Assembly (NCBI GenBank): GCA_017453485.1
Contig: JAFTEW010000056.1
Location: forward strand, 5,141 to 69,140
Origin: Alphaproteobacteria bacterium
GTDB lineage: Bacteria > Pseudomonadota > Alphaproteobacteria > CAAHEQ01 > UBA3637
Direction of reading: 5' to 3'
Length of the DNA stretch: 64,000 nt
Shown: positions 1-64,000 of the stretch, piece after piece
How positions within the stretch are numbered: the stretch's first letter is position 1
How the letters are laid out: the number at the start of each line of letters is the position of its first letter
Notes under the pieces: generated by a model
Told to the model about the DNA's origin: nothing
Databases searched by the model: none
What the model saw: only the letters and a program-made list of their open reading frames with translations
Translations under genes and position numbers: made by a program

Positions 1-1330
1 TTTGAGCATAGTTCGCATCTGAAATATCCGCCGAAGCAAAGGCAGCGCGCACAAAACTTTCACCCCATTCTTTATTATACTCCATTTCGGTTTGCATTAA
101 ACCGTTTACACGAAACATAACCGTCGTATGGTCGGCCACAACGATATGAATATCGGACACCCGTTGCATAGCGGCACGTGATATAATCGTGACGAAATCC
201 CGCTGCATTCGGACCTGTTCCTGAGCATTCGTTTCAACAACCGGCGGAATAAAACTTTTTGTCGCATTACGGGCAGCATACTCATAAATATCATTGATAA
301 CAATGGTGGGAACATACTCCGGCTTACCGATTTGTAAACGCCGTTTGCGGGCCAAATATTCAAATCCCAAAACCTTTCCGTCAAACCGTGCGGCTTCGGC
401 CACAAAGAAACGACCATTTGAGAATAAGGCCAACAAAGCCCGTGTATCATCTTTAACCGGGAAAGAACCGTTCGCCACGGTCACACATTCGTTACCATTG
501 GAAAATAAATCTTCCAAAAATGATTCTGATTTATAGTCCGCATCATCCGATATCGCTTCTGCACCATCCTGGGGCGAATTATTTGCTTCGGTTTCCTGAT
601 CATTTTCAGTTTCCAAAGTCTCTTCTGTTTTTGTTGTTTCGATCGTTCCCGTTTCCGGTGGTTTTACCTCCTGTTCTTCCATAGCAACGATCGGTTCATC
701 CGGCACAACCGATTCTTCTTTCGTTTCTTCTTCAACAGGAAAATCGGGAATCATTGGCTCAGGGGCCGGCGTAGAAATCGATTCTAAATGTTCTTCAAAT
801 TCTGTTTCTTCATCTGTGTAATTTCCCGAGGAAGAATCATTACTTTCGTTATCCGAAGTTTCTTCTGCTTCGGCCGATACCTCATTATCAGCCAAATCAT
901 CATTATCAACTTTTTCCGTTTCATCTTCGTTTAAATCCGATAAAGCAGATTCAGGCTGATTTTCCATATCGTTATTCAAATCTGATGCCACCGGGCTGAC
1001 CCGATCTTCTGTTTCCCCGTCACTTACATCCGGTAAAACCGGTTCTGCTTGATTTTCCGGCGTGAAATCGGCAACCGGAATAACCGGAATAACCGGGGCA
1101 GGGACAGATTGAAATTCATCCGAATTCGATTGATCTGTTTCATCCATCCGCTCATCGATAGGCGAATCTTGTAAAAAAGACGGATACGATTGCGGTTCAT
1201 CTGTTGAGGAAGTCGGCAATACGGGAGCAGGCACAATCGGCGGCGGAATAGGAGCCCCACCTACCGACGACTCAGGCGCATCAGCTTCCGAAAAAGCGGT
1301 CTGCCTGTCTTTCTCTTTTTCCTCAAACAT
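1..1330 (-). CDS. Type IV pilus / T2SS-family secretion ATPase (GspE/PilB/PilQ-like), 3' end outside the window. It carries a ~260-aa acidic (D/E/P-rich) N-terminal extension.
   Basis: I translated the minus strand by hand from the ATG at 1330 (frame 1 mod 3). It is open to position 1 with no stops, about 443 codons. The C-proximal part reads ...RVSDIHIVVADHTTVMFRVNGLMQTEMEYNK..., matching the N2-domain 'ASDIHIE...FRxRxDG' motif of GspE/PilB ATPases. The N-terminal 260 aa are low-complexity, rich in E/D/P/S/T. The gene is absent from the ORF track, presumably because its stop lies outside the window. A GGGG-rich RBS-like stretch precedes the ATG. Confidence 0.7.
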   Translation of the reverse strand, partial: MFEEKEKDRQTAFSEADAPESSVGGAPIPPPIVPAPVLPTSSTDEPQSYPSFLQDSPIDERMDETDQSNSDEFQSVPAPVIPVIPVADFTPENQAEPVLPDVSDGETEDRVSPVASDLNNDMENQPESALSDLNEDETEKVDNDDLADNEVSAEAEETSDNESNDSSSGNYTDEETEFEEHLESISTPAPEPMIPDFPVEEETKEESVVPDEPIVAMEEQEVKPPETGTIETTKTEETLETENDQETEANNSPQDGAEAISDDADYKSESFLEDLFSNGNECVTVANGSFPVKDDTRALLALFSNGRFFVAEAARFDGKVLGFEYLARKRRLQIGKPEYVPTIVINDIYEYAARNATKSFIPPVVETNAQEQVRMQRDFVTIISRAAMQRVSDIHIVVADHTTVMFRVNGLMQTEMEYNKEWGESFVRAAFASADISDANYAQ

Positions 1331-1348
1331 CACCGCCCCAATATTTAC

Positions 1349-2476
1349 TTATTTCATCGCCGGCCGAAAAACAAGGTGATCTATCCGATTACCAAAAGCA
1401 ACCGTCATACCGTCGCGTTTAATTTCACGCACAACATGTCCAGACGGGAGAATATCATCCTGCTTAACTACCAAAACACTTCCGTCTTGTTTATTTTTAA
1501 GGCGAACCGTTAAGTCTTGCCCGATACCCCGAATACTGTCAATAGTATATAACTCTTCCATATTAGAGGGAACAGCCTTTGTCGCAGGCGCATCCGAATC
1601 GGCAACTTCTGTATCATTTTCCGAAGAAGATGTAATATGTTTCATAACTTCTTCCCGCACTTTATCCCGATTTTCTTCTTGTTCGGCAATCTTACGGGCC
1701 AAAGCCTCCTCTTCGGCTTGTTTCTTTTCGATTTCAAGCCGCAGTTTTTCCTGTTCCTGCCACCATTGAATACGGCTACGCACAACATCCTCACGTTTAG
1801 AAATTTCATCTAATCGTTGTTGACGATAGGTGGCCTTTAACTTTTCCAAATCATTTTTCAATCTTTCTTTTTCCAACTGCAATTTCAAAAAAGTATTGCC
1901 CCGTTCCAAATCGGCCATCTCTTGAAAAACTTCTGGTGTTATTCTTCCCAATAGCTGCTCATTCGGTAAATCCTTACCGGATACAGATGGTGCCATCGGC
2001 ATCGGCCCGTTAATGGATACATCGTTAATTCCCGGAATTGGTGCCAACTCTAATGACCCCAAAGACGGTCTGTTCGGAAAATCTACAATGGCTTTCCCGG
2101 AGATAGAGGGATTTTGCAGTTCTTCATCCAACCGTTTTTTATTCTCTGCCCGGACAGCTTCCGGCGTCATTGGGTCAGCGTTTCCGTTTTCACCAACTGT
2201 AATAGTCGGTTGCTGGGCTTTAACGGCACCTGTCTCTTCGGATTTTGAAACCGAACGACCGGGATTACTTTTAGGCATAATCTGAGGTACTTGAATCTCC
2301 GGAGCCGGCTCAACCGCCGCAGTTGCCGTTTCATTCACAGATACATCCTGAGCCTGTGCCGACAATCCGAATAATGCAATTGATGTCAATAAAATTGAAG
2401 ATAAAGAAATAAATTTATTTTGCATAGATTCTCCCCTCATAAGTCCATTTGTTGCCCGATCCGATCGTCGGATCAA
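1349..2476 (-). CDS. PilP/GspC-like periplasmic pilus assembly protein (signal peptide, long coiled coil, C-terminal beta domain). The true start is probably at MQNKF (about 2425).
   Basis: Signal peptide MQNKFISLSSILLTSIALFGLSAQA. A central K/E/R-rich coiled coil follows. The C-terminus (YTIDSIRGIGQDLTVRLKNKQDGSVLVVKQDDILPSGHVVREIKRDGMTVAF) fits the PilP/GspC HR-domain pattern. It sits between the secretin-side genes and the ATPase. Confidence 0.55.
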   Translation of the reverse strand: MIRRSDRATNGLMRGESMQNKFISLSSILLTSIALFGLSAQAQDVSVNETATAAVEPAPEIQVPQIMPKSNPGRSVSKSEETGAVKAQQPTITVGENGNADPMTPEAVRAENKKRLDEELQNPSISGKAIVDFPNRPSLGSLELAPIPGINDVSINGPMPMAPSVSGKDLPNEQLLGRITPEVFQEMADLERGNTFLKLQLEKERLKNDLEKLKATYRQQRLDEISKREDVVRSRIQWWQEQEKLRLEIEKKQAEEEALARKIAEQEENRDKVREEVMKHITSSSENDTEVADSDAPATKAVPSNMEELYTIDSIRGIGQDLTVRLKNKQDGSVLVVKQDDILPSGHVVREIKRDGMTVAFGNRIDHLVFRPAMK

Positions 2477-3734
2477 ATCCGATTTTTATAAATTCCAACC
2501 CGGAAAATTTATCAAAAAATACTTTCCATTCCTGTGGTGAATAAGGCGAACTGATTGAAAACGAAAAATATTTATACATTTGTTGATTTGGCGGAACCGT
2601 CCCGTCCGGATTATCCGGCGGATCTTTAATAGACTGTTCGGAAAACTGTATCGGCAAGGCCGTTGCCTGCTTGATATCCGTTAATTGCTCCCGAATTTGA
2701 TCCGCCGTTAAAGATGGTAAGGACACCACTAATGGAATATCCGTAAAACGAATATTGGCACTGGCCGACGTCCCGGACGGATCCATTTGAACTTCTACCT
2801 TGTTTAACTTATATCGCTCCAAAGCAACTTTCATCCAGGTAAGCCTTGCCCCGCGAGCATTGGTAATACGCCAATCGGTCGTTATTCCCTTAGGTGTACA
2901 GGTGACCGATCCGATCTGCCAATAGGGAATTGTAATTGAATCTAATTGATAGGCATTATTCCAGCACCGATTAATCAAGATATCTGTTTGCGGAACCCGT
3001 TCCCAAGGCTTTGGTTTTTCCGGTGCCGGTTCTTGCGGGCGCATAACCTCAGGCGTCGGCATTTGAATAATAGGGGCCTGTTCAAACACGCTGGCAATAA
3101 AACGAACAGCCAAATAGAACAAAAATGCCAAAGCGACGACGACCAAAACAGCCAAAATAACCAATATCTGTGTTTTTTTGGCAGCACTTAATTCAAATAA
3201 CCGCGTTTTACGGATATTTTCAATCAGGGTTTTTAAATCCCTTTGTTCAGCTCCTTCCACATTCCATTCTGCCGGAACGATCCGGATATCCCAATCCGGA
3301 ACAGCCATCATAGCAAAAAAGGCTTTCTTGGCATCATCTTCCGTATGGAACAGAACATCTTCTTCGGCCAAAATCAAGTCATTCCGGATAGCGACAAACC
3401 ACCATCCTTCATTGACCTTAAACACACAGCAAGCAGACGTCTTATCGGACAATGCCGTTGCCACCGAAGCCGCCAATGCAGGCTCACCGCTATGATGGCC
3501 ATACATCGTACGGCCCAAGCCATATTGCGGCGCAACAGATGTTCTTTGACAATAAAGATCAGCACCGGCTTCGGCTTCCATAGCTTCCCGAATTTCAGGA
3601 ATAGCATCATCCTGATTTTGAAGCGGAGCCCACAACAAGCCGACAGCATATTTCGTCCCGTCAATCGTGACGTTGCCACCACCGGCGGAACGATTTATTG
3701 TCTCAACATTCGTGTTATTCTGTGTATCAGCCAT
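2415..3734 (-). CDS. Bitopic inner-membrane pilus biogenesis protein (PilO-like of type IVb systems). Cytoplasmic N-domain, one TM helix, periplasmic C-domain.
   Basis: 439 aa. TM segment ILVILAVLVVVALAFLFYLAV near the middle. GGGGAGAG RBS before the ATG. Position immediately downstream of the secretin as in R64-type pil operons. The assignment rests on topology and context, not on a recognised motif. Confidence 0.45.
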   Translation of the reverse strand: MADTQNNTNVETINRSAGGGNVTIDGTKYAVGLLWAPLQNQDDAIPEIREAMEAEAGADLYCQRTSVAPQYGLGRTMYGHHSGEPALAASVATALSDKTSACCVFKVNEGWWFVAIRNDLILAEEDVLFHTEDDAKKAFFAMMAVPDWDIRIVPAEWNVEGAEQRDLKTLIENIRKTRLFELSAAKKTQILVILAVLVVVALAFLFYLAVRFIASVFEQAPIIQMPTPEVMRPQEPAPEKPKPWERVPQTDILINRCWNNAYQLDSITIPYWQIGSVTCTPKGITTDWRITNARGARLTWMKVALERYKLNKVEVQMDPSGTSASANIRFTDIPLVVSLPSLTADQIREQLTDIKQATALPIQFSEQSIKDPPDNPDGTVPPNQQMYKYFSFSISSPYSPQEWKVFFDKFSGLEFIKIGFDPTIGSGNKWTYEGRIYAK

Positions 3735-3742
3735 TCTCTCCC

Positions 3743-5389
3743 CTAGAAATCACGCATTCTGGATTCCGGCGACATAGGCGATTCTAAGACTTCCGGTGTA
3801 ATTAAAATAACCATGACATCCCGAGTTGCCTCATTATTTGCCGTTCCACCCAGCAGATTTACTTTGGCCTCTCCGATACCGGATGTGCTAATGTTTTGGG
3901 TCACCTTTTCAAAGCCTGTTAAAACCAAGGTTGAACCGGATGTCATCATGATTTCTTGTAAGAAACCGCGCATTTCCATCTTTGGCAACTGAACGGTTGT
4001 GACTTCATTATCTCCATCATCGTTCGTTGTCGTGCTACCTTCATCTTCGGAGGAAGAATCATTACTTGTCCCCTGATTACCCGTTGTAAAGCGTTCCAAC
4101 TCTAACAAGTTTGATAATGTCATTGAGAATAACAAAACCAACCGTCCGTGGTCCAAAATCCGCGGTAAAATCTCCATTGAGAACCCGTAATTCAACGTAT
4201 CCGTATCCAAATCCGTATCTGAACTGGTTGTCGAACTGCCGTAATTATTGGTCACGCTGACTTCCCGCACATAGTTCTTGGACGTTGTAATTTGAACCGG
4301 TGCCACTTTATTATTCAATGTTGTCACACTGGCACTGGTCACCAAGGATGTCTTACCCTGTGTTGACAGAGCCTGAATAATACCCTGCGTCCCTTTCCAA
4401 CGGGATGTCGGTCGCAACAGTGTCATACTGAGCGCACCGGCCAAAGCCCCGTCACCGGCAATTGCACCAGACGGTCCCGTAAATACCGTGCTGATATTGT
4501 TGGACTTAAAGACAGCATTTAAATTCAAACCGTAAGCATCACTGTTTTCCAATTGAACCTGCAAGACTTTAACAGAAATAGCCACCTGACGGGATAATTT
4601 TTCATTCCAGTTAGCAATATAACTAGCCACCCGTTGCATCACAAACGGACTGGCTGTCACGGTTGCCGTTCCTGCTGTCTTACTAAACACCACTTTGCCT
4701 TGGTCACCCAAAACTTGTTTTACACCTTCTTCAATGCTATTCCATAAAGCCAAATCAACCGATGTAGACAAAGACGAACTACCGACATCAGGAATATCCC
4801 CCCCCATGGATGCCCCTTTCAGATCAGCCGACATTTTGCTTTCCGTAGGCAAAGCATAGATGGAAAAGATTCGGGTTTCTTTGGTGAACAAAGTAATTTT
4901 TCCATTTTTATACCGCCACCAAACGCCATATCTGTTGGATAGATAATTCAACAGCCCGCTCAACTTACCGGCATAATCAACAGCCACAGCCTCTTGCGGA
5001 ACCGCATTTTCAGCTTTCAAATCATCCAATCGCACTTCAATTCCGGTCAAATCCGTAATTTCCTGAGCCAACAGAGACAATGTTGAATCCTGTGCAATAG
5101 CCAGCGTAATACTGTCATCCTGTTCTAATTCATCCGGCAAAGGATCCCCTTCCATAATTTTCATACTGGAATTGCCGAGCCAAATATCATTATGCATCCG
5201 AACGGTATCTACAGCCTCCGGTAAATCGGGGATTTCGGAGCGTTGCCGATATTCTTCGGTCCGTTCCAAAACGGTTTCAATTTTTTTATTGGTCTTATCT
5301 ACATAGTAATTGCACGCCGACAACAAAAGAGCACAGCCTAATGCCCCCGCCAACAAAGCCTTTCTCATCAAACTATCTTTCATTTTCAT
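3743..5389 (-). CDS. Secretin (lipoprotein-type, PilN/BfpB/TcpC-like outer-membrane channel)
   Basis: Lipobox LLLSAC. N0-like domain (ITLAIAQDSTLSLLAQEITDLTGIEVRL). C-terminal secretin core (LNNKVAPVQITTSKNYVREVSVT..., LPKMEMRGFLQEIMMTSGSTLVLTGFEKV..., RDVMVILITPEVL) is typical of the GspD/PilQ family. The start may be at the second or third Met (5383 or 5368). Confidence 0.85.
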   Translation of the reverse strand: MKMKDSLMRKALLAGALGCALLLSACNYYVDKTNKKIETVLERTEEYRQRSEIPDLPEAVDTVRMHNDIWLGNSSMKIMEGDPLPDELEQDDSITLAIAQDSTLSLLAQEITDLTGIEVRLDDLKAENAVPQEAVAVDYAGKLSGLLNYLSNRYGVWWRYKNGKITLFTKETRIFSIYALPTESKMSADLKGASMGGDIPDVGSSSLSTSVDLALWNSIEEGVKQVLGDQGKVVFSKTAGTATVTASPFVMQRVASYIANWNEKLSRQVAISVKVLQVQLENSDAYGLNLNAVFKSNNISTVFTGPSGAIAGDGALAGALSMTLLRPTSRWKGTQGIIQALSTQGKTSLVTSASVTTLNNKVAPVQITTSKNYVREVSVTNNYGSSTTSSDTDLDTDTLNYGFSMEILPRILDHGRLVLLFSMTLSNLLELERFTTGNQGTSNDSSSEDEGSTTTNDDGDNEVTTVQLPKMEMRGFLQEIMMTSGSTLVLTGFEKVTQNISTSGIGEAKVNLLGGTANNEATRDVMVILITPEVLESPMSPESRMRDF

Positions 5390-6257
5390 CCTCCTGCGTG
5401 CTGATGACTAGCACCCGATTACCCTGATAAAACGTTCCGATCGGTGCCGGTGTTGCCCGAGCAAACGACCGAATTAAAGCACCGGAAACTTCCGTAAATG
5501 TTCCCTGGAATATAACACCGGCTTCTAAACGATAATCCCGATCCAGTTGCCAAATAACAGTCCATCCGGATTTTTCTCCCCAATCCTTCAACAACCGACG
5601 CAAAGTATTTCCCGAATCGGCTTCCCAAGAATGAACACCTTCACCATAGGCAATTTTTTCAGCCAACGTCATTTCCCAAACAGGTTTCTCTTCTTCTGTC
5701 GCCTCTTCCGAAGAAGCCTTAACCTTCGTCGTTGTTTCCGTAATGGTTGTTTTAACTTTCTTCAAAGGAATCATCCCGGCCGGAACCGCCGCTGCCGTAT
5801 CCGCCGCTTCACCGACAACCTGAACCGATGTTTCCGTATCAGATGAGGTTTCTAAAACAGCCCCCGGCAAAGCCGTAGAGGAATACATAACCTTTTCCCC
5901 CGGCAATCCGTTTGCTTCCAAAATAGCTTTTTTTTGTTCAGCCAAAGCTTGTCTTTCCCGAACAGACATCATTCCCTGTCCGGCAGGCCGTGACACGGCA
6001 ATTGTATCATCCTGAGTTTGGATAAACTGATTAGTCAGATAATCATCTGTTTCCACACAATCATCGGCCTCACAAGCCACATCAAATGTTTCCAATCTAT
6101 CCGTATCCTGAATAACGGGAGTTGCTTGTTCATCCATAGTCCATTCATCGTTAAACGCTTCATCGCCAGAAGATAAAGAACAAGCCCCCAATCCCAGGGC
6201 GCACAGCATCGTTCCCGTCAGGATTGTTTTTTGAAATATCGTCTGTTTTCCCATCAT
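5373..6257 (-). CDS. Pilus-associated lipoprotein (possible PilL/TcpQ-like pilotin)
   Basis: Lipobox ALGLGACSLSS. Acidic, T-rich linker. Conserved-looking C-terminal block SGNTLRRLLKDWGEKSGWTVIWQLDRDYRLEAGVIFQGTFTEVSGALIRSF. It lies directly upstream of the secretin and overlaps it by a few nt. Confidence 0.45.
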   Translation of the reverse strand: MMGKQTIFQKTILTGTMLCALGLGACSLSSGDEAFNDEWTMDEQATPVIQDTDRLETFDVACEADDCVETDDYLTNQFIQTQDDTIAVSRPAGQGMMSVRERQALAEQKKAILEANGLPGEKVMYSSTALPGAVLETSSDTETSVQVVGEAADTAAAVPAGMIPLKKVKTTITETTTKVKASSEEATEEEKPVWEMTLAEKIAYGEGVHSWEADSGNTLRRLLKDWGEKSGWTVIWQLDRDYRLEAGVIFQGTFTEVSGALIRSFARATPAPIGTFYQGNRVLVISTQEDENER

Positions 6258-6311
6258 AAACTCCTTTATTCTGATACCTTACTTTATTTTATCGCATAAA
6301 ACAAGTCTTTT

Positions 6312-7373
6312 TTACCACTTTTTTACCCGTGACATATTTTTAGGTAATTTTGCTTCTTTCTTCATCCGAACTGTTTCCGTCGGTTCCGGCCGCGGCACTG
6401 CCCGGAGCAACATCGTATCAACCGGTCGATTCGTATAATTTACAACGATTTGATGGGTTGACAACCCGACCCCTTGTAAAACGCCTTTTACCAAAGCCAA
6501 TCGTTTATCTTGTAAGTCGGCTTCGGCACAACTGGACCGAATTTCAACAATCAAACGCGGATCTTGCAGAGCAGCAACAGCAAAAGCACGCACCCATTTT
6601 AAAGTTTGCCCCGAAAAAGCGCTGGCCTTCGGATAAAAGGTTATCCGCACTTCATGCGGCATTTTGAAAGGAATGCGACCACCGTCTTTTAAACCGTTAA
6701 ACATCTGATCCGCATATTCGTTGGGAACAATAATCCGTTCACGTGTTGGTAAGGCCGGTTCAGCAACCTCTCCGGCATTAACCGGTGCCAATGGAATCAA
6801 CAACCGCCCTCCGGCTGACTTAAATTCCGGTTGTTCTTCCTCGGACAAAGAAATACTCTGTTTTTTTGCCTGCTCCGTTTTTGCCTGGATTTTAGTTGAA
6901 GAATCATTTTTTACCTGATGGCCGGTCCCTATTTTAACGGGCTGACCGTTGGCAGCACCCGTTTTATCTATATCCGTCTCTTGTCCCAGAACCCGCGAAG
7001 TTGTCGTAGTTGTCGTTCGAACAATTGCCTCCTGACCGACCGAAACAGGTGTTTCAATCACAACCGGCTCATACTTAGTTTCAACAGTCGTTTGACGCTC
7101 CACGGTTGCCGTTTCCCCCGGAAGCAAGTATGTCGGCAGCAGAAAATCACCGTCCGCCGTCACCGTTGCAACAGCTTCATCCGACAGAGCCCCTTGTTCA
7201 TCCGGAAGCAATTCCCCCGATTCGGTTTTACCCGACACACCGATTGACGTATCTGCCGAAACAATTTCATTAATATCGCCATCGGCTCGGACAAAAGCCG
7301 GCAAGAGCACAGCCCAAACCGCACATGTTGTAAAAACAATGGAAGTATTTAATTTATAACGCATTTTATTCAT
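6312..7373 (-). CDS. Secreted protein with C-terminal OmpA-like peptidoglycan-binding domain
   Basis: Signal peptide. T-rich linker. C-terminal block HEVRITFYPKASAFSGQTLKWVRAFAVAALQDPRLIVEIRSSCAEADLQDKRLALVKGVLQGVGLS..IVVNY follows the OmpA_C pattern. It is the first gene of the assembly operon after the pilin-like gene. Confidence 0.5.
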   Translation of the reverse strand: MNKMRYKLNTSIVFTTCAVWAVLLPAFVRADGDINEIVSADTSIGVSGKTESGELLPDEQGALSDEAVATVTADGDFLLPTYLLPGETATVERQTTVETKYEPVVIETPVSVGQEAIVRTTTTTTSRVLGQETDIDKTGAANGQPVKIGTGHQVKNDSSTKIQAKTEQAKKQSISLSEEEQPEFKSAGGRLLIPLAPVNAGEVAEPALPTRERIIVPNEYADQMFNGLKDGGRIPFKMPHEVRITFYPKASAFSGQTLKWVRAFAVAALQDPRLIVEIRSSCAEADLQDKRLALVKGVLQGVGLSTHQIVVNYTNRPVDTMLLRAVPRPEPTETVRMKKEAKLPKNMSRVKKW

Positions 7374-7548
7374 TCCTTTTTGGCCAAATTATGGAATTGA
7401 TAAGATATCTTTTCCAAAGATACAAGAAAAATGTTTAATTTTTTATTAACAAGAAGGACTTTTTCCCATAAACATGCAATAAAAGTCCGCTCCTTGTCAA
7501 AAAGGATTCAAAGAATATCAAGATAACGTAACCTCTACAATGCTATAT

Positions 7549-7576
7549 AAAAAAGGTAGCGAGAAGCTCTCGCTAC
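7549..7576 (-). terminator. Rho-independent terminator downstream of the pilin-like gene
   Basis: Perfect 9-bp stem GGTAGCGAG/CTCGCTACC with a 4-nt loop. On the minus strand it is followed by a T6 run (A6 at 7549–7554 on the plus strand). It lies 25–50 nt past the stop of the 7600..10725 gene. Confidence 0.6.
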
Positions 7577-7599
7577 CCTTACATTCGATAATAATCGAA

Positions 7600-10500
7600 T
7601 TAATCTTCCCTAGTAAATGTGACAGTCAAATTATAACTAGGTCCTCCATGGTTAGTATACATATAGTAGCAAAATGTACCACCCGGAGCCAACACTCCCG
7701 CATCTTTATTTGGGAGATAAAGTATCTGTGCACTTTTTTTATGACTACGATGAGCTAGTTCAACTTTTGTTCCACCCAAAGAACTACTTTCACATTGTCC
7801 TGATACAATTTGCCCATTTAAGCGGTATCCAGTATGCCCATAAACGGCAGATCCTGAAATTCTGATTCGATAATTTGAGTTCGTATTATTCGTTGTATGA
7901 CAAAAAGCTTTGCTCCAATCATTGTGAGACGTCCCACTTGCATAGCAGGTTTGTAATGTAGCAGGACCTCGACAAATTCCATTAATAAATTCATTTGGAG
8001 ATTCGCAACATTTTTTAGTGTTACCGGCTGTATAGATACGATTACTGGCACAACACTTATTATCTGCCCAACCTTGACCACTGTTACAACAATGTCCGCT
8101 GACATTAATTTTACCGCTGGCACAGCAGAGTCCGCCACCGACATTAACATTATTGCCCGTACAGCAAACCTTTGTCCCATCCGATGCTTGACTCAAATCC
8201 TTTGCACAGCATTTATTGGTCGATCCATCTTTATAAACACGAGATGTCAGACAACAAGAAGAACTTGTATTAGAAGCCGTTCCGATAACGGTTTGATTAT
8301 CGCCGCAACAACTCCAATAATCCGTAGTTCCGGTCGCCCCCTCTTTCCATTTTTTCCGGAACTTAGTTGCCGTGGAGTCATCTCCTTTCAACAATTTACC
8401 ATCAGCACAACATCCTGCAAACGTTTGTGTCTTGTTGTTTTGTTTTCTTTCATTAAACAACTTGGTTGCTCCGCTGGAGCAGCATCCGACCGTATTGCTC
8501 AGTGTCCAATTACTTGTATTACATGTTTGACACTCACCGACTTTACTTGTATCAACGACAACCGCGCCATTCGGATAGTTTTGTCCGTTACATTTACCGC
8601 AGGCACCAACAGCACCGGTGTGTCCCTGCCAATTCCATGTCGTCGTATTGCAACTTTGACAAGTTGGTGTTGTCTGATCTCCGCGCACAGGACTCCCGTT
8701 CACACACTTACCGCATTGACCGATCGTTGTTCCATCCGTTTTATTTGTTGTTGATGTTGTCTTGACATTCGTACACAGGTTCGTTGTTGTTGCCACCGTT
8801 GAACACGTATTGTTTGTCTCGCTGGTCGTTGTCTTATCGGCAGAACATGTGCTGGCCGGTCCGCTTTCTCCGGCGGCTAAACACTTTGTTTCCGTCTTAC
8901 TCTTACAACAATTACCATCCAGGTATTTATAAGTCACACTCTTGTTCGTCGCCGTTCCATCACAAACACCCTTACAGTCAAATTTTCCACTGGCACAACA
9001 CTTTGTGCCATTGGCATATACCGTCCCGGAGCAACATTTCTTCGTCCCATTCTCGGTATAAACCTTCGTCGTATCACAGCAAGTTGTTCCAACCACTTGA
9101 CCGTTCGCACAGCACTTGCCGCCAACATAACTCTGGCCGCTCGCACAACAATGTCCGTTTGACAAAACATTATCACAACATTTCGTCACACCACCTTCGG
9201 TATATGTCCGATTTGCAGGGCAACACCCTTCTTCATCTTTGCAGGAGGCATCAGCACTACAACACGTCCGGGTTGTTCCATCACAATTCGTCACGGTTTT
9301 ATTTGTTGCCGTTCCGTTACAGACACCGGCACAGTCTTTCTTGGCTGAACCACCGCAAACACCCGCACAGTCCTTAACCTGTCCCGGACAACACCCTTCT
9401 GCCGTCTTCGCTATGCCACAACCGCATCCGTCATCCTTGGCCGTTCCGTTACACACACCGGCGCAATCTTTCGTTGCTGTCCCGCCGCAAACACCCGCAC
9501 AGTCCTTAACCTGTCCCGGACAACACCCTTCTGCCGTCTTCGCTATGCCACAACCGCATCCCTCATCCTTGGCCGTTCCGTTACACACACCGGCGCAGTC
9601 TTTCGTTGCTGTCCCGCCGCAAACACCCGCACAGTCCTTAACCTGTCCCGGGCAGCACCCTTCCGCTGTCTTCGCTATGCCACAACCGCATCCGTCATCC
9701 GTCTTATTACTTCCGCAAACGCCGTCACATCCCTTCTGACCCTTATTGACAATCTTATATCCCGTCGCTGCACTACACGTAATACACTCCTCATCCGTCC
9801 AATCTCCCATCAATACATTCCCGTTCGTGCATCGTCCGCATTCCTCTATCGTTGAACCGCTCTCATATGTCTTCCCGTTATATTCGCACTTCTTCGGCGG
9901 ACATAATCCAACCCCTCCCTTACCGTCACAGCACCGATCCTGACTCGGATCCGCTCCACTGACTACCTTTACTCCTTTCTCCTTCGGCTTACATGTCCCG
10001 TTCGCCTGTCTCTCCTCACATACATCACAATGGCATTTCCCATAATCACGAACACAGACACCCGTCTCATTATCACAACACAACGGATGACACTCCGAAT
10101 CATAAGAACATAACGCACCTACACTGTCATGGAACACAAACGATAGCACATTATGATACTCTCCATCCAACGCCGAACTGATCATCCCTCCTTCACGTAT
10201 CACATCTCCGTCCGGAATACATTCCACATCATACTTCCTCTCCCCATAGTTCCAACTATACAACTCCCCATTAATCGCCGTATAGGTCGGATCCGGAAAC
10301 TCCGTCTTCTTCACTATCTCGCACACACGATACGGGATATCATACACTTCCAAAGCTTGAATATATTCTTCCCCGTTCAAACCGCTGTTTGATACAACCG
10401 CATTCCCATACGGACTCGGCCGATCATTCGGATAGTCATTAAAGGCCTCTACCTTAAACCGGCCATATATCTTATCCTCCGCACTGTCCGGATGAAACTC

Positions 10501-10725
10501 CTTTAAATCCAAGTCCTGCTCTAACACCCGTTGCTGACCGATAATTACAGAACGCATCCGAACACCATTCACAACCTCGTTCGCCATGATCCGATCCAAC
10601 GAATAACGATATCCCCATAACGCCGTCATCGTTATAATCCCCATAATCGCCAGAACGCCCAATATCTCCGTCATCGTCCGACCGGCTTGCGAGAACAATA
10701 TACTCTTCAAATTTGTATTCGCCAT
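7600..10725 (-). CDS. Giant (~1040 aa) cysteine-rich surface protein with type IV prepilin-like N-terminus (minor-pilin/adhesin candidate). Contains CC-doublet repeats and three 41-aa tandem repeats.
   Basis: Start reassigned to the ATG at 10725, which has an AGGAG RBS 7 nt upstream. The track ORF starts at 10833. The N-terminus MANTNLKSILFSQAG|RTMTEILGVLAIMGIITMTAL has G at -1, E at +5 and a hydrophobic helix, resembling TcpA/BfpA-type prepilins. The remainder has over 100 Cys in CCxxG, CxGxC and CAGVCGGTATKDCAGVCNGTAKDxGCGCGIAKTAEGCCPGQVK repeats. Confidence 0.6.
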   Translation of the reverse strand: MANTNLKSILFSQAGRTMTEILGVLAIMGIITMTALWGYRYSLDRIMANEVVNGVRMRSVIIGQQRVLEQDLDLKEFHPDSAEDKIYGRFKVEAFNDYPNDRPSPYGNAVVSNSGLNGEEYIQALEVYDIPYRVCEIVKKTEFPDPTYTAINGELYSWNYGERKYDVECIPDGDVIREGGMISSALDGEYHNVLSFVFHDSVGALCSYDSECHPLCCDNETGVCVRDYGKCHCDVCEERQANGTCKPKEKGVKVVSGADPSQDRCCDGKGGVGLCPPKKCEYNGKTYESGSTIEECGRCTNGNVLMGDWTDEECITCSAATGYKIVNKGQKGCDGVCGSNKTDDGCGCGIAKTAEGCCPGQVKDCAGVCGGTATKDCAGVCNGTAKDEGCGCGIAKTAEGCCPGQVKDCAGVCGGTATKDCAGVCNGTAKDDGCGCGIAKTAEGCCPGQVKDCAGVCGGSAKKDCAGVCNGTATNKTVTNCDGTTRTCCSADASCKDEEGCCPANRTYTEGGVTKCCDNVLSNGHCCASGQSYVGGKCCANGQVVGTTCCDTTKVYTENGTKKCCSGTVYANGTKCCASGKFDCKGVCDGTATNKSVTYKYLDGNCCKSKTETKCLAAGESGPASTCSADKTTTSETNNTCSTVATTTNLCTNVKTTSTTNKTDGTTIGQCGKCVNGSPVRGDQTTPTCQSCNTTTWNWQGHTGAVGACGKCNGQNYPNGAVVVDTSKVGECQTCNTSNWTLSNTVGCCSSGATKLFNERKQNNKTQTFAGCCADGKLLKGDDSTATKFRKKWKEGATGTTDYWSCCGDNQTVIGTASNTSSSCCLTSRVYKDGSTNKCCAKDLSQASDGTKVCCTGNNVNVGGGLCCASGKINVSGHCCNSGQGWADNKCCASNRIYTAGNTKKCCESPNEFINGICRGPATLQTCYASGTSHNDWSKAFCHTTNNTNSNYRIRISGSAVYGHTGYRLNGQIVSGQCESSSLGGTKVELAHRSHKKSAQILYLPNKDAGVLAPGGTFCYYMYTNHGGPSYNLTVTFTRED
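9290..9715 (-). repeat. 123-bp tandem direct repeat (about 3.4 copies, near-identical), in-frame within the pilin-like gene
   Basis: Read directly from the DNA. Shadow ORF 9239..9739 also shows three identical 41-aa units, PAQSF(L/V)A(E/V)PPQTPAQSLTCPGQHPSAVFAMPQPHPSSLAVPLHT. Confidence 0.85.
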
Positions 10726-10759
10726 AACAGAACTCCTCTGATTAAAACTCCTTCCTCTC

Positions 10760-10788
10760 AGTATATCCAGAATTATCCCTATTGTAAA
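10760..10788 (-). promoter_or_regulatory. Candidate sigma70 promoter of the pilin-like gene (TTTACA-N17-TATACT)
   Basis: On the minus strand, TTTACA then a 17-nt spacer then TATACT, about 35 nt upstream of the AGGAG/ATG at 10725. It is divergent from the tRNA-Glu promoter. Confidence 0.4.
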
Positions 10789-10934
10789 GCCATTTTTTCC
10801 ATTTTTTAAGCATTCCGCGGGTTTTAAGAACATGAATCAAAAAAACGCATTTATTATCAATGCATTGACACAAATTATAACCATCCGACAGAATGTTGCT
10901 TTTTCAAAAAAAATGAAAAAAACGTAAAAAAGAC

Positions 10935-10963
10935 TTGCAAATTCGCAGAAAATCGGTTATAAA
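10935..10963 (+). promoter_or_regulatory. sigma70-type promoter for tRNA-Glu (TTGCAA-N17-TATAAA)
   Basis: TTGCAA at 10935–10940, a 17-nt spacer, TATAAA at 10958–10963, 17 nt upstream of the tRNA. Confidence 0.55.
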
Positions 10964-10980
10964 GGGTGCTGTCTTTTTTT

Positions 10981-11056
10981 GACCCTATCGTCTAGAGGCC
11001 TAGGACATCGCCCTTTCACGGCGGTAACGGCGGTTCGAATCCGCCTAGGGTCGCCA
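10981..11056 (+). tRNA. tRNA-Glu (anticodon TTC)
   Basis: Cloverleaf folds. Acceptor GACCCTA/TAGGGTC. Anticodon loop CTTTCAC. Near-identical to E. coli tRNA-Glu through TCGTCTAGAGGCC.AGGAC.CCGCCCTTTCACGGCGGTAAC. Ends in CCA. Confidence 0.9.
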
Positions 11057-11064
11057 AGTGTATA

Positions 11065-11090
11065 AGCCACCTTTCGGGTGGCTTTTTTTA
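11065..11090 (+). terminator. Intrinsic terminator after tRNA-Glu
   Basis: AAGCCACC tttc GGGTGGCTT followed by a T7 run. Confidence 0.6.
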
Positions 11091-11535
11091 TTATCGGGCG
11101 CATATTATATTTCCCCGAGGGGGGAGAAATAAAAAGCACTTGACTTTCATGATGAAATAGGGGATATTTGAATCGGATGGGGTGGTGTCCATCCGGAGGA
11201 TTCATAGCCTCTAATGGTTGTCAAGAGACACTTTGACATAAAAACCCCCTTCTGGTCGTAACGACTGGAAGGCGGTTGAATAGCCGGCTTTCGGTCGGTC
11301 AATAGGCTGCACTATTACCATTAATAGCTATGAAACTTCCAGTCGCCTGAAACATCATAAATGATTTTTTATTAGGGGAAGTTAGAGAAAAGACATAAGG
11401 CACATATATATGGCCGCTGGACTGCACCATGTCATGCTCGACCCGATCGGGCATCCAGGAAAAACGTAAAATCCCTGCCACTCCGGGCTTGCCCCAGAGT
11501 CCATCAAGCAACAAGTATCAATAGAAATAAAAAAA

Positions 11536-12525
11536 TTAAGTAATTTCCGTGACAGCCCGAATGTTGCCGTCCCGATTGATTTGAACAACCTTAACCTTTT
11601 CCCGCATCTCTTTCAATGTCTTTTCCCGATCCATCCCCGGAGACGAGTGCAAAATTCGGGACAAAAAAGCCTGATACGCCTCAGTCGCCGAATCAGCGTG
11701 AATGGTTGCAAAACAGTTATCATGCCCCGTATTCATCAATTCCCAAAATGCCGCCGCATTGCTGGTAGAAATTTCCCCACACAAAATCGCATCCGGTGTA
11801 AACCGAACGGCTAAGTCAATCACCTTTTTATAATCAAATGCATTTGTCTGCTCGGTTCGGGACAAAACAACATGCACCCTGTTTTTATGGGGCACTTTTA
11901 ATTCACGAACGTCTTCCACCGTCACCACGCGCTTGTGTAAATCCAGCAACTGAATCATATTATTTAAAAATGTTGTCTTACCGGTTGCCGTTCCGCCGCT
12001 AACCAAAATATGATTGCCGCGCTTAATATACATAACCAACCGATCATAGGGATCATCCGGATCCTCAACACCCTTTAATTTATTGATCCGTTGCAGACGC
12101 TCTCCGGATTCTAAACCGAACTCCTTTAACTTAATCGGCTGATCCGGCCGCCAAACACGAATATCCATGGCCACACCACCCGTCAAATCATTATTGTCAT
12201 ACTGAACGTTATTACCGGCAATCCCCGTAAAACGATGGCCGCCGGGTAACTGAGTAAAAACAACCGGATTGCCGTTTACCGGATCAAAAGCCATATTATA
12301 GGAATTGGCAATAATATGTAATAAATTAACCAAGTACTCGCGTGTCAATTTTGGATCTTCATAGTAATGCCACGGGTGCGCATGCCGCCCCCTGAGCCGC
12401 AACCAAACACCACCGGGATTGTTGATGGCCATATCTTCCACATTATCTTGCGAATACCAATAGGCCAGGGGTCTTAATACGGACTCCAACACCCGATACA
12501 TATTTTCAACAGGTAAATCCGCCAT
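11536..12525 (-). CDS. virB11: VirB11-family type IV secretion ATPase
   Basis: Walker A VSGGTATGKTT. C-terminal block ILCGEISTSNAAAFWELMNTGHDNCFATIHADSA, as in VirB11/TrbB. Confidence 0.85.
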   Translation of the reverse strand: MADLPVENMYRVLESVLRPLAYWYSQDNVEDMAINNPGGVWLRLRGRHAHPWHYYEDPKLTREYLVNLLHIIANSYNMAFDPVNGNPVVFTQLPGGHRFTGIAGNNVQYDNNDLTGGVAMDIRVWRPDQPIKLKEFGLESGERLQRINKLKGVEDPDDPYDRLVMYIKRGNHILVSGGTATGKTTFLNNMIQLLDLHKRVVTVEDVRELKVPHKNRVHVVLSRTEQTNAFDYKKVIDLAVRFTPDAILCGEISTSNAAAFWELMNTGHDNCFATIHADSATEAYQAFLSRILHSSPGMDREKTLKEMREKVKVVQINRDGNIRAVTEIT

Positions 12526-12545
12526 TGATACCTCCCGCTTTACCG

Positions 12546-15500
12546 CTAAAACAGTTTTTTATCGGTCTGTTGCTGCGTCCTGGGGAAAATCGGATTAACA
12601 ACCTGTCGATTAGTCCCCGTATTCGCCGTCGGCACAACCGCGACAGAAGGTGTAGAACCGGTCGCCGGGGCCGTTTCTGCGGCCGCCTGATTATCGGTAT
12701 CGGTCTCCCCGTTATAGATCGCTGCCCCACCGCCCATACCGGCCCGGTCATTATAGAGGACATCCCGATTGGTATAGATGGTTTCATAATCCGGATTATA
12801 GTATCCGACCCCATCATCCACAACAACAGACCCGCCACCGATATCGGTCGCAATACCACGCTCCGATGCTAATTCCGACATTTCACCGCTGCGAGGTTCA
12901 ATCCAATTCCCCTTGGAAGCCGGTCGGGCTTTCTTGGTATCTGCCCCATAGGCCGCTAAATAATCCTGCTCATCCTCAATTTCAGAACGGAGCCATAAAT
13001 CCGAGTTGGAAAATACCGTCAACCGTGTTCCGGCCGGCACAAAAACAACCTCGTCTATATTCATTGATTCATTTAATAATTGTTGGAAAATCTGACTCAT
13101 CGAATCAATGAAATTACTTCTGGCATCATTCGCTGCCTGTGCCCGAGAACTCATCACCTGATCACCGTTATCTTTATTCGTGATATCATCATTTGTCGCC
13201 GTCACAAACGCAATAGCCGATGTTAATGTTGATTGCAGAACCGGTCGCCCGTATTTCTTCAATAACTGCTCATCCAAATAGGCTGCTACACCGCCACGCC
13301 CCTGAGCATCACCAGAAGTTGCACTAAACGTAAAGGCCGAACCGTCCGGACGAATTAAGCGCGTCCAAGAAATTTCCATTTTATTGACATGTGAGCCACC
13401 GGCACCACCACCGCCTCCACCGGCACTACCGATCAGACGACTACCGGCAGGAATAATGATGCGCCGTCCCTGTTCGGCATAAATATGACGTTCAACAATA
13501 GCCGTCACAGGAACACTCGCATGACGAGAATCAATAGAATGTGCTAACACGGCCGGAATAGCTTTATCCTTTAAAATCATCCGTGACATATCAACCGGAT
13601 AACTGGACACGATTTTGGGTTCCCCCCAATCCAAATCCTGTTTTTTACGGGCACGAGCCAAAGTCCGCACATCCGGCAACATCCGCTCATAGGAACGAAT
13701 TTTGCTCTTCATCGCGGCCCGCCGTGTTGCCAACAGGCTATCCATAGCATCTTTATGTTCTTGGGGCACTTCAATCGGTTTTTTAATATCCGGACGACCC
13801 GTCGGACCACCAGTACCACTTAAAGCCCGATCATCCAGCGAATAGGGACGACCATCCTCACCCATATACCCGATGATATTACCGTCTTTATCAATTAAGG
13901 ATCCCTGTGGGGTCACATTAAACATCTCACCGCCCAAGAAGATACGGCGATCCCCAGACATTGCCCCCGGACCATCACCTAACATAAGAGCTGGTGCAAT
14001 CTTTTCCAAATCAATACCGAATAACTCAACATCCGAGATAACGTTATCATTCAAATCACGCACAATACCGTCATCCCCCAGTTTTCCTTTTGTTGTACCA
14101 TCAAAACCGACAATATCGCCGTTATCTAAAATCAATCCGATGAAATTACCGTCCGGATCACGAACAACCCGAATATCACTGACTTCATTTCCATTCGGAT
14201 CTACCAACTTATCATCATCTGTCAAGGTGGCAATTTTCCGACGTGTTTTGGGATCAATAATATCTCCGTTCGGGAGAACTTGAAATTGTTCATTCCCTTT
14301 CGGGTCTTTAAACATTCCGTTTCGCCCGAAACTGCCCCGGATATTACCCCGACTGTCAAACATCAATTCTTCATCCGGTGTCACAACCCGACAAATAATT
14401 TCGCCTTCTTGGTTAATAATGCTACCCTTGCCATCACCGATAACTTTACCAACAATTTTTCCGGCACCATCTACCACAATACCATTATGCTTAATTCGAC
14501 CGCAAGCCCCCCCGTTCGGGTCAATGGCTAAGCCCCGTTCCACAACGTGTCCGACAGCATCACCACTACCATTAACGACCGTCCCGTCATTTCGGGCACA
14601 ACCCATGACGATACCATTTACGTCAACGACCGTTGAATCCGGAAGTGTTCGTCCCAAATAATCACCTGAAATGGATGCAACCAACCCGTTTTGTGCTGCC
14701 CGACCAATTCGATTTTCGGCACCATCCACAGCCCACTTATCCGGCGTAACCCGACCAACGGCATTTCCTTGACCGTTAATAACTTGACCGTTGAATGAGA
14801 CTTGCCCTAATACTTTGCATTCATTAACAACCAATTGTTCCGGGACAAGACCACCTAAAATCCGATACTTATGCGTCCCTTTAACAGCACCGTTTACGGC
14901 AATTTGGCCAACTTCTTCACCGGCATAAGAAACAACCTTACCTTCACCATCCAACATACCCAAAACCTGACCGTCATGACCGGTGGCCGGATTAAAGGAC
15001 AAGACCATTCCGTCAATCGGTAAATCCTTCCCCAGGACCGATCCGTCATCCAATTCCCGATAAACTTTTTTATCTGCGGCATCTACAATATCACCCGTCA
15101 CGGTTGTCCGCCCCATAACTTGATTGCGATAACTGAATGGCAATCCTTGCTTGATGACATGGCCGACATACGGCATTGTTGAATACATTTGACGATCCGA
15201 CAATCCAACGGCACTTCCATCCGACAAGATACGTCCCATCAAAAGCCCTTCTTTTCCGGAAATCGTTCCATCCAAGGCAATCACACCGATATCATATCCG
15301 TCATCATTGACAACTTGCCCAACAGGTAAAGCACCTCCGGCCCAAATTGTATCCGGTGTCAAAGCCGATCCATACGGCATATATTCAGCTAATTTATGAC
15401 CGTCTTTACCTAAAATTTCAACAGTTCCCGAACTTCGGCCAATCACAACACCGTTGCGATCAATAAATGTTGCCGGTGATAATATGCCACCAATCAATTG

Positions 15501-18500
15501 ACCTTGCGAATCATACACAGCACCGCTACCTGTCCCAACGGCCGTTCCAGACTCTTGACCATCCGTTAAAATCTGCCCTGTCGGCAACGGAATCCCCATC
15601 AAGCCCAATTTTGTCCCGATCGGCAATCCAACCGGCGATAACCCGGCGACAACCTTTTTAGTCAAATCAACAACCAAACCGTTTGCCGTTAAATTGCCCA
15701 GGGGCTTATTATTATTGACAACCATGACGATACCGTCTGCACCGGCCATGCCTGATAATCGACCGTTAACATTATCTTTAACAGCTAATGATTTTTGCAT
15801 CAATCGGCCGACGATTCGCCCATCTTGAACAGCGTAGGTTTGATTGGTCACAGAAGCCACCTTATCACCACGACCGTTCACAACCTGCCCTTTTCCATCT
15901 ACAAGTCCCATAAATCCGGTCTTATCCGCCATGACCAATGTGCCAAGCGGGATATAGGCCCCCAGGACACTGCCGTCTGTATGAACAACCTGACCATCCA
16001 GCGTCACATGTCCGATAACATTTTGACCATCCTCCACAGCCCCATCAAACCGAGTCCAACCGATAAAGCCCCCATCGGCATTAACAGCCACACCGGGTTG
16101 CAACAATTGACCAACAATACCATCCTTGTTGTTGAAAACATAAGTATAACCGTTCATTAATCCGATATTCTGCCCGTTAGCAGTCAAAACCTGGCCATTC
16201 GTCGATACGGCCGTCAGATAACTTCCGTTTTCGGATACAACGATTCCCCGCGGAACCAGCGTTCCCAACACTTGATTATCAGCATTTAAAGCAACACCCG
16301 TCACCGAAACTGTCCCGACGGCATTTCCGGATTTGTCGTTGATACCGCCCTTAAAGTTAGCCCAACCGATTAACTGTCCAGTCGAATCAACATACGGTCC
16401 TATCCTCAACAACCGCCCGGAAATATTCTCCCGTTCACTATAAATTGTGCCAAACGGAGAAGCCACCCCGATTTGTCGACCACGGGCATCGTTAATTTTA
16501 CCCTGATAAGTCAATGCTCCCAACAATCCGTCAGCTCCAATCGGTAATGAGATATCCGGAAAAATACCGCCCAAAACCCGACCATCATTTGAAATCGCCA
16601 GTCCGTTTCCTAAAACATGTCCGATAACTGTCTGAGCCGCTGAAATGACTTCACCTTTACCGTTAACCGTCCCAACTTCACGACCGGTCACAGAAAAAAC
16701 TTTCCCCTGCGGAATGCGAACCCCGACCGTTTGCCCGGCCCGATTGACCACAGTGCCATCAGACTTAATTACACCTAAGGATTCGCCATCCTGATTCTGT
16801 AAGATACCATCAACGGTCATTGTTGCTAAATAGCCACCCTTCGGATCCATGAAAGCCGTCTTATCCGGGACCAACAACCCAATAACCGTGTTCTTTTCGG
16901 TATTCAAAACAGAATAATCCGGCAAAACATACCCGAACCGTTCACCGCTTGGTGTCAAGGCCATCCCTGTTTTTCTGGAATACCGCCCCAGGATAACACC
17001 GTCATGACCGAAAATAACACCATCCGGCGGCACAACAGCAATGATTTCATCTTTATCATTAACGACCCAGTTATTCGGTAGCAAACGACCGACTTTTTGG
17101 CCATCCGGCCCATAAACGTCCGTTCCAACAACCTTTAATCCGGTATCATCACCGTTTTCGTTTAGCACAGCCCCATCACCCGGTTCTGCCCCCAACAAAA
17201 TTCCGATAGGCGTTTTTCCATCCTGACCGGTGACTGTCCCATCACTGTTAACACACCCGATCACATTTCCGTCATTATCAATAACTTTACCATCCAAGCG
17301 TGTCCGACCGATAACTTTTCCGGTTGGACTCACAACCAACCCCATCGGAGCCACGAAACCGATGACTTCTTCTTGCTTATCAATAATTTGCTTTTCCGGA
17401 TTCATGCAACCGATAATCAACCCGTTTTCATCCATGACGTAACCTTCCGGCGTAATCAACCCTAAGAAACGACATCCGTCAGCAATAGCTGCTCCACGTG
17501 GCACAACCACACCGATGATACGGTGGTTAACATTAACAACATGACTGTCCGGACGCACCTGCCCGACCACTTCCACAGCTGCATTCATCACAACACCATT
17601 CGGATAAACGGACCCGATTCCCTGACATCCACGCCCCATGACATGACCGCGCGGCATAACGGCACCTAAAATTTTGGTCCCAGCAGATACGGTTCCGTCC
17701 GGATTAACACACCCGATAACAGACCCTTTACCATCAACCACTTTACCTTCCGAATTCACAAAACCGATGACATTACCTTTTTCGTTAATGACAAGCCCCA
17801 TCCGAATGGCCGTTCCCACATCAACACCATTCGCATCAACAACGGCACCATTCAACAGCGTATGACCAATTACCTGCGAGAAACCATCCTTAACCTGTCC
17901 GTTCGGCATAATCCGACCTAAGGCTTTACAAGCAGCCCCGACAGCGATCCCCCGAGGAATAACTCCCCCGATCAATTCTCCATCCGGATCAACAGCCAAC
18001 CCGTTCGGTTGGATGGAACCGATTGTCTGATTACTTTCATTTACAATAGAACCATTCGGCAAAATTCCACCGATAACTTGCCCTAACCAGTTGATAACCA
18101 ATCCCTGCGGTTCCAAATACCCGATCGGCTCACCGGCTAAATTAACAACCGTTCCGTCAACCAAGGGTCTGCCGATAACGGTCTTTGATCCGTCAACAAC
18201 CGTTCCTTCTTTGGTGACCACGCCCAAAACCCGTCCTTGTTCATTCAAAACAGAAACAACAGGAATAGCGCTTCCCAGCACCTTTAAGGAAGAATCCACA
18301 ATCGTGTCATCACCCACCAACCGACCGACAGCTTTCCCATCCGCATCCGTCACATCACCGGTTTTAGAGATTGTCCCCATCATTTTGTTGTTGATATCAA
18401 TCGGAATTCTTTCCGGCTCAACGATACCGACAAAGTGATCATCTTTATCAACCAACAAATTGCCTTTTACCTTGTATGTCTCACCACCGATTTCGACCTC

Positions 18501-19172
18501 ATTTTTATCGTTGACCGTTCCGGACTCACCATTGAATAAAGACGCTTCCCGTTGCCGCTCGGCATCTTTATCTTTACATGGTGTTTCACAGATAACACAA
18601 TCCTTTGAATCGGTTGATTGCGCCTTTAACGGAATAGTTAATTCACTATCTGAAAAGACACCCGGATGATCCACACGCCACCGGACCAATAATGTGTTTT
18701 GAATCTGCCGTAAAGACAGCGGATTCCACATGACTTTAACTGTACAAGTTCCGTCTTTGGCAATCACTTTATTCGGCTCGCACGTCCCACCGAGGGTAAA
18801 ACCGTCCTGCTGTGTATCGGCCAAGTCCATTCCCATAAAGACAATAGGACTTTCCTTTGCCGTCATTGTAATAATTGCCTCGGCCTCGGATCCCAATACA
18901 ACACTGTCCATCGTGACGGAAGCCGGCTGAGCCTCTAACTGGCCATTACCGGTTCCAAATTCCGGCAGGTCTGCCCCACTCGCCCCGGCCAGCGGATCCA
19001 ATTCCGAGATACCGATCGGATTATCTTCTGCCACACCCCGACGACGACTGCCGCCATTCATCGTGCAATAGCCAACCAGCACCAGGATAATAATCCCCAG
19101 TCCCAATAACCAAAGAAAACGATTACTTCTTTTTGTATATTGCTCTGACGAGCTTACGCTTCTGTTAGCCAT
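12546..19172 (-). CDS. virB10: Giant VirB10 (2208 aa). N-terminal TM, ~1500-aa degenerate ~20-aa repeat module, conserved VirB10/TrbI C-terminal domain, plus a ~300-aa C-terminal tail.
   Basis: TM segment FLWLLGLGIIILVLVGYCTM. Repeats follow the pattern G.V(V/I).xxG.xIG.V.P.G.V. The C-terminal domain (AVLAHSIDSRHASVPVTAIVERHIYAEQGRRIIIPAGSRLIGS..ISWTRLIRPDGSAF) matches the VirB10 barrel/antenna region. Confidence 0.8.
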   Translation of the reverse strand: MANRSVSSSEQYTKRSNRFLWLLGLGIIILVLVGYCTMNGGSRRRGVAEDNPIGISELDPLAGASGADLPEFGTGNGQLEAQPASVTMDSVVLGSEAEAIITMTAKESPIVFMGMDLADTQQDGFTLGGTCEPNKVIAKDGTCTVKVMWNPLSLRQIQNTLLVRWRVDHPGVFSDSELTIPLKAQSTDSKDCVICETPCKDKDAERQREASLFNGESGTVNDKNEVEIGGETYKVKGNLLVDKDDHFVGIVEPERIPIDINNKMMGTISKTGDVTDADGKAVGRLVGDDTIVDSSLKVLGSAIPVVSVLNEQGRVLGVVTKEGTVVDGSKTVIGRPLVDGTVVNLAGEPIGYLEPQGLVINWLGQVIGGILPNGSIVNESNQTIGSIQPNGLAVDPDGELIGGVIPRGIAVGAACKALGRIMPNGQVKDGFSQVIGHTLLNGAVVDANGVDVGTAIRMGLVINEKGNVIGFVNSEGKVVDGKGSVIGCVNPDGTVSAGTKILGAVMPRGHVMGRGCQGIGSVYPNGVVMNAAVEVVGQVRPDSHVVNVNHRIIGVVVPRGAAIADGCRFLGLITPEGYVMDENGLIIGCMNPEKQIIDKQEEVIGFVAPMGLVVSPTGKVIGRTRLDGKVIDNDGNVIGCVNSDGTVTGQDGKTPIGILLGAEPGDGAVLNENGDDTGLKVVGTDVYGPDGQKVGRLLPNNWVVNDKDEIIAVVPPDGVIFGHDGVILGRYSRKTGMALTPSGERFGYVLPDYSVLNTEKNTVIGLLVPDKTAFMDPKGGYLATMTVDGILQNQDGESLGVIKSDGTVVNRAGQTVGVRIPQGKVFSVTGREVGTVNGKGEVISAAQTVIGHVLGNGLAISNDGRVLGGIFPDISLPIGADGLLGALTYQGKINDARGRQIGVASPFGTIYSERENISGRLLRIGPYVDSTGQLIGWANFKGGINDKSGNAVGTVSVTGVALNADNQVLGTLVPRGIVVSENGSYLTAVSTNGQVLTANGQNIGLMNGYTYVFNNKDGIVGQLLQPGVAVNADGGFIGWTRFDGAVEDGQNVIGHVTLDGQVVHTDGSVLGAYIPLGTLVMADKTGFMGLVDGKGQVVNGRGDKVASVTNQTYAVQDGRIVGRLMQKSLAVKDNVNGRLSGMAGADGIVMVVNNNKPLGNLTANGLVVDLTKKVVAGLSPVGLPIGTKLGLMGIPLPTGQILTDGQESGTAVGTGSGAVYDSQGQLIGGILSPATFIDRNGVVIGRSSGTVEILGKDGHKLAEYMPYGSALTPDTIWAGGALPVGQVVNDDGYDIGVIALDGTISGKEGLLMGRILSDGSAVGLSDRQMYSTMPYVGHVIKQGLPFSYRNQVMGRTTVTGDIVDAADKKVYRELDDGSVLGKDLPIDGMVLSFNPATGHDGQVLGMLDGEGKVVSYAGEEVGQIAVNGAVKGTHKYRILGGLVPEQLVVNECKVLGQVSFNGQVINGQGNAVGRVTPDKWAVDGAENRIGRAAQNGLVASISGDYLGRTLPDSTVVDVNGIVMGCARNDGTVVNGSGDAVGHVVERGLAIDPNGGACGRIKHNGIVVDGAGKIVGKVIGDGKGSIINQEGEIICRVVTPDEELMFDSRGNIRGSFGRNGMFKDPKGNEQFQVLPNGDIIDPKTRRKIATLTDDDKLVDPNGNEVSDIRVVRDPDGNFIGLILDNGDIVGFDGTTKGKLGDDGIVRDLNDNVISDVELFGIDLEKIAPALMLGDGPGAMSGDRRIFLGGEMFNVTPQGSLIDKDGNIIGYMGEDGRPYSLDDRALSGTGGPTGRPDIKKPIEVPQEHKDAMDSLLATRRAAMKSKIRSYERMLPDVRTLARARKKQDLDWGEPKIVSSYPVDMSRMILKDKAIPAVLAHSIDSRHASVPVTAIVERHIYAEQGRRIIIPAGSRLIGSAGGGGGGAGGSHVNKMEISWTRLIRPDGSAFTFSATSGDAQGRGGVAAYLDEQLLKKYGRPVLQSTLTSAIAFVTATNDDITNKDNGDQVMSSRAQAANDARSNFIDSMSQIFQQLLNESMNIDEVVFVPAGTRLTVFSNSDLWLRSEIEDEQDYLAAYGADTKKARPASKGNWIEPRSGEMSELASERGIATDIGGGSVVVDDGVGYYNPDYETIYTNRDVLYNDRAGMGGGAAIYNGETDTDNQAAAETAPATGSTPSVAVVPTANTGTNRQVVNPIFPRTQQQTDKKLF

Positions 19173-19205
19173 TGCACCTAACCTCTTTTAATCAAATATT
19201 ATTCT

Positions 19206-21074
19206 TTATTGAATCCGAACAACCGAGCACGAGAATCCCCGACGACCGAGTTTTCGACACAAAGTATCACCCGCTTTAATACTTTTCACCGGACCGACAC
19301 GAAGGCGGAACAATTCCCGAACATCTCCATCAGCCGTTGCATCAATGGAATAATACGGTTCATATCCTTTCAACAAATCTTCGTTTTTCCCGTAAATATT
19401 ATCCCATTCGGATTCCAAAGCAGCAATATTCGGATTTGCCCCCAACTCAACGGCTATTGATTCCGTGGTCGTTGTTGTCACTCGACGATTCCGAACGCCG
19501 GCAGAAACTGGTTTTACCGATGCATCCTGATATCCCGCCGACATCGGAGAAACCGCCGTATTACCCGACAAAGTAATATCGCCCATCACATTATCGATTC
19601 CGGCACGAGCAGCCTGTGACTGCAATACAGCCGGCGGAATTGTCTGCATCGGCGCCATTTGATCGCCCGCCACAGCCTGATAAGCATTACCGTTTGTCGC
19701 TCCGTGTTGCGGCTGCTGATCACAGTATTCATATTCACCATCCGGGCAACGACCGGCATCACAACACCCACGCCCGTTTCCGCGACCATCAGCATCCGAA
19801 CCGTAGCCGGCTCCGCCGTTAATCGGTTCACCATCCATATTCAGAGCCGTTTGCTTACGTGCCAACAGAGCATCAATGGACATAGCACCATCACCGGCAC
19901 CGTAGTTATCCGGTAGATGTGGCGCGTTCCACCGTTCCGGACGGGCACTATCCGCACTATAATCCGTCCATTCCAAGCCGGTTGCCGGATCACGACGCAG
20001 TTTCAGGCAAATCAATTTCTTCCCATTTCTCAGGACCATATCACCGATTCCTTCCACAACGATTAAACGACTATTCGGCCCCCGCGTTCTGAACCCGACA
20101 GGCACTTCGGAATCTTCAACAATTAAGTTGACAATCGGCCGTTGTGTCATCGTTAAGGCCTTCGGACCCAAGTCAATATAGGTAAAAATATTATCCCGCC
20201 ATACATTATCCGGAGCGATATCAATATCACTCGGATTCGGCAGATACATATCAATATCAAAGCGGAAAGATTCCGGATCAACCGGAATGGATGCCAACCA
20301 ATCTTTCGGTCCCGTTGAAGCCGTATTCAGCCCAATTTGCGGATTTTGAGCGCCACCCGGCACCAAATTACTTTGTCCGGCCCAACCCGGTGCAGAAGAA
20401 AAGCCACTGGCCATTGCCGAAGACATCGTCACCGAAGCACCGTTATAACTGCCGAGCGATCCGCCGGCACTAACCGGTGTATAACGTTGTCCGACCAACA
20501 CATCCACAACGGATTGTGTGATTTTATCGGTATTATAGGTTTCACTCCGCAAATAGAACACATACCGATTACCAGAGCGACCAAACACAATCATATTGCA
20601 ATCAACACCGATATAGGAGGGATCGGCATACAGAAGGAGAGAATTCGGCGCCGCAATTTCACCACCAAAGGATTCCGGAGAACCGATATGGACTTTTTCA
20701 ATCAATTCCCATGTCGGCAGGTTAATCAAGGTCATCATCCCTTCACGCAGACGAATCGGCAACACAACATCCGGAGACCAGTTATAGCGTGAATACCCTG
20801 GTTTCAATTGTCCTTCTCCCATATGAGACAGCGGATCATTCCATGCTTTTTGTTGCATGCCCAAGGAGTGAATATACCCCAAATTCATTTGGTCAAACTC
20901 ACCGGTTGTCTGCGCAATCGCGTCTTCCAACTGAGCCGCTTCCGTATCGGTCGGCAACATTTGTTGAGCCATTGCCCCCGTTGCCATCAAAACAGATACG
21001 GCAACAGCACCTAACCAATTCATTTTGTGCATATTTTTTTTCGTCATTATTGATTTCTCCTTCATATTTGACAT
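19206..21074 (-). CDS. virB9: VirB9 with C-terminal extension ending in a SPOR-like peptidoglycan-binding domain
   Basis: Signal peptide. VirB9 N- and C-domains (e.g. ESFRFDIDMYLPNP...RPIVNLIVEDSEVPVGFRTRGPNSRLIVVEG). The terminal ELFRLRVGPVKSIKAGDTLCRKLGRRGFSCSVVRIQ aligns with the FtsN/DedD SPOR consensus (..RVxIGPVK....A..L..KL...G.....V). Confidence 0.75.
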   Translation of the reverse strand: MSNMKEKSIMTKKNMHKMNWLGAVAVSVLMATGAMAQQMLPTDTEAAQLEDAIAQTTGEFDQMNLGYIHSLGMQQKAWNDPLSHMGEGQLKPGYSRYNWSPDVVLPIRLREGMMTLINLPTWELIEKVHIGSPESFGGEIAAPNSLLLYADPSYIGVDCNMIVFGRSGNRYVFYLRSETYNTDKITQSVVDVLVGQRYTPVSAGGSLGSYNGASVTMSSAMASGFSSAPGWAGQSNLVPGGAQNPQIGLNTASTGPKDWLASIPVDPESFRFDIDMYLPNPSDIDIAPDNVWRDNIFTYIDLGPKALTMTQRPIVNLIVEDSEVPVGFRTRGPNSRLIVVEGIGDMVLRNGKKLICLKLRRDPATGLEWTDYSADSARPERWNAPHLPDNYGAGDGAMSIDALLARKQTALNMDGEPINGGAGYGSDADGRGNGRGCCDAGRCPDGEYEYCDQQPQHGATNGNAYQAVAGDQMAPMQTIPPAVLQSQAARAGIDNVMGDITLSGNTAVSPMSAGYQDASVKPVSAGVRNRRVTTTTTESIAVELGANPNIAALESEWDNIYGKNEDLLKGYEPYYSIDATADGDVRELFRLRVGPVKSIKAGDTLCRKLGRRGFSCSVVRIQ

Positions 21075-21146
21075 GCCTTGATTGTTTTATCCTAAACAAA
21101 AATAGAAACAAAGTCCACAAAAAAATGAAATTTTTATGTTTTTTGC

Positions 21147-21860
21147 TTACTCTTTCTCCTTATCACGCTTAATCGTTGTGGACAACACCCGCTGTGCATA
21201 CCCGTCAACCTGGAATCCCAACGGATTTTGAAGCCTTTGTTCCCAGGTAATCCCACTACGCAACTGACCGAAACGAATACGCATTTCCACGAGCCAGGTT
21301 GTTTTCTCGGGCTCAGGCATACTCCGACTCCGGTCAATCAAAGTCACTTCTGCATTCCAAATGATTTGATTGTCATTCCTGGGAATCTTGCGAACGTTAT
21401 TCAATTGCACATCCCGGGTCAGTCCTTCTTCCTCGGCCATCTTAATCAAACCTTTGGCATAATCGTTCAAAAACGTAATATAGACAGCATCACTACTCAT
21501 CCATTGGATACTGCCTTCCTGTTCCCAACGGCGTTTTAATTCGGCGACATCCGATCCGATCCCCAACCGGGCCAATAAGTATTCCCGCACAAAAGATTCT
21601 TGAAGCGCTTTTGATTGTAGCACTTTCGGGTTTGGCCGATTAATCCGCACAATCTGCTTGTCTTTATCCTGAGTCCAAATATAAAACGGTTGCACACGCA
21701 CCAGCGGACGTAGCGAATCAATCGCCGACAACAAAATCAAATCCGCAATCAACGTCACCACACACACCAGTCCGAAGACCCGTGCCATCCACAGATAACT
21801 TCTTTCTTTAACGGCTTCTTCCGAAATATCGTTTTGCCCGTTCAGGCCGGGAAGTTTCAT
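21147..21860 (-). CDS. virB8: VirB8 (paralog a)
   Basis: N-terminal TM helix. NTF2-like region ending with the VirB8 hallmark NPLGFQVDGY. Confidence 0.7.
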   Translation of the reverse strand: MKLPGLNGQNDISEEAVKERSYLWMARVFGLVCVVTLIADLILLSAIDSLRPLVRVQPFYIWTQDKDKQIVRINRPNPKVLQSKALQESFVREYLLARLGIGSDVAELKRRWEQEGSIQWMSSDAVYITFLNDYAKGLIKMAEEEGLTRDVQLNNVRKIPRNDNQIIWNAEVTLIDRSRSMPEPEKTTWLVEMRIRFGQLRSGITWEQRLQNPLGFQVDGYAQRVLSTTIKRDKEKE

Positions 21861-21880
21861 ATGCCCAAACCCCTTTTATC

Positions 21881-22057
21881 CTACGAGAACCATTCCGGTA
21901 AAGCCGGAGCCTTATCCAACTTTAAACACGCACAAGGAGATTTCTTCAATTCCGACCAATCAGGACCGATACCGACCGGTTCTTTTTCATAAATTGACCC
22001 GCAAGCCGCTAAGATCAAAGCACCAACAGCAAAAACAGTAAGTAAAATTTTCTTCAT
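21881..22057 (-). CDS. VirB7-like small lipoprotein (58 aa)
   Basis: Internal start MKKILLTVFAVGALILAACGS (lipobox LAAC). Size and position between two virB8 genes match the rvhB7 arrangement. Confidence 0.5.
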   Translation of the reverse strand: MKKILLTVFAVGALILAACGSIYEKEPVGIGPDWSELKKSPCACLKLDKAPALPEWFS

Positions 22058-22145
22058 TTTGGTTAATTCCTTTGCAAAAAAATACGAAACCGTATTCAAT
22101 TTAGCACAGAAAAAAGAAATAGCCAACAAAAATTTTAAATTTTTA

Positions 22146-22781
22146 CTATTTTTTTATTTCGCTTCCGCTATACCCTGTTTCATCATAGGAAACAACATAC
22201 ATGCCAAACGGGTTGGCGAAATCACGGGCAAAATTACGAAACGCCCGATTATAGCCGATTTTAACGGTTGCTCGCCGCGTTCCGCCGGGGATGACTTTCC
22301 CTTTATTATAACTGTATAATCTGAAATCAACCGTAAAAGTATTATCCCGCCGTGTCACATTCAAAATATCAACTGTTCGCGCTCCGTCATCGTTGGCGAT
22401 ATTTTCGGCATAATTCCCTTTACCGGCAATAAATTTATTGTAAATTGCCGGAGCAGACAACCGACCGACAGGCCCTCTTGGCCCATAGCGATAATCCAAT
22501 TCGGCCCGATCGGGAATGTAAAAATGCCTGTTTTCAATATAAAAGCGAACCATCATTTCATCAATCAAGCGCCGCTCTTGCGCATTTAAGGCATTGATAT
22601 TTGTTGCCTCAATCAGTTGTGGGAAAGTCATACTGTCCGGTGAAAACATCTGAGGGATAACTTTTACCTGTGGTGCCATATTCAATAAGGTTAAAACCAA
22701 CAAAATACACGCCGTCATCAATACAATCGATAACCCAATCCAAAATTTCAGAGAAACAGTTGATAACCTGATTGATTGCAT
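22146..22781 (-). CDS. virB8: VirB8 (paralog b)
   Basis: TM helix. C-terminal FANPFGMYVVSYDETGY matches the VirB8 NPLGFxVTSY motif. Confidence 0.6.
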   Translation of the reverse strand: MQSIRLSTVSLKFWIGLSIVLMTACILLVLTLLNMAPQVKVIPQMFSPDSMTFPQLIEATNINALNAQERRLIDEMMVRFYIENRHFYIPDRAELDYRYGPRGPVGRLSAPAIYNKFIAGKGNYAENIANDDGARTVDILNVTRRDNTFTVDFRLYSYNKGKVIPGGTRRATVKIGYNRAFRNFARDFANPFGMYVVSYDETGYSGSEIKK

Positions 22782-22786
22782 CCGAA

Positions 22787-24379
22787 CTAAACACCCCCGT
22801 TTAAACAGGTTTCGTCAATCGGTTGAGCCGCCGAAGCAGCCAGCATTTTTTCCAGTTCATCCCGCCCTTGCATCATAACGGCCGCGGCCTGTGTTTCTTT
22901 CATCATCTTGTCAACTTCGCCCGCATTGGCACCATTTAAGAAAACACGTCCTTCTTTATCCTTTTTCAATGCCGCTAATAAATTCTGATCCTGTTCATGC
23001 ATGGAAGCCGGCATCTGGGTTTGCAACTCCTCAAAAGCCTCTGGATTCATCTTCTTTAATTCCGCAATATCAGCAATATCTTCCAGTTTCAGACGAGATT
23101 CATGAACATCATCATCAGCAGTATCACGCCGATTCATCTCTAATTCTGCTTCATTTAACAAAGGCAGATACATCTGCTGTAATTGTTGTAAAACAGCGGC
23201 TTGTTGATCCAAATCCAATAAATCGACCGTATCCTTACTGCCGGGCAGAAATTGTTCCAATTGTTCTTTCAAACTGGATAACCGACTGTCCGCCTGTTCC
23301 AACACCAAACTTTCCAATCGACGCGTTGTATCTACCGTCTGGCTCATCGTATCGTAGGCTACCAGCCGATTGGTTTGTTTCTGACGTTTTGCACTCTCTT
23401 TCATGGTCAGTCCCTGGCTGAAATCCTGTGCCATTTCTCCGGTTGGATTAACATCTGCGAACCGACCTTCCGCATATTTTTTCCAGGGTTCAGGCATTAC
23501 GGGGTAAATCTGTTTTTCCGGAACTTCCGATTCAACATAAATCATCATTTCATTTTTTGGCGGTAGCGGCCGGGGTGCTATCGGCGGTTTTCGAAAAGAC
23601 GATGGCAAAGCCGCTGTTTTTGCCGGATTCTTAGCCGCCAGCAATGCTACATATTCCCGATGCGCTTTCTCTACATCTTCGGCTTTGGCGTAGTCATATT
23701 TTTCATCCCCGATTCGGGGGCGCATCTGCGGTGGCACCCCGAAGTAAGTATTCAATTTTGTATAGAAAGAATCCCACTCTTTATCAAATGTATATTTCTG
23801 GTCGGCCCACAAAGGAAAAGTCGTGTTTTCCTTTGTCTTCGGACGTTCCCCCCATTGATCCTGATTTTGATAAACATCAACCAAAATATCACGACCGACC
23901 CGCCACGGTGCAAATAATTCCGCAGCCATTTCCGGGGTCATTTCTCCATTTTCCATATAGCGTTTAAAAGCTTCACGATCCGCATCCGTTGCCTCGGTTG
24001 AGTTAATATAGATGCTTAATCCCTTTTCCCGATCGGCATAGGCTTCTTTCATCTTATTCCAAACCTCTTCGGGTTTTTCAAAAGACTCTTCCAATTTTTG
24101 AATACTGCATTTTTCCAGAGCAGCCAAACGATCTTCTTCTACCTGGCGCATGTGAACCGTTGTCAACAACTGATTCCGAATTTGGTCTAAATTCCGAATT
24201 TCAAACATCAGGTTATGGAGCGCCAAAGCTTTTTTTAAAGCCTTGCGCTCCACACCCGTCACTTTCATGATTTTCCCTTTATTTGTCGGTGTCACCGTAT
24301 CAAAAGAAAGATCAGCCCCCTGACATACACCGACCCCAATCACCAAGCCGGCTACTATTCCCGCAGCCCAGTATTTCAT
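22787..24379 (-). CDS. Secreted 530-aa protein of unknown function within the T4SS locus (Pro-rich segment, coiled-coil C-terminus)
   Basis: Signal peptide. No recognisable catalytic motif. 4-nt overlaps with both neighbours suggest co-translation with them. Confidence 0.5.
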   Translation of the reverse strand: MKYWAAGIVAGLVIGVGVCQGADLSFDTVTPTNKGKIMKVTGVERKALKKALALHNLMFEIRNLDQIRNQLLTTVHMRQVEEDRLAALEKCSIQKLEESFEKPEEVWNKMKEAYADREKGLSIYINSTEATDADREAFKRYMENGEMTPEMAAELFAPWRVGRDILVDVYQNQDQWGERPKTKENTTFPLWADQKYTFDKEWDSFYTKLNTYFGVPPQMRPRIGDEKYDYAKAEDVEKAHREYVALLAAKNPAKTAALPSSFRKPPIAPRPLPPKNEMMIYVESEVPEKQIYPVMPEPWKKYAEGRFADVNPTGEMAQDFSQGLTMKESAKRQKQTNRLVAYDTMSQTVDTTRRLESLVLEQADSRLSSLKEQLEQFLPGSKDTVDLLDLDQQAAVLQQLQQMYLPLLNEAELEMNRRDTADDDVHESRLKLEDIADIAELKKMNPEAFEELQTQMPASMHEQDQNLLAALKKDKEGRVFLNGANAGEVDKMMKETQAAAVMMQGRDELEKMLAASAAQPIDETCLNGGV

Positions 24380-25275
24380 TGTTGACCTTTCACATCGAGC
24401 GTATCCGATAGCGGAGTTGTCCCTTGCTCATACAATCCGGCTTTGGCCTGTAAACGCAGCCCCAAAACTTGCTGTTCCAAACTCAACAATTGATCATAAG
24501 CCAATCCATGATGAGCATACTGCCGTAATGTTTGGTTATAGTCATTTGTCTTTTCAACCGTTTTTTTACTATTTTGCGGATCCAAATCCTTTTTAGCATC
24601 AGACTCATCATATTTTGAGTCAACATCACCGACAACACTGCCGACTGTATCCGTCACGTTTTTACGCAACACAGCCGCCAAAGCCAACATACGAATAGCT
24701 TGTTCCTGTTCGGTATATTTCCGTTGTTGAAGATATGCCTCTTTTTCATTCATAGTTCCGGCAGACGACGTATAGTCTTTTTGTTGTTCTTGTGCCAATT
24801 CATAGGTCGTTTTACCGCCATCTTTGATGATTTCATCATCCTTCCCTTTGCCGACCATACCTTCACCGGCTTCCCCGGTAATACCACCGGTCTCAATTTC
24901 GATATTGGACAATTTAGCATCAACATCCTTCATCATGCCGTCTATTTTCTTTTTAGGGACAGATATTCTTTCCCGAATTTGTCCCTTTACTTCATTTTCC
25001 ACCTCAGTTCTGAGGCGAATAAATTCCTGTTCCGTTGCAACAATGGCATGAGTCGGAATACTGGTCACATCCAATACAGGCCAACGATCTTCGGTCACTT
25101 TTTCCACAAACCGTTTGATAGCGGCATATTTATTGTTATCTGCGGCAAACTTACCAACCACCTCACCACCGATATCGGCCTGTGCCATCACCCGACATCC
25201 GATACCACAAGATAAAGCAATACCCGCTAACAATGTATATTTTAACACTTTATTCATCATAGTCCCCCTCCTCAT
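24376..25275 (-). CDS. Secreted alpha-helical protein, VirB5/TrbJ-like paralog 1
   Basis: Signal peptide. K/E/Q-rich helical composition. C-terminal helix LLSLEQQVLGLRLQAKAG and tail ...KGQQ, shared with the next paralog. Confidence 0.4.
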   Translation of the reverse strand: MRRGTMMNKVLKYTLLAGIALSCGIGCRVMAQADIGGEVVGKFAADNNKYAAIKRFVEKVTEDRWPVLDVTSIPTHAIVATEQEFIRLRTEVENEVKGQIRERISVPKKKIDGMMKDVDAKLSNIEIETGGITGEAGEGMVGKGKDDEIIKDGGKTTYELAQEQQKDYTSSAGTMNEKEAYLQQRKYTEQEQAIRMLALAAVLRKNVTDTVGSVVGDVDSKYDESDAKKDLDPQNSKKTVEKTNDYNQTLRQYAHHGLAYDQLLSLEQQVLGLRLQAKAGLYEQGTTPLSDTLDVKGQQ

Positions 25276-25964
25276 TGTTGACCTTGACCGGGATCTTCAA
25301 TCCGTTGCGGATCCAGTCCTAACAGCATTTGAGCGGCCTCTAATTCCATCAGTTTTGCCTGTAAAATCACGTTCGCCCCTTCCAGTTCTACCATCGTTTT
25401 TTTCGTTTGAATCATCATATCAATTTGATGAATATTGCCGCCAGCCGTTGTTTCAGCATCCTTTAAAACACTTTGTTCTTGGGCGACACTATGACGAATA
25501 GCCGCACTTAACGACAAAATCTCTTTAGCTAACGATTCAACATACGCATACCGCCGCTGCATACTCTCATTTTTATGAGCCTCTGTCACCTTAGACAAAT
25601 CCGGATCAAAAAAGAATTTTTCCCGAATATATCTATCGGCATCTTCTGCATTTTCAAACGCCGGCAGATACTTATCCGACCCCATAGTCATAATGTTCGC
25701 ATCTTTCAAAAAAGCATAGGAAGAACCCTTCAACAAATCTTTTTCTTTAACCTGCTTTTTCCCTTCCCAAATTTTGATTTCTTCCTCTTTGGAATGCACC
25801 TTATGGTATTCGGAAATCAGGGATAACATCCGTTGCACCCCCTGAACGGCAAACTCGGCCGTCCGCACGGCATCATAGACAAGAAATGCCTGGGCCGTTG
25901 ATACAGACAACCCTAACCCTAACCCCAGGGTCGCACATAACAGTGTTCTTTTGAAATTCTTCAT
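25272..25964 (-). CDS. Secreted alpha-helical protein, VirB5/TrbJ-like paralog 2
   Basis: The mature N-terminus AFLVYDAVRTAEFAVQGVQ resembles the VirB5/TrbJ 'xIPVxD + coiled coil' start. C-terminal ...ILQAKLMELEAAQMLLG...GQGQQ. Confidence 0.45.
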   Translation of the reverse strand: MKNFKRTLLCATLGLGLGLSVSTAQAFLVYDAVRTAEFAVQGVQRMLSLISEYHKVHSKEEEIKIWEGKKQVKEKDLLKGSSYAFLKDANIMTMGSDKYLPAFENAEDADRYIREKFFFDPDLSKVTEAHKNESMQRRYAYVESLAKEILSLSAAIRHSVAQEQSVLKDAETTAGGNIHQIDMMIQTKKTMVELEGANVILQAKLMELEAAQMLLGLDPQRIEDPGQGQQ

Positions 25965-25975
25965 AAGCCGCCTCC

Positions 25976-26683
25976 TTAAATTTTGCTGCCGCTTTGGGCT
26001 GTTTTATCGGTTGTATAAACATCCCCCGCAATAATGTTGTCAATCGAGTTCAATTCAACAATCTTGGCCCGTAGCGCTGTTATTTCATTTGTTTTTTGCA
26101 GATGCTGTGCCTGTAATTTAGCCACACCCTTTAACATATTCAACACATCATCATTTTGTTCAATGACCTTTCCCATTGCGTCAATATCTTCCTTACCGGA
26201 TTTAGTTGCCAACGCCACAGCACGCTTACCCATAGCCACCGCTCGGGTTGCCGCATTAACCTGAATCTTGTTTTGATTTTCACGAACTGAGTTAATGTTA
26301 TTTTGGAAATCGTATTCTTGTTCCTTCCCGGCCACGGTATCACGTTTGACCAACATGACCTTAATAATTTCCTGGCGTAACTTTTCCATATCCGTACCAC
26401 CGGAACCGGTCCCATAGCCCCCATCACTTTTTCCAAAGTAATCACCGCCGTTCCATGTTTGGGTACCATCGGTCGGCTTACCGTATTTTTCCTGAACTTC
26501 ATAAAACTTACGGAGCGCTCTCTCCCGTAAAGAACCTTCCAGTTCTTTACCATCATGTTTCACGGAAACAATTTCACCGTTCACGATTTCAATCACGACA
26601 CCTTCATACCAACAGGCTACCGCCCCCTGTGCCCCCAGGATAATTGCACCGGCCAGCATCATTTTTAAAAATTTATTCACCAT
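25976..26683 (-). CDS. Secreted alpha-helical protein, paralog 3
   Basis: Signal peptide. Gly-rich loop. C-terminal amphipathic helix. Confidence 0.4.
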   Translation of the reverse strand: MVNKFLKMMLAGAIILGAQGAVACWYEGVVIEIVNGEIVSVKHDGKELEGSLRERALRKFYEVQEKYGKPTDGTQTWNGGDYFGKSDGGYGTGSGGTDMEKLRQEIIKVMLVKRDTVAGKEQEYDFQNNINSVRENQNKIQVNAATRAVAMGKRAVALATKSGKEDIDAMGKVIEQNDDVLNMLKGVAKLQAQHLQKTNEITALRAKIVELNSIDNIIAGDVYTTDKTAQSGSKI

Positions 26684-26695
26684 GATGTTTCCCTC

Positions 26696-35773: not shown

Positions 35774-36666
35774 TGTTCAACAGCCTGCCGTTCCTTTGCC
35801 ATTTTTATCAAATGTTCCAGTAGAGATTCATCAAATGATTGATTGGTCTTCGAACCGCTAAATAAGGAAGATTGGGCCTTTAATCGAACTTCATGCGGCA
35901 CACTCTCTATACCGGATAAAACCATCCAATCCCCGCGTTTTAAGGGTAAATCAAAAATATCCATCCCCCAGGCCTTAGCCGATAACGGCAACTCAAAAAT
36001 GGACGGGTTACCGGTTGGCATATCATGTGCAGAACCGCGATACAAATTTTCTCCGGCAGCGTTTAAAAACACATGCGTATCAGCATTGCTTTCGCGATAC
36101 ACTTCATAGGCAAAAGCCGCAGCAGGCGGCACACCTGTCTCCTCAGCACAAACAACCCGCAAAAATGATTCATCCGCCCCAAAAGCTCCCATCCGTTCAT
36201 CCGTGCAAGCCTCCTTTACCCGCCCCAAGGCGAACAAAGCCGCCGTTTGCATTTGGACTAGATCGTTATTTTTATCTTTATCCGGAATATGATCAATCAG
36301 TGTTAAGACATCCTCAAACAATCCTTGCGCCATCAATGTTTGCAAACGCGTTTTTAAGAATACCCCATCATCCGCCGCCAATTCCGACAAACCACCGACA
36401 TCTGTTAGTAAAATTTGCCGTAATATTTCCCTTTCCGAATCATTAAAAGGAATATCGGCAGCCTGTCGAATTTGTTGAATCACTTTATCGGCAACCGGCT
36501 TATCCCCCCAAATACGGGCATCAAACACCGTATCAATACCAATACTGCCGGGTGTCAATGCCGGTAAGGGCTCAGTCACAACCTCTGCCCGAGCGACCCC
36601 TCCCAGAAAAAAAGCCAATGCCAACCCGATAAACTTATTGAGCACCATAGACAACCGTTTTTTCAA
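35746..36666 (-). CDS. Secreted hypothetical protein (306 aa). Start possibly at MVLNKF (36648).
   Basis: Signal peptide FIGLALAFFLGGVARA. No recognised domain. Confidence 0.5.
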   Translation of the reverse strand: MKKRLSMVLNKFIGLALAFFLGGVARAEVVTEPLPALTPGSIGIDTVFDARIWGDKPVADKVIQQIRQAADIPFNDSEREILRQILLTDVGGLSELAADDGVFLKTRLQTLMAQGLFEDVLTLIDHIPDKDKNNDLVQMQTAALFALGRVKEACTDERMGAFGADESFLRVVCAEETGVPPAAAFAYEVYRESNADTHVFLNAAGENLYRGSAHDMPTGNPSIFELPLSAKAWGMDIFDLPLKRGDWMVLSGIESVPHEVRLKAQSSLFSGSKTNQSFDESLLEHLIKMAKERQAVEQWLPPAEKI

Positions 36667-36778
36667 TTGTTTCCGACCGAGGTGTCCAATCCATCACCGC
36701 CACCAATACCAGAAAAAGAGCAATCAAACCAGCCCCTATTTTCAGGATAAAAGACATTTTTCCTTTATTTTGTCCCAT
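36644..36778 (-). CDS. Small (44 aa) single-TM membrane peptide
   Basis: ATG with a perfect AAGGAGG RBS 5 nt upstream. MGQNKGKMSFILKIGAGLIALFLVLVAVMDWTPRSETIEKTVVYGAQ. Its stop overlaps the start of the next gene. Confidence 0.35.
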
Positions 36779-36788
36779 GTTTGCCTCC

Positions 36789-36817
36789 TTGACTCAAAAC
36801 AAAAATAATGCTATGAT
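36789..36817 (+). promoter_or_regulatory. Candidate promoter for aroK (TTGACT-N17-TATGAT)
   Basis: Read directly from the DNA. About 45 nt upstream of the aroK ATG. Confidence 0.45.
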
Positions 36818-36862
36818 AACGACAAACTATTCTTTTTTATTTATCTTGTCAAGAAAGAACTG

Positions 36863-37429
36863 ATGACACAACGATTATTAAAACCTAAAATTATCTTACT
36901 GGTCGGCATGATGGGAGTCGGCAAGACAAGCCTGGGTCGCATTATTGCCCGCCGACTGGAACTGCCTTTTTTGGATAGTGATAAAGAAATTGAAACCATG
37001 ACGGGTTTTACGATTTCGGATTTATTTGCCCGATACGGCGAACGGGAATTTCGTAGCGGTGAAGAGCGGGTAATGGCTCGCTTATTGAATGGTAAGCCTT
37101 GTGTTTTATCTTCCGGTGGTGGAGCGTTCTTGTCCGAAAAAACCCGAAAATTAGCGTCCGAAAAAGCTGTATCTATCTGGATAAAGGCCGATTCCGACAT
37201 TATATCCGGCCGAACGGAGGGCCGCACACACCGCCCGCTGGTCCCGGCGGCAGATAATAAAAAGATTATTGAACGCCTGGTACAGGAATGTTATCCGATT
37301 TATGCAACCGCCGACATAACTATTCCTTCCTATGATGAGCATCCATCCAAAACAGCCATCCGGTTATTGAAAGCATTGGAGGACTGCCAAATTATTTCAC
37401 CCTATCAAGGAACAAGGAAGAAAAAATGA
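36863..37429 (+). CDS. aroK: Shikimate kinase
   Basis: P-loop GMMGVGKTS. FLDSD motif. About 190 aa. Confidence 0.85.
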   Translation: MTQRLLKPKIILLVGMMGVGKTSLGRIIARRLELPFLDSDKEIETMTGFTISDLFARYGEREFRSGEERVMARLLNGKPCVLSSGGGAFLSEKTRKLASEKAVSIWIKADSDIISGRTEGRTHRPLVPAADNKKIIERLVQECYPIYATADITIPSYDEHPSKTAIRLLKALEDCQIISPYQGTRKKK

Positions 37430-38679
37430 CCCCTTATTTGATTTTACTTTTTCTGTTGATTTGCTCTTTCTTCTTTTCCGGAACGGAAACGGCAGTGACA
37501 GCCGTATCTTTGCCCCTATTACATGACCAGGAAAGACAGGGAAACGAGCGGGCCACCCTTTTGAACCGAATGAAAGCAAACAGCGATCGATTACTGGGAA
37601 CCCTTTTGTTTGGGAACAATATCGTTAATATCGCTACAACGGCCTTATCCACCAGCCTGATGATTTCTTTTTTTGGCGAGTATTGGGGGGTCGTTTTATC
37701 AACTTTTGTGGTCAGCGTTATCGTCCTTATTTTTTCGGAAATTTTACCCAAGACTTATGCCTTATCCATCCCCTATACTTTTTCCATGAAGGTGACTCCG
37801 ATACTGCATATTTGTTTTATTCTGTTTCATCCGTTTGTAATTGCTTTGAACTGGATTTCAAAACAGGCTCTGCGTTTCCTGCCCCGTGCCAACCAAACTA
37901 TTGATGCCGAGGAAAAATTAAAAGCCGAAATTCGCGGCACCCTGGATTTGGACACCGGAACAGCACTGGCCCAAGAACAAAGTATGTTGAAAAGCGTGTT
38001 AGATTTGGATGACGTCACCGTTGAAGATATCATGCAACATCGCAGTCATATAGTTTCTTTGAGTGTTGCCACACCACCGGCCGAAATTTTTGACTTTATC
38101 AGCCGCACCCCTTATAGCCGTATTCCCTTATTTAAAGGACGTCGAGATAACATTGTCGGCATCCTGCATGTCAAGGCCGTTTTGAAAATGATGACCCAAT
38201 CCGATTCCCAAAAAATCAATGTGTTGGACTACTGTGTAAAGCCCTGGTTTGTCTTAAACACAACATCACTGATGGACCAATTGCATTCTTTCAAAAAACG
38301 ACACGAACATTTTGCCTTAGTCGTAGATGAATATGGCGATCTGCAAGGTCTTGTCACATTGGAAGACGTCTTGGAAGAAATTGTCGGCGATATCTCCGAT
38401 GAGAACGACAATCCCGAACAATCCACTTTGCAACCGGTAAAAACAGAATCCGGTGCCTGGCAGATTGACGGGCAAACGACCATTCGAGATTTAAATCGCC
38501 ATTTCCATTGGGATTTACCGGATGACAATGCCGCCACAATTGCAGGATTGGTTTTATTCCTGGCAGAGCGCATTCCGAACAAGGGACAATCTTTTATGCT
38601 GAACGGGTTCACATTTTCCGTCGCAGAAAAGACAGGCCACCGCCTAACGACCATTGATATTTTGCCGCCGGCCAATTAG
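37426..38679 (+). CDS. CNNM/CorC-HlyC family transporter (DUF21 membrane domain, CBS pair, CorC_HlyC C-domain; TlyC-like)
   Basis: DUF21-type N-terminal helices. CBS region. C-terminal transporter-associated domain. ATGA overlap with aroK. Confidence 0.8.
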   Translation: MTPYLILLFLLICSFFFSGTETAVTAVSLPLLHDQERQGNERATLLNRMKANSDRLLGTLLFGNNIVNIATTALSTSLMISFFGEYWGVVLSTFVVSVIVLIFSEILPKTYALSIPYTFSMKVTPILHICFILFHPFVIALNWISKQALRFLPRANQTIDAEEKLKAEIRGTLDLDTGTALAQEQSMLKSVLDLDDVTVEDIMQHRSHIVSLSVATPPAEIFDFISRTPYSRIPLFKGRRDNIVGILHVKAVLKMMTQSDSQKINVLDYCVKPWFVLNTTSLMDQLHSFKKRHEHFALVVDEYGDLQGLVTLEDVLEEIVGDISDENDNPEQSTLQPVKTESGAWQIDGQTTIRDLNRHFHWDLPDDNAATIAGLVLFLAERIPNKGQSFMLNGFTFSVAEKTGHRLTTIDILPPAN

Positions 38680-38701
38680 ATTTTTAATGAAAGGGAAAAA
38701 G

Positions 38702-39901
38702 ATGCAAACACAACAACAAATTACTTCCGATTTATACTATGTCGGTGCCAGCGAAGGACGTCATCCTCTATTTGAAAACATTTATCCGGTTGCAAACGGA
38801 ATGTCTTATAATTCCTATCTTTTGCTGGATGAAAAAACGGTTTTAATGGACACTTGCGATGAAGCGGTTCGGGATATATTTTTAACAAAAGTTCGGACCG
38901 TTTTAAATGAGCGGCAACTGGACTATATCTTTGTGCACCATATGGAACCGGACCATGCGGCTTTGTTGGATGAGGTCATGACACTTTACCCGACAGCACA
39001 ACTTGTTTGTTCATCCAAAACGGTGACGCTGATCAATCAATTTTTCAATCGGGATGTCTCGGCGCGAGCAATTATTGTTAAAGATGGTGATACATTATCT
39101 ACCGGTCGTCATACTTTTTCTTTCTATACCGCACCGATGGTCCACTGGCCCGAAGTTATTGTGTCCTATGATCAGACGGATTGTATCTTATTTTCTGCTG
39201 ATGCGTTTGGCACTTTTGGAGAATTAGACGGTTCCCTATTTGCGGATGATATTGACTTATCAACTTTTTTACCCGAAGCCCGCCGTTATTACGCAAATAT
39301 CGTTGGCAAATACGGTAATCAAGTTCAGGCCTTATTAAAAAAAGCAGCCACCCTGAATATTCAACAAATTTGTCCGCTGCATGGCCCAATTTGGCGAAAA
39401 AACCTGGGCTGGTTTATTGAAAAATATCAACGGTGGAGTACTTATACGCCCGAAGCCGATGCCGTTTTAATCATCTATGGTTCCATCTATGGACACACGG
39501 AACAGGCTGCCCGTATTTTGGCGACCAAGTTGTCTGAACGGGGAATATCGAACATCGCCTTATATGATGTTTCCAAAACACATCCGTCCGTTTTGGTGGC
39601 TGAGGCCTTTCGGTGTGCTGCCATCGTGATTGCCTCGGCAACCTATAACAACGGCATTTTTCCGCCGGTGGAAACGGTTGTTTTGGACTGGAAGGCTCAT
39701 GCTCTTCAAAACCGGAAATTTTATTTGATACAAAACGGTTCATGGGCACCGGCCAGCGGCAAACTGCTGACGGCAATGCTTTCCGACATGAAGGGTTGTT
39801 CGACAGATGAAAACATTCTGACACTGACATCGGCTCTGAAACCGGGACAGGAATCTGATTTAAACGCTTTGGCTGACCGAATTCAACAGGGGCTAGCCTG
39901 A
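38702..39901 (+). CDS. Flavodiiron protein (metallo-beta-lactamase fold + flavodoxin; NO/O2 reductase type)
   Basis: HxHxDH-type motif VHHMEPDH. C-terminal flavodoxin-like region IIYGSIYGHTEQAA. Start reassigned to MQTQQQ. Confidence 0.8.
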   Translation: MQTQQQITSDLYYVGASEGRHPLFENIYPVANGMSYNSYLLLDEKTVLMDTCDEAVRDIFLTKVRTVLNERQLDYIFVHHMEPDHAALLDEVMTLYPTAQLVCSSKTVTLINQFFNRDVSARAIIVKDGDTLSTGRHTFSFYTAPMVHWPEVIVSYDQTDCILFSADAFGTFGELDGSLFADDIDLSTFLPEARRYYANIVGKYGNQVQALLKKAATLNIQQICPLHGPIWRKNLGWFIEKYQRWSTYTPEADAVLIIYGSIYGHTEQAARILATKLSERGISNIALYDVSKTHPSVLVAEAFRCAAIVIASATYNNGIFPPVETVVLDWKAHALQNRKFYLIQNGSWAPASGKLLTAMLSDMKGCSTDENILTLTSALKPGQESDLNALADRIQQGLA

Positions 39902-39902
39902 T

Positions 39903-40211
39903 ATGTATATGACCCGTGTCCAAAATAAATTGACTTTGGCCATTCGGGTTTTACCCAATGCCCGCCGATCGGGTGTGGAAGGTTTGTGGAACGGATCTCA
40001 TTTAAAAATAGCCCTATCGGCTCCACCGGTTGACGGTAAAGCCAATGAAGCCCTCATTAACTTTCTATCGGACTTTTTTGATTTACGCAAAAGTGCCATC
40101 ACACTATTAACCGGCCAAACGGGACGGATAAAAACAATATCCCTGTTGTTTTCTACCTCGGAACTGGCGGAATCCGCCGGCCAAAAATTAGAGCAAATCT
40201 GTGGTCGTTAA
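39903..40211 (+). CDS. DUF167 (YggU-like) protein
   Basis: LAIRVLPNARRSGVEGLWNGSHLKIALSAPPVDGKANEALINFLS matches the YggU family pattern. Confidence 0.7.
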   Translation: MYMTRVQNKLTLAIRVLPNARRSGVEGLWNGSHLKIALSAPPVDGKANEALINFLSDFFDLRKSAITLLTGQTGRIKTISLLFSTSELAESAGQKLEQICGR

Positions 40212-40976
40212 GCCGACCGGCACATGATCCGAAGTTCCTTTTATACCCCGAACGGATTTATAAATATCGGCCCTGACAATATGCCGGGCCAATGCCGGCG
40301 TCACCCATAAAGCATCCAATAAGATACCATTATTTTTGGGCCAAGCTCCCCCTTGAAAATCCCAAAAAGAATAACTGTTTTCGGCGGCATTATATTGACG
40401 AATAACATTGATCAGGCCTTTCGTCAAATCGGCATAGGCCTGCCGCACTGGCGGAATCATCAAGGCACTTTCCCGAAATAAATCCGGTTGATACACATCA
40501 GAATCCCGTTCTATCACATTAAAATCGCCGCCCAACACCACTTCTTTTCCCGAACAAATCAAGTTTTGAATATGATCGCCCAATGCAGCCATCCACCGCA
40601 ATTTATAAGTCAACCGTTCCATATCCGTCGGATTTTTGTCGGGCGGATTCCCATTAGGAACATAGACACAAATTAAAACAACACCCGATTTTGTTTCTGC
40701 CTGAATGAACCGGGCTTGGTCCGCAAAGCCGGCTAATTCCAAACGAACAAATTGCAGGGGCCAACGACTTAATATCGCCACACCGTTATAACTTTTTTGA
40801 CCGGAAATGACGGACGTATAACCGGCCATTTGAAGATCAAAAAAAGGAAAGTTTTCTTCTGTTGCTTTAATTTCTTGCAAAAGCATATAATCCGGCTTTT
40901 CCCGACTCAGAAAATCAACCAAAACCGGTAGCCTTGCCCGAACCGATGCCACATTCCACGAAATTATTTTTTGCAT
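40188..40976 (-). CDS. xth: Exodeoxyribonuclease III
   Basis: MQKIISWNVASVRARL...LLQEIK... Endonuclease/exonuclease/phosphatase family. About 260 aa. Confidence 0.9.
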   Translation of the reverse strand: MQKIISWNVASVRARLPVLVDFLSREKPDYMLLQEIKATEENFPFFDLQMAGYTSVISGQKSYNGVAILSRWPLQFVRLELAGFADQARFIQAETKSGVVLICVYVPNGNPPDKNPTDMERLTYKLRWMAALGDHIQNLICSGKEVVLGGDFNVIERDSDVYQPDLFRESALMIPPVRQAYADLTKGLINVIRQYNAAENSYSFWDFQGGAWPKNNGILLDALWVTPALARHIVRADIYKSVRGIKGTSDHVPVGLTTTDLL

Positions 40977-41006
40977 TTTTAAAAATCCTGTGCTATATCA
41001 ACAACT

Positions 41007-41645
41007 ATGAAGTTTTATATTGCCGCTTTACTATGCCTGATTTTTGCACAAAATGCAAACGCTTTCTGCCGGTCAATTACACCCTGGACAATTGTGGATA
41101 CCAAAACGGGAACGGTCCGTTATATTACCCATCTGTCTCGGGATGATTTTTTAAGAAACGCTCCCCAAAGGATGTCCCCCAATACGTTGGGGATGACGGT
41201 TGCCAAACTCGGGGTCAATGGCACAGCACAACCATCGGTGCAACAGGACGGTCGCTCAGCCTGTGTTCAGATTAAAGAATTACGACTGACCATCGGTTAT
41301 GATACCTTAGATGTCTACATTGACAAGAAGTATAAACCCGGCTCTTGCGAGTATGAGGTTGTAAAAGAACATGAAAATTATCATGTTCGCGTATCTCAGG
41401 AAGCCATGATGTTTTTCCGTCCCGATATTGAAAAAGCCCTCCAAACGGCTTTATCCCATATTCATCCGGAAACGGTTTACAGTCAAAATGACGCCCAAAA
41501 AACCTTTGAGCGTCAATTTAATCAGGTTATGCGTGAAATTCAGCCGTTGATTGATCATATTAATCGCAAGATTGCCGAAAAGAATTATATTATTGATACG
41601 CCCGAATCTTATGCGGCCACAACGGCTTTATGCCGAAATTGGTAA
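41007..41645 (+). CDS. Secreted hypothetical protein (possible DUF922-like metallopeptidase fold)
   Basis: Signal peptide. HENYHV motif. Confidence 0.4.
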   Translation: MKFYIAALLCLIFAQNANAFCRSITPWTIVDTKTGTVRYITHLSRDDFLRNAPQRMSPNTLGMTVAKLGVNGTAQPSVQQDGRSACVQIKELRLTIGYDTLDVYIDKKYKPGSCEYEVVKEHENYHVRVSQEAMMFFRPDIEKALQTALSHIHPETVYSQNDAQKTFERQFNQVMREIQPLIDHINRKIAEKNYIIDTPESYAATTALCRNW

Positions 41646-42167
41646 TTACATTTTGAAATATCTGCCCAGTTCCATAGCACCATAAATAACCAAATACGCT
41701 CCCAACAGGAATGTAATGGTAAAAATGCCGAATACCGGATACAGAAATAACAGAATACCGAATATAATCCCAACCAATCCGGTCAACAAAGTCATCATCC
41801 CCCAAGATGATTGTTGTGTCCGTAATTGCAGGCCGCCAATAAATTGCGTTACCCCGACGAACAGACACCAAAATCCCAGGATAATCGGCATACTGATGGC
41901 CGTAACGCCCAGGTTTGTCAACAGGACCAATCCGATTAAGATATCCAAGATACCGATGACCGGATACATATAGGAACGTGACTGTCTATATTCCAATAAA
42001 TAACCGCAACCCATTACCATAAATCCGATTCCGACAATCATGGCCGAGGCCATCAAAGCGGTATCCGGATTAAACAGAATATAGATTCCGGCAATAATGG
42101 AAATCAGGCTGACAATCAACAGCCAGATACTTTTCGTTGTTTTGATATTTTTTTCTTGTTGCATCAT
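41646..42167 (-). CDS. HdeD/DUF308-family membrane protein
   Basis: Repeated GIxxIxxG helices (ILGFWCLFVGVTQFIGGLQL..., LLTGLVGIIFGILLFLYPVFG). Start chosen at MMQQEK. Confidence 0.55.
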   Translation of the reverse strand: MMQQEKNIKTTKSIWLLIVSLISIIAGIYILFNPDTALMASAMIVGIGFMVMGCGYLLEYRQSRSYMYPVIGILDILIGLVLLTNLGVTAISMPIILGFWCLFVGVTQFIGGLQLRTQQSSWGMMTLLTGLVGIIFGILLFLYPVFGIFTITFLLGAYLVIYGAMELGRYFKM

Positions 42168-42306
42168 TATATCCTCCCGCAAACAATATGGATTTTCTCT
42201 TTCCGGGAAGCAAGCCCGTTCTTTTGTCTTACCGGTCAATACAATATGTATTTATCTTAACATTTCTAATAGATTTCAACGAAATATCGCGCGTTTTCAA
42301 AAACTG

Positions 42307-42335
42307 CTTGACAAGGATTTTTAACTGGTGTATAA
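42307..42335 (+). promoter_or_regulatory. Consensus sigma70 promoter (TTGACA-N17-TATAAT) for tRNA-Gly–tuf
   Basis: Exact consensus hexamers with a 17-nt spacer. A short hairpin (CTTTCTT ccg AAGAAAG) lies in the leader. Confidence 0.65.
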
Positions 42336-42369
42336 TCCAGGAACTTTCTTTCCGAAGAAAGGCCTTCCA

Positions 42370-42443
<74 letters not shown>

Positions 42444-42567
42444 AAAATTTGGGGCTTCCAATTTCCCTTTGGGGCTTCATAGGATGAGAAAACATCCGAA
42501 AAAAACAATAGAACCGAAGTCATTGCGACTTCATTTTACTAACTGATCAGTTAATGAAAGAAAAAAA

Positions 42568-43758
42568 ATGAGTAAAGAAAAATTTAACAGAAGTAAACCG
42601 CACTGCAATATCGGTACAATCGGTCACGTTGACCATGGTAAAACGACATTGACAGCTGCCATTACAAAAGTTTTGTCCGAAAAAGGTGGCGCTGCCTTTG
42701 TTGACTATGCCAACATTGATAAAGCTCCGGAAGAACGGGCTCGTGGTATTACGATTAACACATCTCACGTGGAATACGAAACAGACAAACGGCACTATGC
42801 GCACGTTGACTGCCCGGGCCACGCCGACTATGTGAAAAACATGATTACCGGTGCCGCTCAGAAGGATGGTGCTATCTTGGTCGTTTCCGCTGCTGACGGT
42901 CCGATGCCGCAAACACGTGAACACATTTTGTTGGCTCGTCAGGTCGGTGTTCCTGCCATTGTTGTTTACTTGAACAAAATGGATATGGTGGATGATCCGG
43001 AATTGTTGGACTTAGTTGAAATGGAAGTTCGCGAATTACTGTCTTCCTACCAATTCCCGGGTGATGAAATCCCCATCATTAAGGGTTCTGCCAAGGTTGC
43101 TTTGGAAGGTGGCGATCCGAAGATGGGCCATGATTCCATTATTGCTTTGATGGATGCTGTTGATTCCTACATTCCGCAACCGGAACGTCCCAAGGATGCT
43201 CCGTTCTTGATGCCGATTGAAGACGTGTTCTCCATTTCCGGCCGTGGTACAGTGGTTACCGGTCGTGTGGAACGCGGTGTCTTAAAGGTTGGTGACGAAA
43301 TCGAAATCGTCGGTTTGCGTCCGACACAAAAGACGGTTTGCACGGGTATTGAAATGTTCCGTAAATTGTTGGATCAAGGTGAAGCCGGGGATAACATCGG
43401 TGTGTTGCTCCGCGGAACAAAACGTGAAGAAGTCGAACGTGGTCAGGTTTTGGCTGCTCCGGGCACCATTACACCGCACACGAAGTTCGAATCCGAAGTT
43501 TATGTGCTCAGCAAAGAAGAAGGCGGACGTCATACACCGTTCTTTGCCAACTATCGTCCTCAATTCTACTTCCGGACAACAGACGTGACCGGAACAATCG
43601 AATTGCCGGCCGGTGTTGAAATGGTTATGCCGGGCGATAACGTGAAACTGACCGTTTCATTGATTGTGCCGGTGGCCATGGCCGAAGGTTTACGCTTCGC
43701 TATTCGTGAAGGCGGTCATACCGTCGGTGCCGGTGTTGTTTCCAAGATTATTGAATAA
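42568..43758 (+). CDS. tuf: Elongation factor Tu
   Basis: [25 protein letters not shown]-type motifs. 396 aa. Confidence 0.97.
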
Positions 43759-43780
43759 TTTGGAACACAAATTGGTTCGA

Positions 43781-43810
43781 AATCCCCCGTGCTTCGCGGG
43801 GGATTTTTGT
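43781..43810 (+). terminator. Intrinsic terminator after tuf
   Basis: AATCCCCCG ...CGGGGGATT hairpin followed by a T5 run. Confidence 0.65.
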
Positions 43811-43953
43811 TATGGATAACGTATTTAAAAAGGCGGGATCAGCAACACAAAACAGAGTTGTCGCCACTGCGTTCATCATCGATCATGCGACCATCAAGCA
43901 AGATCACTAGGAACGCTGGACAGAAATCATATATGCTTGTTGTCAAATAATTC

Positions 43954-43982
43954 TTGCATTTTGGATACACCTTGTGTATAAT
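43954..43982 (+). promoter_or_regulatory. sigma70 promoter for tRNA-Met (TTGCAT-N17-TATAAT)
   Basis: Read directly from the DNA. The -10 ends 11 nt before the tRNA 5' end. Confidence 0.6.
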
Positions 43983-43993
43983 GCTCCCCATGT

Positions 43994-44070
43994 GGGCCTG
44001 TAGCTCAGTTGGTTAGAGCTGTCCGCTCATAACGGATAGGTCGTGGGTTCAAGTCCTACCGGGCCCACCA
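43994..44070 (+). tRNA. tRNA-Met, elongator type (anticodon CAT). tRNA-Ile (lysidine) cannot be excluded.
   Basis: Cloverleaf with anticodon loop CTCATAA. G1–C72 pair, so not an initiator. Ends in CCA. Confidence 0.8.
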
Positions 44071-44078
44071 AGATTAAA

Positions 44079-44105
44079 AGCCACGCCTTTCGGGGTGGCT
44101 TTTTT
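44079..44105 (+). terminator. Intrinsic terminator after tRNA-Met
   Basis: AGCCACGCC tttc GGGGTGGCT followed by a T5 run. Confidence 0.6.
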
Positions 44106-44378
44106 CATATTTCGCAAGGCATTCGGCAGGTTCGATTATGAAGGGACAGAAAACTTCCGTCAATTCCGACATCAATTCATTCTGCGCTACCGCTTGAATT
44201 CATTGTGTCTCATTGCTTTGCGCATAAAAAATGTTCACTGGACATTTTTTATTTACGCAGTATCGAACTTTTGCATACTTTCCATTATAAAACAAGCACT
44301 TATCCACAGTTCAAGTCCTGTCAGGGCGTCAAATAAAATATTTTTAAATCCTAAACTTTTCCCGTTACATTATATTAA

Positions 44379-46931
44379 CTATTCCCAATTTGAAACAAAC
44401 ATTGAACGTAGATTTTCAATTTTATCTGGCATCTTAGTCCTTCTTGATGTCAATCCCAAAAAGGTTGCAGCACGAGAAATACCAACATACAAGTATTTTT
44501 CAAAGATTCGTGGTTTAAGATCAGCCAATTCATCAACATCCATAAAGAAAGCAGCCTCAAACTCTAGTCCTTTAATATAGTCAATGCAAAATACCCGTAC
44601 GCTATGACCATTTCCTATAATGCGACCATTTTCACAAGCGTCAACCGCAATATTATTATGTTTTAATCTTTTATTCAGTTCATCAGCTAGCTTCTTAACC
44701 TTATCTTCGGTATTAACCAAAATTGCGATAGATGGAAGGGTTTCAATTTTTCGTTCTATCTCAATTATTCTTGTAGCCAACCAATCTGCTTGCTTTTCCA
44801 TGCTATCAAGCGAATATCCTGCCACAGGGTCAAGACGGTCATTATCTATGTATTTAGGTTGCTCGTATGAATCCACCCTTGCACCAATGATTTTTGTGGA
44901 AAGTTCAAAAAGTTGTTTACTCTGACGATAAGGGATTTTAATTTCCTCTATTTGTACCTGTTCTAGTGCCCATTTGAAGTCATCAACAGAAGAAACACCA
45001 ATTTCAGTTAATCGTTGGTTTATATCACCAGCCCCAAAGAAACACTTACTATTCTTCTGTAATAAATTGTCCATTATTGCAATTTGAACAGCCGAAAAAT
45101 CTGTAATTTCATCAACAAAAATCTGACGTCTCATTAAGGCTTCATCTAATTTATCCATTTTAAATGCTTTGTAGGCTTTAAAATAGGCTAAAATAACAAT
45201 ATCAAGTTCTGGGTAAGATATAGCTCTTGGATTAAAAGTATCTATATAATAATCCTTATTTAATCTTCTAAAAGATCTATAGTTTGTTTTTAGTGATGAT
45301 AGGTACCTTGATTTTGGATTTCTAAAATTTCTCAACAACTTTAACTCTTCAACTAAAGCTCCTATCTCATTCTTTTTATTATCTGGAATAATTTTATCAA
45401 ATTTTATAGTATTCCCGACAATGAAATTAAAACTTTTTTCTGAAATTTTTTTCTTTTTATAAAAGGTATAAGCAAGGTTCTGAACTGGTTCAATAAGATA
45501 TTTTTGTATAATTTCTTGTGGACTCAATGCAAAATAATTTTTTTCTTCTTCGTCGTCATCATCTCCAATATCTTCTGTATTACTAACGATTTTGTATTTG
45601 GAATCAATTTCATTTCTTAAATTAAAGAGAGACTCTTTGATAGTTTCTTTTTCCCATTTTAATCCATCTGTTAAGGCTTTCCCAACTATATTTTTTAATT
45701 GAGCTTGAATTTTTTGTAGTTTCTCAGAAACTTTTTCAAATATTTTTTCTAAATCATTGCATATCGAGACAATACGTGTATCTTGTGTAATACTCAAATA
45801 ACCTAACATATCCTTTATCTCAGGATCTTTCAGGTTCATAATATCCTTATGGGCAGTTGCTAACTTTGACAAAAACTCCTTATTTTGAAATTCAAAGAAA
45901 TTAATAAAAATATTTTTCTGATTTTCAGATGATTGAACTTTTATATAATTTTCATCGCTTAATTGGAATCCAGAACGTAAGGAAGTCTCTAAGAGCATTA
46001 GGTTATCACGTGCGATATTCCTGATAAAATCCTTCCATACAAATACATTCTCATCTGGAGCCGCAATATTTTCCCTACTAAAAGCTTCTTTTAAATAAAC
46101 CTTTAGTAATTCCGTAGGGGTAAACATATACCACGATTTATCCCCAGGTAATCTAGAATTTTCGTCATTTGAATCAAGATTTAGCCCCAATTTCTTTATT
46201 AAGGTTGTTGTTTTACCCGTACCTGGTGGCCCTAAAACAATAATTTTTATATCTGGGTCCTGCCTTTGTATTTTATCCTGAAATTTATCTAGGATTGGAT
46301 TATCTCTTAAACCCATACTTGAAATAACATCTTGCTTAATTTTGCCAGTAGTACTTTCATTAAATTCCTCTGAAAATGAAAATACATCAGAATCAACAGA
46401 TTGGAGTAGAGTGCGTAATGAAGAATGAGATGAAGCTGTTTCTTTAAAATACATTTTTGCTGATGCATCCCATTCTCCAGCAACTCTACGAGTATCAAAA
46501 GAATTTTTTTGTAAAATTTCATATTCTTCTGTACGCCGATCAAGTTCCACTTCATAAAAATCGCCTATATCCTGCGAAACTAACGATGCTTTTGGGACAT
46601 GGTCGTTTAATATTCCATTTTCAACATTTTCAATAGTAAAATTCAGAGAGGGCAATTCTCCCCCTCTTGTAATATAATACGTTTCTATCCTACCTGTATT
46701 ACAATTTTTTACTGTCACGCTTGCGTAAAAGGGGTGGCTTCGTGCCATTAACAACTGTTGCTCTTTGTCTCTTAATCTTTTATTGTTTGCTAGAATTTGT
46801 ATATCAGTAGGTCTATTTGCATAAACATCTGAAGAAAGTGTGGACATATTTTTTAGCTCAAGCGTTGCTAAATTTGAGACATGATCAGCAGATTTTAAGG
46901 CCTGATTTGCGATTTCCTTTTCATTTTGCAT
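44379..46931 (-). CDS. 850-aa Upf1/RecD-like superfamily-1 helicase / P-loop NTPase with a ~230-aa N-terminal domain of unknown function. Candidate anti-phage defense protein on an AT-rich islet.
   Basis: Walker A IIVLGPPGTGKTT. DExx-like FVDEITDF. C-terminal AAA_12/UvrD_C-like block VRVFCIDYIKGLEFEAAFFMDVDE...YVGISRAATFLGL. Markedly AT-richer than its flanks. Immediately 3' of a tRNA gene. Confidence 0.6.
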   Translation of the reverse strand: MQNEKEIANQALKSADHVSNLATLELKNMSTLSSDVYANRPTDIQILANNKRLRDKEQQLLMARSHPFYASVTVKNCNTGRIETYYITRGGELPSLNFTIENVENGILNDHVPKASLVSQDIGDFYEVELDRRTEEYEILQKNSFDTRRVAGEWDASAKMYFKETASSHSSLRTLLQSVDSDVFSFSEEFNESTTGKIKQDVISSMGLRDNPILDKFQDKIQRQDPDIKIIVLGPPGTGKTTTLIKKLGLNLDSNDENSRLPGDKSWYMFTPTELLKVYLKEAFSRENIAAPDENVFVWKDFIRNIARDNLMLLETSLRSGFQLSDENYIKVQSSENQKNIFINFFEFQNKEFLSKLATAHKDIMNLKDPEIKDMLGYLSITQDTRIVSICNDLEKIFEKVSEKLQKIQAQLKNIVGKALTDGLKWEKETIKESLFNLRNEIDSKYKIVSNTEDIGDDDDEEEKNYFALSPQEIIQKYLIEPVQNLAYTFYKKKKISEKSFNFIVGNTIKFDKIIPDNKKNEIGALVEELKLLRNFRNPKSRYLSSLKTNYRSFRRLNKDYYIDTFNPRAISYPELDIVILAYFKAYKAFKMDKLDEALMRRQIFVDEITDFSAVQIAIMDNLLQKNSKCFFGAGDINQRLTEIGVSSVDDFKWALEQVQIEEIKIPYRQSKQLFELSTKIIGARVDSYEQPKYIDNDRLDPVAGYSLDSMEKQADWLATRIIEIERKIETLPSIAILVNTEDKVKKLADELNKRLKHNNIAVDACENGRIIGNGHSVRVFCIDYIKGLEFEAAFFMDVDELADLKPRIFEKYLYVGISRAATFLGLTSRRTKMPDKIENLRSMFVSNWE

Positions 46932-47138
46932 AGGCAGACAAGCTCCATCTTAAGAAGATTATACGGTGATTATATCATACTATGCTGGGTAAGACAAGAA
47001 AAAAATAGACCCTATAACTTTTTACAAAAGTTTTTCCCCTGGGGAAAAAAGTTAAAACAGGTTTTGGATTTGTAAGACCAATTCTTTTAACTCGGCTGAA
47101 TGGGTTGCCCGATATCCGCTAACTACCTGCCATCAAAA

Positions 47139-47723
47139 TTACTCGTGTTCTTTTTCCCAATCGGATCTTAATTTAGCCCAAATATTCGTATCCCGTAACC
47201 GTCCGTGATATTCATCCCAGGCATCCTGCCGCATAACACCTTCCAACGCATAGCCGCATCTCTCCGAAACATGAGCCGATCGCAAATTACGTGTGTCGTT
47301 TTTTATGATAATACGGTTTATTCCGGCCTTAAATGCTTCGCTTTCCAAGGCATGAACAGCCTCCTGCATATATCCGTGTCCGACAGCCGTATTTGCCAAC
47401 CAATAGCCGATCTCACCAGACTTGTCCGTCCATGAAATATGACAAATATCCACACAACCCAAAATTTGCTCAGAATCCTTTTTCGTAATAGCATAAGCAA
47501 ATCCGACCTCTGCCTCCCAATGAGCTTGACACCACTCCACCAAATAATGCGTGTATTCGTCTTCGGCCGAGTGTGTTTTATCCGGCCAAGGGAGCCAGAC
47601 CCTCAATTGCTCCCGGGATTGATCTGCCACATCATACAGATTTTGTGCCAATTGAAAAGAGGGTTTATTTAATCCTTTTAACATAATGCGTTTTGCTTCA
47701 ATTTGTTCCGGTAGTTTCATCAT
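47139..47723 (-). CDS. GNAT-family N-acetyltransferase (RimJ/RimL-like)
   Basis: GNAT motif-A-like segment ILGCVDICHISWTDKSGEIGYWL...GHGYMQEAV. Confidence 0.65.
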   Translation of the reverse strand: MMKLPEQIEAKRIMLKGLNKPSFQLAQNLYDVADQSREQLRVWLPWPDKTHSAEDEYTHYLVEWCQAHWEAEVGFAYAITKKDSEQILGCVDICHISWTDKSGEIGYWLANTAVGHGYMQEAVHALESEAFKAGINRIIIKNDTRNLRSAHVSERCGYALEGVMRQDAWDEYHGRLRDTNIWAKLRSDWEKEHE

Positions 47724-47729
47724 ATCCTC

Positions 47730-48443
47730 CTATTCAAATTTCATATCCTGAATACGCTTTTCGGCAGCCTTAAAATATGTCGGATCCAATTCAATTCCGA
47801 TAAATCGCCGTTTGTTTTTCAATGCTGCCACACCGGTTGATCCGACCCCCATAAACATATCCAAAACAACATCATCGGGATTGCTGGCAATTTTAATAAT
47901 ATGCTCTAACACAGCCAACGGTTTTTGGGTCGGATGCTTGGGATTTTGCAACCGTTCTTTACCGGCACAGATGGGGGCCTCAATAAAGTTATGCATTTCC
48001 GTTTGTTTCCCGAAATGCCAAGTATGCCCCTTATTCCAAAGACAGACAATCAATTCACAACTGTTTAAAAACGAGGCCTTACGAATACACGGTATCGGGT
48101 TGGTTTTATGCCATACCATAAACTGAAACGTATCAAATTCAGCATTGAAGGCTTCATGAAACTTTCCGATTAAATTATAGCTGCAAAAGATGAAGATATT
48201 ACCTTTCGGGGTTAAAATGCGTTTAAACTCAGACACCAAATCGGCCGGGTTTAAAACTTTTTTATCCCAATCTGCCACATCATTATTAACACGTCCCCGC
48301 CACCCAAATGTCATGTTGCCGGTGCTGTAATTGGCCAGGTTATACGGTGGATCACACAGGATTAAATCCACGGAATGATCTGGTATTTTTTTCATTTTTT
48401 CAAAGCAATCACCTTGCCATAATTGAATTTTTTTAACCGTCAT
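47730..48443 (-). CDS. Beta-class DNA methyltransferase (N6-adenine or N4-cytosine). Appears orphan.
   Basis: Motif IV LILCDPPYN precedes motif I FMGVGSTG at the C-terminus (beta-class permutation). 237 aa. No neighbouring restriction-endonuclease-like ORF. Confidence 0.75.
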   Translation of the reverse strand: MTVKKIQLWQGDCFEKMKKIPDHSVDLILCDPPYNLANYSTGNMTFGWRGRVNNDVADWDKKVLNPADLVSEFKRILTPKGNIFIFCSYNLIGKFHEAFNAEFDTFQFMVWHKTNPIPCIRKASFLNSCELIVCLWNKGHTWHFGKQTEMHNFIEAPICAGKERLQNPKHPTQKPLAVLEHIIKIASNPDDVVLDMFMGVGSTGVAALKNKRRFIGIELDPTYFKAAEKRIQDMKFE

Positions 48444-49389
48444 CCCGATTCATTTCCTTTATTTTTTCGGCAATTTCAAAGGCGGGATTAAGCGTTCCTT
48501 TCGGGGCTATTCCTTCTTGCCCCAACGGAACGGCATATCCTTCCCGATAGAGCGTTTGATGAAATCGTTTATGTTTCGGACTCATCATTTGATCCGGTGC
48601 AAATATATGAACCGGCACACCGGTTGCACAACATTCCGAACACATAGACATTGAATCTCCCGTCACTACAATTTCATCGGCACAGGCCAACAACCCGAAA
48701 TAGGGATTTTCCGTTTTATCCCCAAACCGATAGAAAAAGAACGGCTGTGGCAACGTGTTTGCCAATGTTTGCACGACTTCATTCGGTGTTCGCCGGGATG
48801 TCGTCACTAAAATTGACGCCGGCTTCAACGCCTGAACACCAGCCACTAAATCATGAGCCATTTCAATCGTAAAGGGATTGTTTTTGGTTGCCCCCCCCAC
48901 AATCAGCGACAGGCGCCTGTGCGGATAATCCCGAAAGACGGGTTCCCATTTTTGCCTTTCCTGAATCAAGCGTGCCCGCGATACCCGATGGGGCGTTCCC
49001 GTCACGACCAGTACATTTTTACTTTTTCCCTGATAACCATCATGCGCCGGCAAAACAACCAAAGATGCTTCCTTAAAACCGGCACATCCCGGGTTCATCA
49101 ACTGAACAATGCGTGTCCGATTACCGGATTGTTTCCGAATATACCGCGCCACGGGGAAAGAACGCCGACCGGCGCTTAACACAACATCCGGCCAGGGACC
49201 CTTTATTTTATTTCGAGATTCTGCATCAAGGCCAATTAAACTTTTTCCCCGAACCAGGTTCGGCAATTTAATCCACCTGTCATAACGAATATCAATCCGT
49301 TCAAAGGGTTCACCCAATGCTTCGGCGATACCCAATAACTGATTAACATTTCCGGCCCGATCATCGGCTAATATCCAAACATTGGTCAT
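48433..49389 (-). CDS. ELM1/DUF1022-family protein (mitochondrial-fission ELM1-like putative glycosyltransferase)
   Basis: Length and scattered motifs (NVWILADDRAGN..., ...VVTGDSMSMCSEC) resemble the alphaproteobacterial ELM1-like family. Tentative. Confidence 0.45.
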   Translation of the reverse strand: MTNVWILADDRAGNVNQLLGIAEALGEPFERIDIRYDRWIKLPNLVRGKSLIGLDAESRNKIKGPWPDVVLSAGRRSFPVARYIRKQSGNRTRIVQLMNPGCAGFKEASLVVLPAHDGYQGKSKNVLVVTGTPHRVSRARLIQERQKWEPVFRDYPHRRLSLIVGGATKNNPFTIEMAHDLVAGVQALKPASILVTTSRRTPNEVVQTLANTLPQPFFFYRFGDKTENPYFGLLACADEIVVTGDSMSMCSECCATGVPVHIFAPDQMMSPKHKRFHQTLYREGYAVPLGQEGIAPKGTLNPAFEIAEKIKEMNRDDG

Positions 49390-50147
49390 TATCTCACCCC
49401 ATAAATTTCAGGATAAATTTTCTTAAATCCGGTACCATGTCCCGCTCCCGGCACAATCACCACCGTATCCGCCGGCGCAAAATCAAGCACCAATTCCGGT
49501 GGCACATTGGTATCTTTTTCCCCGACATAGTGTCGTTGAGGAATTTTTTGGAAAACCTCTTTCTTGTCACCTAGATTCAATGATTCGGACAGGGGACTAT
49601 CCCCGTGATATTTAGCCCAGGCTACTTGATCCAACACACCGGAAACTGTTACAATCTGTTTAATTCGTTCCGGATGGCGCACGGCAATCAAACCCGCCAT
49701 TTGCGCCCCTCCTGAAAAGCCAATCAAGATGATTTTATTCGTTTTTGCTTTTTTCATCAATGCCTTAATAGTCATATCCATGCTGTTTACATTGGCTTCC
49801 GAAAAACGGGCCGTTGTCCAGTCAGATACGTCACACCCCCCTTGATAGTATTGGCAAGGCCGCCCAACATAGGCCACATTCGGGGACGGGTCATCGGCCG
49901 CCAAACGCCGGACGAAATCCCCGGACGGTGTCGGATTATCGGTCGGCAGACCATTCCTGTCAAAAGCATTTCCATCCCCCTCAATATAGATTTTCAACGG
50001 GGCTCCCGGTTCTTCTATCTTATACCAATTAGCGATTACATGTGGTGGAGCCGGTGTCATCTGAAAACTCATATCAGACAAAGGGTTACGATAACTGCAC
50101 GCCCCCAATCCGAATAACACGAATATCAATAAAAATTTCTTCATACA
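49389..50147 (-). CDS. Lipoprotein alpha/beta-hydrolase
   Basis: Internal start MKKFLLIFVLFGLGACS (lipobox). GFSGG nucleophile elbow. The track ORF extends upstream to 50303, which is probably not translated. Confidence 0.55.
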   Translation of the reverse strand, partial: CMKKFLLIFVLFGLGACSYRNPLSDMSFQMTPAPPHVIANWYKIEEPGAPLKIYIEGDGNAFDRNGLPTDNPTPSGDFVRRLAADDPSPNVAYVGRPCQYYQGGCDVSDWTTARFSEANVNSMDMTIKALMKKAKTNKIILIGFSGGAQMAGLIAVRHPERIKQIVTVSGVLDQVAWAKYHGDSPLSESLNLGDKKEVFQKIPQRHYVGEKDTNVPPELVLDFAPADTVVIVPGAGHGTGFKKIYPEIYGVR

Positions 50148-50320
50148 TCCGTTATACCAAAAATCCCCCCGCTTGACAAGACTGAATTTTCGGATTATGT
50201 TTTTCTTGTAAACAATTTTCAGGAAGGGGGGATTTTCATGCCGGGTTGTGGTTGCGGAACAAAGAAGAAATAAGCTTTTATTTCTTTGACAACACTCTGC
50301 CATACAGGCGGGGTGTTTTT

Positions 50321-51073
50321 TTAAACATGATGTTTCTTTTTAAACCGGCGTCGAGCCAATTTCATCGGGATAAACCCGGCCAATAGGCGAAATACCCACG
50401 TATGTATTCGTTTTCCCAACGAATGATTAAGGCGATAGCCTTTAAAAAATTTATTTAGAACTGCTGTATCAACCGAATAATCATATCCACCCGGTTTTTT
50501 ACGCTTATAGTCAAAAGTCATCACCGTCACATTCGCGCAAGGATGACTCCTTTGAACAGGGCCTTTATTATTCACCAAATAGAGGACATGAACTTCCTGA
50601 TTGGGAAAAGCCCGACATAAAACCTGATACCCGGAAATAATTCGGTTGGTATCTTCTTTGGGATGATCAGTCGTCGGCGACTCCATATAAACCGCCAAAA
50701 CCGTCTTTGATAACTGAATTTTTTGATATAGGCGATTTATCCGACGACGGTATTTTTCCCGAACCAGAGGTAATCCCTCTTCAAATGAGAGTCCGACCGG
50801 AAAATCATGATGAAAGACAATACCCGTCTTCTGATCCCGATAAACATGGCATGGATTTTCTGGATCTCCATTTTCGGTATTCATGTCCACCAAATGCTCA
50901 ACGACCAAAAAATCTTTAAAATGATTGGCAACAAAGCGGGCATTTTGTTCCAACCCCGCACAAAGCAACCAATCAAAAGGGAAACTGGCAAATTGTAAAT
51001 TTGACCGACGCAATGCTTCGGAACAGGCACATCTTTCCCCGATTGAGAAAATAAAATCATATTTTTTCTTCAT
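50321..51073 (-). CDS. Hypothetical protein (possible DUF1796-like)
   Basis: 250 aa, no signal peptide. Tentative family guess only. Confidence 0.4.
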   Translation of the reverse strand: MKKKYDFIFSIGERCACSEALRRSNLQFASFPFDWLLCAGLEQNARFVANHFKDFLVVEHLVDMNTENGDPENPCHVYRDQKTGIVFHHDFPVGLSFEEGLPLVREKYRRRINRLYQKIQLSKTVLAVYMESPTTDHPKEDTNRIISGYQVLCRAFPNQEVHVLYLVNNKGPVQRSHPCANVTVMTFDYKRKKPGGYDYSVDTAVLNKFFKGYRLNHSLGKRIHTWVFRLLAGFIPMKLARRRFKKKHHV

Positions 51074-51117
51074 ACAACTGTTATATGCCTATTTTTCCCT
51101 TTTTGCAAGCCTCCTTT

Positions 51118-51867
51118 TCAGACTTGCTTTTTATGTTTATGTAATTTGTTGCGAATTTTATCTGCGGACAAAGCACTATCGGCTTGAAACCATCCGGCTG
51201 ATTGTTGTGCTTTATTTTTCTTGATATTCGTGCTCTCTGTCGGTGCTGTTTCCGTCTCGGGCAAAACGACATCCTCCCCCGGTTGCCAATCTGCCGGCGT
51301 CGATACCCCAAATTCATCCGTTGTTTGCAGGCTGATCAAAATTCGCATAATTTCCGCAAAGTTTCGACCAGTTGTCGTCGGATAATACAGAATAGTTCGA
51401 ATAATACCATCCGGATCAATGAAAAAGACGGCTCGAACCGTTTTTGTTTCACTGGCTTCGGGGTGCAACATTCCGTATCGGCGAGCAATTGTTTGGGATA
51501 AATCTGCTATCAAGGGAAAACGGATATTGATATTTTTAAGCCCCCGAAATTTAATTTGTTCCTGAATAGCATACAGCCATGCTACATGGCTTGATAAACT
51601 GTCCACCGATAACCCGATCAATTCCGTATTCAAATTCCGACATTCCTCTACCAAGCGTGAAAAAGCCATAAATTCCGAGGTGCAGACCGGTGTAAAATCA
51701 GATGAATGACTAAACAAAATTACCCATTTACCGGTATAGTCCCTGGGAAAATGAATAGTACCCTGTGTTGTTTCGGCATCAAATGCCGGTGCCGAATCAC
51801 CGATTAGGGGCAGATGTCCGAATGATTTGGCAGAATCAGATTTATTGATAGGGTGTTGATTAGTCAT
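51118..51867 (-). CDS. Peroxiredoxin (1-Cys Prx / Prx6-like) with basic C-terminal tail
   Basis: Peroxidatic Cys motif FTPVCTSE. About 30-aa K/H-rich C-terminal extension. Confidence 0.85.
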   Translation of the reverse strand: MTNQHPINKSDSAKSFGHLPLIGDSAPAFDAETTQGTIHFPRDYTGKWVILFSHSSDFTPVCTSEFMAFSRLVEECRNLNTELIGLSVDSLSSHVAWLYAIQEQIKFRGLKNINIRFPLIADLSQTIARRYGMLHPEASETKTVRAVFFIDPDGIIRTILYYPTTTGRNFAEIMRILISLQTTDEFGVSTPADWQPGEDVVLPETETAPTESTNIKKNKAQQSAGWFQADSALSADKIRNKLHKHKKQV

Positions 51868-52067
51868 TTTTACTCCTTAATTTTTTACTCTAAACTAAAT
51901 GGATATAGTCAAAAGAGGGGACAAGATGCCCTTTGGACTATATAAAAAAACATTATTTTTCAATTAGTTTTAATAAATATGACATATTTATGACATTTTT
52001 GTTGCATTTTTATGTCAAATGGCGTAAGATAACTTTGTTTTAATTTTTGAAAAAGGAGTTTTAAAAA

Positions 52068-53315
52068 ATGAAACGAATTTCTAAATATCTGGTCGGATTG
52101 GCCGTTTTGGCAATGACAGCCCCTGCTTTGGCCGGTGGCTATCAATTAAATGATTATTCCGTCACCGGATTGGGCCGGTCCTATGCCGGTCAAGGTATCA
52201 TGGGCGATGATTATTCTGCCATTGCATTTAACCCGGCCGGGATGACGTTGATGAAACGGTCCGGTGTTCAACAATCATTTTCCATGATTAATTTAAAGGC
52301 CGATTTGCGTGGTGTCGGAGCCCATGCCGGTGAAAAAGCCAAAATGGATTTTTGGCAACCGATTCCGGCCGGTTTTGCCCAATATAATGTCAACGATCGT
52401 TTGTCGCTGGGATTGGGTATTTACGCTCCTTATGGCTTAAAAACAGAATATAAAGCCAACTGGTTCGGCTCGAATGCGGCCATTTTATCCAAGTTGGACA
52501 TTGTTGATTTCAATCTGTCCGCAGCCTATAAAATCGATGATCATTGGTCTGTGGGGGCCAGCGCTATTTTGCGTTATATTTACGGTCGGATGACACAATC
52601 CGTTCCGTTGATGTTGCCTGTCCGGGGAAGTTTACAACCTGCCGGTGGCGGAGAAATTAATTTTAACGTGCATGGTTGGACACAAACAGCTGCCCTGGGT
52701 GCCATGTATGAAGTTGATAAAAACACCCGTTTCGGACTATCCTATCGGTTACGGTCGGCACAACGGGCCAAAGGATTATTCAAAGTATCGGGTAATAATT
52801 TACAGATATTAAACGGGGTGACAGATGTTCATGCCAACCCGGACTTACCGGAAACGATAACATTTTCGGCCTATCATCGGTATAAAGACATCGGTTTTTC
52901 CGGAACTGCCCGGTGGACACACTGGACATCTTCTTTCCCGAACTTTACAATTCGGGCCAATTCCCCCTTGCTGCAAAACGGTGAAAAAAACACGGATTAT
53001 CGCTATCAAAACACTTGGACTTTGACAGCAGGGGCCGATTATTACTATAATAAAAACTGGACATTCCGTTTAGGTGGCGGTTGGGATGAAAGCCCGACAC
53101 ACAAACCTGAACGGCGGACCATTCGGATTCCCGATAACGATCGTTGGTGGATGAGCGTTGGGGCCAGTTATATTCGTGATAATTGGCAATTGGATGTTGC
53201 CTATGCTCACATGATCGGTAAAACCGGCTTAGCTATGGAGGATACCTCTGTTCAAGCCAAATACAAAAACATGCAATCACATATTTTGGGTATTCAGGTT
53301 CAATACAAATTCTAA
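52068..53315 (+). CDS. FadL/TodX-family outer-membrane hydrophobic-compound transporter
   Basis: Signal peptide. The N-terminal GYQLNDYSVTGLGRSYAG and a C-terminal F are typical of the FadL family. Confidence 0.75.
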   Translation: MKRISKYLVGLAVLAMTAPALAGGYQLNDYSVTGLGRSYAGQGIMGDDYSAIAFNPAGMTLMKRSGVQQSFSMINLKADLRGVGAHAGEKAKMDFWQPIPAGFAQYNVNDRLSLGLGIYAPYGLKTEYKANWFGSNAAILSKLDIVDFNLSAAYKIDDHWSVGASAILRYIYGRMTQSVPLMLPVRGSLQPAGGGEINFNVHGWTQTAALGAMYEVDKNTRFGLSYRLRSAQRAKGLFKVSGNNLQILNGVTDVHANPDLPETITFSAYHRYKDIGFSGTARWTHWTSSFPNFTIRANSPLLQNGEKNTDYRYQNTWTLTAGADYYYNKNWTFRLGGGWDESPTHKPERRTIRIPDNDRWWMSVGASYIRDNWQLDVAYAHMIGKTGLAMEDTSVQAKYKNMQSHILGIQVQYKF

Positions 53316-53326
53316 CCGATTATCAG

Positions 53327-53358
53327 AAAACCCCCGCTGAAAAAGCGGGGGTTTTCAT
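53327..53358. terminator. Bidirectional intrinsic terminator between the FadL-like gene and the response regulator gene
   Basis: AAAACCCCCGC tgaaaaa GCGGGGGTTTT. An 11-bp stem flanked by A/T runs on both sides. Confidence 0.7.
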
Positions 53359-54050
53359 TATTCTTCTTTCAAATCCATTGCATACCCGGCAGATCGAACC
53401 GTGCGGATTAAATCCTTTTCTCCGCCGGCATTTAACGCATTTCTTAATCGTTTAATATGCACATCAACGGTGCGTAATTCCACATAGATAGAGCCACCCC
53501 ATACGGATTTTAATAAATACTCTCGTGACAGAACATCACCGGGCTTTTCCATCAGGAACTGCAATAACCGAAATTCAGTCGGTCCCAAATGAACATCTCG
53601 ATTACCCCGCGTCACCCGACGCTTGGCAAAATCAATAGTCATATCTTGAAAAGTTTTCACTTCACTTTGGATCGGTGCCGGTATGGCCCGCCGCAACAGT
53701 GCACCAATCCGCGCAATCAGCTCCGGCACAGAGAAAGGTTTTGTCACATAGTCATCCGCACCAAAGGATAATCCCTTAACTTTATCGGCTTCATCACCCC
53801 GGGCAGTCAGCATAATAATCGGTGTTAAACGTAAATCATAGATTTTGCGCATCTCGCGGCACAGATCTATACCGGCCACATTCGGCAACATCCAATCTAA
53901 TAAAATCAAATCCGGTTTTTCCAGCAGAGCTGTCTGAATCACTTCCCGGCCATCCATAACTGTCGCTGTTTCATATCCCTGTTTTTCCAGATTATATTTC
54001 AAAAGTGTCACCAATCCGGCTTCATCTTCAACAATCAAAATTTTAGTCAT
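53358..54050 (-). CDS. OmpR/PhoB-family response regulator
   Basis: Receiver domain (MTKILIVEDE...LILLDWMLP). Winged-helix C-domain. Confidence 0.85.
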   Translation of the reverse strand: MTKILIVEDEAGLVTLLKYNLEKQGYETATVMDGREVIQTALLEKPDLILLDWMLPNVAGIDLCREMRKIYDLRLTPIIMLTARGDEADKVKGLSFGADDYVTKPFSVPELIARIGALLRRAIPAPIQSEVKTFQDMTIDFAKRRVTRGNRDVHLGPTEFRLLQFLMEKPGDVLSREYLLKSVWGGSIYVELRTVDVHIKRLRNALNAGGEKDLIRTVRSAGYAMDLKEE

Positions 54051-54684
54051 ACCTTAACCTTTCTATTGCTTGTGCATAATTTTTCTGTTTCAAGATAGCC
54101 GTTCCTGCCACCAAAATATCGGCACCGGCCAGCCGACAAGCCGGAGCCGTCACATTATTTATACCGCCGTCAACTGAAATCCGAACCGACTTCTTTCCGA
54201 TTAACTCTTTCAGGGCGGCTATCTTTTCTAATGCCTGTTTTTGGAAAGTCTGTCCACCAAAACCCGGCTCTACCGACATAACCAAAACCAAATCAATCAT
54301 CGGCAAAAACGGAATAAGGCGACTGACATTTGTGCCGGGCCGCAAAGATAGCCCCACCCGCCGTCTTTGCTTGCGTATCAACGAAATGGTTTCGGCAATG
54401 TTTGTATCGGCTTCAACATGAAAAGTAATCCAATCGGCTCCGGCTTGACAAAACGCTTCAACAAATTGGTCTGGATAAGCCACCATCAAATGCACATCAA
54501 ACGGGATATCCGAATGCGAACGAACAGCCCGCACAACATCCGGTCCGAAAGTCAGATTCGGCACAAAATGGCCATCCATAATATCCAAATGCAACGCATC
54601 CGCTCCGGCCCGGGTTAATTTTTTTACTTCCGTTCCCAATTTTGAAAAATCGGCAGCCAATAGGCTGGGGGCTATTTGAACCAT
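54043..54684 (-). CDS. rpe: Ribulose-phosphate 3-epimerase
   Basis: PSLLAADF...LHLDIMDGHFVPNLTFGP. Confidence 0.9.
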   Translation of the reverse strand: MVQIAPSLLAADFSKLGTEVKKLTRAGADALHLDIMDGHFVPNLTFGPDVVRAVRSHSDIPFDVHLMVAYPDQFVEAFCQAGADWITFHVEADTNIAETISLIRKQRRRVGLSLRPGTNVSRLIPFLPMIDLVLVMSVEPGFGGQTFQKQALEKIAALKELIGKKSVRISVDGGINNVTAPACRLAGADILVAGTAILKQKNYAQAIERLRYD

Positions 54685-54789
54685 CTTGCATCTCCTTTTT
54701 ACTCAATATAAAGCATTTTGAATATAAATGCAAAGATTTATTTGGCATTCGATTGCGGAATACCCATATCTTTCCCAAAGGAGGCTTGT

Positions 54790-64000: not shown

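Follow-up and report, generated by a model that had tools for sequence, protein, structure and literature searches.

In this study, we analysed a window of 64,000 nucleotides of alphaproteobacterial DNA, and the results suggested that positions 1-7373, together with the remainder of an ATPase gene and a platform gene adjoining them, probably constitute a type IVb pilus assembly operon on the chromosome, similar in kind to that of the R64 thin pilus, and that the product of the giant gene next to it is probably a modular type IVb pilin that presents a hypervariable adhesin. The evidence for this reading comes from the sequence, from a structural model and from analogy with characterized systems.

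The first 10,833 positions contain seven co-directional ORFs, all on the minus strand and at the coordinates given by the initial annotation, whose calls of a lipoprotein, a lipoprotein secretin, a PilO-like protein and a GspE-family ATPase all held against profile models. Six of these ORFs belong to the assembly operon, which is preceded by a promoter-like site at 7388..7417 (minus strand; 9 of 12 positions in a consensus scan, a consensus match only). Specifically, the operon begins with a secreted 353-aa protein (6312..7373), whose homologues occupy the same position in the related operons L010-L014 and which carries a conserved C-terminal domain of ~100 aa. It is followed by a TcpQ-domain lipoprotein of the PilL/TcpQ-like type (5373..6257, 294 aa; PF10671, 65 bits against a cut-off of 27, residues 210-287) and a PilN-family type IVb pilus secretin (3743..5389, 548 aa; TIGR02520, 296.4 bits against a cut-off of 287.65, with Secretin PF00263 also matched). 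Lipoboxes were read directly from the sequence of both, LGAC in the former and LLSAC in the latter, and the secretin is ~28% identical to IncI-plasmid PilN and BfpB. Next comes PilO, a bitopic assembly protein of 439 aa (2415..3734) that matched PF06864 with 90.3 bits against a cut-off of 26.7 over model positions 2-419 of 419, and that has a single transmembrane segment near residues 190-215. A PilP-like periplasmic protein (1349..2425, 358 aa from MQNKF in the gene call; the longest ORF extends to 2476 and gives 375 aa) lies between pilO and the ATPase gene, the position that it has in R64; it shows a signal peptide and, in its middle part, a coiled coil, and its match to TIGR03021 pilP_fam stays under the cut-off (23.7 bits against 34.65; E=7.7e-5, residues 253-359). 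The last gene within the window is the 5' part of a pilus assembly ATPase of the PilQ/GspE family (1..1330), of which frame translation gives the first 443 codons before the gene runs off the edge.

The first protein of the operon had been described as OmpA-like. This assignment was not supported, as the OmpA C-terminal peptidoglycan-binding domain was not found with Pfam, NCBIfam or a PDB profile; the 353-aa protein had zero matches in Pfam and NCBIfam at E<=1, and zero in the PDB at E<=10 when a profile of six sequences was used.

The downstream part of the operon was read from a contig of the same species (L001), which is 100% identical over 10.6 kb. There the complete ATPase has 793 aa with an acidic N-terminal extension of ~370 aa, and it scored 228 bits on T2SSE and 236 and 204 bits on the GspE/PilB models. 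Three further components had been expected downstream of the ATPase gene. The platform gene was indeed found directly behind it (379 aa, GspF type, T2SSF 81 bits), and the operon stops there; the other two did not appear, since no small major pilin of the PilS/bundlin type occurs in the window, in the ~5 kb beyond it or in L001, and no Peptidase_A24 match indicating a prepilin peptidase was obtained among the scanned or Pfam-annotated genes of the window and the ~5 kb flank. The DNA comes from an uncultured rumen/gut alphaproteobacterium, and the total DNA of this genome that was seen amounts to ~69 kb.

The R64 (IncI1) thin pilus uses the same families in the same order, namely a TcpQ/PilL-type lipoprotein, PilN, the PF06864 type of PilO, PilP (below the cut-off in our operon), a GspE-type ATPase and a GspF-type platform protein, so that the gene order corresponds to pilL-pilR of R64. 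The published component list for the R64 variant agrees with the genes found here, and PF06864 PilO ('PilO2') occurs only in this variant and in Bfp (PMC3984277). The topology of our PilO also agrees with that given for PilO2Bp, and the PAPI-1 and Tfp7 operons likewise lack a prepilin peptidase (PMC3984277). VirB-type secretion genes next to the locus are a further point of agreement. In contrast to R64 and its relatives on chromosomes or islands (the PAPI-1 pil cluster, Burkholderia pseudomallei Tfp7 and Salmonella SPI-7 pil), the present operon has no pilS, pilT, pilU, pilV or pilM, and it has the extra first gene for a secreted protein and the acidic ATPase extension. Besides the low identity of its PilN, the locus is chromosomal, set among housekeeping genes, and carries no relaxase, Rci or shufflon.

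The giant gene occupies 7600-10725 on the minus strand and encodes 1041 aa from MANTNL, identical to a MAG protein in NCBI. A promoter-like site (TTTACA-17-TATACT; 10760..10788, minus strand; 10 of 12 positions in the consensus scan, a consensus match only) lies upstream of it, and an intrinsic terminator (7552..7580, minus strand; a 13-bp stem with six G-C pairs, a 3-nt loop and a T-run) directly 3' of it. Judging by these signals, the giant gene is a transcription unit of its own, apart from the assembly operon. The terminator had been noticed by the initial annotation, which took it as part of an operon-head 'pilin attenuator' layout; this interpretation was not sustained. In all four relatives examined, homologous giants stand alone among housekeeping genes, unlinked to pilus genes, and the closest related operons (L010-L012, with PilO 70-78% identical) have no pilin upstream, which indicates a lineage-specific adjacency and not a conserved design.

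The first ~203 residues of the giant (10117..10725, minus strand), comprising leader, alpha1 helix and globular alpha/beta head, are on the evidence of sequence and modelled fold a type IVb pilin module. The prepilin-type N-terminus recognized initially was confirmed: it reads SQAG|RTMTEILGVLAIMGIITMTAL, that is, a hydrophilic 15-residue leader ending in Gly (-1), then RTMTE with Glu at +5, and the hydrophobic alpha1 helix. Across 11-13 aligned family members there is no deviation at G15, E20 or the helix positions, and nearly all of the 144 representatives newly listed within the best 150 have them too. The head contains two conserved cysteines, C135 being invariant and C169 at least nearly invariant, which are candidates for bounding a C-terminal 'D-region' by a disulfide. 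Six-frame translation of the whole window revealed only one gene-sized ORF with G|RTMTE and a hydrophobic helix. In addition, the ~40 N-terminal residues of the giant are near-identical to those of PilS-type pilins encoded inside two more distantly related operons of the same machinery (L013 and L014); the GRSMVEMLGVLAI N-terminus is common to the giant and to these pilins of 190-210 aa, which matched Pfam PilS (PF08805) with 59 bits and Bundlin with 46 bits and whose genes follow the platform gene. The head domain of the giant had no sequence similarity to known pilins. An AlphaFold2 model of residues 1-229 predicted a 50-residue helix packed as alpha1 on an antiparallel beta-sheet, with medium confidence (pLDDT 66, alignment of 11 sequences), and its best fold matches in Foldseek were the type IVb pilins CofA and TcpA, with weak E-values of 0.16-0.6.

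The remaining 838 residues (204-1041; 7600..10116 including the stop codon, minus strand) form a C-terminal extension delimited by composition, with 12% Cys and abundant G, T and K. The extreme Cys richness described at the outset is real: 102 of the 104 cysteines of the protein lie beyond residue 203. The proposed 'eukaryote-like' character of this body was not supported, as the tail had no family match even at E<=1 (nor did the whole giant match any Pfam family at that threshold) and the proteins similar to it are bacterial. Structure prediction was informative for only part of the tail, with confidently modelled stacked beta-hairpins at residues ~470-575 only and a pLDDT of 35 for the tail. 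Tandem Repeats Finder detected three tandem 132-bp repeats within the tail (9308..9703, minus strand; period 132, 3.0 copies, 94% matches), each encoding a 44-aa unit (...GCGCGIAKTAEGCCPGQVKDCAGVCGGTATKDCAGVCNGTAK...), and these repeats were also recovered, as family D1, by a second repeat search.

By sequence similarity, the module defines a large undescribed family, with 984 cluster representatives (clusters at 50% identity) found at E<=1e-10, in which the module is conserved, the tails are diverse and lengths reach 1259 aa. As read from the strains compared, alleles of the giant vary by cassette-sized indels in the tail, which changes fast: a strain with 99.3% identity already differs in the tail by a cassette, and a strain with 88-90% nucleotide identity carries an 816-aa allele at the same locus.

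Modular pilins are widespread and diverse and have been argued to be tip-exposed adhesins (Raynaud et al. 2021, PMC8179133). The giant fits the definition of such a pilin, with its module (1-203) joined to an extension (204-1041) that is not pilus-specific; the extension has repeats in common with bacterial surface proteins other than pilins, but no curated domain. It resembles PilB and PilC of S. sanguinis, in which a bulky C-terminal module, presumed to be ligand-binding, is grafted onto an N-terminal pilin module, but belongs to a diderm type IVb system. The survey by Raynaud et al. demanded an IPR012902 match together with a recognized extra domain (PMC8179133), whereas the family of the giant has neither; at 1041 aa, and 1259 aa at most in the family, it also exceeds the 860 residues of the 'most extreme case' quoted there. 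CofB of ETEC and TcpB of V. cholerae are likewise type IVb proteins in which large extra domains follow a pilin module, and they are thought to sit at the tip and start assembly (PMC5207764; PMC8179133). PilV of R64 and TP114, to which the initial annotation had likened the giant, is described as combining a constant pilin-type N-terminal part with a C-terminal part that varies and is presumed to determine what is bound (PMC9045228, PMC5297154). The giant shares this arrangement, but the likeness does not extend to the sequence: it had no Shufflon_N match, no shufflon-type inverted repeats were found in 7400-11300, it is at least twice the size with a Cys-rich tail, and it varies between strains by tandem-repeat and cassette indels instead of site-specific inversion.

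By this analogy, a role of the giant as tip adhesin is plausible. A prepilin peptidase encoded elsewhere would cut after Gly15, and the alpha1 helix would then dock the giant into a filament built by this machinery. By analogy with CofB, TcpB and PilV it would most likely sit at the tip, either as an initiating subunit or as one of low abundance, and the Cys-rich stalk would be exposed on the outside of the cell and act as a variable adhesin.

Three other readings were weighed against this one. It is highly improbable that the giant is not a pilin at all and instead a Sec-exported or membrane-anchored Cys-rich surface protein whose N-terminus merely mimics a class III signal. Such a protein would agree with the missing peptidase gene, with CxGVCGG-type repeats that are common to the tail and to many non-pilin bacterial surface proteins, and with the lack of a threshold match of the giant to the N-methylation motif models PF07963 and TIGR02532. 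On these models a relative (P0009) reached 10 bits against a cut-off of 21.2, and the small PilS-like pilins of L013 lie barely above the TIGR02532 cut-off (16.8 against 16.3). Against this reading, hundreds of family clusters have G-1, E+5 and the helix without exception, the modelled fold resembles that of a pilin, and a PDB profile search matched pilin N-termini only (PilA, E=0.011). The adjacency could also be coincidental, the giant being a pilin-like substrate of some other type IV filament system (type IV pilus, type II secretion or Tad) with no functional link to the operon. Its separate promoter-like site and terminator, together with the unlinked giants and pilin-free upstream regions of relatives, fit this idea, which we nevertheless regard as quite improbable: the N-terminus is near-identical to that of pilins within operons of this very machinery family, a strain that has diverged by 10-12% shows the same arrangement of giant and operon, and the window contains no additional type IV filament genes.

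A third and unlikely reading holds that the machine of the close clade assembles mainly or exclusively modular giants, into a short pseudopilus-like stub or a sparse 'bottle-brush' fibre for surface display or secretion, and not a long pilus with a minor tip adhesin. The operons of this species and of L010-L012 stop after the platform gene and no small pilin lies close to them, the modelled fold is nearer to CofA and TcpA, which are major pilins, than to the minor CofB and TcpB, and no convincingly complete module-only short protein occurs among the best 150 family representatives. However, L013 and L014 carry one to four PilS-like pilins with the same N-terminus, and the part of the genome that was seen is ~69 kb only, which leaves room for a PilS-type pilin at another locus, like the giants of relatives. 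Type IV pili have a helical rise of ~1 nm per subunit and their subunits pass through the secretin, with which a folded appendage of 838 residues on each subunit is hard to reconcile. We prefer the reading of the giant as a modular type IVb pilin handled by this R64-like operon.

Modular pilins show how simple filaments acquire new binding functions, and the known cases carry one or a few recognizable domains. In the present case a complete type IVb pilin module is joined to more than 800 residues of disulfide-rich, rapidly changing sequence with no family match, and the same module heads hundreds of differing tails in uncultured gut bacteria. If giants are displayed on pili, they would represent a large unexplored set of adhesins shaping the attachment of an abundant uncultured gut lineage to hosts, protists or partner cells. 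Since the operons of the close clade contain no gene for a major pilin, one may also ask what this machine polymerises. Speculatively, and on balance doubtfully, the giants may form a large hypervariable repertoire of modular type IVb pilins in gut/rumen Alphaproteobacteria (~1000 stand-alone clusters at 50% identity) and be the sole pilins handled by the R64-like machine in this clade, which would turn it into a system devoted to presenting disulfide-rich adhesins that can replace one another. Such a repertoire would be comparable in logic to a shufflon or to antigenic variation, and its targets might be eukaryotic hosts (protists, epithelium) or the target cells of the neighbouring VirB-type secretion system.

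The pilus assembly operon (window 1-7373), which lies like every gene of the finding on the minus strand, is best supported as R64-type type IVb pilus machinery, an ordinary if distant representative of a known kind. A 294-aa protein carries the lipobox LGAC and a TcpQ domain (PF10671, 65 bits), and a 548-aa protein with the lipobox LSAC scores 296.4 bits against an NCBIfam cut-off of 287.65 for the "PilN family type IVB pilus formation outer membrane protein". The PilO model (PF06864) matches a 439-aa protein over its whole length at 90 bits, and the protein that follows gives a weak pilP_fam match (23.7 bits, cut-off 34.65). The last ORF extends past the window edge, and a contig of the same species (L001), 100% identical to the window over 10.6 kb, supplies the rest of the operon. 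There the complete ORF encodes a 793-aa GspE/PilB-family ATPase (T2SSE, 228 bits), after which come a 379-aa GspF-family platform protein and then genes on the other strand; the operon stops at the platform gene. The lipoboxes, the TcpQ domain, PilN above its cut-off, PilO and the ATPase bear out the set of genes claimed by the initial annotation, with PilP below its cut-off, and the platform protein sought beyond position 1 was found in L001. The order TcpQ/PilL, PilN, PilO, PilP, ATPase and platform is that of pilL to pilR in R64, and the operon agrees with the component list given for the "R64 thin-pilus variant" (PMC3984277). In addition, the secretin is ∼28% identical to both IncI-plasmid PilN and BfpB, and 2474 of the 2917 plasmids with a match to it are conjugative. 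The 353-aa product of the first gene carries a signal peptide, and its C-terminal domain is conserved; the description as OmpA-like was not sustained by Pfam, NCBIfam or a PDB profile search, none of which gave a match.

Several features of the operon and its surroundings were observed besides. The ATPase (window 1-1330, minus strand; L001 9261-11642) has a strongly acidic, low-complexity N-terminal extension of ∼370 residues, which is missing from the homologous ATPases of the loci L013-L019. On the opposite strand, directly downstream of the platform gene, lies the gene of a secreted Ala/Pro-rich repeat protein of ∼250 aa (repeats such as TTRYVGPGNDYT and PAQYTGKAG), which is kept in the window species (L001 12862-13629, minus) and in a relative with 77% PilO identity (L010 15792-16550, minus). 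About 4 kb past window position 1, a 445-aa protein (L001 14445-15782, minus) contains Ephrin-receptor-like/TNFR-like repeats (PF07699, PF23091) and then reads like a Hint/intein-type domain (CFTGDTLIQLANG...); it is a second Cys-rich exported protein near the operon.

The gene heading the locus (7600-10725, minus) encodes the giant 1041-aa Cys-rich protein. A ribosome-binding site precedes its ATG at 10725, a promoter-like site (TTTACA-17-TATACT) lies ahead of it at 10788-10760, and a terminator comprising a 13-bp-stem hairpin and a T-run stands at 7580-7552, 20 nt past the stop codon; a further promoter-like site lies ahead of the 353-aa gene, all on the minus strand. The claim of a prepilin-type N-terminus was upheld: the sequence MANTNLKSILFSQAG|RTMTEILGVLAIMGIITMTAL places Gly at -1 and Glu at +5 before a hydrophobic helix, a pattern that six-frame translation of the entire window shows in one gene-sized ORF only, and both residues (G15, E20) are invariant among homologues. 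These homologues have in common an N-terminal module of ∼200 residues with 42 invariant columns, including also R16 and C135, and beyond it their sequences diverge completely. The second cysteine, C169, is kept in at least 90% of the aligned homologues and does not vary among the 13 full-length members. Type IVb pilins usually miss the standard N-methylation-motif models, which stayed below threshold on the giant protein as well.

The predicted structure of the module is also pilin-like. AlphaFold2 modelled residues 1-229 (11 sequences, pLDDT 66, pTM 0.62) as a 50-residue helix with a small beta-sheet after it. The model scored highest against the type IVb major pilins CofA (8.4) and TcpA (7.4), followed by C. 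difficile PilA1 (5.7), S. Typhi PilS (5.1) and the minor pilins CofB (4.3) and TcpB (3.9); the top seven Foldseek matches were TcpA and CofA chains only, with weak E-values. At the sequence level, the matches of a PDB profile search were confined to pilin N-termini.

The tail (residues 204-1041) contains 102 cysteines (12%), is rich in Gly, Thr and Lys, and includes three tandem 132-bp repeats encoding a unit of 44 aa. No curated family in Pfam or NCBIfam matched the tail, or the giant protein as a whole, even at E ≤ 1, and EGF, TNFR and other eukaryote-like domains were dropped on this ground. Its database look-alikes are bacterial surface proteins with DCAGVCGG-type repeats (Myxococcota, Marinimicrobia, T9SS-sorted proteins and others), none of them eukaryotic, so the "eukaryote-like" label given to the Cys-rich body gained no support. 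In a full-length AlphaFold2 run (13-sequence alignment, pLDDT 35), only residues ∼470-575 were modelled, as stacked beta-hairpins.

The module defines a large family. An exhaustive profile search returned 984 representatives, each of a 50%-identity cluster, at E ≤ 1e-10, and relaxing the threshold to E ≤ 1e-3 raised the number to 5147; a word-index search with the N-terminal 203 residues gave just two truncated proteins, and it took the exhaustive profile search to reveal the family. Among the best 150 representatives, 144 were newly retrieved and read, and nearly all of these start with E-x-G|RSMVEMLGVLAI. The median length of these proteins is 388 aa and the longest reaches 1259 aa; the tails are varied, being Cys-rich in most members and of other kinds in some. 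Short members (∼190-260 aa) were considered as module-only major pilins, and those read look truncated or frameshifted. The giant gene adjoins the operon only in the window species and in an 88-90% identical strain (L022). A giant homologue stands alone among housekeeping genes in all four relatives examined, and a pilin is absent both upstream and downstream in the three closest related operons (L010-L012). A 68-aa ORF lies directly downstream of the homologue at two such unlinked loci (L020 11769-11975, L024 9981-10187). Alleles differ between strains: that of L022 has 816 aa, with two window segments missing or replaced, and a 99.3% identical strain (L005) shows a cassette difference at 8727-8488. 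No inverted repeats were found, so the variation is not shufflon-like.

The initial annotation had also proposed a search for a prepilin peptidase and a pilin downstream of the ATPase. Neither an A24 prepilin peptidase (Pfam annotation of most genes) nor a small pilin was found in the window or ∼5 kb beyond. The PAPI-1 and B. pseudomallei Tfp7 operons also have no prepilin peptidase and borrow it from another system (PMC3984277); absence within this range therefore does not refute the pilin reading. The more distant related operons L013 and L014 (PilO ∼35% identical) carry one to four pilins of 190-210 aa directly after the platform gene, which match Pfam PilS (59 bits) and Bundlin (46 bits) and open with the same GRSMVEMLGVLAIIGVLSVGG as the giant protein. 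Profile-profile comparison (hhalign) aligned the giant module with these PilS-like pilins at 98.5% probability over the first 38 columns only, and homology of the head domains was undetectable. Up to four PilS/bundlin-type paralogues stand in tandem (L014 16133-19013, L013 15561-19380), and their N-termini are identical and their C-terminal halves variable. These relatives also encode a 186-aa pilin-like protein that lacks the Gly/Glu motif, and a 321-aa PilT-like ATPase, a possible retraction motor, which is absent near the window's operon.

The best-supported reading takes the giant protein for a type IVb pilin of the modular sort described by Raynaud et al., who reported more than 1200 such pilins; their most extreme case has 860 residues, compared with 1041 here (PMC8179133). 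By analogy with CofB, TcpB and PilV, it would be cleaved after Gly15, and its alpha1 helix would insert it as a low-abundance subunit, probably at the tip; the disulfide-rich variable stalk would be displayed as an adhesin. The main rival is that modular pilins are the sole subunits in this clade, which would make the machine a display device. This rival draws support from the missing major pilin and a fold resembling major pilins, but sterics and the PilS-like pilins carried by relatives speak against it. It is less likely that the adjacency is coincidental and the giant protein belongs to another filament system, or that it is no pilin at all, because its N-terminus is common to operon-encoded pilins and its predicted fold is pilin-like. 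The observation of a type IVb-pilus-like operon headed by a giant Cys-rich prepilin-like protein was confirmed, and the interpretation was supported in part. The modular pilin and its family stand out for size, cysteine content, strain-level variability and the scattered genomic positions of the genes, and it is notable as well that the operon has no major pilin; a repertoire of interchangeable adhesins without a major pilin, if true, would be of greater importance.

The giant protein is 100% identical to hypothetical protein IJV07_05065 from an uncultured "Alphaproteobacteria bacterium" MAG (69-kb contig), and contigs that match the region exactly or almost exactly occur in several metagenome assemblies, ruminant gut data sets among them. 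All related loci belong to MAGs of uncultured Alphaproteobacteria, recovered from sheep rumen and human guts (Hadza, Nepal). Elsewhere the window carries housekeeping genes, among them EF-Tu, folD, surA, lptD, mutS and xerC/D-like genes; the region is therefore chromosome, not plasmid. In this part of the window, a 1077-aa ORF (31592-34825, minus) joins three parts in one chain: residues 6-345 match an LptF/LptG-type inner-membrane permease (230 bits), residues 401-458 are LptA/LptD_N-like, and residues 645-1012 match the LptD outer-membrane barrel (177 bits). An envelope-spanning LPS transporter of this kind would be unusual, and a brief literature search gave no description of one; the gene was called identically in two independent assemblies (L007, L008).

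Directly upstream of the pilus locus lies a VirB-type type IV secretion cluster (11536-22781, minus), parted from the giant gene by a tRNA-Glu(UUC) gene (10981-11056, plus) whose terminator-like hairpin (11064-11084, plus) completes an element spanning 10981-11084. The cluster encodes VirB11 (329 aa), a VirB9/CagX with a C-terminal SPOR domain, two VirB8 paralogues and a 2208-aa VirB10 with nine "5-fold beta-flower" repeats (PF21785) before its TrbI domain; neither VirD4 nor a relaxase was found in the window. A VirB4 gene adjoins the pilus operon in L013, and conserved linkage of the two systems was rejected, being seen in the window and L013 only and not in L010-L012, L014, L016 or L019. From the VirB8 genes to folD (22787-29476, minus), seven consecutive co-directional ORFs (530, 299, 230, 235, 429, 236 and 252 aa) gave no significant Pfam match and one sub-threshold Agenet match; they may be further, unrecognised components of the secretion system.

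Follow-up and report, generated by a model that had tools for sequence, protein, structure and literature searches.

The window, a 64-kb stretch of DNA, carries a pilin-like gene that lies between VirB-type T4SS genes and PilL/N/O/P pilus assembly genes. The gene occupies 7600-10725 of the minus strand, with an ATG start at 10725 that has AGGAG 8 nt upstream and a stop codon at 7600-7602, and it codes for a modular pilin-like protein of 1041 amino acids. A longer open reading frame that extends to 10833 (1077-aa product) is probably not used. The upstream T4SS genes (11536-22781, minus strand), which were assigned with Pfam and NCBIfam as were the downstream genes, code for two VirB8 proteins (21147-21860 and 22146-22781), VirB9 (19206-21074), a 2208-aa VirB10 with beta-flower repeats (12546-19172) and VirB11 (11536-12525), all on the minus strand. 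A tRNA-Glu(UUC) gene identified by ARAGORN sits on the plus strand between virB11 and the pilin gene (10981-11056), and the virB10-virB11-pilin order recurs in a second locus, L003. Downstream, the type IVb pilus assembly genes (1349-7373, also minus strand) code for a secreted protein of 353 aa (6312-7373), a PilL-like protein with a TcpQ domain (PF10671; 5373-6257), a PilN-family secretin (3743-5389; TIGR02520, 296.4 bits relative to a cutoff of 287.65), PilO (2415-3734; PF06864) and PilP, the last being a weak match (1349-2476; TIGR03021). A pilin motif scan, together with Pfam and NCBIfam searches of most open reading frames, revealed no prepilin peptidase, major pilin, platform protein or pilus ATPase gene in the window.

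The 1041-aa product is identical to family member P0001 (NCBI MBQ7413621.1), which is annotated as a hypothetical protein from an Alphaproteobacteria bacterium MAG. Look-ups of the exact 1041-aa and 1077-aa sequences retrieved no recorded contig. When the whole protein was compared with Pfam and NCBIfam no family was found, even at E = 10, and Pfam N_methyl gave only a sub-threshold match, and that in a relative. A class III signal peptide consists of a hydrophilic leader that ends in Gly or Ala followed by approximately 21 mainly hydrophobic residues with Glu at +5 (PMC8179133), and this is the arrangement present at the N-terminus of the pilin-like protein. Specifically, the 15-aa leader MANTNLKSILFSQAG (10681-10725, minus strand) ends in Gly and is followed by RTMTEILGVLAIMGIITMTAL with Glu at +5 and by a hydrophobic tract, with G15, E20, C135 and C169 being invariant among 37 family members. 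The pilin module that comes next (10111-10680, minus strand; mature residues 16-205) contains only two Cys residues, C135 and C169, which could form a disulfide in the head. An AlphaFold2 model of this module built on the 37-sequence alignment (pLDDT 87.1, pTM 0.79; a model from 9 sequences reached only pLDDT 55 and was discarded) has a helix that extends to residue 67 followed by a beta head with six strands and short helices. The predicted structure thus has the pilin 'lollipop' shape, an alpha-1 helix of about 50 residues with a beta-sheet head. The top seven Foldseek matches of the module in the PDB are all type IVb pilins (TcpA, CofA and S. Typhi PilS), at E values of 0.27-1.3 that are not significant. 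Type IVb pilins have leaders of 13-30 residues, a variable +1 residue (M, L, W or S) and a larger head with a disulfide (PMC9045228); the 15-aa leader is inside this range and the Arg at +1 is outside the list given there.

Beyond the pilin module the protein continues into a Cys-rich region (7972-10110, minus strand; aa 206-918) with 98 Cys residues, which is likely a disulfide-rich stalk, and ends in a low-Cys domain (7603-7971, minus strand; aa 919-1041) with four Cys residues that would form a distal head. The Cys-rich repeat region has no PDB or Pfam relative, and a PDB sequence search with the C-terminal domain gave no usable relative. Overall, the class III signal motif, the setting in a type IVb pilus operon and the confident helix-plus-sheet model bear out an initial description of the gene as pilin-like, and the protein appears to be a modular type IVb-like pilin.

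The protein belongs to a large family without a Pfam or NCBIfam model, nearly all members of which come from MAGs of animal- and human-gut Alphaproteobacteria. There are 519 family loci in gut Alphaproteobacteria MAGs, and 844 cluster representatives match the family at E <= 1e-10. Members share a constant N-terminus and have hypervariable Cys-rich C-termini, often with in-frame repeats; in-frame tandem repeats of long period are found in about 11 of 66 long family genes. Many genomes have multiple copies, and in at least two genomes one copy comes directly after virB10-virB11. Three different Cys-rich modules occur 2-6, 0-11 and 0-3 times in sister proteins whose N-termini are 95-99% identical. 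We considered whether these sisters (P0007/8/9/15/26) are copy-number alleles and rejected this, as their contigs put them at different chromosomal loci; they are paralogs and thus support modularity only. PF27846 is listed for several unrelated proteins with DCAGVCGG repeats, and a literature search for the motif CAGVCGG was without result.

Within the Cys-rich region is an array of three in-frame 132-nt units at 9298-9693 on the minus strand, with a period of 44 codons and eight Cys residues per unit. In the frame of the gene these units are W1 (9693-9562), W2 (9561-9430) and W3 (9429-9298), all on the minus strand. TRF called the array at 9308-9700 (score 695, 94% matches, 0 indels), and a repeat search placed 132-nt copies at 9308-9439, 9440-9571 and 9572-9703. 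Each 44-aa unit has the layout GCGCGIAKTAEGCCPGQVK followed by DCAGVCGGxAxK and then DCAGVCNGTAxxx, and a degenerate partial copy of 13 aa, GCDGVCGSNKTDD, is located ahead of the array. This array is the sole long near-identical repeat of the 64-kb window and is thus far beyond chance. The preliminary description had placed a tandem array at 9290-9715, and both TRF and the repeat search find it inside those coordinates. However, the period given there, 123 nt or 41 codons, has to be corrected to 132 nt or 44 codons, in keeping with the 44 residues of the peptide unit that the same description reported, and the copy number is 3.0 as opposed to about 3.4, a value that corresponds to the claimed span of 426 nt divided by 123 (3.46). 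It was also right that the other repeats of the gene are degenerate (66-85% identity), and that a unit that is a multiple of three can change protein length without a frameshift, as 132 is divisible by three and all of the changes are in frame.

The description of the units as nearly identical is accurate for W1 and W2, which differ at 6 of 132 nucleotides (95.5% identity), and for an exact run of 77 nt common to W2 and W3 (9353-9429 and 9485-9561), but not elsewhere, as W2 and W3 differ at 14 positions (89% identity) and W1 and W3 at 17 (87% identity). At the protein level the three pairs are identical at 43/44, 39/44 and 39/44 residues (89-98%). Codon differences between W1 and W2 comprise five synonymous changes and one nonsynonymous change. 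Because differences between the units are mainly synonymous, the module is under purifying selection, and because this dominance of synonymous change is seen in the minus frame, the minus-strand reading is favored. The plus-strand open reading frames over the array, such as that at 9239-9739, are regarded as by-products of repeat composition. A simple-sequence contingency locus (phase variation) was also rejected, as the unit is 132 nt long and in frame and as TRF over window positions 1-20000, which cover the gene and its upstream region, identified no short-unit tract.

Segment-wise tables of the differences between units revealed that W2 is a mosaic, with a 5' part identical to W3 and a 3' part that is W1 except for 2 nt. 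W2 and W3 do not differ at all in codons 1-19, and in the two DCAGVC sub-repeats W2 differs from W1 at 0/36 and 2/39 positions. Chance alone would confine all 14 differences between W2 and W3 to the last 57 of 132 nt with a probability of about 8e-6. The zone that holds the junction of the putative duplication or crossover lies at 9487-9519 (minus strand), with W2 matching W3 on its 5' side and W1, save for the 2 nt, on its 3' side. These two nucleotides are present in neither W1 nor W3 at the same positions, and both match the first unit, L1, of an orthologous gene described below. Relative to L1, W1 and W2 each differ at 16 sites, versus 6 sites between W1 and W2; cross-lineage pairs of units (W to L) differ at 16-25 of 132 positions, and the two units of the ortholog, L1 and L2, differ at 24. 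The pattern in W2 is exactly what would be left if a two-unit ancestor underwent one tandem duplication of 132 nt. The earlier claim of a recent expansion is thus upheld: a W3-5'/W1-3' chimera with only two private differences, and a W1-W2 distance of 6 sites as compared to 16 from L1, support a recent in-frame expansion of the array. Such a duplication could have come about when misaligned units underwent unequal homologous exchange, or through slippage over the same homology. Of the two mechanisms originally proposed, slippage is poorly served by three copies that are 5-13% diverged, and homologous unequal exchange fits the chimera at least as well. The same mosaic would also result, with no recent change in copy number, if three old units were still undergoing gene conversion, which counts against the duplication reading.

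The closest relative of the gene, P0002 at locus L001, has two units (L1 and L2) where three are present here, and is about 89% identical overall in nucleotide sequence (about 11% divergence). It is the only independent close comparator, and as its DNA is only about 89% identical it represents a different lineage. A cluster mate, P0107, is identical to P0002 at 814 of 816 positions and likewise has two units; its contig has the same length, and it is probably not independent. Genome, metagenome and protein collections contained no same-species genome, and a scan of genomes and metagenomes with residues 1-480 gave no close relative. Both the gene and its ortholog come from short-read metagenome assemblies in which identical extra units would collapse, and the three units counted here are a lower bound. 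The W2 chimera could in principle be a strain-mixture artefact.

Alignment with blastn and mafft revealed a segment of 480 nt (160 codons) at 8971-9450 on the minus strand that is present here and absent from L001. This segment consists of one 132-nt unit plus a 348-nt CC-rich segment, is in frame and has DCxGVCxGTATN[KR] repeats at its edges. Its distal boundary coincides with an isolated copy of the 12/13-aa motif, DCKGVCDGTATNK (8941-8979, minus strand); SVTYKYLDGNCC comes after this copy here, and after unit L2 in L001. A second in-frame replacement is located at 8489-8740 (minus strand), where 252 nt are present versus 66 nt in L001. The 3' third of the gene (7600-8480, minus strand) is unusually close to L001: identity there is 95.5%, compared with 89% for the 5' part and 81.5-85% for the three genes that come next downstream. 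Changes in this tract are mostly nonsynonymous, with a ratio of synonymous to nonsynonymous differences of 7:38 that contrasts with 75:35 in codons 1-344 (Fisher p = 1.6e-9). The corresponding dS of 0.035 and dN of 0.058 give a dN/dS of 1.66, a value above 1 that is not significant for the 3' tract alone (Fisher p = 0.36), with only the contrast to the 5' part being significant. The DCxGVCxGTATN motif marks an abrupt fall in divergence from the ortholog, from about 11% to about 5%. The preliminary description had missed both the 348-nt indel bounded by the same 12-aa motif and this drop in divergence (~11% to ~5%) at the motif. Since the motif marks both, the larger process appears to be one in which C-terminal modules of the gene are exchanged, inserted or deleted, and not only a change in the number of units.

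We consider it rather probable that the array, with three modules of 44 residues and eight Cys each, expanded recently and lies in the extracellular C-terminal part of a giant type IVb-like pilin, that the Cys-rich motifs serve as recombination joints and that the array contributes to a stalk with a head at its tip. A reading along the lines of the preliminary description goes further, in that the array would be a high-frequency contingency locus where slipped-strand mispairing or RecA-mediated exchange often changes unit number in the population to give size or antigenic variants of a pilus adhesin. The in-frame units, two of them near-identical, fit this reading, as do the unit count unlike that of the ortholog and the mostly nonsynonymous change in the distal part of the gene, which is consistent with selection on an exposed protein. 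However, there are only three copies, with 77 nt as the longest exact common run; the units, at 4.5-13% divergence, are much less uniform than those of classical size-variable proteins; both of the near-identical ortholog assemblies have two units; and the two substitutions since duplication indicate that the event is not very recent. We regard such a contingency locus as unlikely; what the evidence suggests is change between lineages on an evolutionary time scale, rather than high-frequency switching. It is also improbable that the three units are old and fixed, with patchy identity that reflects gene conversion (concerted evolution) without a recent change in number, a unit deleted in the ortholog and a repeat that is simply a structural stalk. 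The patchwork of W and L segments does depart from simple orthology, with segment a of W1 closest to L2 and segment c of W1 and W2 closest to L1, and the purifying selection on the units fits this reading. Set against this, one duplication event accounts for the whole W1/W2/W3 pattern, L1 and L2 exhibit no homogenisation (24/132 differences), and inter-unit recombination plus a copy-number change in one lineage would still be required.

It is very unlikely that short-read metagenome assembly created the three-unit structure as an artefact, by mis-traversal of the repeat or by mixing two strains, and that the true copy number is different. The source is a MAG contig, the 132-nt unit is near read length and short reads cannot count identical units, yet all three units are distinguishable, the longest exact repeat being 77 nt. 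In addition, W2 cannot be built from W1 and W3 paths given its two L1-like nucleotides, and the independently assembled ortholog also has tandem units with a 132-nt period.

If the array is a recently expanded block as we favor, short Cys-rich motifs would function as in-frame recombination joints through which the stalk may gain or lose modules and the distal part of the gene may be exchanged. This module turnover would alter the length and composition of the stalk, which would hold out the C-terminal head at the tip of the pilus. Judging from PilV of IncI-type conjugative thin pili, the protein may be the subunit that contacts or adheres to target cells or surfaces. An extended form of this model has the DCxGVCxG-type motifs as joints of a cassette-like diversification. 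In it, a large repertoire of dispersed, full-length genes for modular pilins, their 5' pilin modules near-identical, would swap C-terminal modules and alter their number, and in gut Alphaproteobacteria this would re-target the tip of a type IVb pilus associated with a T4SS. That would constitute a shufflon-free functional analogue of PilV switching with a 3' tract under diversifying selection, and we give this extended form a low probability. A diversity-generating retroelement was rejected, as no part of the gene occurs a second time in the window and substitutions in the 3' tract are not A-biased; no reverse transcriptase was found among the subset of open reading frames scanned in the window. 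What the locus does exhibit is a putative repeat-built, Cys-rich stalk on a pilin-like protein, with a change in the number of its modules after divergence from the closest known relative. Repeat stalks of variable length are familiar from adhesins that are secreted or anchored in the cell wall, and modular pilins are known as well, but as far as could be found, the combination of a length-variable repeat stalk with a modular pilin is not described in the literature. If these proteins are contact subunits of a conjugation- or secretion-associated pilus, then their modular turnover would bear on the choice of partners or surfaces by uncultured gut bacteria.

Among known systems, PilV of the IncI1/IncI2 thin pili (R64, R721, TP114) and PilV2 of PAPI-1 have a similar setting, as these also involve a type IVb pilus with PilL/N/O/P-type genes beside a conjugation-type T4SS. 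PilV is a large pilin-like protein in which the N-terminal part is constant and the target is selected by a variable C-terminal part (PMC9045228, PMC5297154), and the protein described here is also large and pilin-like with a constant N-terminal and a variable C-terminal part. There are several differences. The PilV shufflon swaps short 3' cassettes by means of sfx inverted repeats and Rci, whereas variation at this locus involves tandem duplication, indel and exchange at direct repeats, and the protein is about twice as long as PilV with 10% Cys. A tblastn search of 72,556 plasmids with the pilin module (residues 1-203) gave no match, no inverted repeats are present in or near the pilin gene and there is no adjacent recombinase; the only tyrosine recombinase of the window, an XerC/D-like one, is located among housekeeping genes at a distance of about 24 kb. 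A shufflon was rejected given the lack of inverted repeats in the gene and of a nearby shufflase, and membership in the PilV class of shufflon-varied minor pilins was rejected given the lack of a plasmid match, of 3' inverted repeats and of an adjacent Rci.

Modular minor pilins with bulky C-terminal modules have an architecture that is compatible only with a location at the filament tip (PMC8179133, PMC5207764, PMC6048534). TcpB of V. cholerae, CofB of ETEC and PilB of S. sanguinis resemble the protein described here in having extra bulky modules grafted C-terminally onto a pilin module, and the present gene heads a type IVb operon ahead of TcpQ-like and secretin genes. No sequence or domain relationship of these three proteins to it was found, and the approximately 830 residues appended here are Cys-rich mini-modules with tandem repeats rather than a vWA or lectin-type globular domain. 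The Neisseria pilE/pilS system also combines a conserved 5' and a variable 3' pilin region, with recombination guided by short conserved blocks and many related copies in the genome. The conserved 5' and variable 3' regions and the many related genomic copies are shared with the family described here. However, the family copies are scattered over separate loci as complete genes, each with its own leader, and are not silent cassettes, and no donor for the 3' tract of the gene is present in the 64-kb window.

Finally, in periscope proteins repeat number varies by a proposed intragenic recombination, and the stalk projects a distal domain (PMC8201768). The array resembles those of periscope and related proteins (Sgo_0707, SasG/Aap, Rib/alpha C, Esp, CdrA) in that tandem repeats of high DNA identity are in frame within a surface protein, and in that repeat number differs between related genomes, in this case three versus two with a comparator that is about 89% identical in DNA. 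The screen that defines the class asks for repeats longer than 50 residues (PMC8201768); the 44-aa unit falls short of this length, while its protein identity of 89-98% is sufficient. It differs further in having only three copies of uneven identity, and in that the carrier is a type IV pilin and not a cell-wall-anchored or secreted adhesin. The repeat at 9298-9693 is on its own an ordinary in-frame expansion of a kind familiar for surface adhesins, and it is the type IV pilin carrying it that is unusual.

Tandem Repeats Finder places the array at 9308-9700 (period 132, 3.0 copies, 94% matches, 0 indels, score 695), within the coordinates of the preliminary description, and a gapless repeat search likewise returned three 132-nt copies in what is the sole long, high-identity repeat in the 64 kb of the window. 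The 123-bp, 41-codon unit at about 3.4 copies that had been described is a miscount; the peptide unit written out with it has 44 residues, and the figure of 3.4 comes from dividing 426 by 123. The array's ORF lies on the minus strand, and its units W1 (9693-9562), W2 (9561-9430) and W3 (9429-9298) are all in the gene frame, as had been claimed, with 132 being divisible by three. Each unit encodes GCGCGIAKTAEGCCPGQVK followed by DCAGVCGGxAxK and DCAGVCNGTAxxx, with 8 cysteines in 44 residues. A degenerate partial copy, GCDGVCGSNKTDD, comes before the array, and the 12-aa Cys motif recurs on its own as DCKGVCDGTATNK at 8941-8979, 107 codons past the array end. Per 132 nt, W1 and W2 differ at 6 positions, W2 and W3 at 14, and W1 and W3 at 17, so the description of the copies as near-perfect is accurate for W1/W2 and part of W2/W3 but not elsewhere.

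A part-by-part comparison of W2 with W1 and W3, with the unit split into three, reveals that W2 is a chimera. Specifically, W2 and W3 have 0 differences over the first 57 nt and share an exact run that reaches 77 nt, the longest common to the units, while all 14 of their 14 differences fall within the last 57 nt (chance about 8e-6). Against W1, the two DCAGVC sub-repeats of W2 show 0/36 and 2/39 differences. These patterns would follow from a two-unit ancestor, [a1 b1 c1][a3 b3 c3], in which one 132-nt tandem duplication produced [a1 b1 c1][a3 b1 c1][a3 b3 c3], with a junction zone at 9487-9519 within W2. The duplication could have occurred by unequal exchange between misaligned units or by slippage across the same homology. 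A two-unit ancestor is supported by P0002, the ortholog in the sole close relative, whose two units differ from each other at 24 of 132 positions. Since unit comparisons between the two lineages give 16-25 differences versus 6 for W1-W2, the duplication, or alternatively a homogenising conversion, is younger than the split of these lineages. Two W2-specific nucleotides match L1, one of the P0002 units, and neither W1 nor W3, which makes it less likely that the assembly created W2 by reusing sequence from W1 and W3. Short reads would collapse identical extra units, so the array has at least three. Two substitutions were gained since the duplication, and the W1-W2 differences (5 synonymous plus 1 conservative, E/D) indicate that the module is under purifying selection. 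The preliminary interpretation was half right: the W2 chimera, the three units versus two, and the 6 versus 16-25 differences back a recent in-frame expansion, whereas rapid switching of antigen or size, along the lines of the variation suggested there, is hypothetical.

The array is carried by an ORF spanning 7600-10833 that likely starts with the ATG at 10725, as an AGGAG lies 8 nt upstream of this codon. The 1041-aa product from this start has the same sequence as an NCBI MAG protein annotated as 'hypothetical protein, Alphaproteobacteria bacterium' and has no match to Pfam or NCBIfam models even at E = 10. By the definition in PMC8179133, the N-terminus has the features of a class III (prepilin) signal, with a 15-residue hydrophilic leader that ends in Gly and precedes RTMTEILGVLAIMGIITMTAL, in which Glu occupies +5, and G15, E20, C135 and C169 are invariant in 37 relatives. 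A confident AlphaFold2 model built with the alignment of these relatives (pLDDT 87.1, pTM 0.79) has a helix to residue 67 and then a beta-sheet head. The best seven Foldseek PDB matches, which at E 0.27-1.3 are not significant, are all type IVb pilins, namely TcpA from the TCP filament, CofA from the ETEC pilus and PilS from S. Typhi; they lend support to a predicted pilin fold for the N-terminal module. By composition, the protein consists of a pilin module (residues 1-205, 2 Cys), a Cys-rich part of about 710 residues (206-918, 98 Cys) and a low-Cys C-terminal domain (919-1041). We infer that the Cys-rich modules make up a disulfide-stapled stalk, that the protein would lie at the tip of a pilus and act as an adhesin, and that gain, loss or exchange of modules would tune its reach or specificity.

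Comparison with L001, the ENA metagenome contig that codes for P0002 (816 aa) and is 88-90% identical in DNA across a shared 10 kb, shows that turnover extends beyond the array. Relative to L001 the window contains 480 extra in-frame nucleotides at 8971-9450, comprising one unit and a 348-nt CC-rich segment, with DCxGVCxGTATN[KR] copies at both ends of the indel. The tail of the second L001 unit is closer to the isolated copy at 8941-8979 than to any array copy, and the same SVTYKYLDGNCC follows both. A second in-frame replacement is present at 8489-8740, where 252 nt in the window are represented by 66 nt in L001. Divergence shifts at the indel junctions, with nucleotide identity being 89.3% in the 5' part of the pilin gene, 87.6% in the shared repeat units, 95.2% at 8741-8970 and 95.5% at 7600-8480 (the 3' third of the gene), followed by 81.5% in the 353-aa gene, 85.3% in the TcpQ-domain gene, 84.4% in PilN and 89.0% in PilO. 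Within the final 297 codons, dS (0.035) and dN (0.058) give a dN/dS ratio of 1.66 that alone is not significantly above 1 (p = 0.36). However, synonymous and nonsynonymous changes number about 7:38 there versus 75:35 in codons 1-344 (Fisher p = 1.6e-9). A diversity-generating retroelement (DGR) is an unlikely source of these changes, since the spectrum of the 3' tract has no adenine bias and a template copy is absent from the window. The sequence comparison suggests that the distal part of the pilin gene was recently exchanged between lineages and then changed mainly at the protein level, with one recombination boundary probably at or near the Cys-motif repeats.

T4SS genes lie on one side of the pilin gene and a type IVb pilus operon on the other. 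The downstream genes, on the same strand, encode a 353-aa secreted protein, a protein with a TcpQ domain, a type IVb secretin of the PilN family (296 bits, cutoff 288), PilO and a weak match to PilP. Upstream are two VirB8, VirB9, VirB10 and VirB11 genes, and a pilin motif scan of the window returned none besides the pilin-like gene. A tRNA-Glu(UUC) gene is present on the opposite (plus) strand at 10981-11056, between virB11 and the pilin gene, in an upstream region that shares 92.5% identity with L001. An AT-rich inverted repeat of 22 nt (6302-6323 and 10916-10937, 86% complementary) flanks the pilin and 353-aa genes and may reflect chance or a shared regulatory sequence. VirB10 (12546-19172, minus strand) is 2208 aa in length with beta-flower repeats (PF21785, 9 stretches) before its TrbI/VirB10 domain. 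The adjoining VirB8 paralogs (21147-21860 and 22146-22781) are next to seven ORFs of 211-530 aa at 22787-29476 that have no Pfam match and are presumably further divergent T4SS parts. Beyond about 29.5 kb come ordinary chromosomal genes (folD, surA, lpt genes, xerC/D-like, tuf, mutS), including a single 1077-aa ORF (31592-34825, minus strand) with an LptF/LptG permease match at residues 6-345 and an LptD match at 401-1012, which represents an unusual fusion or, alternatively, two genes that share a frame with no stop between them.

A profile of the pilin module, for which there is no Pfam or NCBIfam model, matched 844 cluster representatives among 1.84 billion at E <= 1e-10 (5067 at E <= 1e-3), as well as 519 loci in GTDB species genomes. 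The best 80 of these 519 loci are nearly all from 'Alphaproteobacteria bacterium' MAGs of human, ruminant and other animal guts, and genomes often contain many copies. Members retain the motif G|RSMVEMLGVLAI, range from about 100 to >1600 residues and contain 4-12% Cys; those of about 100 aa, such as five short ones in locus L064, are likely major pilins. In-frame tandem repeats of 90-477 nt with 77-91% identity occur in about 11 of 66 long members. Modularity is strong in a sister group whose pilin modules are 95-99% identical: a 30-aa module occurs 2-6 times in these proteins, the DCxGVC module 0-11 times and a third module 0-3 times. The contigs of this group represent different chromosomal loci surrounded by housekeeping genes, indicating that these proteins are paralogs and not alleles. 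Three of four sister paralogs are directly followed by a conserved 68-aa Cys-rich ORF (L083 9351-9557, L084 8981-9187, L085 8769-8975). Translation of the L083 and L085 ORFs gave two nearly identical products, each resembling a signal peptide at the N-terminus and rich in Cys at the C-terminus. No equivalent ORF is present in the window. Family members differ in their linkage to the T4SS and pilus genes. In the region 8724-11518 of L003, from a distant gut alphaproteobacterial MAG, a 514-aa member directly follows virB10-virB11 as in the window; its low-complexity linker is of the (TE)n/TVTETE type and its Cys-rich C-terminus is a different one. The association of the pilin gene with the T4SS may therefore be at least as strong as that with the pilus operon. 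At two further loci, L052 and L072, a family member and a PilN/PilO operon are a few kb apart on opposite strands. The L003 VirB10 (873-8702, 2609 aa) contains several long tandem repeats, near-identical to one another, in the vicinity of its C-terminal third. Unrelated large surface proteins (P0003, P0004, P0006, P0014 and others) from marine Marinimicrobia, Myxococcota and a eukaryote also contain the 12-aa DCAGVCxGxAxx repeat, frequently dozens of times, and several of these proteins carry the Pfam tag PF27846.

The array itself is an ordinary kind of event, and more interesting than the repeat are its carrier, a giant cysteine-rich modular pilin flanked by T4SS genes and a type IVb pilus operon, and the carrier's large, unannotated, gut-alphaproteobacterial family with modular turnover. 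The repeat behaviour, known here from two lineages, resembles that of Periscope proteins (PMC8201768), although that screen used repeats of >50 residues and the 44-residue unit is shorter. The closest functional analogue would be PilV of IncI-type thin pili, a T4SS-linked minor pilin of type IVb whose N-terminus is constant and whose C-terminus varies and selects the target (PMC9045228, PMC5297154), but the pilin-like protein is not a PilV, as its pilin module (residues 1-203) had no tblastn match among 72,556 plasmids and its gene has no sfx repeats or nearby shufflase. Although it has no domain in common with TcpB, CofB or PilB, it shares with them a modular pilin architecture in the sense of PMC8179133.

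Follow-up and report, generated by a model that had tools for sequence, protein, structure and literature searches.

The way in which an envelope-spanning type IV secretion system (T4SS) is placed and held in the peptidoglycan is only partly understood, and the known solutions are either VirB1, a lytic transglycosylase which opens the peptidoglycan, or separate OmpA-like subunits such as those of Legionella. The latter, DotK and Dis1, are peptidoglycan-binding subunits of the Dot/Icm outer-membrane complex with OmpA-like domains (PMC9302130). In the scattered vir islets of the Rickettsiales type, virB1 is located elsewhere in the genome, and in islet C of Rickettsia virB8 is duplicated and a gene for a small lipoprotein separates the two copies (PMC2653234). 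The closest known SPOR domains are found on divisome proteins or peptidoglycan hydrolases; those of RlpA (P. aeruginosa), FtsN, DamX and DedD (E. coli) and CwlC (B. subtilis) are about 75-85 aa long, match Pfam PF05036, adopt an RNP-like fold with an L-x-R-x-R patch on strand beta3 and form the C-terminal end of their proteins, following a low-complexity linker that is disordered. This "disordered linker plus SPOR" arrangement is the usual SPOR architecture (PMC6895207).

Here we describe, from a 64,000-nucleotide stretch of DNA of an alphaproteobacterium (referred to as the window), a locus that presents a third solution, in which a predicted glycan-binding SPOR domain is fused straight to the VirB9 core ring protein. 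No published description of a VirB9-SPOR fusion was found in our literature search, and database entries for the fusion proteins carry only the name "TrbG/VirB9 family protein". Judging from the sequence and the modelled structure, the most likely function of the fusion would be a conserved, undescribed way of linking a T4SS to peptidoglycan.

The VirB9/TrbG-SPOR gene occupies positions 19206-21074 of the minus strand (stop codon at 19206-19208) as one 622-aa ORF ending in ELFRLRVGPVKSIKAGDTLCRKLGRRGFSCSVVRIQ, exactly as the sequence-only reading had given it. The first 9 codons are probably untranslated, since an AAGGAG Shine-Dalgarno sequence lies 8 nt 5′ of the M10 codon (window position 21047) and a start at M10 gives a 613-aa product that fits the identical 613-aa protein P0001 (named "TrbG/VirB9 family" at NCBI) and all homologues. 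From M10 runs a Sec signal peptide, MTKKNMHKMNWLGAVAVSVLMATGAMA (20967-21047, minus strand), which was read by eye from the sequence, is followed by QQ and has no lipobox. On the basis of this signal peptide, the product is predicted to be an exported periplasmic protein. Further along the minus strand lie the VirB9 N-terminal domain (aa 37-195, 20490-20966; mean column conservation 0.90), a Gly/Ser-rich interdomain segment (aa 196-258, 20301-20489; 0.68) and the VirB9 C-terminal domain (aa 259-373, 19956-20300; 0.89). These are followed by a low-complexity, length-variable tether (aa 374-538, 19461-19955) and the C-terminal SPOR domain of 84 aa (aa 539-622, 19209-19460). The tether is about 165 aa long here and 88-166 aa in relatives, with a column conservation of 0.17-0.26 and an AlphaFold pLDDT mostly below 50. 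It contains one clade-specific conserved motif, QMAPMQTIPPAVLQSQAARAGIDNVMG (aa 472-498, 19581-19661; conservation 0.60), within which a helix at 481-498 is weakly predicted. The extension that had been noticed behind the VirB9 domains is real; with conservation of the VirB9 core reaching to about aa 373, its length is about 250-265 aa, rather than the ~270 aa first estimated.

PF03524 (CagX/VirB9) matched aa 95-357 with 44.8 bits (E 1.7e-11, cut-off 34.2), covering profile positions 4-195 of 198. The NCBIfam equivalog model of P-type VirB9, TIGR02781, gave 28.2 bits against a cut-off of 217.7, which indicates a divergent lineage. By these profile scores, the protein is a member of the VirB9 family and not an equivalog of the plasmid P-type VirB9. 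It shares with A. tumefaciens VirB9, pKM101 TraO and Rickettsia RvhB9a (247 aa) the Sec signal peptide, the PF03524 match and the gene order virB8-virB9-virB10-virB11. It differs from RvhB9a and the canonical VirB9/TrbG/TraO proteins in about 250 more C-terminal residues (tether and SPOR domain), a longer Gly/Ser interdomain segment and the lack of a recognisable virD4 after virB11. The full-length AlphaFold2 model had a mean pLDDT of 46, with values below 50 over aa 49-393, where the N- and C-terminal beta-sandwich domains of a VirB9 would be expected, because the alignment was shallow and composed of close relatives.

The suspected SPOR-like nature of the C-terminus was borne out by both profile and predicted fold. 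On the whole protein, PF05036 matched aa 570-620 with 20.2 bits, just below the cut-off of 21, while the isolated tail scored 25.3 bits (E 2e-5), above it, and all of 37 diverse tails of the family matched the same profile, the best with 34.4 bits (E 2.8e-8, profile positions 6-76). An AlphaFold2 model of the isolated tail reached a pLDDT of 90.5 and showed a beta-alpha-beta-beta-alpha-beta topology, with strands at tail residues 5-13, 39-44, 54-62 and 83-87 and helices at 16-29 and 65-77. The same fold recurred at pLDDT >90 in the full-length run. Foldseek placed the SPOR domains of CwlC (1x60, E 6.9e-5, TM 0.69/0.76) and RlpA (6i05/6i09, TM 0.70/0.78-0.79, rmsd 2.1-2.2) at the top, whereas generic ferredoxin-like folds stayed at TM ≤0.46. 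A profile search of PDB sequences with the tail returned CwlC 1x60 alone, at E 0.16; similarity to solved SPOR sequences is too weak, and we therefore relied on Pfam and on fold comparison. These results show, by sequence profile and predicted fold, that the VirB9 tail is a genuine SPOR-family domain. The outcome that would have refuted the sequence-only reading, a missing SPOR match together with a fold unlike RNP, did not occur.

One could argue from the whole-protein Pfam score slightly under the cut-off and from the single marginal PDB match that the resemblance is fortuitous, or that the ORF is a frameshift or assembly artefact joining virB9 to a separate SPOR gene. This is highly improbable, as 78 species share the fusion as one continuous ORF, more than 200 database proteins have it too, and the frame is always kept among relatives even though the length of the tether varies. 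Besides, the isolated tail and the tails of all relatives pass the SPOR cut-off, and the confident tail model superposes on solved SPOR structures. The in-frame orthologues, the Pfam scores and the predicted fold together refute both a chance resemblance and a mis-fused gene.

VirB9 orthologues of related genomes do carry the same tail: among GTDB species, every one of the 78 orthologues that are intact has the SPOR fusion. Counted by loci, the tail was seen at 77 of 80 GTDB-species loci, and the remaining three comprised one diverged tail, one interruption by an N-gap and one contig end. When clustered at 50% identity, VirB9-SPOR fusions fall into at least 10 groups. In a second clade, likewise large and made up of uncultured Alphaproteobacteria, 120 of 120 proteins carried the fusion, which is thus conserved across two large clades of these bacteria. 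Column conservation was 0.75 in the SPOR domain against 0.17-0.26 in the tether, showing strong purifying selection on the tail relative to the tether. In this large radiation of uncultured Alphaproteobacteria, most of them associated with gut and rumen, the fusion is fixed.

The genes around virB9, all on the minus strand, form an islet in the order virB8, virB7-like gene, virB8, virB9, virB10, virB11, and this order is repeated in related loci. One virB8 copy lies directly upstream of virB9 (21147-21860) and the second at 22146-22781, both with VirB8 profile matches. Between them is a gene for a small lipoprotein of 58 aa with the lipobox LAAC (21881-22057), a VirB7 candidate kept in 71 of the 78 related loci. 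On the other side, virB10 (12546-19172) encodes 2208 aa, in which at least 9 beta-flower repeats come before a TrbI domain (aa 1866-2061), and virB11 (11536-12525) encodes an ATPase with a T2SSE match. The islet is chromosomal, with housekeeping genes on its flanks. The locus fits the rvh-type layout in being a chromosomal islet with a virB8-virB9-virB10-virB11 cluster and a duplicated virB8 with virB7 between the copies, the latter in common with Rickettsia islet C (PMC2653234).

No virD4 was found directly after virB11, where the next ORF (7600-10833, 1077 aa) had no Pfam or NCBIfam match. The seven ORFs upstream of virB8 likewise matched nothing in NCBIfam or Pfam, and VirD4, VirB6 or VirB1 might be encoded among these unassigned ORFs. 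Pfam and motif scans found neither an SLT/VirB1 domain nor the catalytic motif in the window, and the same was true of the surroundings of virB9 (up to 10 kb) in 83 related loci. Thus, the statement of the sequence-only reading that the locus has no VirB1 holds for the window; as an argument it carries little weight because rvh-type virB1 sits in a separate islet elsewhere in the genome. Its assignment of tethering to VirB1-type proteins, on the other hand, was mistaken. Both VirB1-type transglycosylases and the tail are T4SS components dealing with the peptidoglycan barrier, but VirB1 cleaves glycan strands and opens the wall rather than tethering the machine, whereas the tail lacks a catalytic domain, which limits it to binding. 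Therefore, the SPOR domain is no like-for-like substitute for VirB1.

We consider it fairly likely (probability of about 0.6) that the SPOR tail, fused through a disordered tether to a chromosomal rvh-like VirB9, tethers or positions the outer-membrane core complex on the glycan strands of peptidoglycan. After Sec export, the VirB9 domains would join the VirB7-like lipoprotein and VirB10, the core-complex partner of VirB9, to form the outer-membrane core complex, to which each VirB9 copy would contribute one SPOR domain hanging below the outer membrane. A tether of about 90-165 residues should be long enough for this domain to reach the sacculus. There, it may bind glycan strands via the open face of its beta-sheet, through backbone contacts and through R590, R592 and probably R620, by which the machine would be anchored or positioned in the cell wall. 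Denuded glycan, the ligand named in the sequence-only reading, is at most a putative target of the tail. A precedent is found in Legionella, where the T4SS outer-membrane complex likewise includes a peptidoglycan-binding module (PMC9302130). However, DotK and Dis1 are separate accessory subunits of a type IVB system with an OmpA-like fold, which binds the peptide stem, whereas the VirB9 tail is fused to a core ring protein of a type IVA/rvh-like system and has a SPOR fold, of a family that binds glycan.

The residues expected to touch the glycan depart from the usual pattern at one conspicuous point. [quoted passage not shown] With the register taken from Pfam alignments (tail residue 7 equals profile position 6; FtsN residue 4 equals profile position 3), the VirB9 tail has Glu at this position, E543 (codon at 19446-19448, minus strand), and this Glu is shared by 78 of 78 relatives from the first clade and, for the second clade, by 119 of 120. 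In FtsN, the Q251E substitution reduces septal localisation and denuded-glycan binding (bioRxiv 10.1101/2024.05.13.594014; on the mutant see also PMC6895207); at the sequence level, the invariant E543 is the natural counterpart of this binding-defective mutant, and a carboxylate here should repel the lactyl carboxylate of NAM. The Phe typical of profile position 12 is also absent, being Asn547 here and H, N, S or G in relatives. In contrast, the basic patch on strand beta3 is kept as L588-F-R590-L-R592 (19299-19313, minus strand), which is equivalent to RlpA L307/R309/R311 and FtsN R285 according to the residue equivalences of PMC6895207, and both R590 and R592 are invariant among relatives. 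An hhalign comparison of the tail profile with the SPOR domain of E. coli FtsN (the FtsN sequence used scores 68 bits against Pfam SPOR) aligned the C-terminal half only, at a probability of 15%, and was taken solely for the pairing of R590 with FtsN R285. In RlpA, most contacts to the glycan come from backbone atoms, whose placement is a matter of the fold and not of side chains (PMC6895207).

Glu at position 8 is not confined to VirB9, as it also occurs in high-scoring alphaproteobacterial SPOR proteins of other kinds (e.g. P0189, 71.9 bits), which points to a natural SPOR subtype rather than decay. The position-8 Gln is therefore characteristic of SPOR domains but is not a strict criterion of membership. 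Cases with Q or D at position 8 in the family (P0152 and P0226) are too few to reveal covariation with the Arg patch. Given the invariant Glu in place of the canonical Gln, the glycan affinity of the tail, or the glycan feature it recognises, probably differs from the "denuded glycan" paradigm of FtsN and RlpA.

Rather than a static anchor, the tail may be a targeting device that recruits VirB9 and core-complex assembly to amidase-stripped glycan at the division septum, the resulting new poles or other wall-remodelling zones, so that the machine would be inserted where the wall is already opening, would come to lie at a pole and might do without a VirB1 of its own. Characterised SPOR domains do bind denuded glycans and send proteins to the septum (PMC6895207; bioRxiv 10.1101/2024.05.13.594014). 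The lack of SLT/VirB1 in the window and within 10 kb of virB9 in the 83 related loci is in line with such a role, as is the enormous VirB10 partner, which at about 2,200 aa implies a bulky mass in the periplasm that the assembly has to bring through the wall. Nevertheless, the Q-to-E change at the key position is the very one that weakens septal targeting of FtsN, and an rvh-type virB1 in a separate islet makes its absence here uninformative, so we regard targeting as possible yet unlikely. We are somewhat more doubtful about the fuller proposal that the tail reads a wall-remodelling mark (denuded glycan or, in view of the Gln-to-Glu change found in other alphaproteobacterial SPOR proteins as well, a chemically distinct glycan feature), couples insertion of the large T4SS to septa and new poles and replaces the need for VirB1. 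If this fuller proposal is true, no earlier secretion-system core ring used a targeting domain of the divisome type, and "Glu-type" SPOR domains would become a specificity class of their own.

The departures from the usual contact residues could also mean that the RNP-like scaffold was kept while peptidoglycan binding was lost, the tail now serving as a protein-protein module, docking on VirB10 beta-flower repeats, VirB7, VirB8 or neighbouring VirB9 tails, or binding another ligand. Besides the invariant Glu and the lost Phe, the mean column identity of 74% in the tail is unusually high for a SPOR domain, as pairwise identity in the family is typically below 20% (PMC6895207). Invariant residues outside the glycan-contact positions include L553, E554 and W557 on helix alpha1, which face away from the glycan face and are compatible with a protein partner, and the C-terminal V-x-R-x-Q. 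Such conservation, however, is in line with the rest of VirB9 (0.89-0.90) and hence is not special to the tail. Moreover, the Arg patch on beta3 is strictly retained, SPOR domains of the Glu type are also known from ordinary envelope proteins that have several SPOR repeats and no T4SS link, and a flexible tether of variable length suits a target that is far away and diffuse, as the sacculus is, better than a fixed docking site. A repurposed fold thus seems improbable to us, and tethering to the glycan strands is the reading we prefer. With its 84 aa and a single striking Gln-to-Glu replacement, the domain offers a compact, testable system in which SPOR specificity classes beyond "denuded glycan" and the coupling of T4SS placement to cell division can be addressed.

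The full set of invariant residues in the tail is E543, L553, E554, W557, F589, R590, L591, R592, G594, C606, C616, V618 and R620, and the domain terminates, unlike known SPOR domains, in the invariant V-x-R-x-Q-COOH. A Cys lies at the start of beta4, like C312 of FtsN, whereas the second invariant Cys is on helix alpha2 (C606) rather than on beta1 as in FtsN (C252). C606 and C616 possibly form a disulfide, and E543 is a candidate for a salt bridge with an Arg. The position-8 Glu, the Trp on alpha1 and the Cys pair on alpha2 and beta4 are all shared with alphaproteobacterial multi-SPOR proteins of 370-500 aa, which score 72-88 bits against SPOR (e.g. P0189, named "SPOR domain-containing protein" at NCBI). 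These proteins differ from VirB9-SPOR in having two or three SPOR repeats and no VirB9 domain, and their beta3 reads R-[IV]-Q-A-G-P in place of the F-R-L-R-V-G-P of the VirB9 tail.

The virB9 gene at 19206-21074 on the minus strand was recovered as a 622-aa ORF, whose C-terminal end (...ELFRLRVGPVKSIKAGDTLCRKLGRRGFSCSVVRIQ) was identical to that quoted in the sequence-only reading. Translation almost certainly begins at the ATG of M10 (window position 21047): an AAGGAG Shine-Dalgarno precedes it by 8 nt, P0001, the identical protein in the database, has 613 aa, and M10 is the first residue in all aligned homologues; nevertheless, we retained the 622-aa numbering of the original finding throughout. 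The Pfam CagX/VirB9 domain (PF03524) matched aa 95-357 with 44.8 bits (cut-off 34.2), while the NCBIfam P-type VirB9 equivalog model, with a cut-off of 217.7, gave only 28 bits, which marks this as a divergent VirB9 lineage.

In the alignment of 36 relatives (A2), mean column conservation was 0.45 for the signal peptide (aa 10-36), 0.90 and 0.89 for the VirB9 N-terminal (aa 37-195) and C-terminal (aa 259-373) domains, and 0.68 for the Gly/Ser-rich segment that separates them (aa 196-258). It fell to 0.26 (aa 374-471) and 0.17 (aa 499-538) in the two parts of a tether and was 0.75 in the C-terminal block (aa 539-622). The whole tether (aa 374-538) has a high content of Ala, Gly, Asp and Pro; in relatives it is between 88 and 166 residues long. 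The gene encodes a VirB9 that is exported and ends in a SPOR-family domain, borne on a flexible, length-variable tether, and both modules are under purifying selection. A motif within the tether, MAPxxxIPxxVxxSxxAxxGI (aa 472-498; 19581-19661, minus strand), is also conserved (0.60), with a weakly predicted helix.

When the whole protein was searched, PF05036 (SPOR) matched aa 570-620 with 20.2 bits, slightly below the cut-off of 21, whereas the isolated 88-aa tail reached 25.3 bits (E 2e-5). All 37 non-redundant family tails matched SPOR, with top scores of 33-34 bits, and three of the top-scoring ones covered profile positions 6-76. AlphaFold2 modelled the tail from its alignment with a pLDDT of 90.5 and a beta-alpha-beta-beta-alpha-beta topology, and the same fold recurred at pLDDT above 90 in a full-length run, the rest of which was poor. 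The top Foldseek match of the tail model in the PDB was the CwlC SPOR domain (1x60; E 6.9e-5, TM 0.69/0.76), followed by that of RlpA (6i09 and 6i05; TM 0.70/0.78-0.79, rmsd 2.1-2.2 A), while generic ferredoxin-like proteins gave TM values of at most 0.46. It is therefore very improbable that the resemblance is an artefact or due to chance. With Pfam matches and a confident SPOR-like model, neither a missing profile match nor a disordered or non-RNP-like fold was found, and the proposed fusion of VirB9 to a SPOR-like domain stands.

In a first protein search, over 100 full-length relatives were retrieved (55-81% identity), all with the tail except one truncated sequence. When each GTDB species was represented by one genome, the scan yielded 80 loci; all belong to uncultured Alphaproteobacteria sampled from rumen and from human, rabbit and other guts (for example, Acetobacter sp. 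CAG:977). The canonical tail, which the sequence-only reading had suggested looking for in related orthologues, was present in 77 of them; the other three had a diverged tail (L073), an N-gap (L047) or a contig end (L067). Searched against 1.84 billion representatives, the tail profile matched 553 proteins at E <= 1e-3, and clustering at 50% identity split the VirB9-linked matches into at least 10 groups. A search seeded with the most divergent VirB9-linked representative, P0226, identified a second, large clade of 484-529 aa proteins, from MAGs labelled 'Alphaproteobacteria bacterium' or 'Rickettsiales bacterium', in which the VirB9 core and the tail were both present in 120/120 among the matches listed. 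Its islet has only virB8, virB9-SPOR and virB10, surrounded by ribosomal, rpoBC and yidC genes. From its distribution in both clades and its chromosomal surroundings, the fusion is old, chromosomal and vertically maintained. Tethers of the second clade carry other conserved motifs, PFLIADTASVMALAEANV past the C-terminal domain and ERxTAGSYLPQxNIPLI ahead of SPOR. Two loci of this clade have peptidoglycan-related neighbours, which may be a coincidence: a LysM and Peptidase_M23 gene (of the amidase-activator kind) at 4347-5642 in L081, and a Peptidase_S11 and SPOR carboxypeptidase at 20549-21539 in L083, about 4 kb and 9 kb from the virB8-virB9 islet, respectively.

All T4SS genes of the window are on the minus strand: virB8 (22146-22781), a gene for a 58-aa lipoprotein with an LAAC lipobox (21881-22057), another virB8 copy (21147-21860), virB9-SPOR, virB10 (12546-19172) and virB11 (11536-12525). 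The islet resembles islet C of the Rickettsia rvh system, where virB8 is likewise duplicated and virB7 lies between the copies (PMC2653234), the position held here by the unannotated lipoprotein (MKKILLTVFAVGALILAAC/GSIYEKEPVGIGPDW...SPCAC...), a VirB7 candidate kept in 71 of 78 loci. None of the window ORFs scanned had an SLT/VirB1 domain, and the catalytic motif E-S...G-L-M-Q was absent from the window and 83 related loci, in agreement with the earlier remark that no VirB1 is seen in this locus. In the rvh system, virB1 and virB2-6 are elsewhere in the genome (PMC2653234). Because of such a scattered layout, absence at the locus would be uninformative for the genome and does not establish absence from it.

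The 2208-aa VirB10 has an N-terminal TM segment, then a stretch of about 1,700 aa in which Pfam Bflower_2 (5-fold beta-flower) matched nine times or more (E 1.9e-67), and lastly a TrbI domain (aa 1866-2061). A VirB10 of 2,100-2,500 aa is encoded after virB9 in almost every one of the 80 related loci, whereas VirB10 has 830-854 aa in the second clade and 481 aa in Rickettsia (PMC2653234). No virD4 was recognisable downstream of virB11; a 1077-aa ORF (7600-10833, minus) occupies its expected place. Neither this ORF nor seven successive ORFs of 230-530 aa upstream of virB8 (22787-29476, minus) matched Pfam or NCBIfam; such ORFs may encode T4SS components or effectors specific to the lineage.

The crystal structures of RlpA with glycan show ligand contacts by few side chains, namely a highly conserved beta1 Gln (RlpA Q270, FtsN Q251) that H-bonds the NAM lactyl carboxylate and the NAG N-acetyl, an Arg patch (RlpA R302, R309 and R311; FtsN R285) and a hydrophobic residue (RlpA L307, FtsN W283), the other contacts being made by backbone atoms (PMC6895207). 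According to the Pfam register, in which tail residue 7 aligns to profile position 6 and FtsN SPOR residue 4 to position 3, FtsN Q251 and Glu543 of the window VirB9 share position 8. Glu occupies this position in 78/78 GTDB-species orthologues and, among the matches listed, in 119/120 second-clade proteins; of the more distant VirB9-SPOR representatives, P0152 has Gln and P0226 Asp. The same substitution in FtsN, Q251E, serves as a denuded-glycan-binding-defective mutant (bioRxiv 10.1101/2024.05.13.594014), and the VirB9 tail also lacks the Phe that is typical of profile position 12. A SPOR fold repurposed to bind a protein partner or another ligand is nonetheless unlikely.

Simple decay is opposed by the invariant L588-x-R590-x-R592, which reproduces RlpA L307/R309/R311, by the almost invariant R620 and C-terminal Gln622, and by the occurrence of Glu at position 8 in ordinary, high-scoring alphaproteobacterial multi-SPOR proteins. 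One of these, P0189, named 'SPOR domain-containing protein', scored 71.9 bits, and such proteins have in common with the VirB9 tail a Cys pair (alpha2 and beta4) and a Trp in alpha1. The kept Arg patch and these common residues thus place the tail in a natural 'Glu-type' SPOR subfamily, and our literature search found no study of the ligand preference of such domains. A wider subfamily is indicated by eight proteins from Alphaproteobacteria (P0177, P0186, P0189, P0198, P0206, P0208, P0230 and P0240), 370-500 aa long and with two or three SPOR domains each, whose N-terminal SPOR has Glu at the canonical Gln site, the alpha1 Trp and the same Cys pair.

Envelope machines with peptidoglycan-binding modules are well known. 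Among T4SSs, the Legionella subunits DotK and Dis1 have OmpA-like domains, and the outer-membrane core complex is built from VirB7, VirB9 and VirB10 (PMC9302130). One SPOR domain per VirB9 copy would therefore hang below the outer membrane, on a tether of 90-165 residues that should be long enough to span to the sacculus. The open beta-sheet face could bind glycan strands via backbone contacts and the Arg patch, and this binding would anchor or position the complex. We give this reading, that the tails bind peptidoglycan glycan strands and anchor or position the outer-membrane core complex, a probability of roughly 0.6. Septal or polar targeting by the tail, a functional refinement of anchoring rather than an exclusive alternative, is a tentative possibility.

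No SPOR domain on a T4SS core subunit was found in the literature searched for VirB9, RvhB9, TrbG, ComB9 and type IV secretion, and no fusion of VirB9 to a peptidoglycan-binding domain was apparent in the titles and abstract openings of the papers listed or in PMC9302130. Some database entries carry automatic PF05036 and PF03524 annotations, and the only name seen for the fusion proteins was 'TrbG/VirB9 family protein'. VirB9-SPOR is a testable architecture, clean and conserved widely, whose ligand-site change is intriguing; it adds no new principle.

Directly downstream of the T4SS islet are type IVb-pilus-like genes (1349-7373, minus), encoding a PilP-like protein (1349-2476, a weak match), a PilO accessory protein (2415-3734), a secretin (3743-5389), a TcpQ-domain protein (5373-6257) and an ORF with no assigned identity (6312-7373). 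Elsewhere in the window, a single 1077-aa ORF (31592-34825, minus) joins an LptF/LptG permease (aa 6-345) to LptD N-terminal and beta-barrel domains (aa 401-1012) with zero stop codons between them, and its internal Met357 opens an apparent LptD signal peptide (MKRKGKRLFRFGALCLMVIFAGAVNGQA/AD); the alternatives are an in-frame lptG-lptD read-through or fusion and a lost stop codon. A patch of low GC (44001-46931; 0.33, compared with about 0.45 elsewhere) includes an 850-aa helicase ORF of the UvrD-like or AAA_11 type (44379-46931, minus), lies close to a DNA methylase gene (47730-48443) and may be a foreign or defence-related insertion.

Follow-up and report, generated by a model that had tools for sequence, protein, structure and literature searches.

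A HelD-like SF1 ATPase in a strain-variable islet beside an alphaproteobacterial tRNA-Met gene, with a candidate role in anti-phage defence

The stretch of alphaproteobacterial DNA analysed here (the window, 64,000 nucleotides) carries, in a strain-variable slot beside a tRNA-Met gene, an intact gene of 850 amino acids (44379..46931, minus strand) for an SF1 ATPase of UvrD type. By structural modelling, the protein is a member of an uncharacterised family with the architecture of HelD, a motor that removes RNA polymerase from DNA. With about even confidence, we read this apparently separately transcribed gene as most likely an anti-phage or anti-mobile-element factor that would act on transcription complexes, because of its HelD-like build, the context of defence operons and mobile slots in which the family is found, and the variability of its slot between strains. 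Defence itself is a reasonable candidate role on genomic association only, and binding to RNA polymerase, the direction of the effect and defence activity are what we infer for the protein by analogy with HelD.

The open reading frame starts with ATG and its product matches exactly an NCBI entry, MBQ7413649.1, labelled 'hypothetical protein'. The gene is convergent with tRNA-Met (CAT; 43994..44070, plus strand), which was called by an Rfam scan among others and borders the islet, and its stop codon lies 308 bp from the 3' end of the tRNA; the Rfam scan detected nothing else in the islet. The initial annotation had described an AT-rich islet adjacent to the tRNA, and quantification bears this out: the GC content of the gene is 0.322, against 0.450 +/- 0.018 in other segments of 2553 bp (z = -7.1), its GC3 is 0.235, against 0.42-0.48 in the adjacent genes, and its tetranucleotide L1 distance is 0.51, while the values elsewhere are 0.21 +/- 0.04 with a maximum of 0.39, so that uniform composition is excluded. 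Upstream of the gene, 38 nt from the ATG, a promoter-like site (TTGTCT, 17 nt with TG, TATAAT; 46969..46997, minus strand) has 10 of 12 matches and is the best minus-strand promoter match in the region; since the total of such sites in the region is not above shuffle expectation, it is suggestive only of separate transcription from a predicted own promoter. A ribosome-binding site, GGAG, can be read 11 nt before the ATG (46943..46946, minus strand). At the other end, a GC-rich hairpin between A and T runs (44076..44106, with a plus-strand terminator call at 44084-44097) serves as the terminator of the tRNA and could, if also used on the minus strand, terminate the convergent helicase gene. No partner gene for the helicase was found within the window, its neighbours being tRNA-Met and an upstream GNAT gene, whose terminator-like hairpin (47031..47049, minus strand) forms the boundary of the variable slot on the host side.

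The slot is a strain-variable hotspot, because near-identical flanks enclose alternative genes. Indeed, in metagenome contigs of the same species, whose flanks are 99.3-99.96% identical, it is occupied by the window gene, by a ResIII/DEAD helicase or by a third gene that is unrelated, a replacement polymorphism of the slot; contig L104 departs from the window exactly at 47031 and contig L105 at 47137. A truncated copy, 90% identical, is carried by an unrelated ParB/RepB element of 33% GC, and the nearest homologues have 28-31% GC within flanks of 32-43% GC. Of the marks of a genomic island at a tRNA gene, the islet shows anomalous composition, tRNA adjacency and strain polymorphism only; the horizontal acquisition that had been proposed is upheld by the composition, the replacement of the gene in its slot and the copy in another element: judged from these sequence comparisons, the gene is horizontally acquired. 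No integrase was found at the islet, and the direct or inverted repeats flanking the island were AT-rich and at chance level with the exception of a 20-nt fragment resembling the 3' end of a tRNA, AGTTCAAGTCCTGTCAGGGC (44308..44327, plus strand), which was found by pattern match and is a possible relic attachment site. This fragment has one mismatch to a degenerate tRNA-Met 3'-end pattern, for which 0.02 matches are expected by chance; being on the tRNA side of the gene, it is wrongly placed to delimit it, and it is absent from every related locus compared.

These data also bear on the reading of the gene as a housekeeping repair or transcription helicase of the host alphaproteobacterium, which is extremely improbable. 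In Gram-positive bacteria HelD itself is a transcription factor encoded on the chromosome, which would suit such a role, but the composition of the gene, its replacement by other genes between 99%-identical flanks, its absence from relatives that have the adjacent ELM1-like and methyltransferase genes, and the sporadic phyletic distribution of the family all argue against it, and conservation in synteny as a housekeeping helicase is not what is seen. The methyltransferase, a small N6/N4 enzyme encoded two genes from the helicase, was assessed as a possible partner but discarded, as its composition is host-like and it is kept with the ELM1-like gene in helicase-less relatives. A 269-aa open reading frame that precedes the truncated copy (contig L012) was considered as an alternative N-terminal domain, and was rejected because it shows no similarity.

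The domain structure was derived from an AF2 model of the 850-aa protein (pLDDT 83, pTM 0.82), together with the conserved columns of the family; all coordinates of protein regions are on the minus strand. The two motifs first recognised by eye, GPPGTGKTT and GLEF...YVGISRAAT, are present on invariant family columns, as are motifs Q, I, Ia, II, III, IV, V and VI as a whole (invariant columns Q218, G234-T243, W267-T273, D607-S613, G635-R640, Y668-R669, K787-E792 and Y815-A822). The first part of the RecA-like domain 1A (aa 216-334; 45930..46286), delimited by invariant columns and the Pfam models AAA_19 and UvrD-helicase, contains Q218 of the Q motif, the Walker A GPPGTGKTT at 234-242, and W267 with MFTPT at 269-273 as motif Ia. 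The second part (aa 561-657; 44961..45251), also delimited by invariant columns, contains motif II (VDEITDFS, 606-613) and motif III (GDINQR, 635-640), and is the best-scoring stretch against HelD in the family profile search. The RecA-like domain 2A (aa 658-850 and the stop codon; 44379..44960), defined by Pfam, family columns and the model, is a continuous stretch of 193 aa with YRQS at 668-671, KGLEFE at 787-792 and YVGISRAAT at 815-823. Although the Walker A had been taken for one of Upf1/RecD type, Pfam (UvrD-helicase, 23.4 bits with a cut-off of 23), structure and profile instead place the ATPase with UvrD, Rep and PcrA (SF1A).

The accessory domains of these helicases are missing from the model. 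In particular, 2A has no 2B insertion, and the place of 1B is taken by an all-helical arm of 225 aa inserted in 1A (aa 335-560; 45252..45929; secondary structure of the model), a position that is that of the clamp arm in the HelD domain layout (PMC8655204). An insertion of about 300 aa between the Walker A and the DExx box had been noted; an insertion does exist, but the gap from K240 to D607 is of 367 aa, of which about 225 form the arm. Within the arm lies a disordered poly-acidic loop, DIGDDDDEEEKN (aa 452-467; 45531..45578; pLDDT <50), whose composition is conserved family-wide with the consensus DDxDDxDxxDEEE.

The N-terminal region, which had been described as devoid of recognised motifs, indeed matches no Pfam or NCBIfam model over aa 1-215, and Pfam Helicase_IV_N has no match to the protein. 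In the models, it starts with an antiparallel coiled-coil hairpin (aa 1-65, helices 2-33 and 44-65; 46737..46931), a candidate secondary-channel arm, whose tip loop carries the invariant N39, one of only six invariant columns of the N-domain. A beta-rich globular domain follows (aa 70-170; 46422..46724), resembling in the models and in Foldseek the Gre C-terminal domain and the HelD NG-domain, with the invariant G123, W154-D155 and S171 in or near it and the likewise invariant P67 nearby; aa ~56-152 align weakly to residues 78-175 of B. subtilis HelD in a profile alignment. A low-confidence linker (aa 171-215; 46287..46421; pLDDT <50 at 181-195 and 205-210), assigned from the model and conserved columns, ends in the conserved MGLRD.P. 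Among 1.84 billion representative proteins, the N-domain was found solely at the N-terminus of this family.

Structural comparison relates both the whole protein and its N-domain to RNA polymerase factors. With the full model, Foldseek retrieved HelD of B. subtilis (E 2e-21) and of M. smegmatis (1e-17), with UvrD, PcrA and Rep at around 1e-12, and the family profile searched against PDB sequences gave 5e-12 and 3e-11 for HelD and 1e-6 for UvrD; the E-values of HelD are thus lower than those of any DNA helicase by 5-9 orders of magnitude. Among the searches of PDB sequences, those with the single protein and the N-domain profile retrieved nothing, and HelD was reached solely with the profile of the full family. 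The protein has modest global TM-scores against HelD (0.44-0.48), and the NCBIfam HelR models NF041254 and NF041258 give E-values of 0.01-0.13 and 10-14 bits against cut-offs of 750-1100. When aa 1-212 were used as the query, Foldseek returned HelD (5e-6), Gfh1 (1.8e-4), GreA (3e-4), the HelD N-terminal domain (3-5e-3) and Rnk (1e-2), and all matches with E <0.1 were secondary-channel binders. GreA/GreB, Gfh1 and Rnk have in common with the N-terminal 170 aa a two-part fold, made of a coiled-coil hairpin and a small beta domain, but the N-domain of the window protein is fused to an ATPase, lacks acidic catalytic tip residues and has no sequence similarity to Gre factors.

The order of modules is common to the window protein, HelD of class I (B. 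subtilis YvgS; 6WVK, 6ZCA) and the HelD/HelR proteins of Actinobacteria: a Gre-like coiled-coil N-domain, a split 1A with an arm replacing 1B, and a 2A without 2B, in a UvrD-type core whose motif III is of GD(I/F)NQ type. Differences are also present. Identity to HelD is 12-16%, and the DWR[A/S]P Trp-cage motif, which is absolutely conserved in the HelD N-domain (PMC8655204), is missing at the aligned position, where HelD IYDWRAPISSLYY faces the family consensus LASYxxPxGRLASL and the window protein reads ILNDHVPKASLVS. The coiled-coil tip of the family has an invariant Asn, unlike known HelD tips; its arm is larger and holds the acidic loop, whereas in M. smegmatis HelD the acidic loop is in 2A; and it is found in mobile elements and defence operons of Alpha-, Beta- and Gammaproteobacteria, whereas HelD is a core gene of Gram-positives. 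In addition, the lineage-specific inserts of Gram-negative RNA polymerase are expected to hinder binding of HelD type (PMC8655204). The invariant W154-D155 stands about 40 residues downstream of the aligned Trp-cage position of HelD.

A nuclease fold in the N-terminal domain, which the initial annotation had raised along with a likeness to Nhi and to Hachiman or Gabija helicases, did not survive comparison: the structural matches of the domain are only to Gre-factor and HelD N-terminal domains, and Pfam, models and Foldseek detected no nuclease fold or motif in the confident model. Thus, it is very improbable that the protein is a single-gene nuclease-helicase (Nhi/Hna) or supplies the helicase of a system of Gabija or Hachiman type, as its large single-gene SF1 form in an acquired islet might suggest. 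Nhi combines a nuclease domain with a helicase of Upf1-like SF1B type, while the core of the window protein is UvrD-like. GajB of Gabija, like the family of the window protein, does have a UvrD-like SF1A core and is found in defence islands, but PADLOC run on the region gave only weak and partial GajB matches over motifs II-IV (the best HMM with E 9.6e-9 at aa 604-755, about 150 aa), GajB has neither the Gre-like N-domain nor the long helical arm, HelD matches far better, and no GajA of the OLD family or HamA lies beside the gene. None of PADLOC, NCBIfam and Pfam assigned the protein to a family, and PADLOC v2 contains no model for the family.

Rather more weight, in a reading that we nonetheless hold doubtful, is to be given to a DNA-acting helicase or translocase of UvrD/GajB type that would sense or process foreign DNA ends or replication intermediates, its Gre-like N-domain and arm being merely oligomerisation or partner-binding modules and RNA polymerase being uninvolved. 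The full SF1A motif set includes the DNA-contacting motifs Ia, III, IV and V, and the NERD+UvrD models of PADLOC, like those of GajB, match the family weakly; however, HelD retains the same SF1 motifs and yet does not act as a helicase (PMC8655204). E. coli helicase IV (HelD), a UvrD-family protein that like the window protein has an extra N-terminal domain, unwinds DNA, but it keeps a 1B-like domain (PMC8655204), which the window protein, compared here with its description, lacks. ArmD of ARMADA type II is UvrD-like and experimentally essential for defence (bioRxiv 10.1101/2025.09.15.676423), thus offering an analogue for a DNA-acting role. Like the family, it joins a UvrD-like ATPase to an extra N-domain, encoded after a RapA/BrxHII-like SNF2 helicase and a PglX-like methyltransferase, and distant relatives of the window protein hold the equivalent operon position. 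From published descriptors, by which alone ArmD (WP_000218177.1) was compared, it is reported as GajB-like (HHpred 6e-32) with a RelE-like N-domain, whereas Foldseek gave no RelE-like match for the window N-domain, and its Walker A and Walker B are 188 aa apart (K266, D454) rather than 367; none of ArmA, ArmB and ArmC is encoded within the window. Against a DNA-acting role, the protein has no 2B or UvrD-type 1B domain, the structural matches of its N-domain are exclusively RNA polymerase secondary-channel factors, and the lead of HelD over any DNA helicase is large.

The genomic distribution of the family associates it with defence. Homologues (n=1446; full-length relatives of about 900 aa) are annotated as "ATP-binding domain-containing protein", with one labelled 'DNA helicase IV' by JGI, and occur sporadically in Proteobacteria and some other phyla: a relative is present in 465 of 185,579 species genomes, and a match in 52 of 5426 E. 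coli genomes. At least half of 80 sampled loci lie inside methylation-based defence operons. Distant relatives of the window protein are encoded within BREX, type III R-M and DISARM/ARMADA-like operons: at least 13 BREX-1 loci have the gene as an insertion between BrxC and PglX, the type III loci are SNF2-DUF4391-X-Mod-Res operons with a BrxR-type regulator, and in the DISARM/ARMADA-like loci the gene accompanies that of a RapA-like SNF2 protein. Although their partner genes are unrelated, the copies from BREX loci share 83-85% identity with those from type III loci. The clade of the window protein is solo and of low GC; its members occur in prophages, on mobile elements and in defence neighbourhoods, where copies adjoin AbiEii or type I HsdR or occupy a prophage moron slot. 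Literature searches on DUF4391 and on links between HelD and defence found nothing relevant, and UvrD- or HelD-like genes go unmentioned in a large survey of BREX.

The same distribution could suggest that the gene serves mobile elements instead of the host, in transcription-replication or transfer conflicts on plasmids and prophages or in counter-defence, and that it entered defence operons for no other reason than that they are hotspots of insertion. On a Vibrio plasmid the solo gene indeed adjoins ParAB, and on a conjugative plasmid of Caulobacter it lies between those of the coupling protein and the MobQ relaxase; in addition, a conserved slot for the gene exists inside a phage-like structural module, and many E. 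coli strains (UPEC) retain the SNF2/type III operon after loss of the gene. We consider this quite unlikely, since no homologue was found in 50,697 phage genomes, placement in BrxR-controlled operons is co-oriented and translationally coupled, and the association with three methylation-based systems is repeated and independent. BFVD viral structures matched only generic UvrD/Rep helicases.

For the preferred role in defence through transcription complexes, a mechanism can be outlined by analogy with HelD. The coiled coil would dock in the secondary channel of a multisubunit RNA polymerase and the arm with its acidic loop would contact the clamp and main channel, while ATP turnover would dislodge the polymerase from nucleic acid. 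The protein might thus evict or block RNA polymerase on invading DNA or, as another option, remove polymerases that stand in the way of translocating restriction machines. Members of the solo clade would function without a dedicated partner. A functional analogue is RapA (Swi2/Snf2), an ATPase that recycles RNA polymerase, whose SNF2 relatives are the operon partners of the family in DISARM/ARMADA-like loci, but RapA is of superfamily SF2 and has no homology to the window protein beyond the P-loop. More tentatively, as a proposition that we regard as rather less than probable, the family may represent a fourth, proteobacterial HelD-like class recruited to immunity, which would strip or block transcription complexes on invading DNA via the secondary channel. 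Its target would be the RNA polymerase of the host or a multisubunit one of a phage, and it would act alone in solo clades and otherwise as a plug-in for BREX, SNF2/type III and DISARM/ARMADA systems, where it would pair with RapA-like SNF2 proteins.

HelD-type motors are chromosomal transcription and rifamycin-resistance factors of Gram-positives and myxobacteria, and had been considered a poor fit for Gram-negative polymerases. The present family differs from these in having spread via mobile elements of Proteobacteria, in residing in defence operons and in having been swapped nearly unchanged between systems, thus pointing to an unstudied link of the transcription machinery with anti-phage and anti-plasmid defence. 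The family provides a concrete and testable component for systems such as BREX, with natural E. coli operons that have or lack the gene as ready-made controls. If the proposal of a fourth class is true, removal of transcription complexes would be tied to methylation-based defences.

The gene at 44379-46931 on the minus strand opens with an ATG and encodes 850 aa. It is convergent with tRNA-Met(CAT) (43994-44070, plus strand), with 308 bp between the tRNA 3' end and the stop codon, and its product (MBQ7413649.1), from a metagenome-assembled "Alphaproteobacteria bacterium", is annotated as hypothetical. The initial annotation had described a low-GC SF1 helicase gene adjoining the tRNA; the reading frame, the tRNA and all the motifs are confirmed, each motif falling on invariant columns of the alignment of its family of ~900-aa relatives. 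The GC content is 0.322 versus 0.450 +/- 0.018 in all other 2553-bp windows (z = -7.1), GC3 is 0.235 versus 0.42-0.48 in the neighbouring EF-Tu, GNAT, methyltransferase and ELM1-like genes, and the tetranucleotide distance is 0.51, with a maximum of 0.39 elsewhere. The low-GC stretch extends from ~44200 to ~47100. A promoter-like site (TTGTCT-17-TG-TATAAT) lies 38 nt 5' of the ATG, GGAG is found 11 nt ahead of it, and a separate terminator hairpin (47049-47031) closes the upstream GNAT gene, so that the gene, from these signals, looks functional. Elsewhere in the window, positions 9001-10000 have a local GC of 0.53 and a GC skew of -0.40, ~1 kb 5' of tRNA-Glu (10981-11056).

The slot between the GNAT gene and tRNA-Met is a strain-variable hotspot, as seen from the alternative genes on same-species metagenome contigs retrieved via the adjacent GNAT protein. 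Two contigs (L102 and L103) carry the gene within flanks 99.8-99.96% identical to the window. A third, L104, follows the window at 99.3% identity until 47031, the foot of the GNAT terminator, and then holds a different gene (8691-9793) that encodes a ResIII/DEAD SF2 helicase in its first 342 aa; a fourth, L105, follows it at 99.7% identity until 47137 and then enters a third, unrelated gene on the opposite strand. The ResIII/DEAD gene is partial, as the contig ends within it, and has weak similarity to PADLOC PbeA. The horizontal acquisition initially proposed from the anomalous composition is confirmed, and strengthened by this polymorphism, and beside it the idea that the gene is a housekeeping helicase is scarcely credible. 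Farther relatives, in which neither GNAT nor the helicase stands at this locus, do have the ELM1-like gene and the small methyltransferase gene (90% identity or above). The latter encodes a 237-aa N6/N4 DNA methyltransferase (47730-48443) and overlaps the ELM1-like (Mito_fiss_Elm1) gene (48433-49389) by 11 nt. Many related contigs keep the pair (at least 90% identical) and differ in the genes downstream, and the methyltransferase looks like an orphan core-genome enzyme outside the islet.

Signs of mobility are also present beyond the locus. A truncated copy (L012 10001-11650, also in L013), which starts at aa 413, keeps the C-terminus and so lacks Walker A, has 90% protein identity to the window gene (90.3% over 1281 nt, ~99% over aa 591-830) and sits in an unrelated 33%-GC ParB/RepB element with a type III R-M system. 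That element also holds a coiled-coil protein alongside the R-M genes, a radical-SAM/peptidase U32 cluster and DUF3768. Every one of the closest full-length homologues (40-50% identity) is encoded at 28-31% GC within surroundings of 32-43% GC. Around the islet, neither an integrase nor convincing flanking repeats were found. A 20-nt fragment resembling the T-arm/acceptor end of a tRNA (44308-44327, AGTTCAAGTCCTGTCAGGGC), located 51 nt past the helicase stop codon and before tRNA-Met, is a possible relic attachment site; none of the related loci has it, and it is confined to the window locus.

Pfam and NCBIfam models give only marginal UvrD-type matches, aa 1-215 match no sequence model, and in the PADLOC check for a defence system the sole matches were to GajB, over ~150 aa of its length (E 1e-8). 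With 43 homologues as input, AlphaFold2 gave a confident model (pLDDT 83, pTM 0.82). It begins with a helical hairpin (aa 2-33 and 44-65), followed by a beta-rich domain (aa 70-170) and a disordered linker. RecA-like domain 1A is split by an all-helical insertion (aa 335-560) containing a poly-acidic disordered loop (aa 452-467), whose composition is kept across the family (consensus DDxDDxDxxDEEE), while domain 2A is compact, without a 2B insertion. In Foldseek searches of the PDB with the full model, B. subtilis HelD was the top match (E 2e-21), ahead of M. smegmatis HelD (1e-17 to 1e-14) and of AddA, UvrD, PcrA and Rep, which came at ~1e-12. The family profile against PDB sequences scored HelD at 5e-12 and 3e-11 versus 1e-6 for UvrD, in an alignment to HelD that includes part of both N-domains. 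Modelled separately (pLDDT 80), the N-domain (aa 1-212) matched, at E < 0.1, HelD, Gfh1, GreA, the isolated HelD N-terminal domain, Rnk and a GreA/GreB homologue, all of them RNA polymerase secondary-channel factors. What had been left as a domain of no recognised identity is now a Gre/HelD-type module by Foldseek, predicted to dock on RNA polymerase. The structural matches include no nuclease or RelE/ParE fold; the resemblance to nuclease-helicase systems, suggested earlier from the architecture of large single-gene SF1 helicase fusions, was mistaken, and a nuclease-helicase of the Nhi kind is very improbable.

A search of 1.84 billion representative proteins with the N-domain profile found 683, with the domain N-terminal in every case and complete proteins of ~890-900 aa, so that the domain is specific to this family. 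Only six of its columns are invariant; one of these, N39, is located in the coiled-coil tip loop. As described in PMC8655204, HelD proteins are defined by a secondary-channel arm, by the lack of 2B together with a clamp arm in the place of 1B, and by a Trp-cage motif, DWR[A/S]P, whose conservation is absolute. The window protein has both arms and no 2B. The position aligned with DWR[A/S]P, however, reads LASYxxP in the family and NDHVP in the window protein, with an invariant W154-D155 pair farther along the family N-domain. As two of the three features are present and the motif is missing, the protein is predicted to be HelD-like in architecture and to fall outside HelD classes I-III, class I being its nearest structural relative.

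Homologues of ~900 aa, with ~33% identity over the full length, are found in Shewanella, Aeromonas, Enterobacter, Citrobacter, Marinobacter, Sinorhizobium, Chlorobium and many MAGs, annotated solely as "ATP-binding domain-containing protein". When one genome per species was scanned by pattern, relatives were located in 465 of 185,579 species, including Alpha-, Beta- and Gammaproteobacteria, Acidobacteriota, Binatia and Gemmatimonas. Among 5426 complete E. coli genomes, 52 have a match, eight of them full length; the other 44 are partial, covering <80% of the gene (19% in the four listed). The family is present on ten plasmids and was found in none of the sequenced phages searched.

Clustering of 80 neighbourhoods, annotated by Pfam and PADLOC, gave four recurrent settings. 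In the first (~20-25 loci), the family member X lies in a BrxR(WYL)-SNF2-DUF4391-X-type III Mod-Res operon with overlapping start and stop codons and a gene order that varies among loci. In the second (at least 13 loci), it stands within BREX type 1 between BrxC and PglX. The third (five loci) is DISARM/ARMADA-like, with a DpdE/DrmD/BrxHII-like SNF2, a DrmMI/PglX-like methylase, an SMC-like ATPase, X and HNH, joined in two of the five by a DruE/YprA-like helicase; the ATPase can also be described as SMC/LmuB-like. The SNF2 of this setting (L101 602-3379; L052, L094, L073, L075) has RapA as its best PDB relative (1e-24; next best 3e-11), so that RapA-like and HelD-like proteins are encoded side by side with a methylase, an ATPase and an HNH protein. 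The BREX copies (L028, L051, L055, L074) have 83-85% protein identity to copies of the first setting (L001) despite every partner gene being different; the HelD-like gene therefore moves between defence systems as a cassette, without co-divergence with one partner set. In UPEC, the SNF2-DUF4391-Mod-Res operon is kept and the HelD-like gene is a ~0.5-kb remnant. In E. coli UPEC 26-1 (L107, NZ_CP016497.1 2996832-3017344), the BrxR-SNF2-DUF4391-Mod-Res operon adjoins tRNA-Leu and a decayed integrase, and the ~0.5-kb remnant has a 41-aa ORF; ABU 83972 and clone D strains are alike. E. coli 0H26 (L106, NZ_CP081782.1 1239273-1265975) has the full operon with the HelD-like gene, a type III Mod split by IS30 and then a TrlF-family AAA-like ATPase.

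The fourth setting is the window protein's own clade (L011, L007, L022, L023, L009 and L024, 41-50% identity), whose members are all solo and mostly from metagenomes, including human-gut and ruminant-forestomach samples. One adjoins AbiEii, one adjoins type I HsdR, and one is in an element with resolvase, ParB and HsdR. Three (L007, L022, L023) share one position in a phage-like structural module, with head-side genes on one side and the tube gene on the other; the module may be part of a prophage or of a gene-transfer-agent-like element. These three loci (~4.9-17.7 kb) come from uncultured Alphaproteobacteria/Azospirillum-like metagenome genomes, one of them from a Hadza gut sample, with the order portal, S49 protease, NUDIX, the HelD-like gene, tube and tape measure. 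Together with the ResIII helicase in the slot of a sister strain, these settings are the usual signature of accessory anti-mobile-element cargo, an association and not a proof. A function serving the mobile element itself, for which the phage-like module might speak, is improbable beside the defence-operon settings.

Collectively, what is seen is an ATPase, intact and complete in its SF1A motifs, a Gre/HelD-type N-domain, no 2B, an arm at the 1B position bearing the acidic loop, mobility and association with defence operons. By analogy with HelD, we give an about even chance to a motor acting on RNA polymerase: the coiled coil would enter the secondary channel, the arm and acidic loop would act on the clamp or main channel, and ATP hydrolysis would drive polymerase release from nucleic acid. 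In defence, transcription complexes on invading DNA could be shut down or evicted; alternatively, polymerase roadblocks could be cleared from the path of Res, SNF2 or BREX machinery as it translocates. The acidic loop is reminiscent of a primary-channel loop in mycobacterial HelD that mimics nucleic acid, as reportedly described by Kouba et al. in 2020. An RNA polymerase-centred function would agree with the pairing with a RapA-like SNF2, RapA being the polymerase-recycling ATPase of Proteobacteria. Points against this reading are the absent DWR motif, the modest fold scores and the inserts of the Gram-negative polymerase, which were expected to hinder HelD binding (PMC8655204).

A DNA-acting UvrD/GajB-like sensor or effector, to which the UvrD-type and GajB matches point, is a good deal less probable, HelD being ahead of UvrD in both structure and profile comparisons. 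Among validated defence systems, ARMADA type II has the closest functional analogue, ArmD, which is UvrD-like with an extra N-domain and essential for defence, and which is reported to be GajB-like, its N-domain resembling RelE (bioRxiv 10.1101/2025.09.15.676423). Compared by published descriptions, ArmD has a much shorter Walker A-to-Walker B spacing and is treated as an analogue, not as the same family. This family, DUF4391 operons and a HelD-like defence component go unmentioned both in PADLOC v2 and in the literature searched, which spanned part of the journals and included a 2026 survey of BREX diversity. A candidate defence gene is a reasonable reading, by association. The UPEC operons with a gene remnant represent natural deletion controls, and the HelD-like motor predicted here stands in an unexpected phyletic and functional context.
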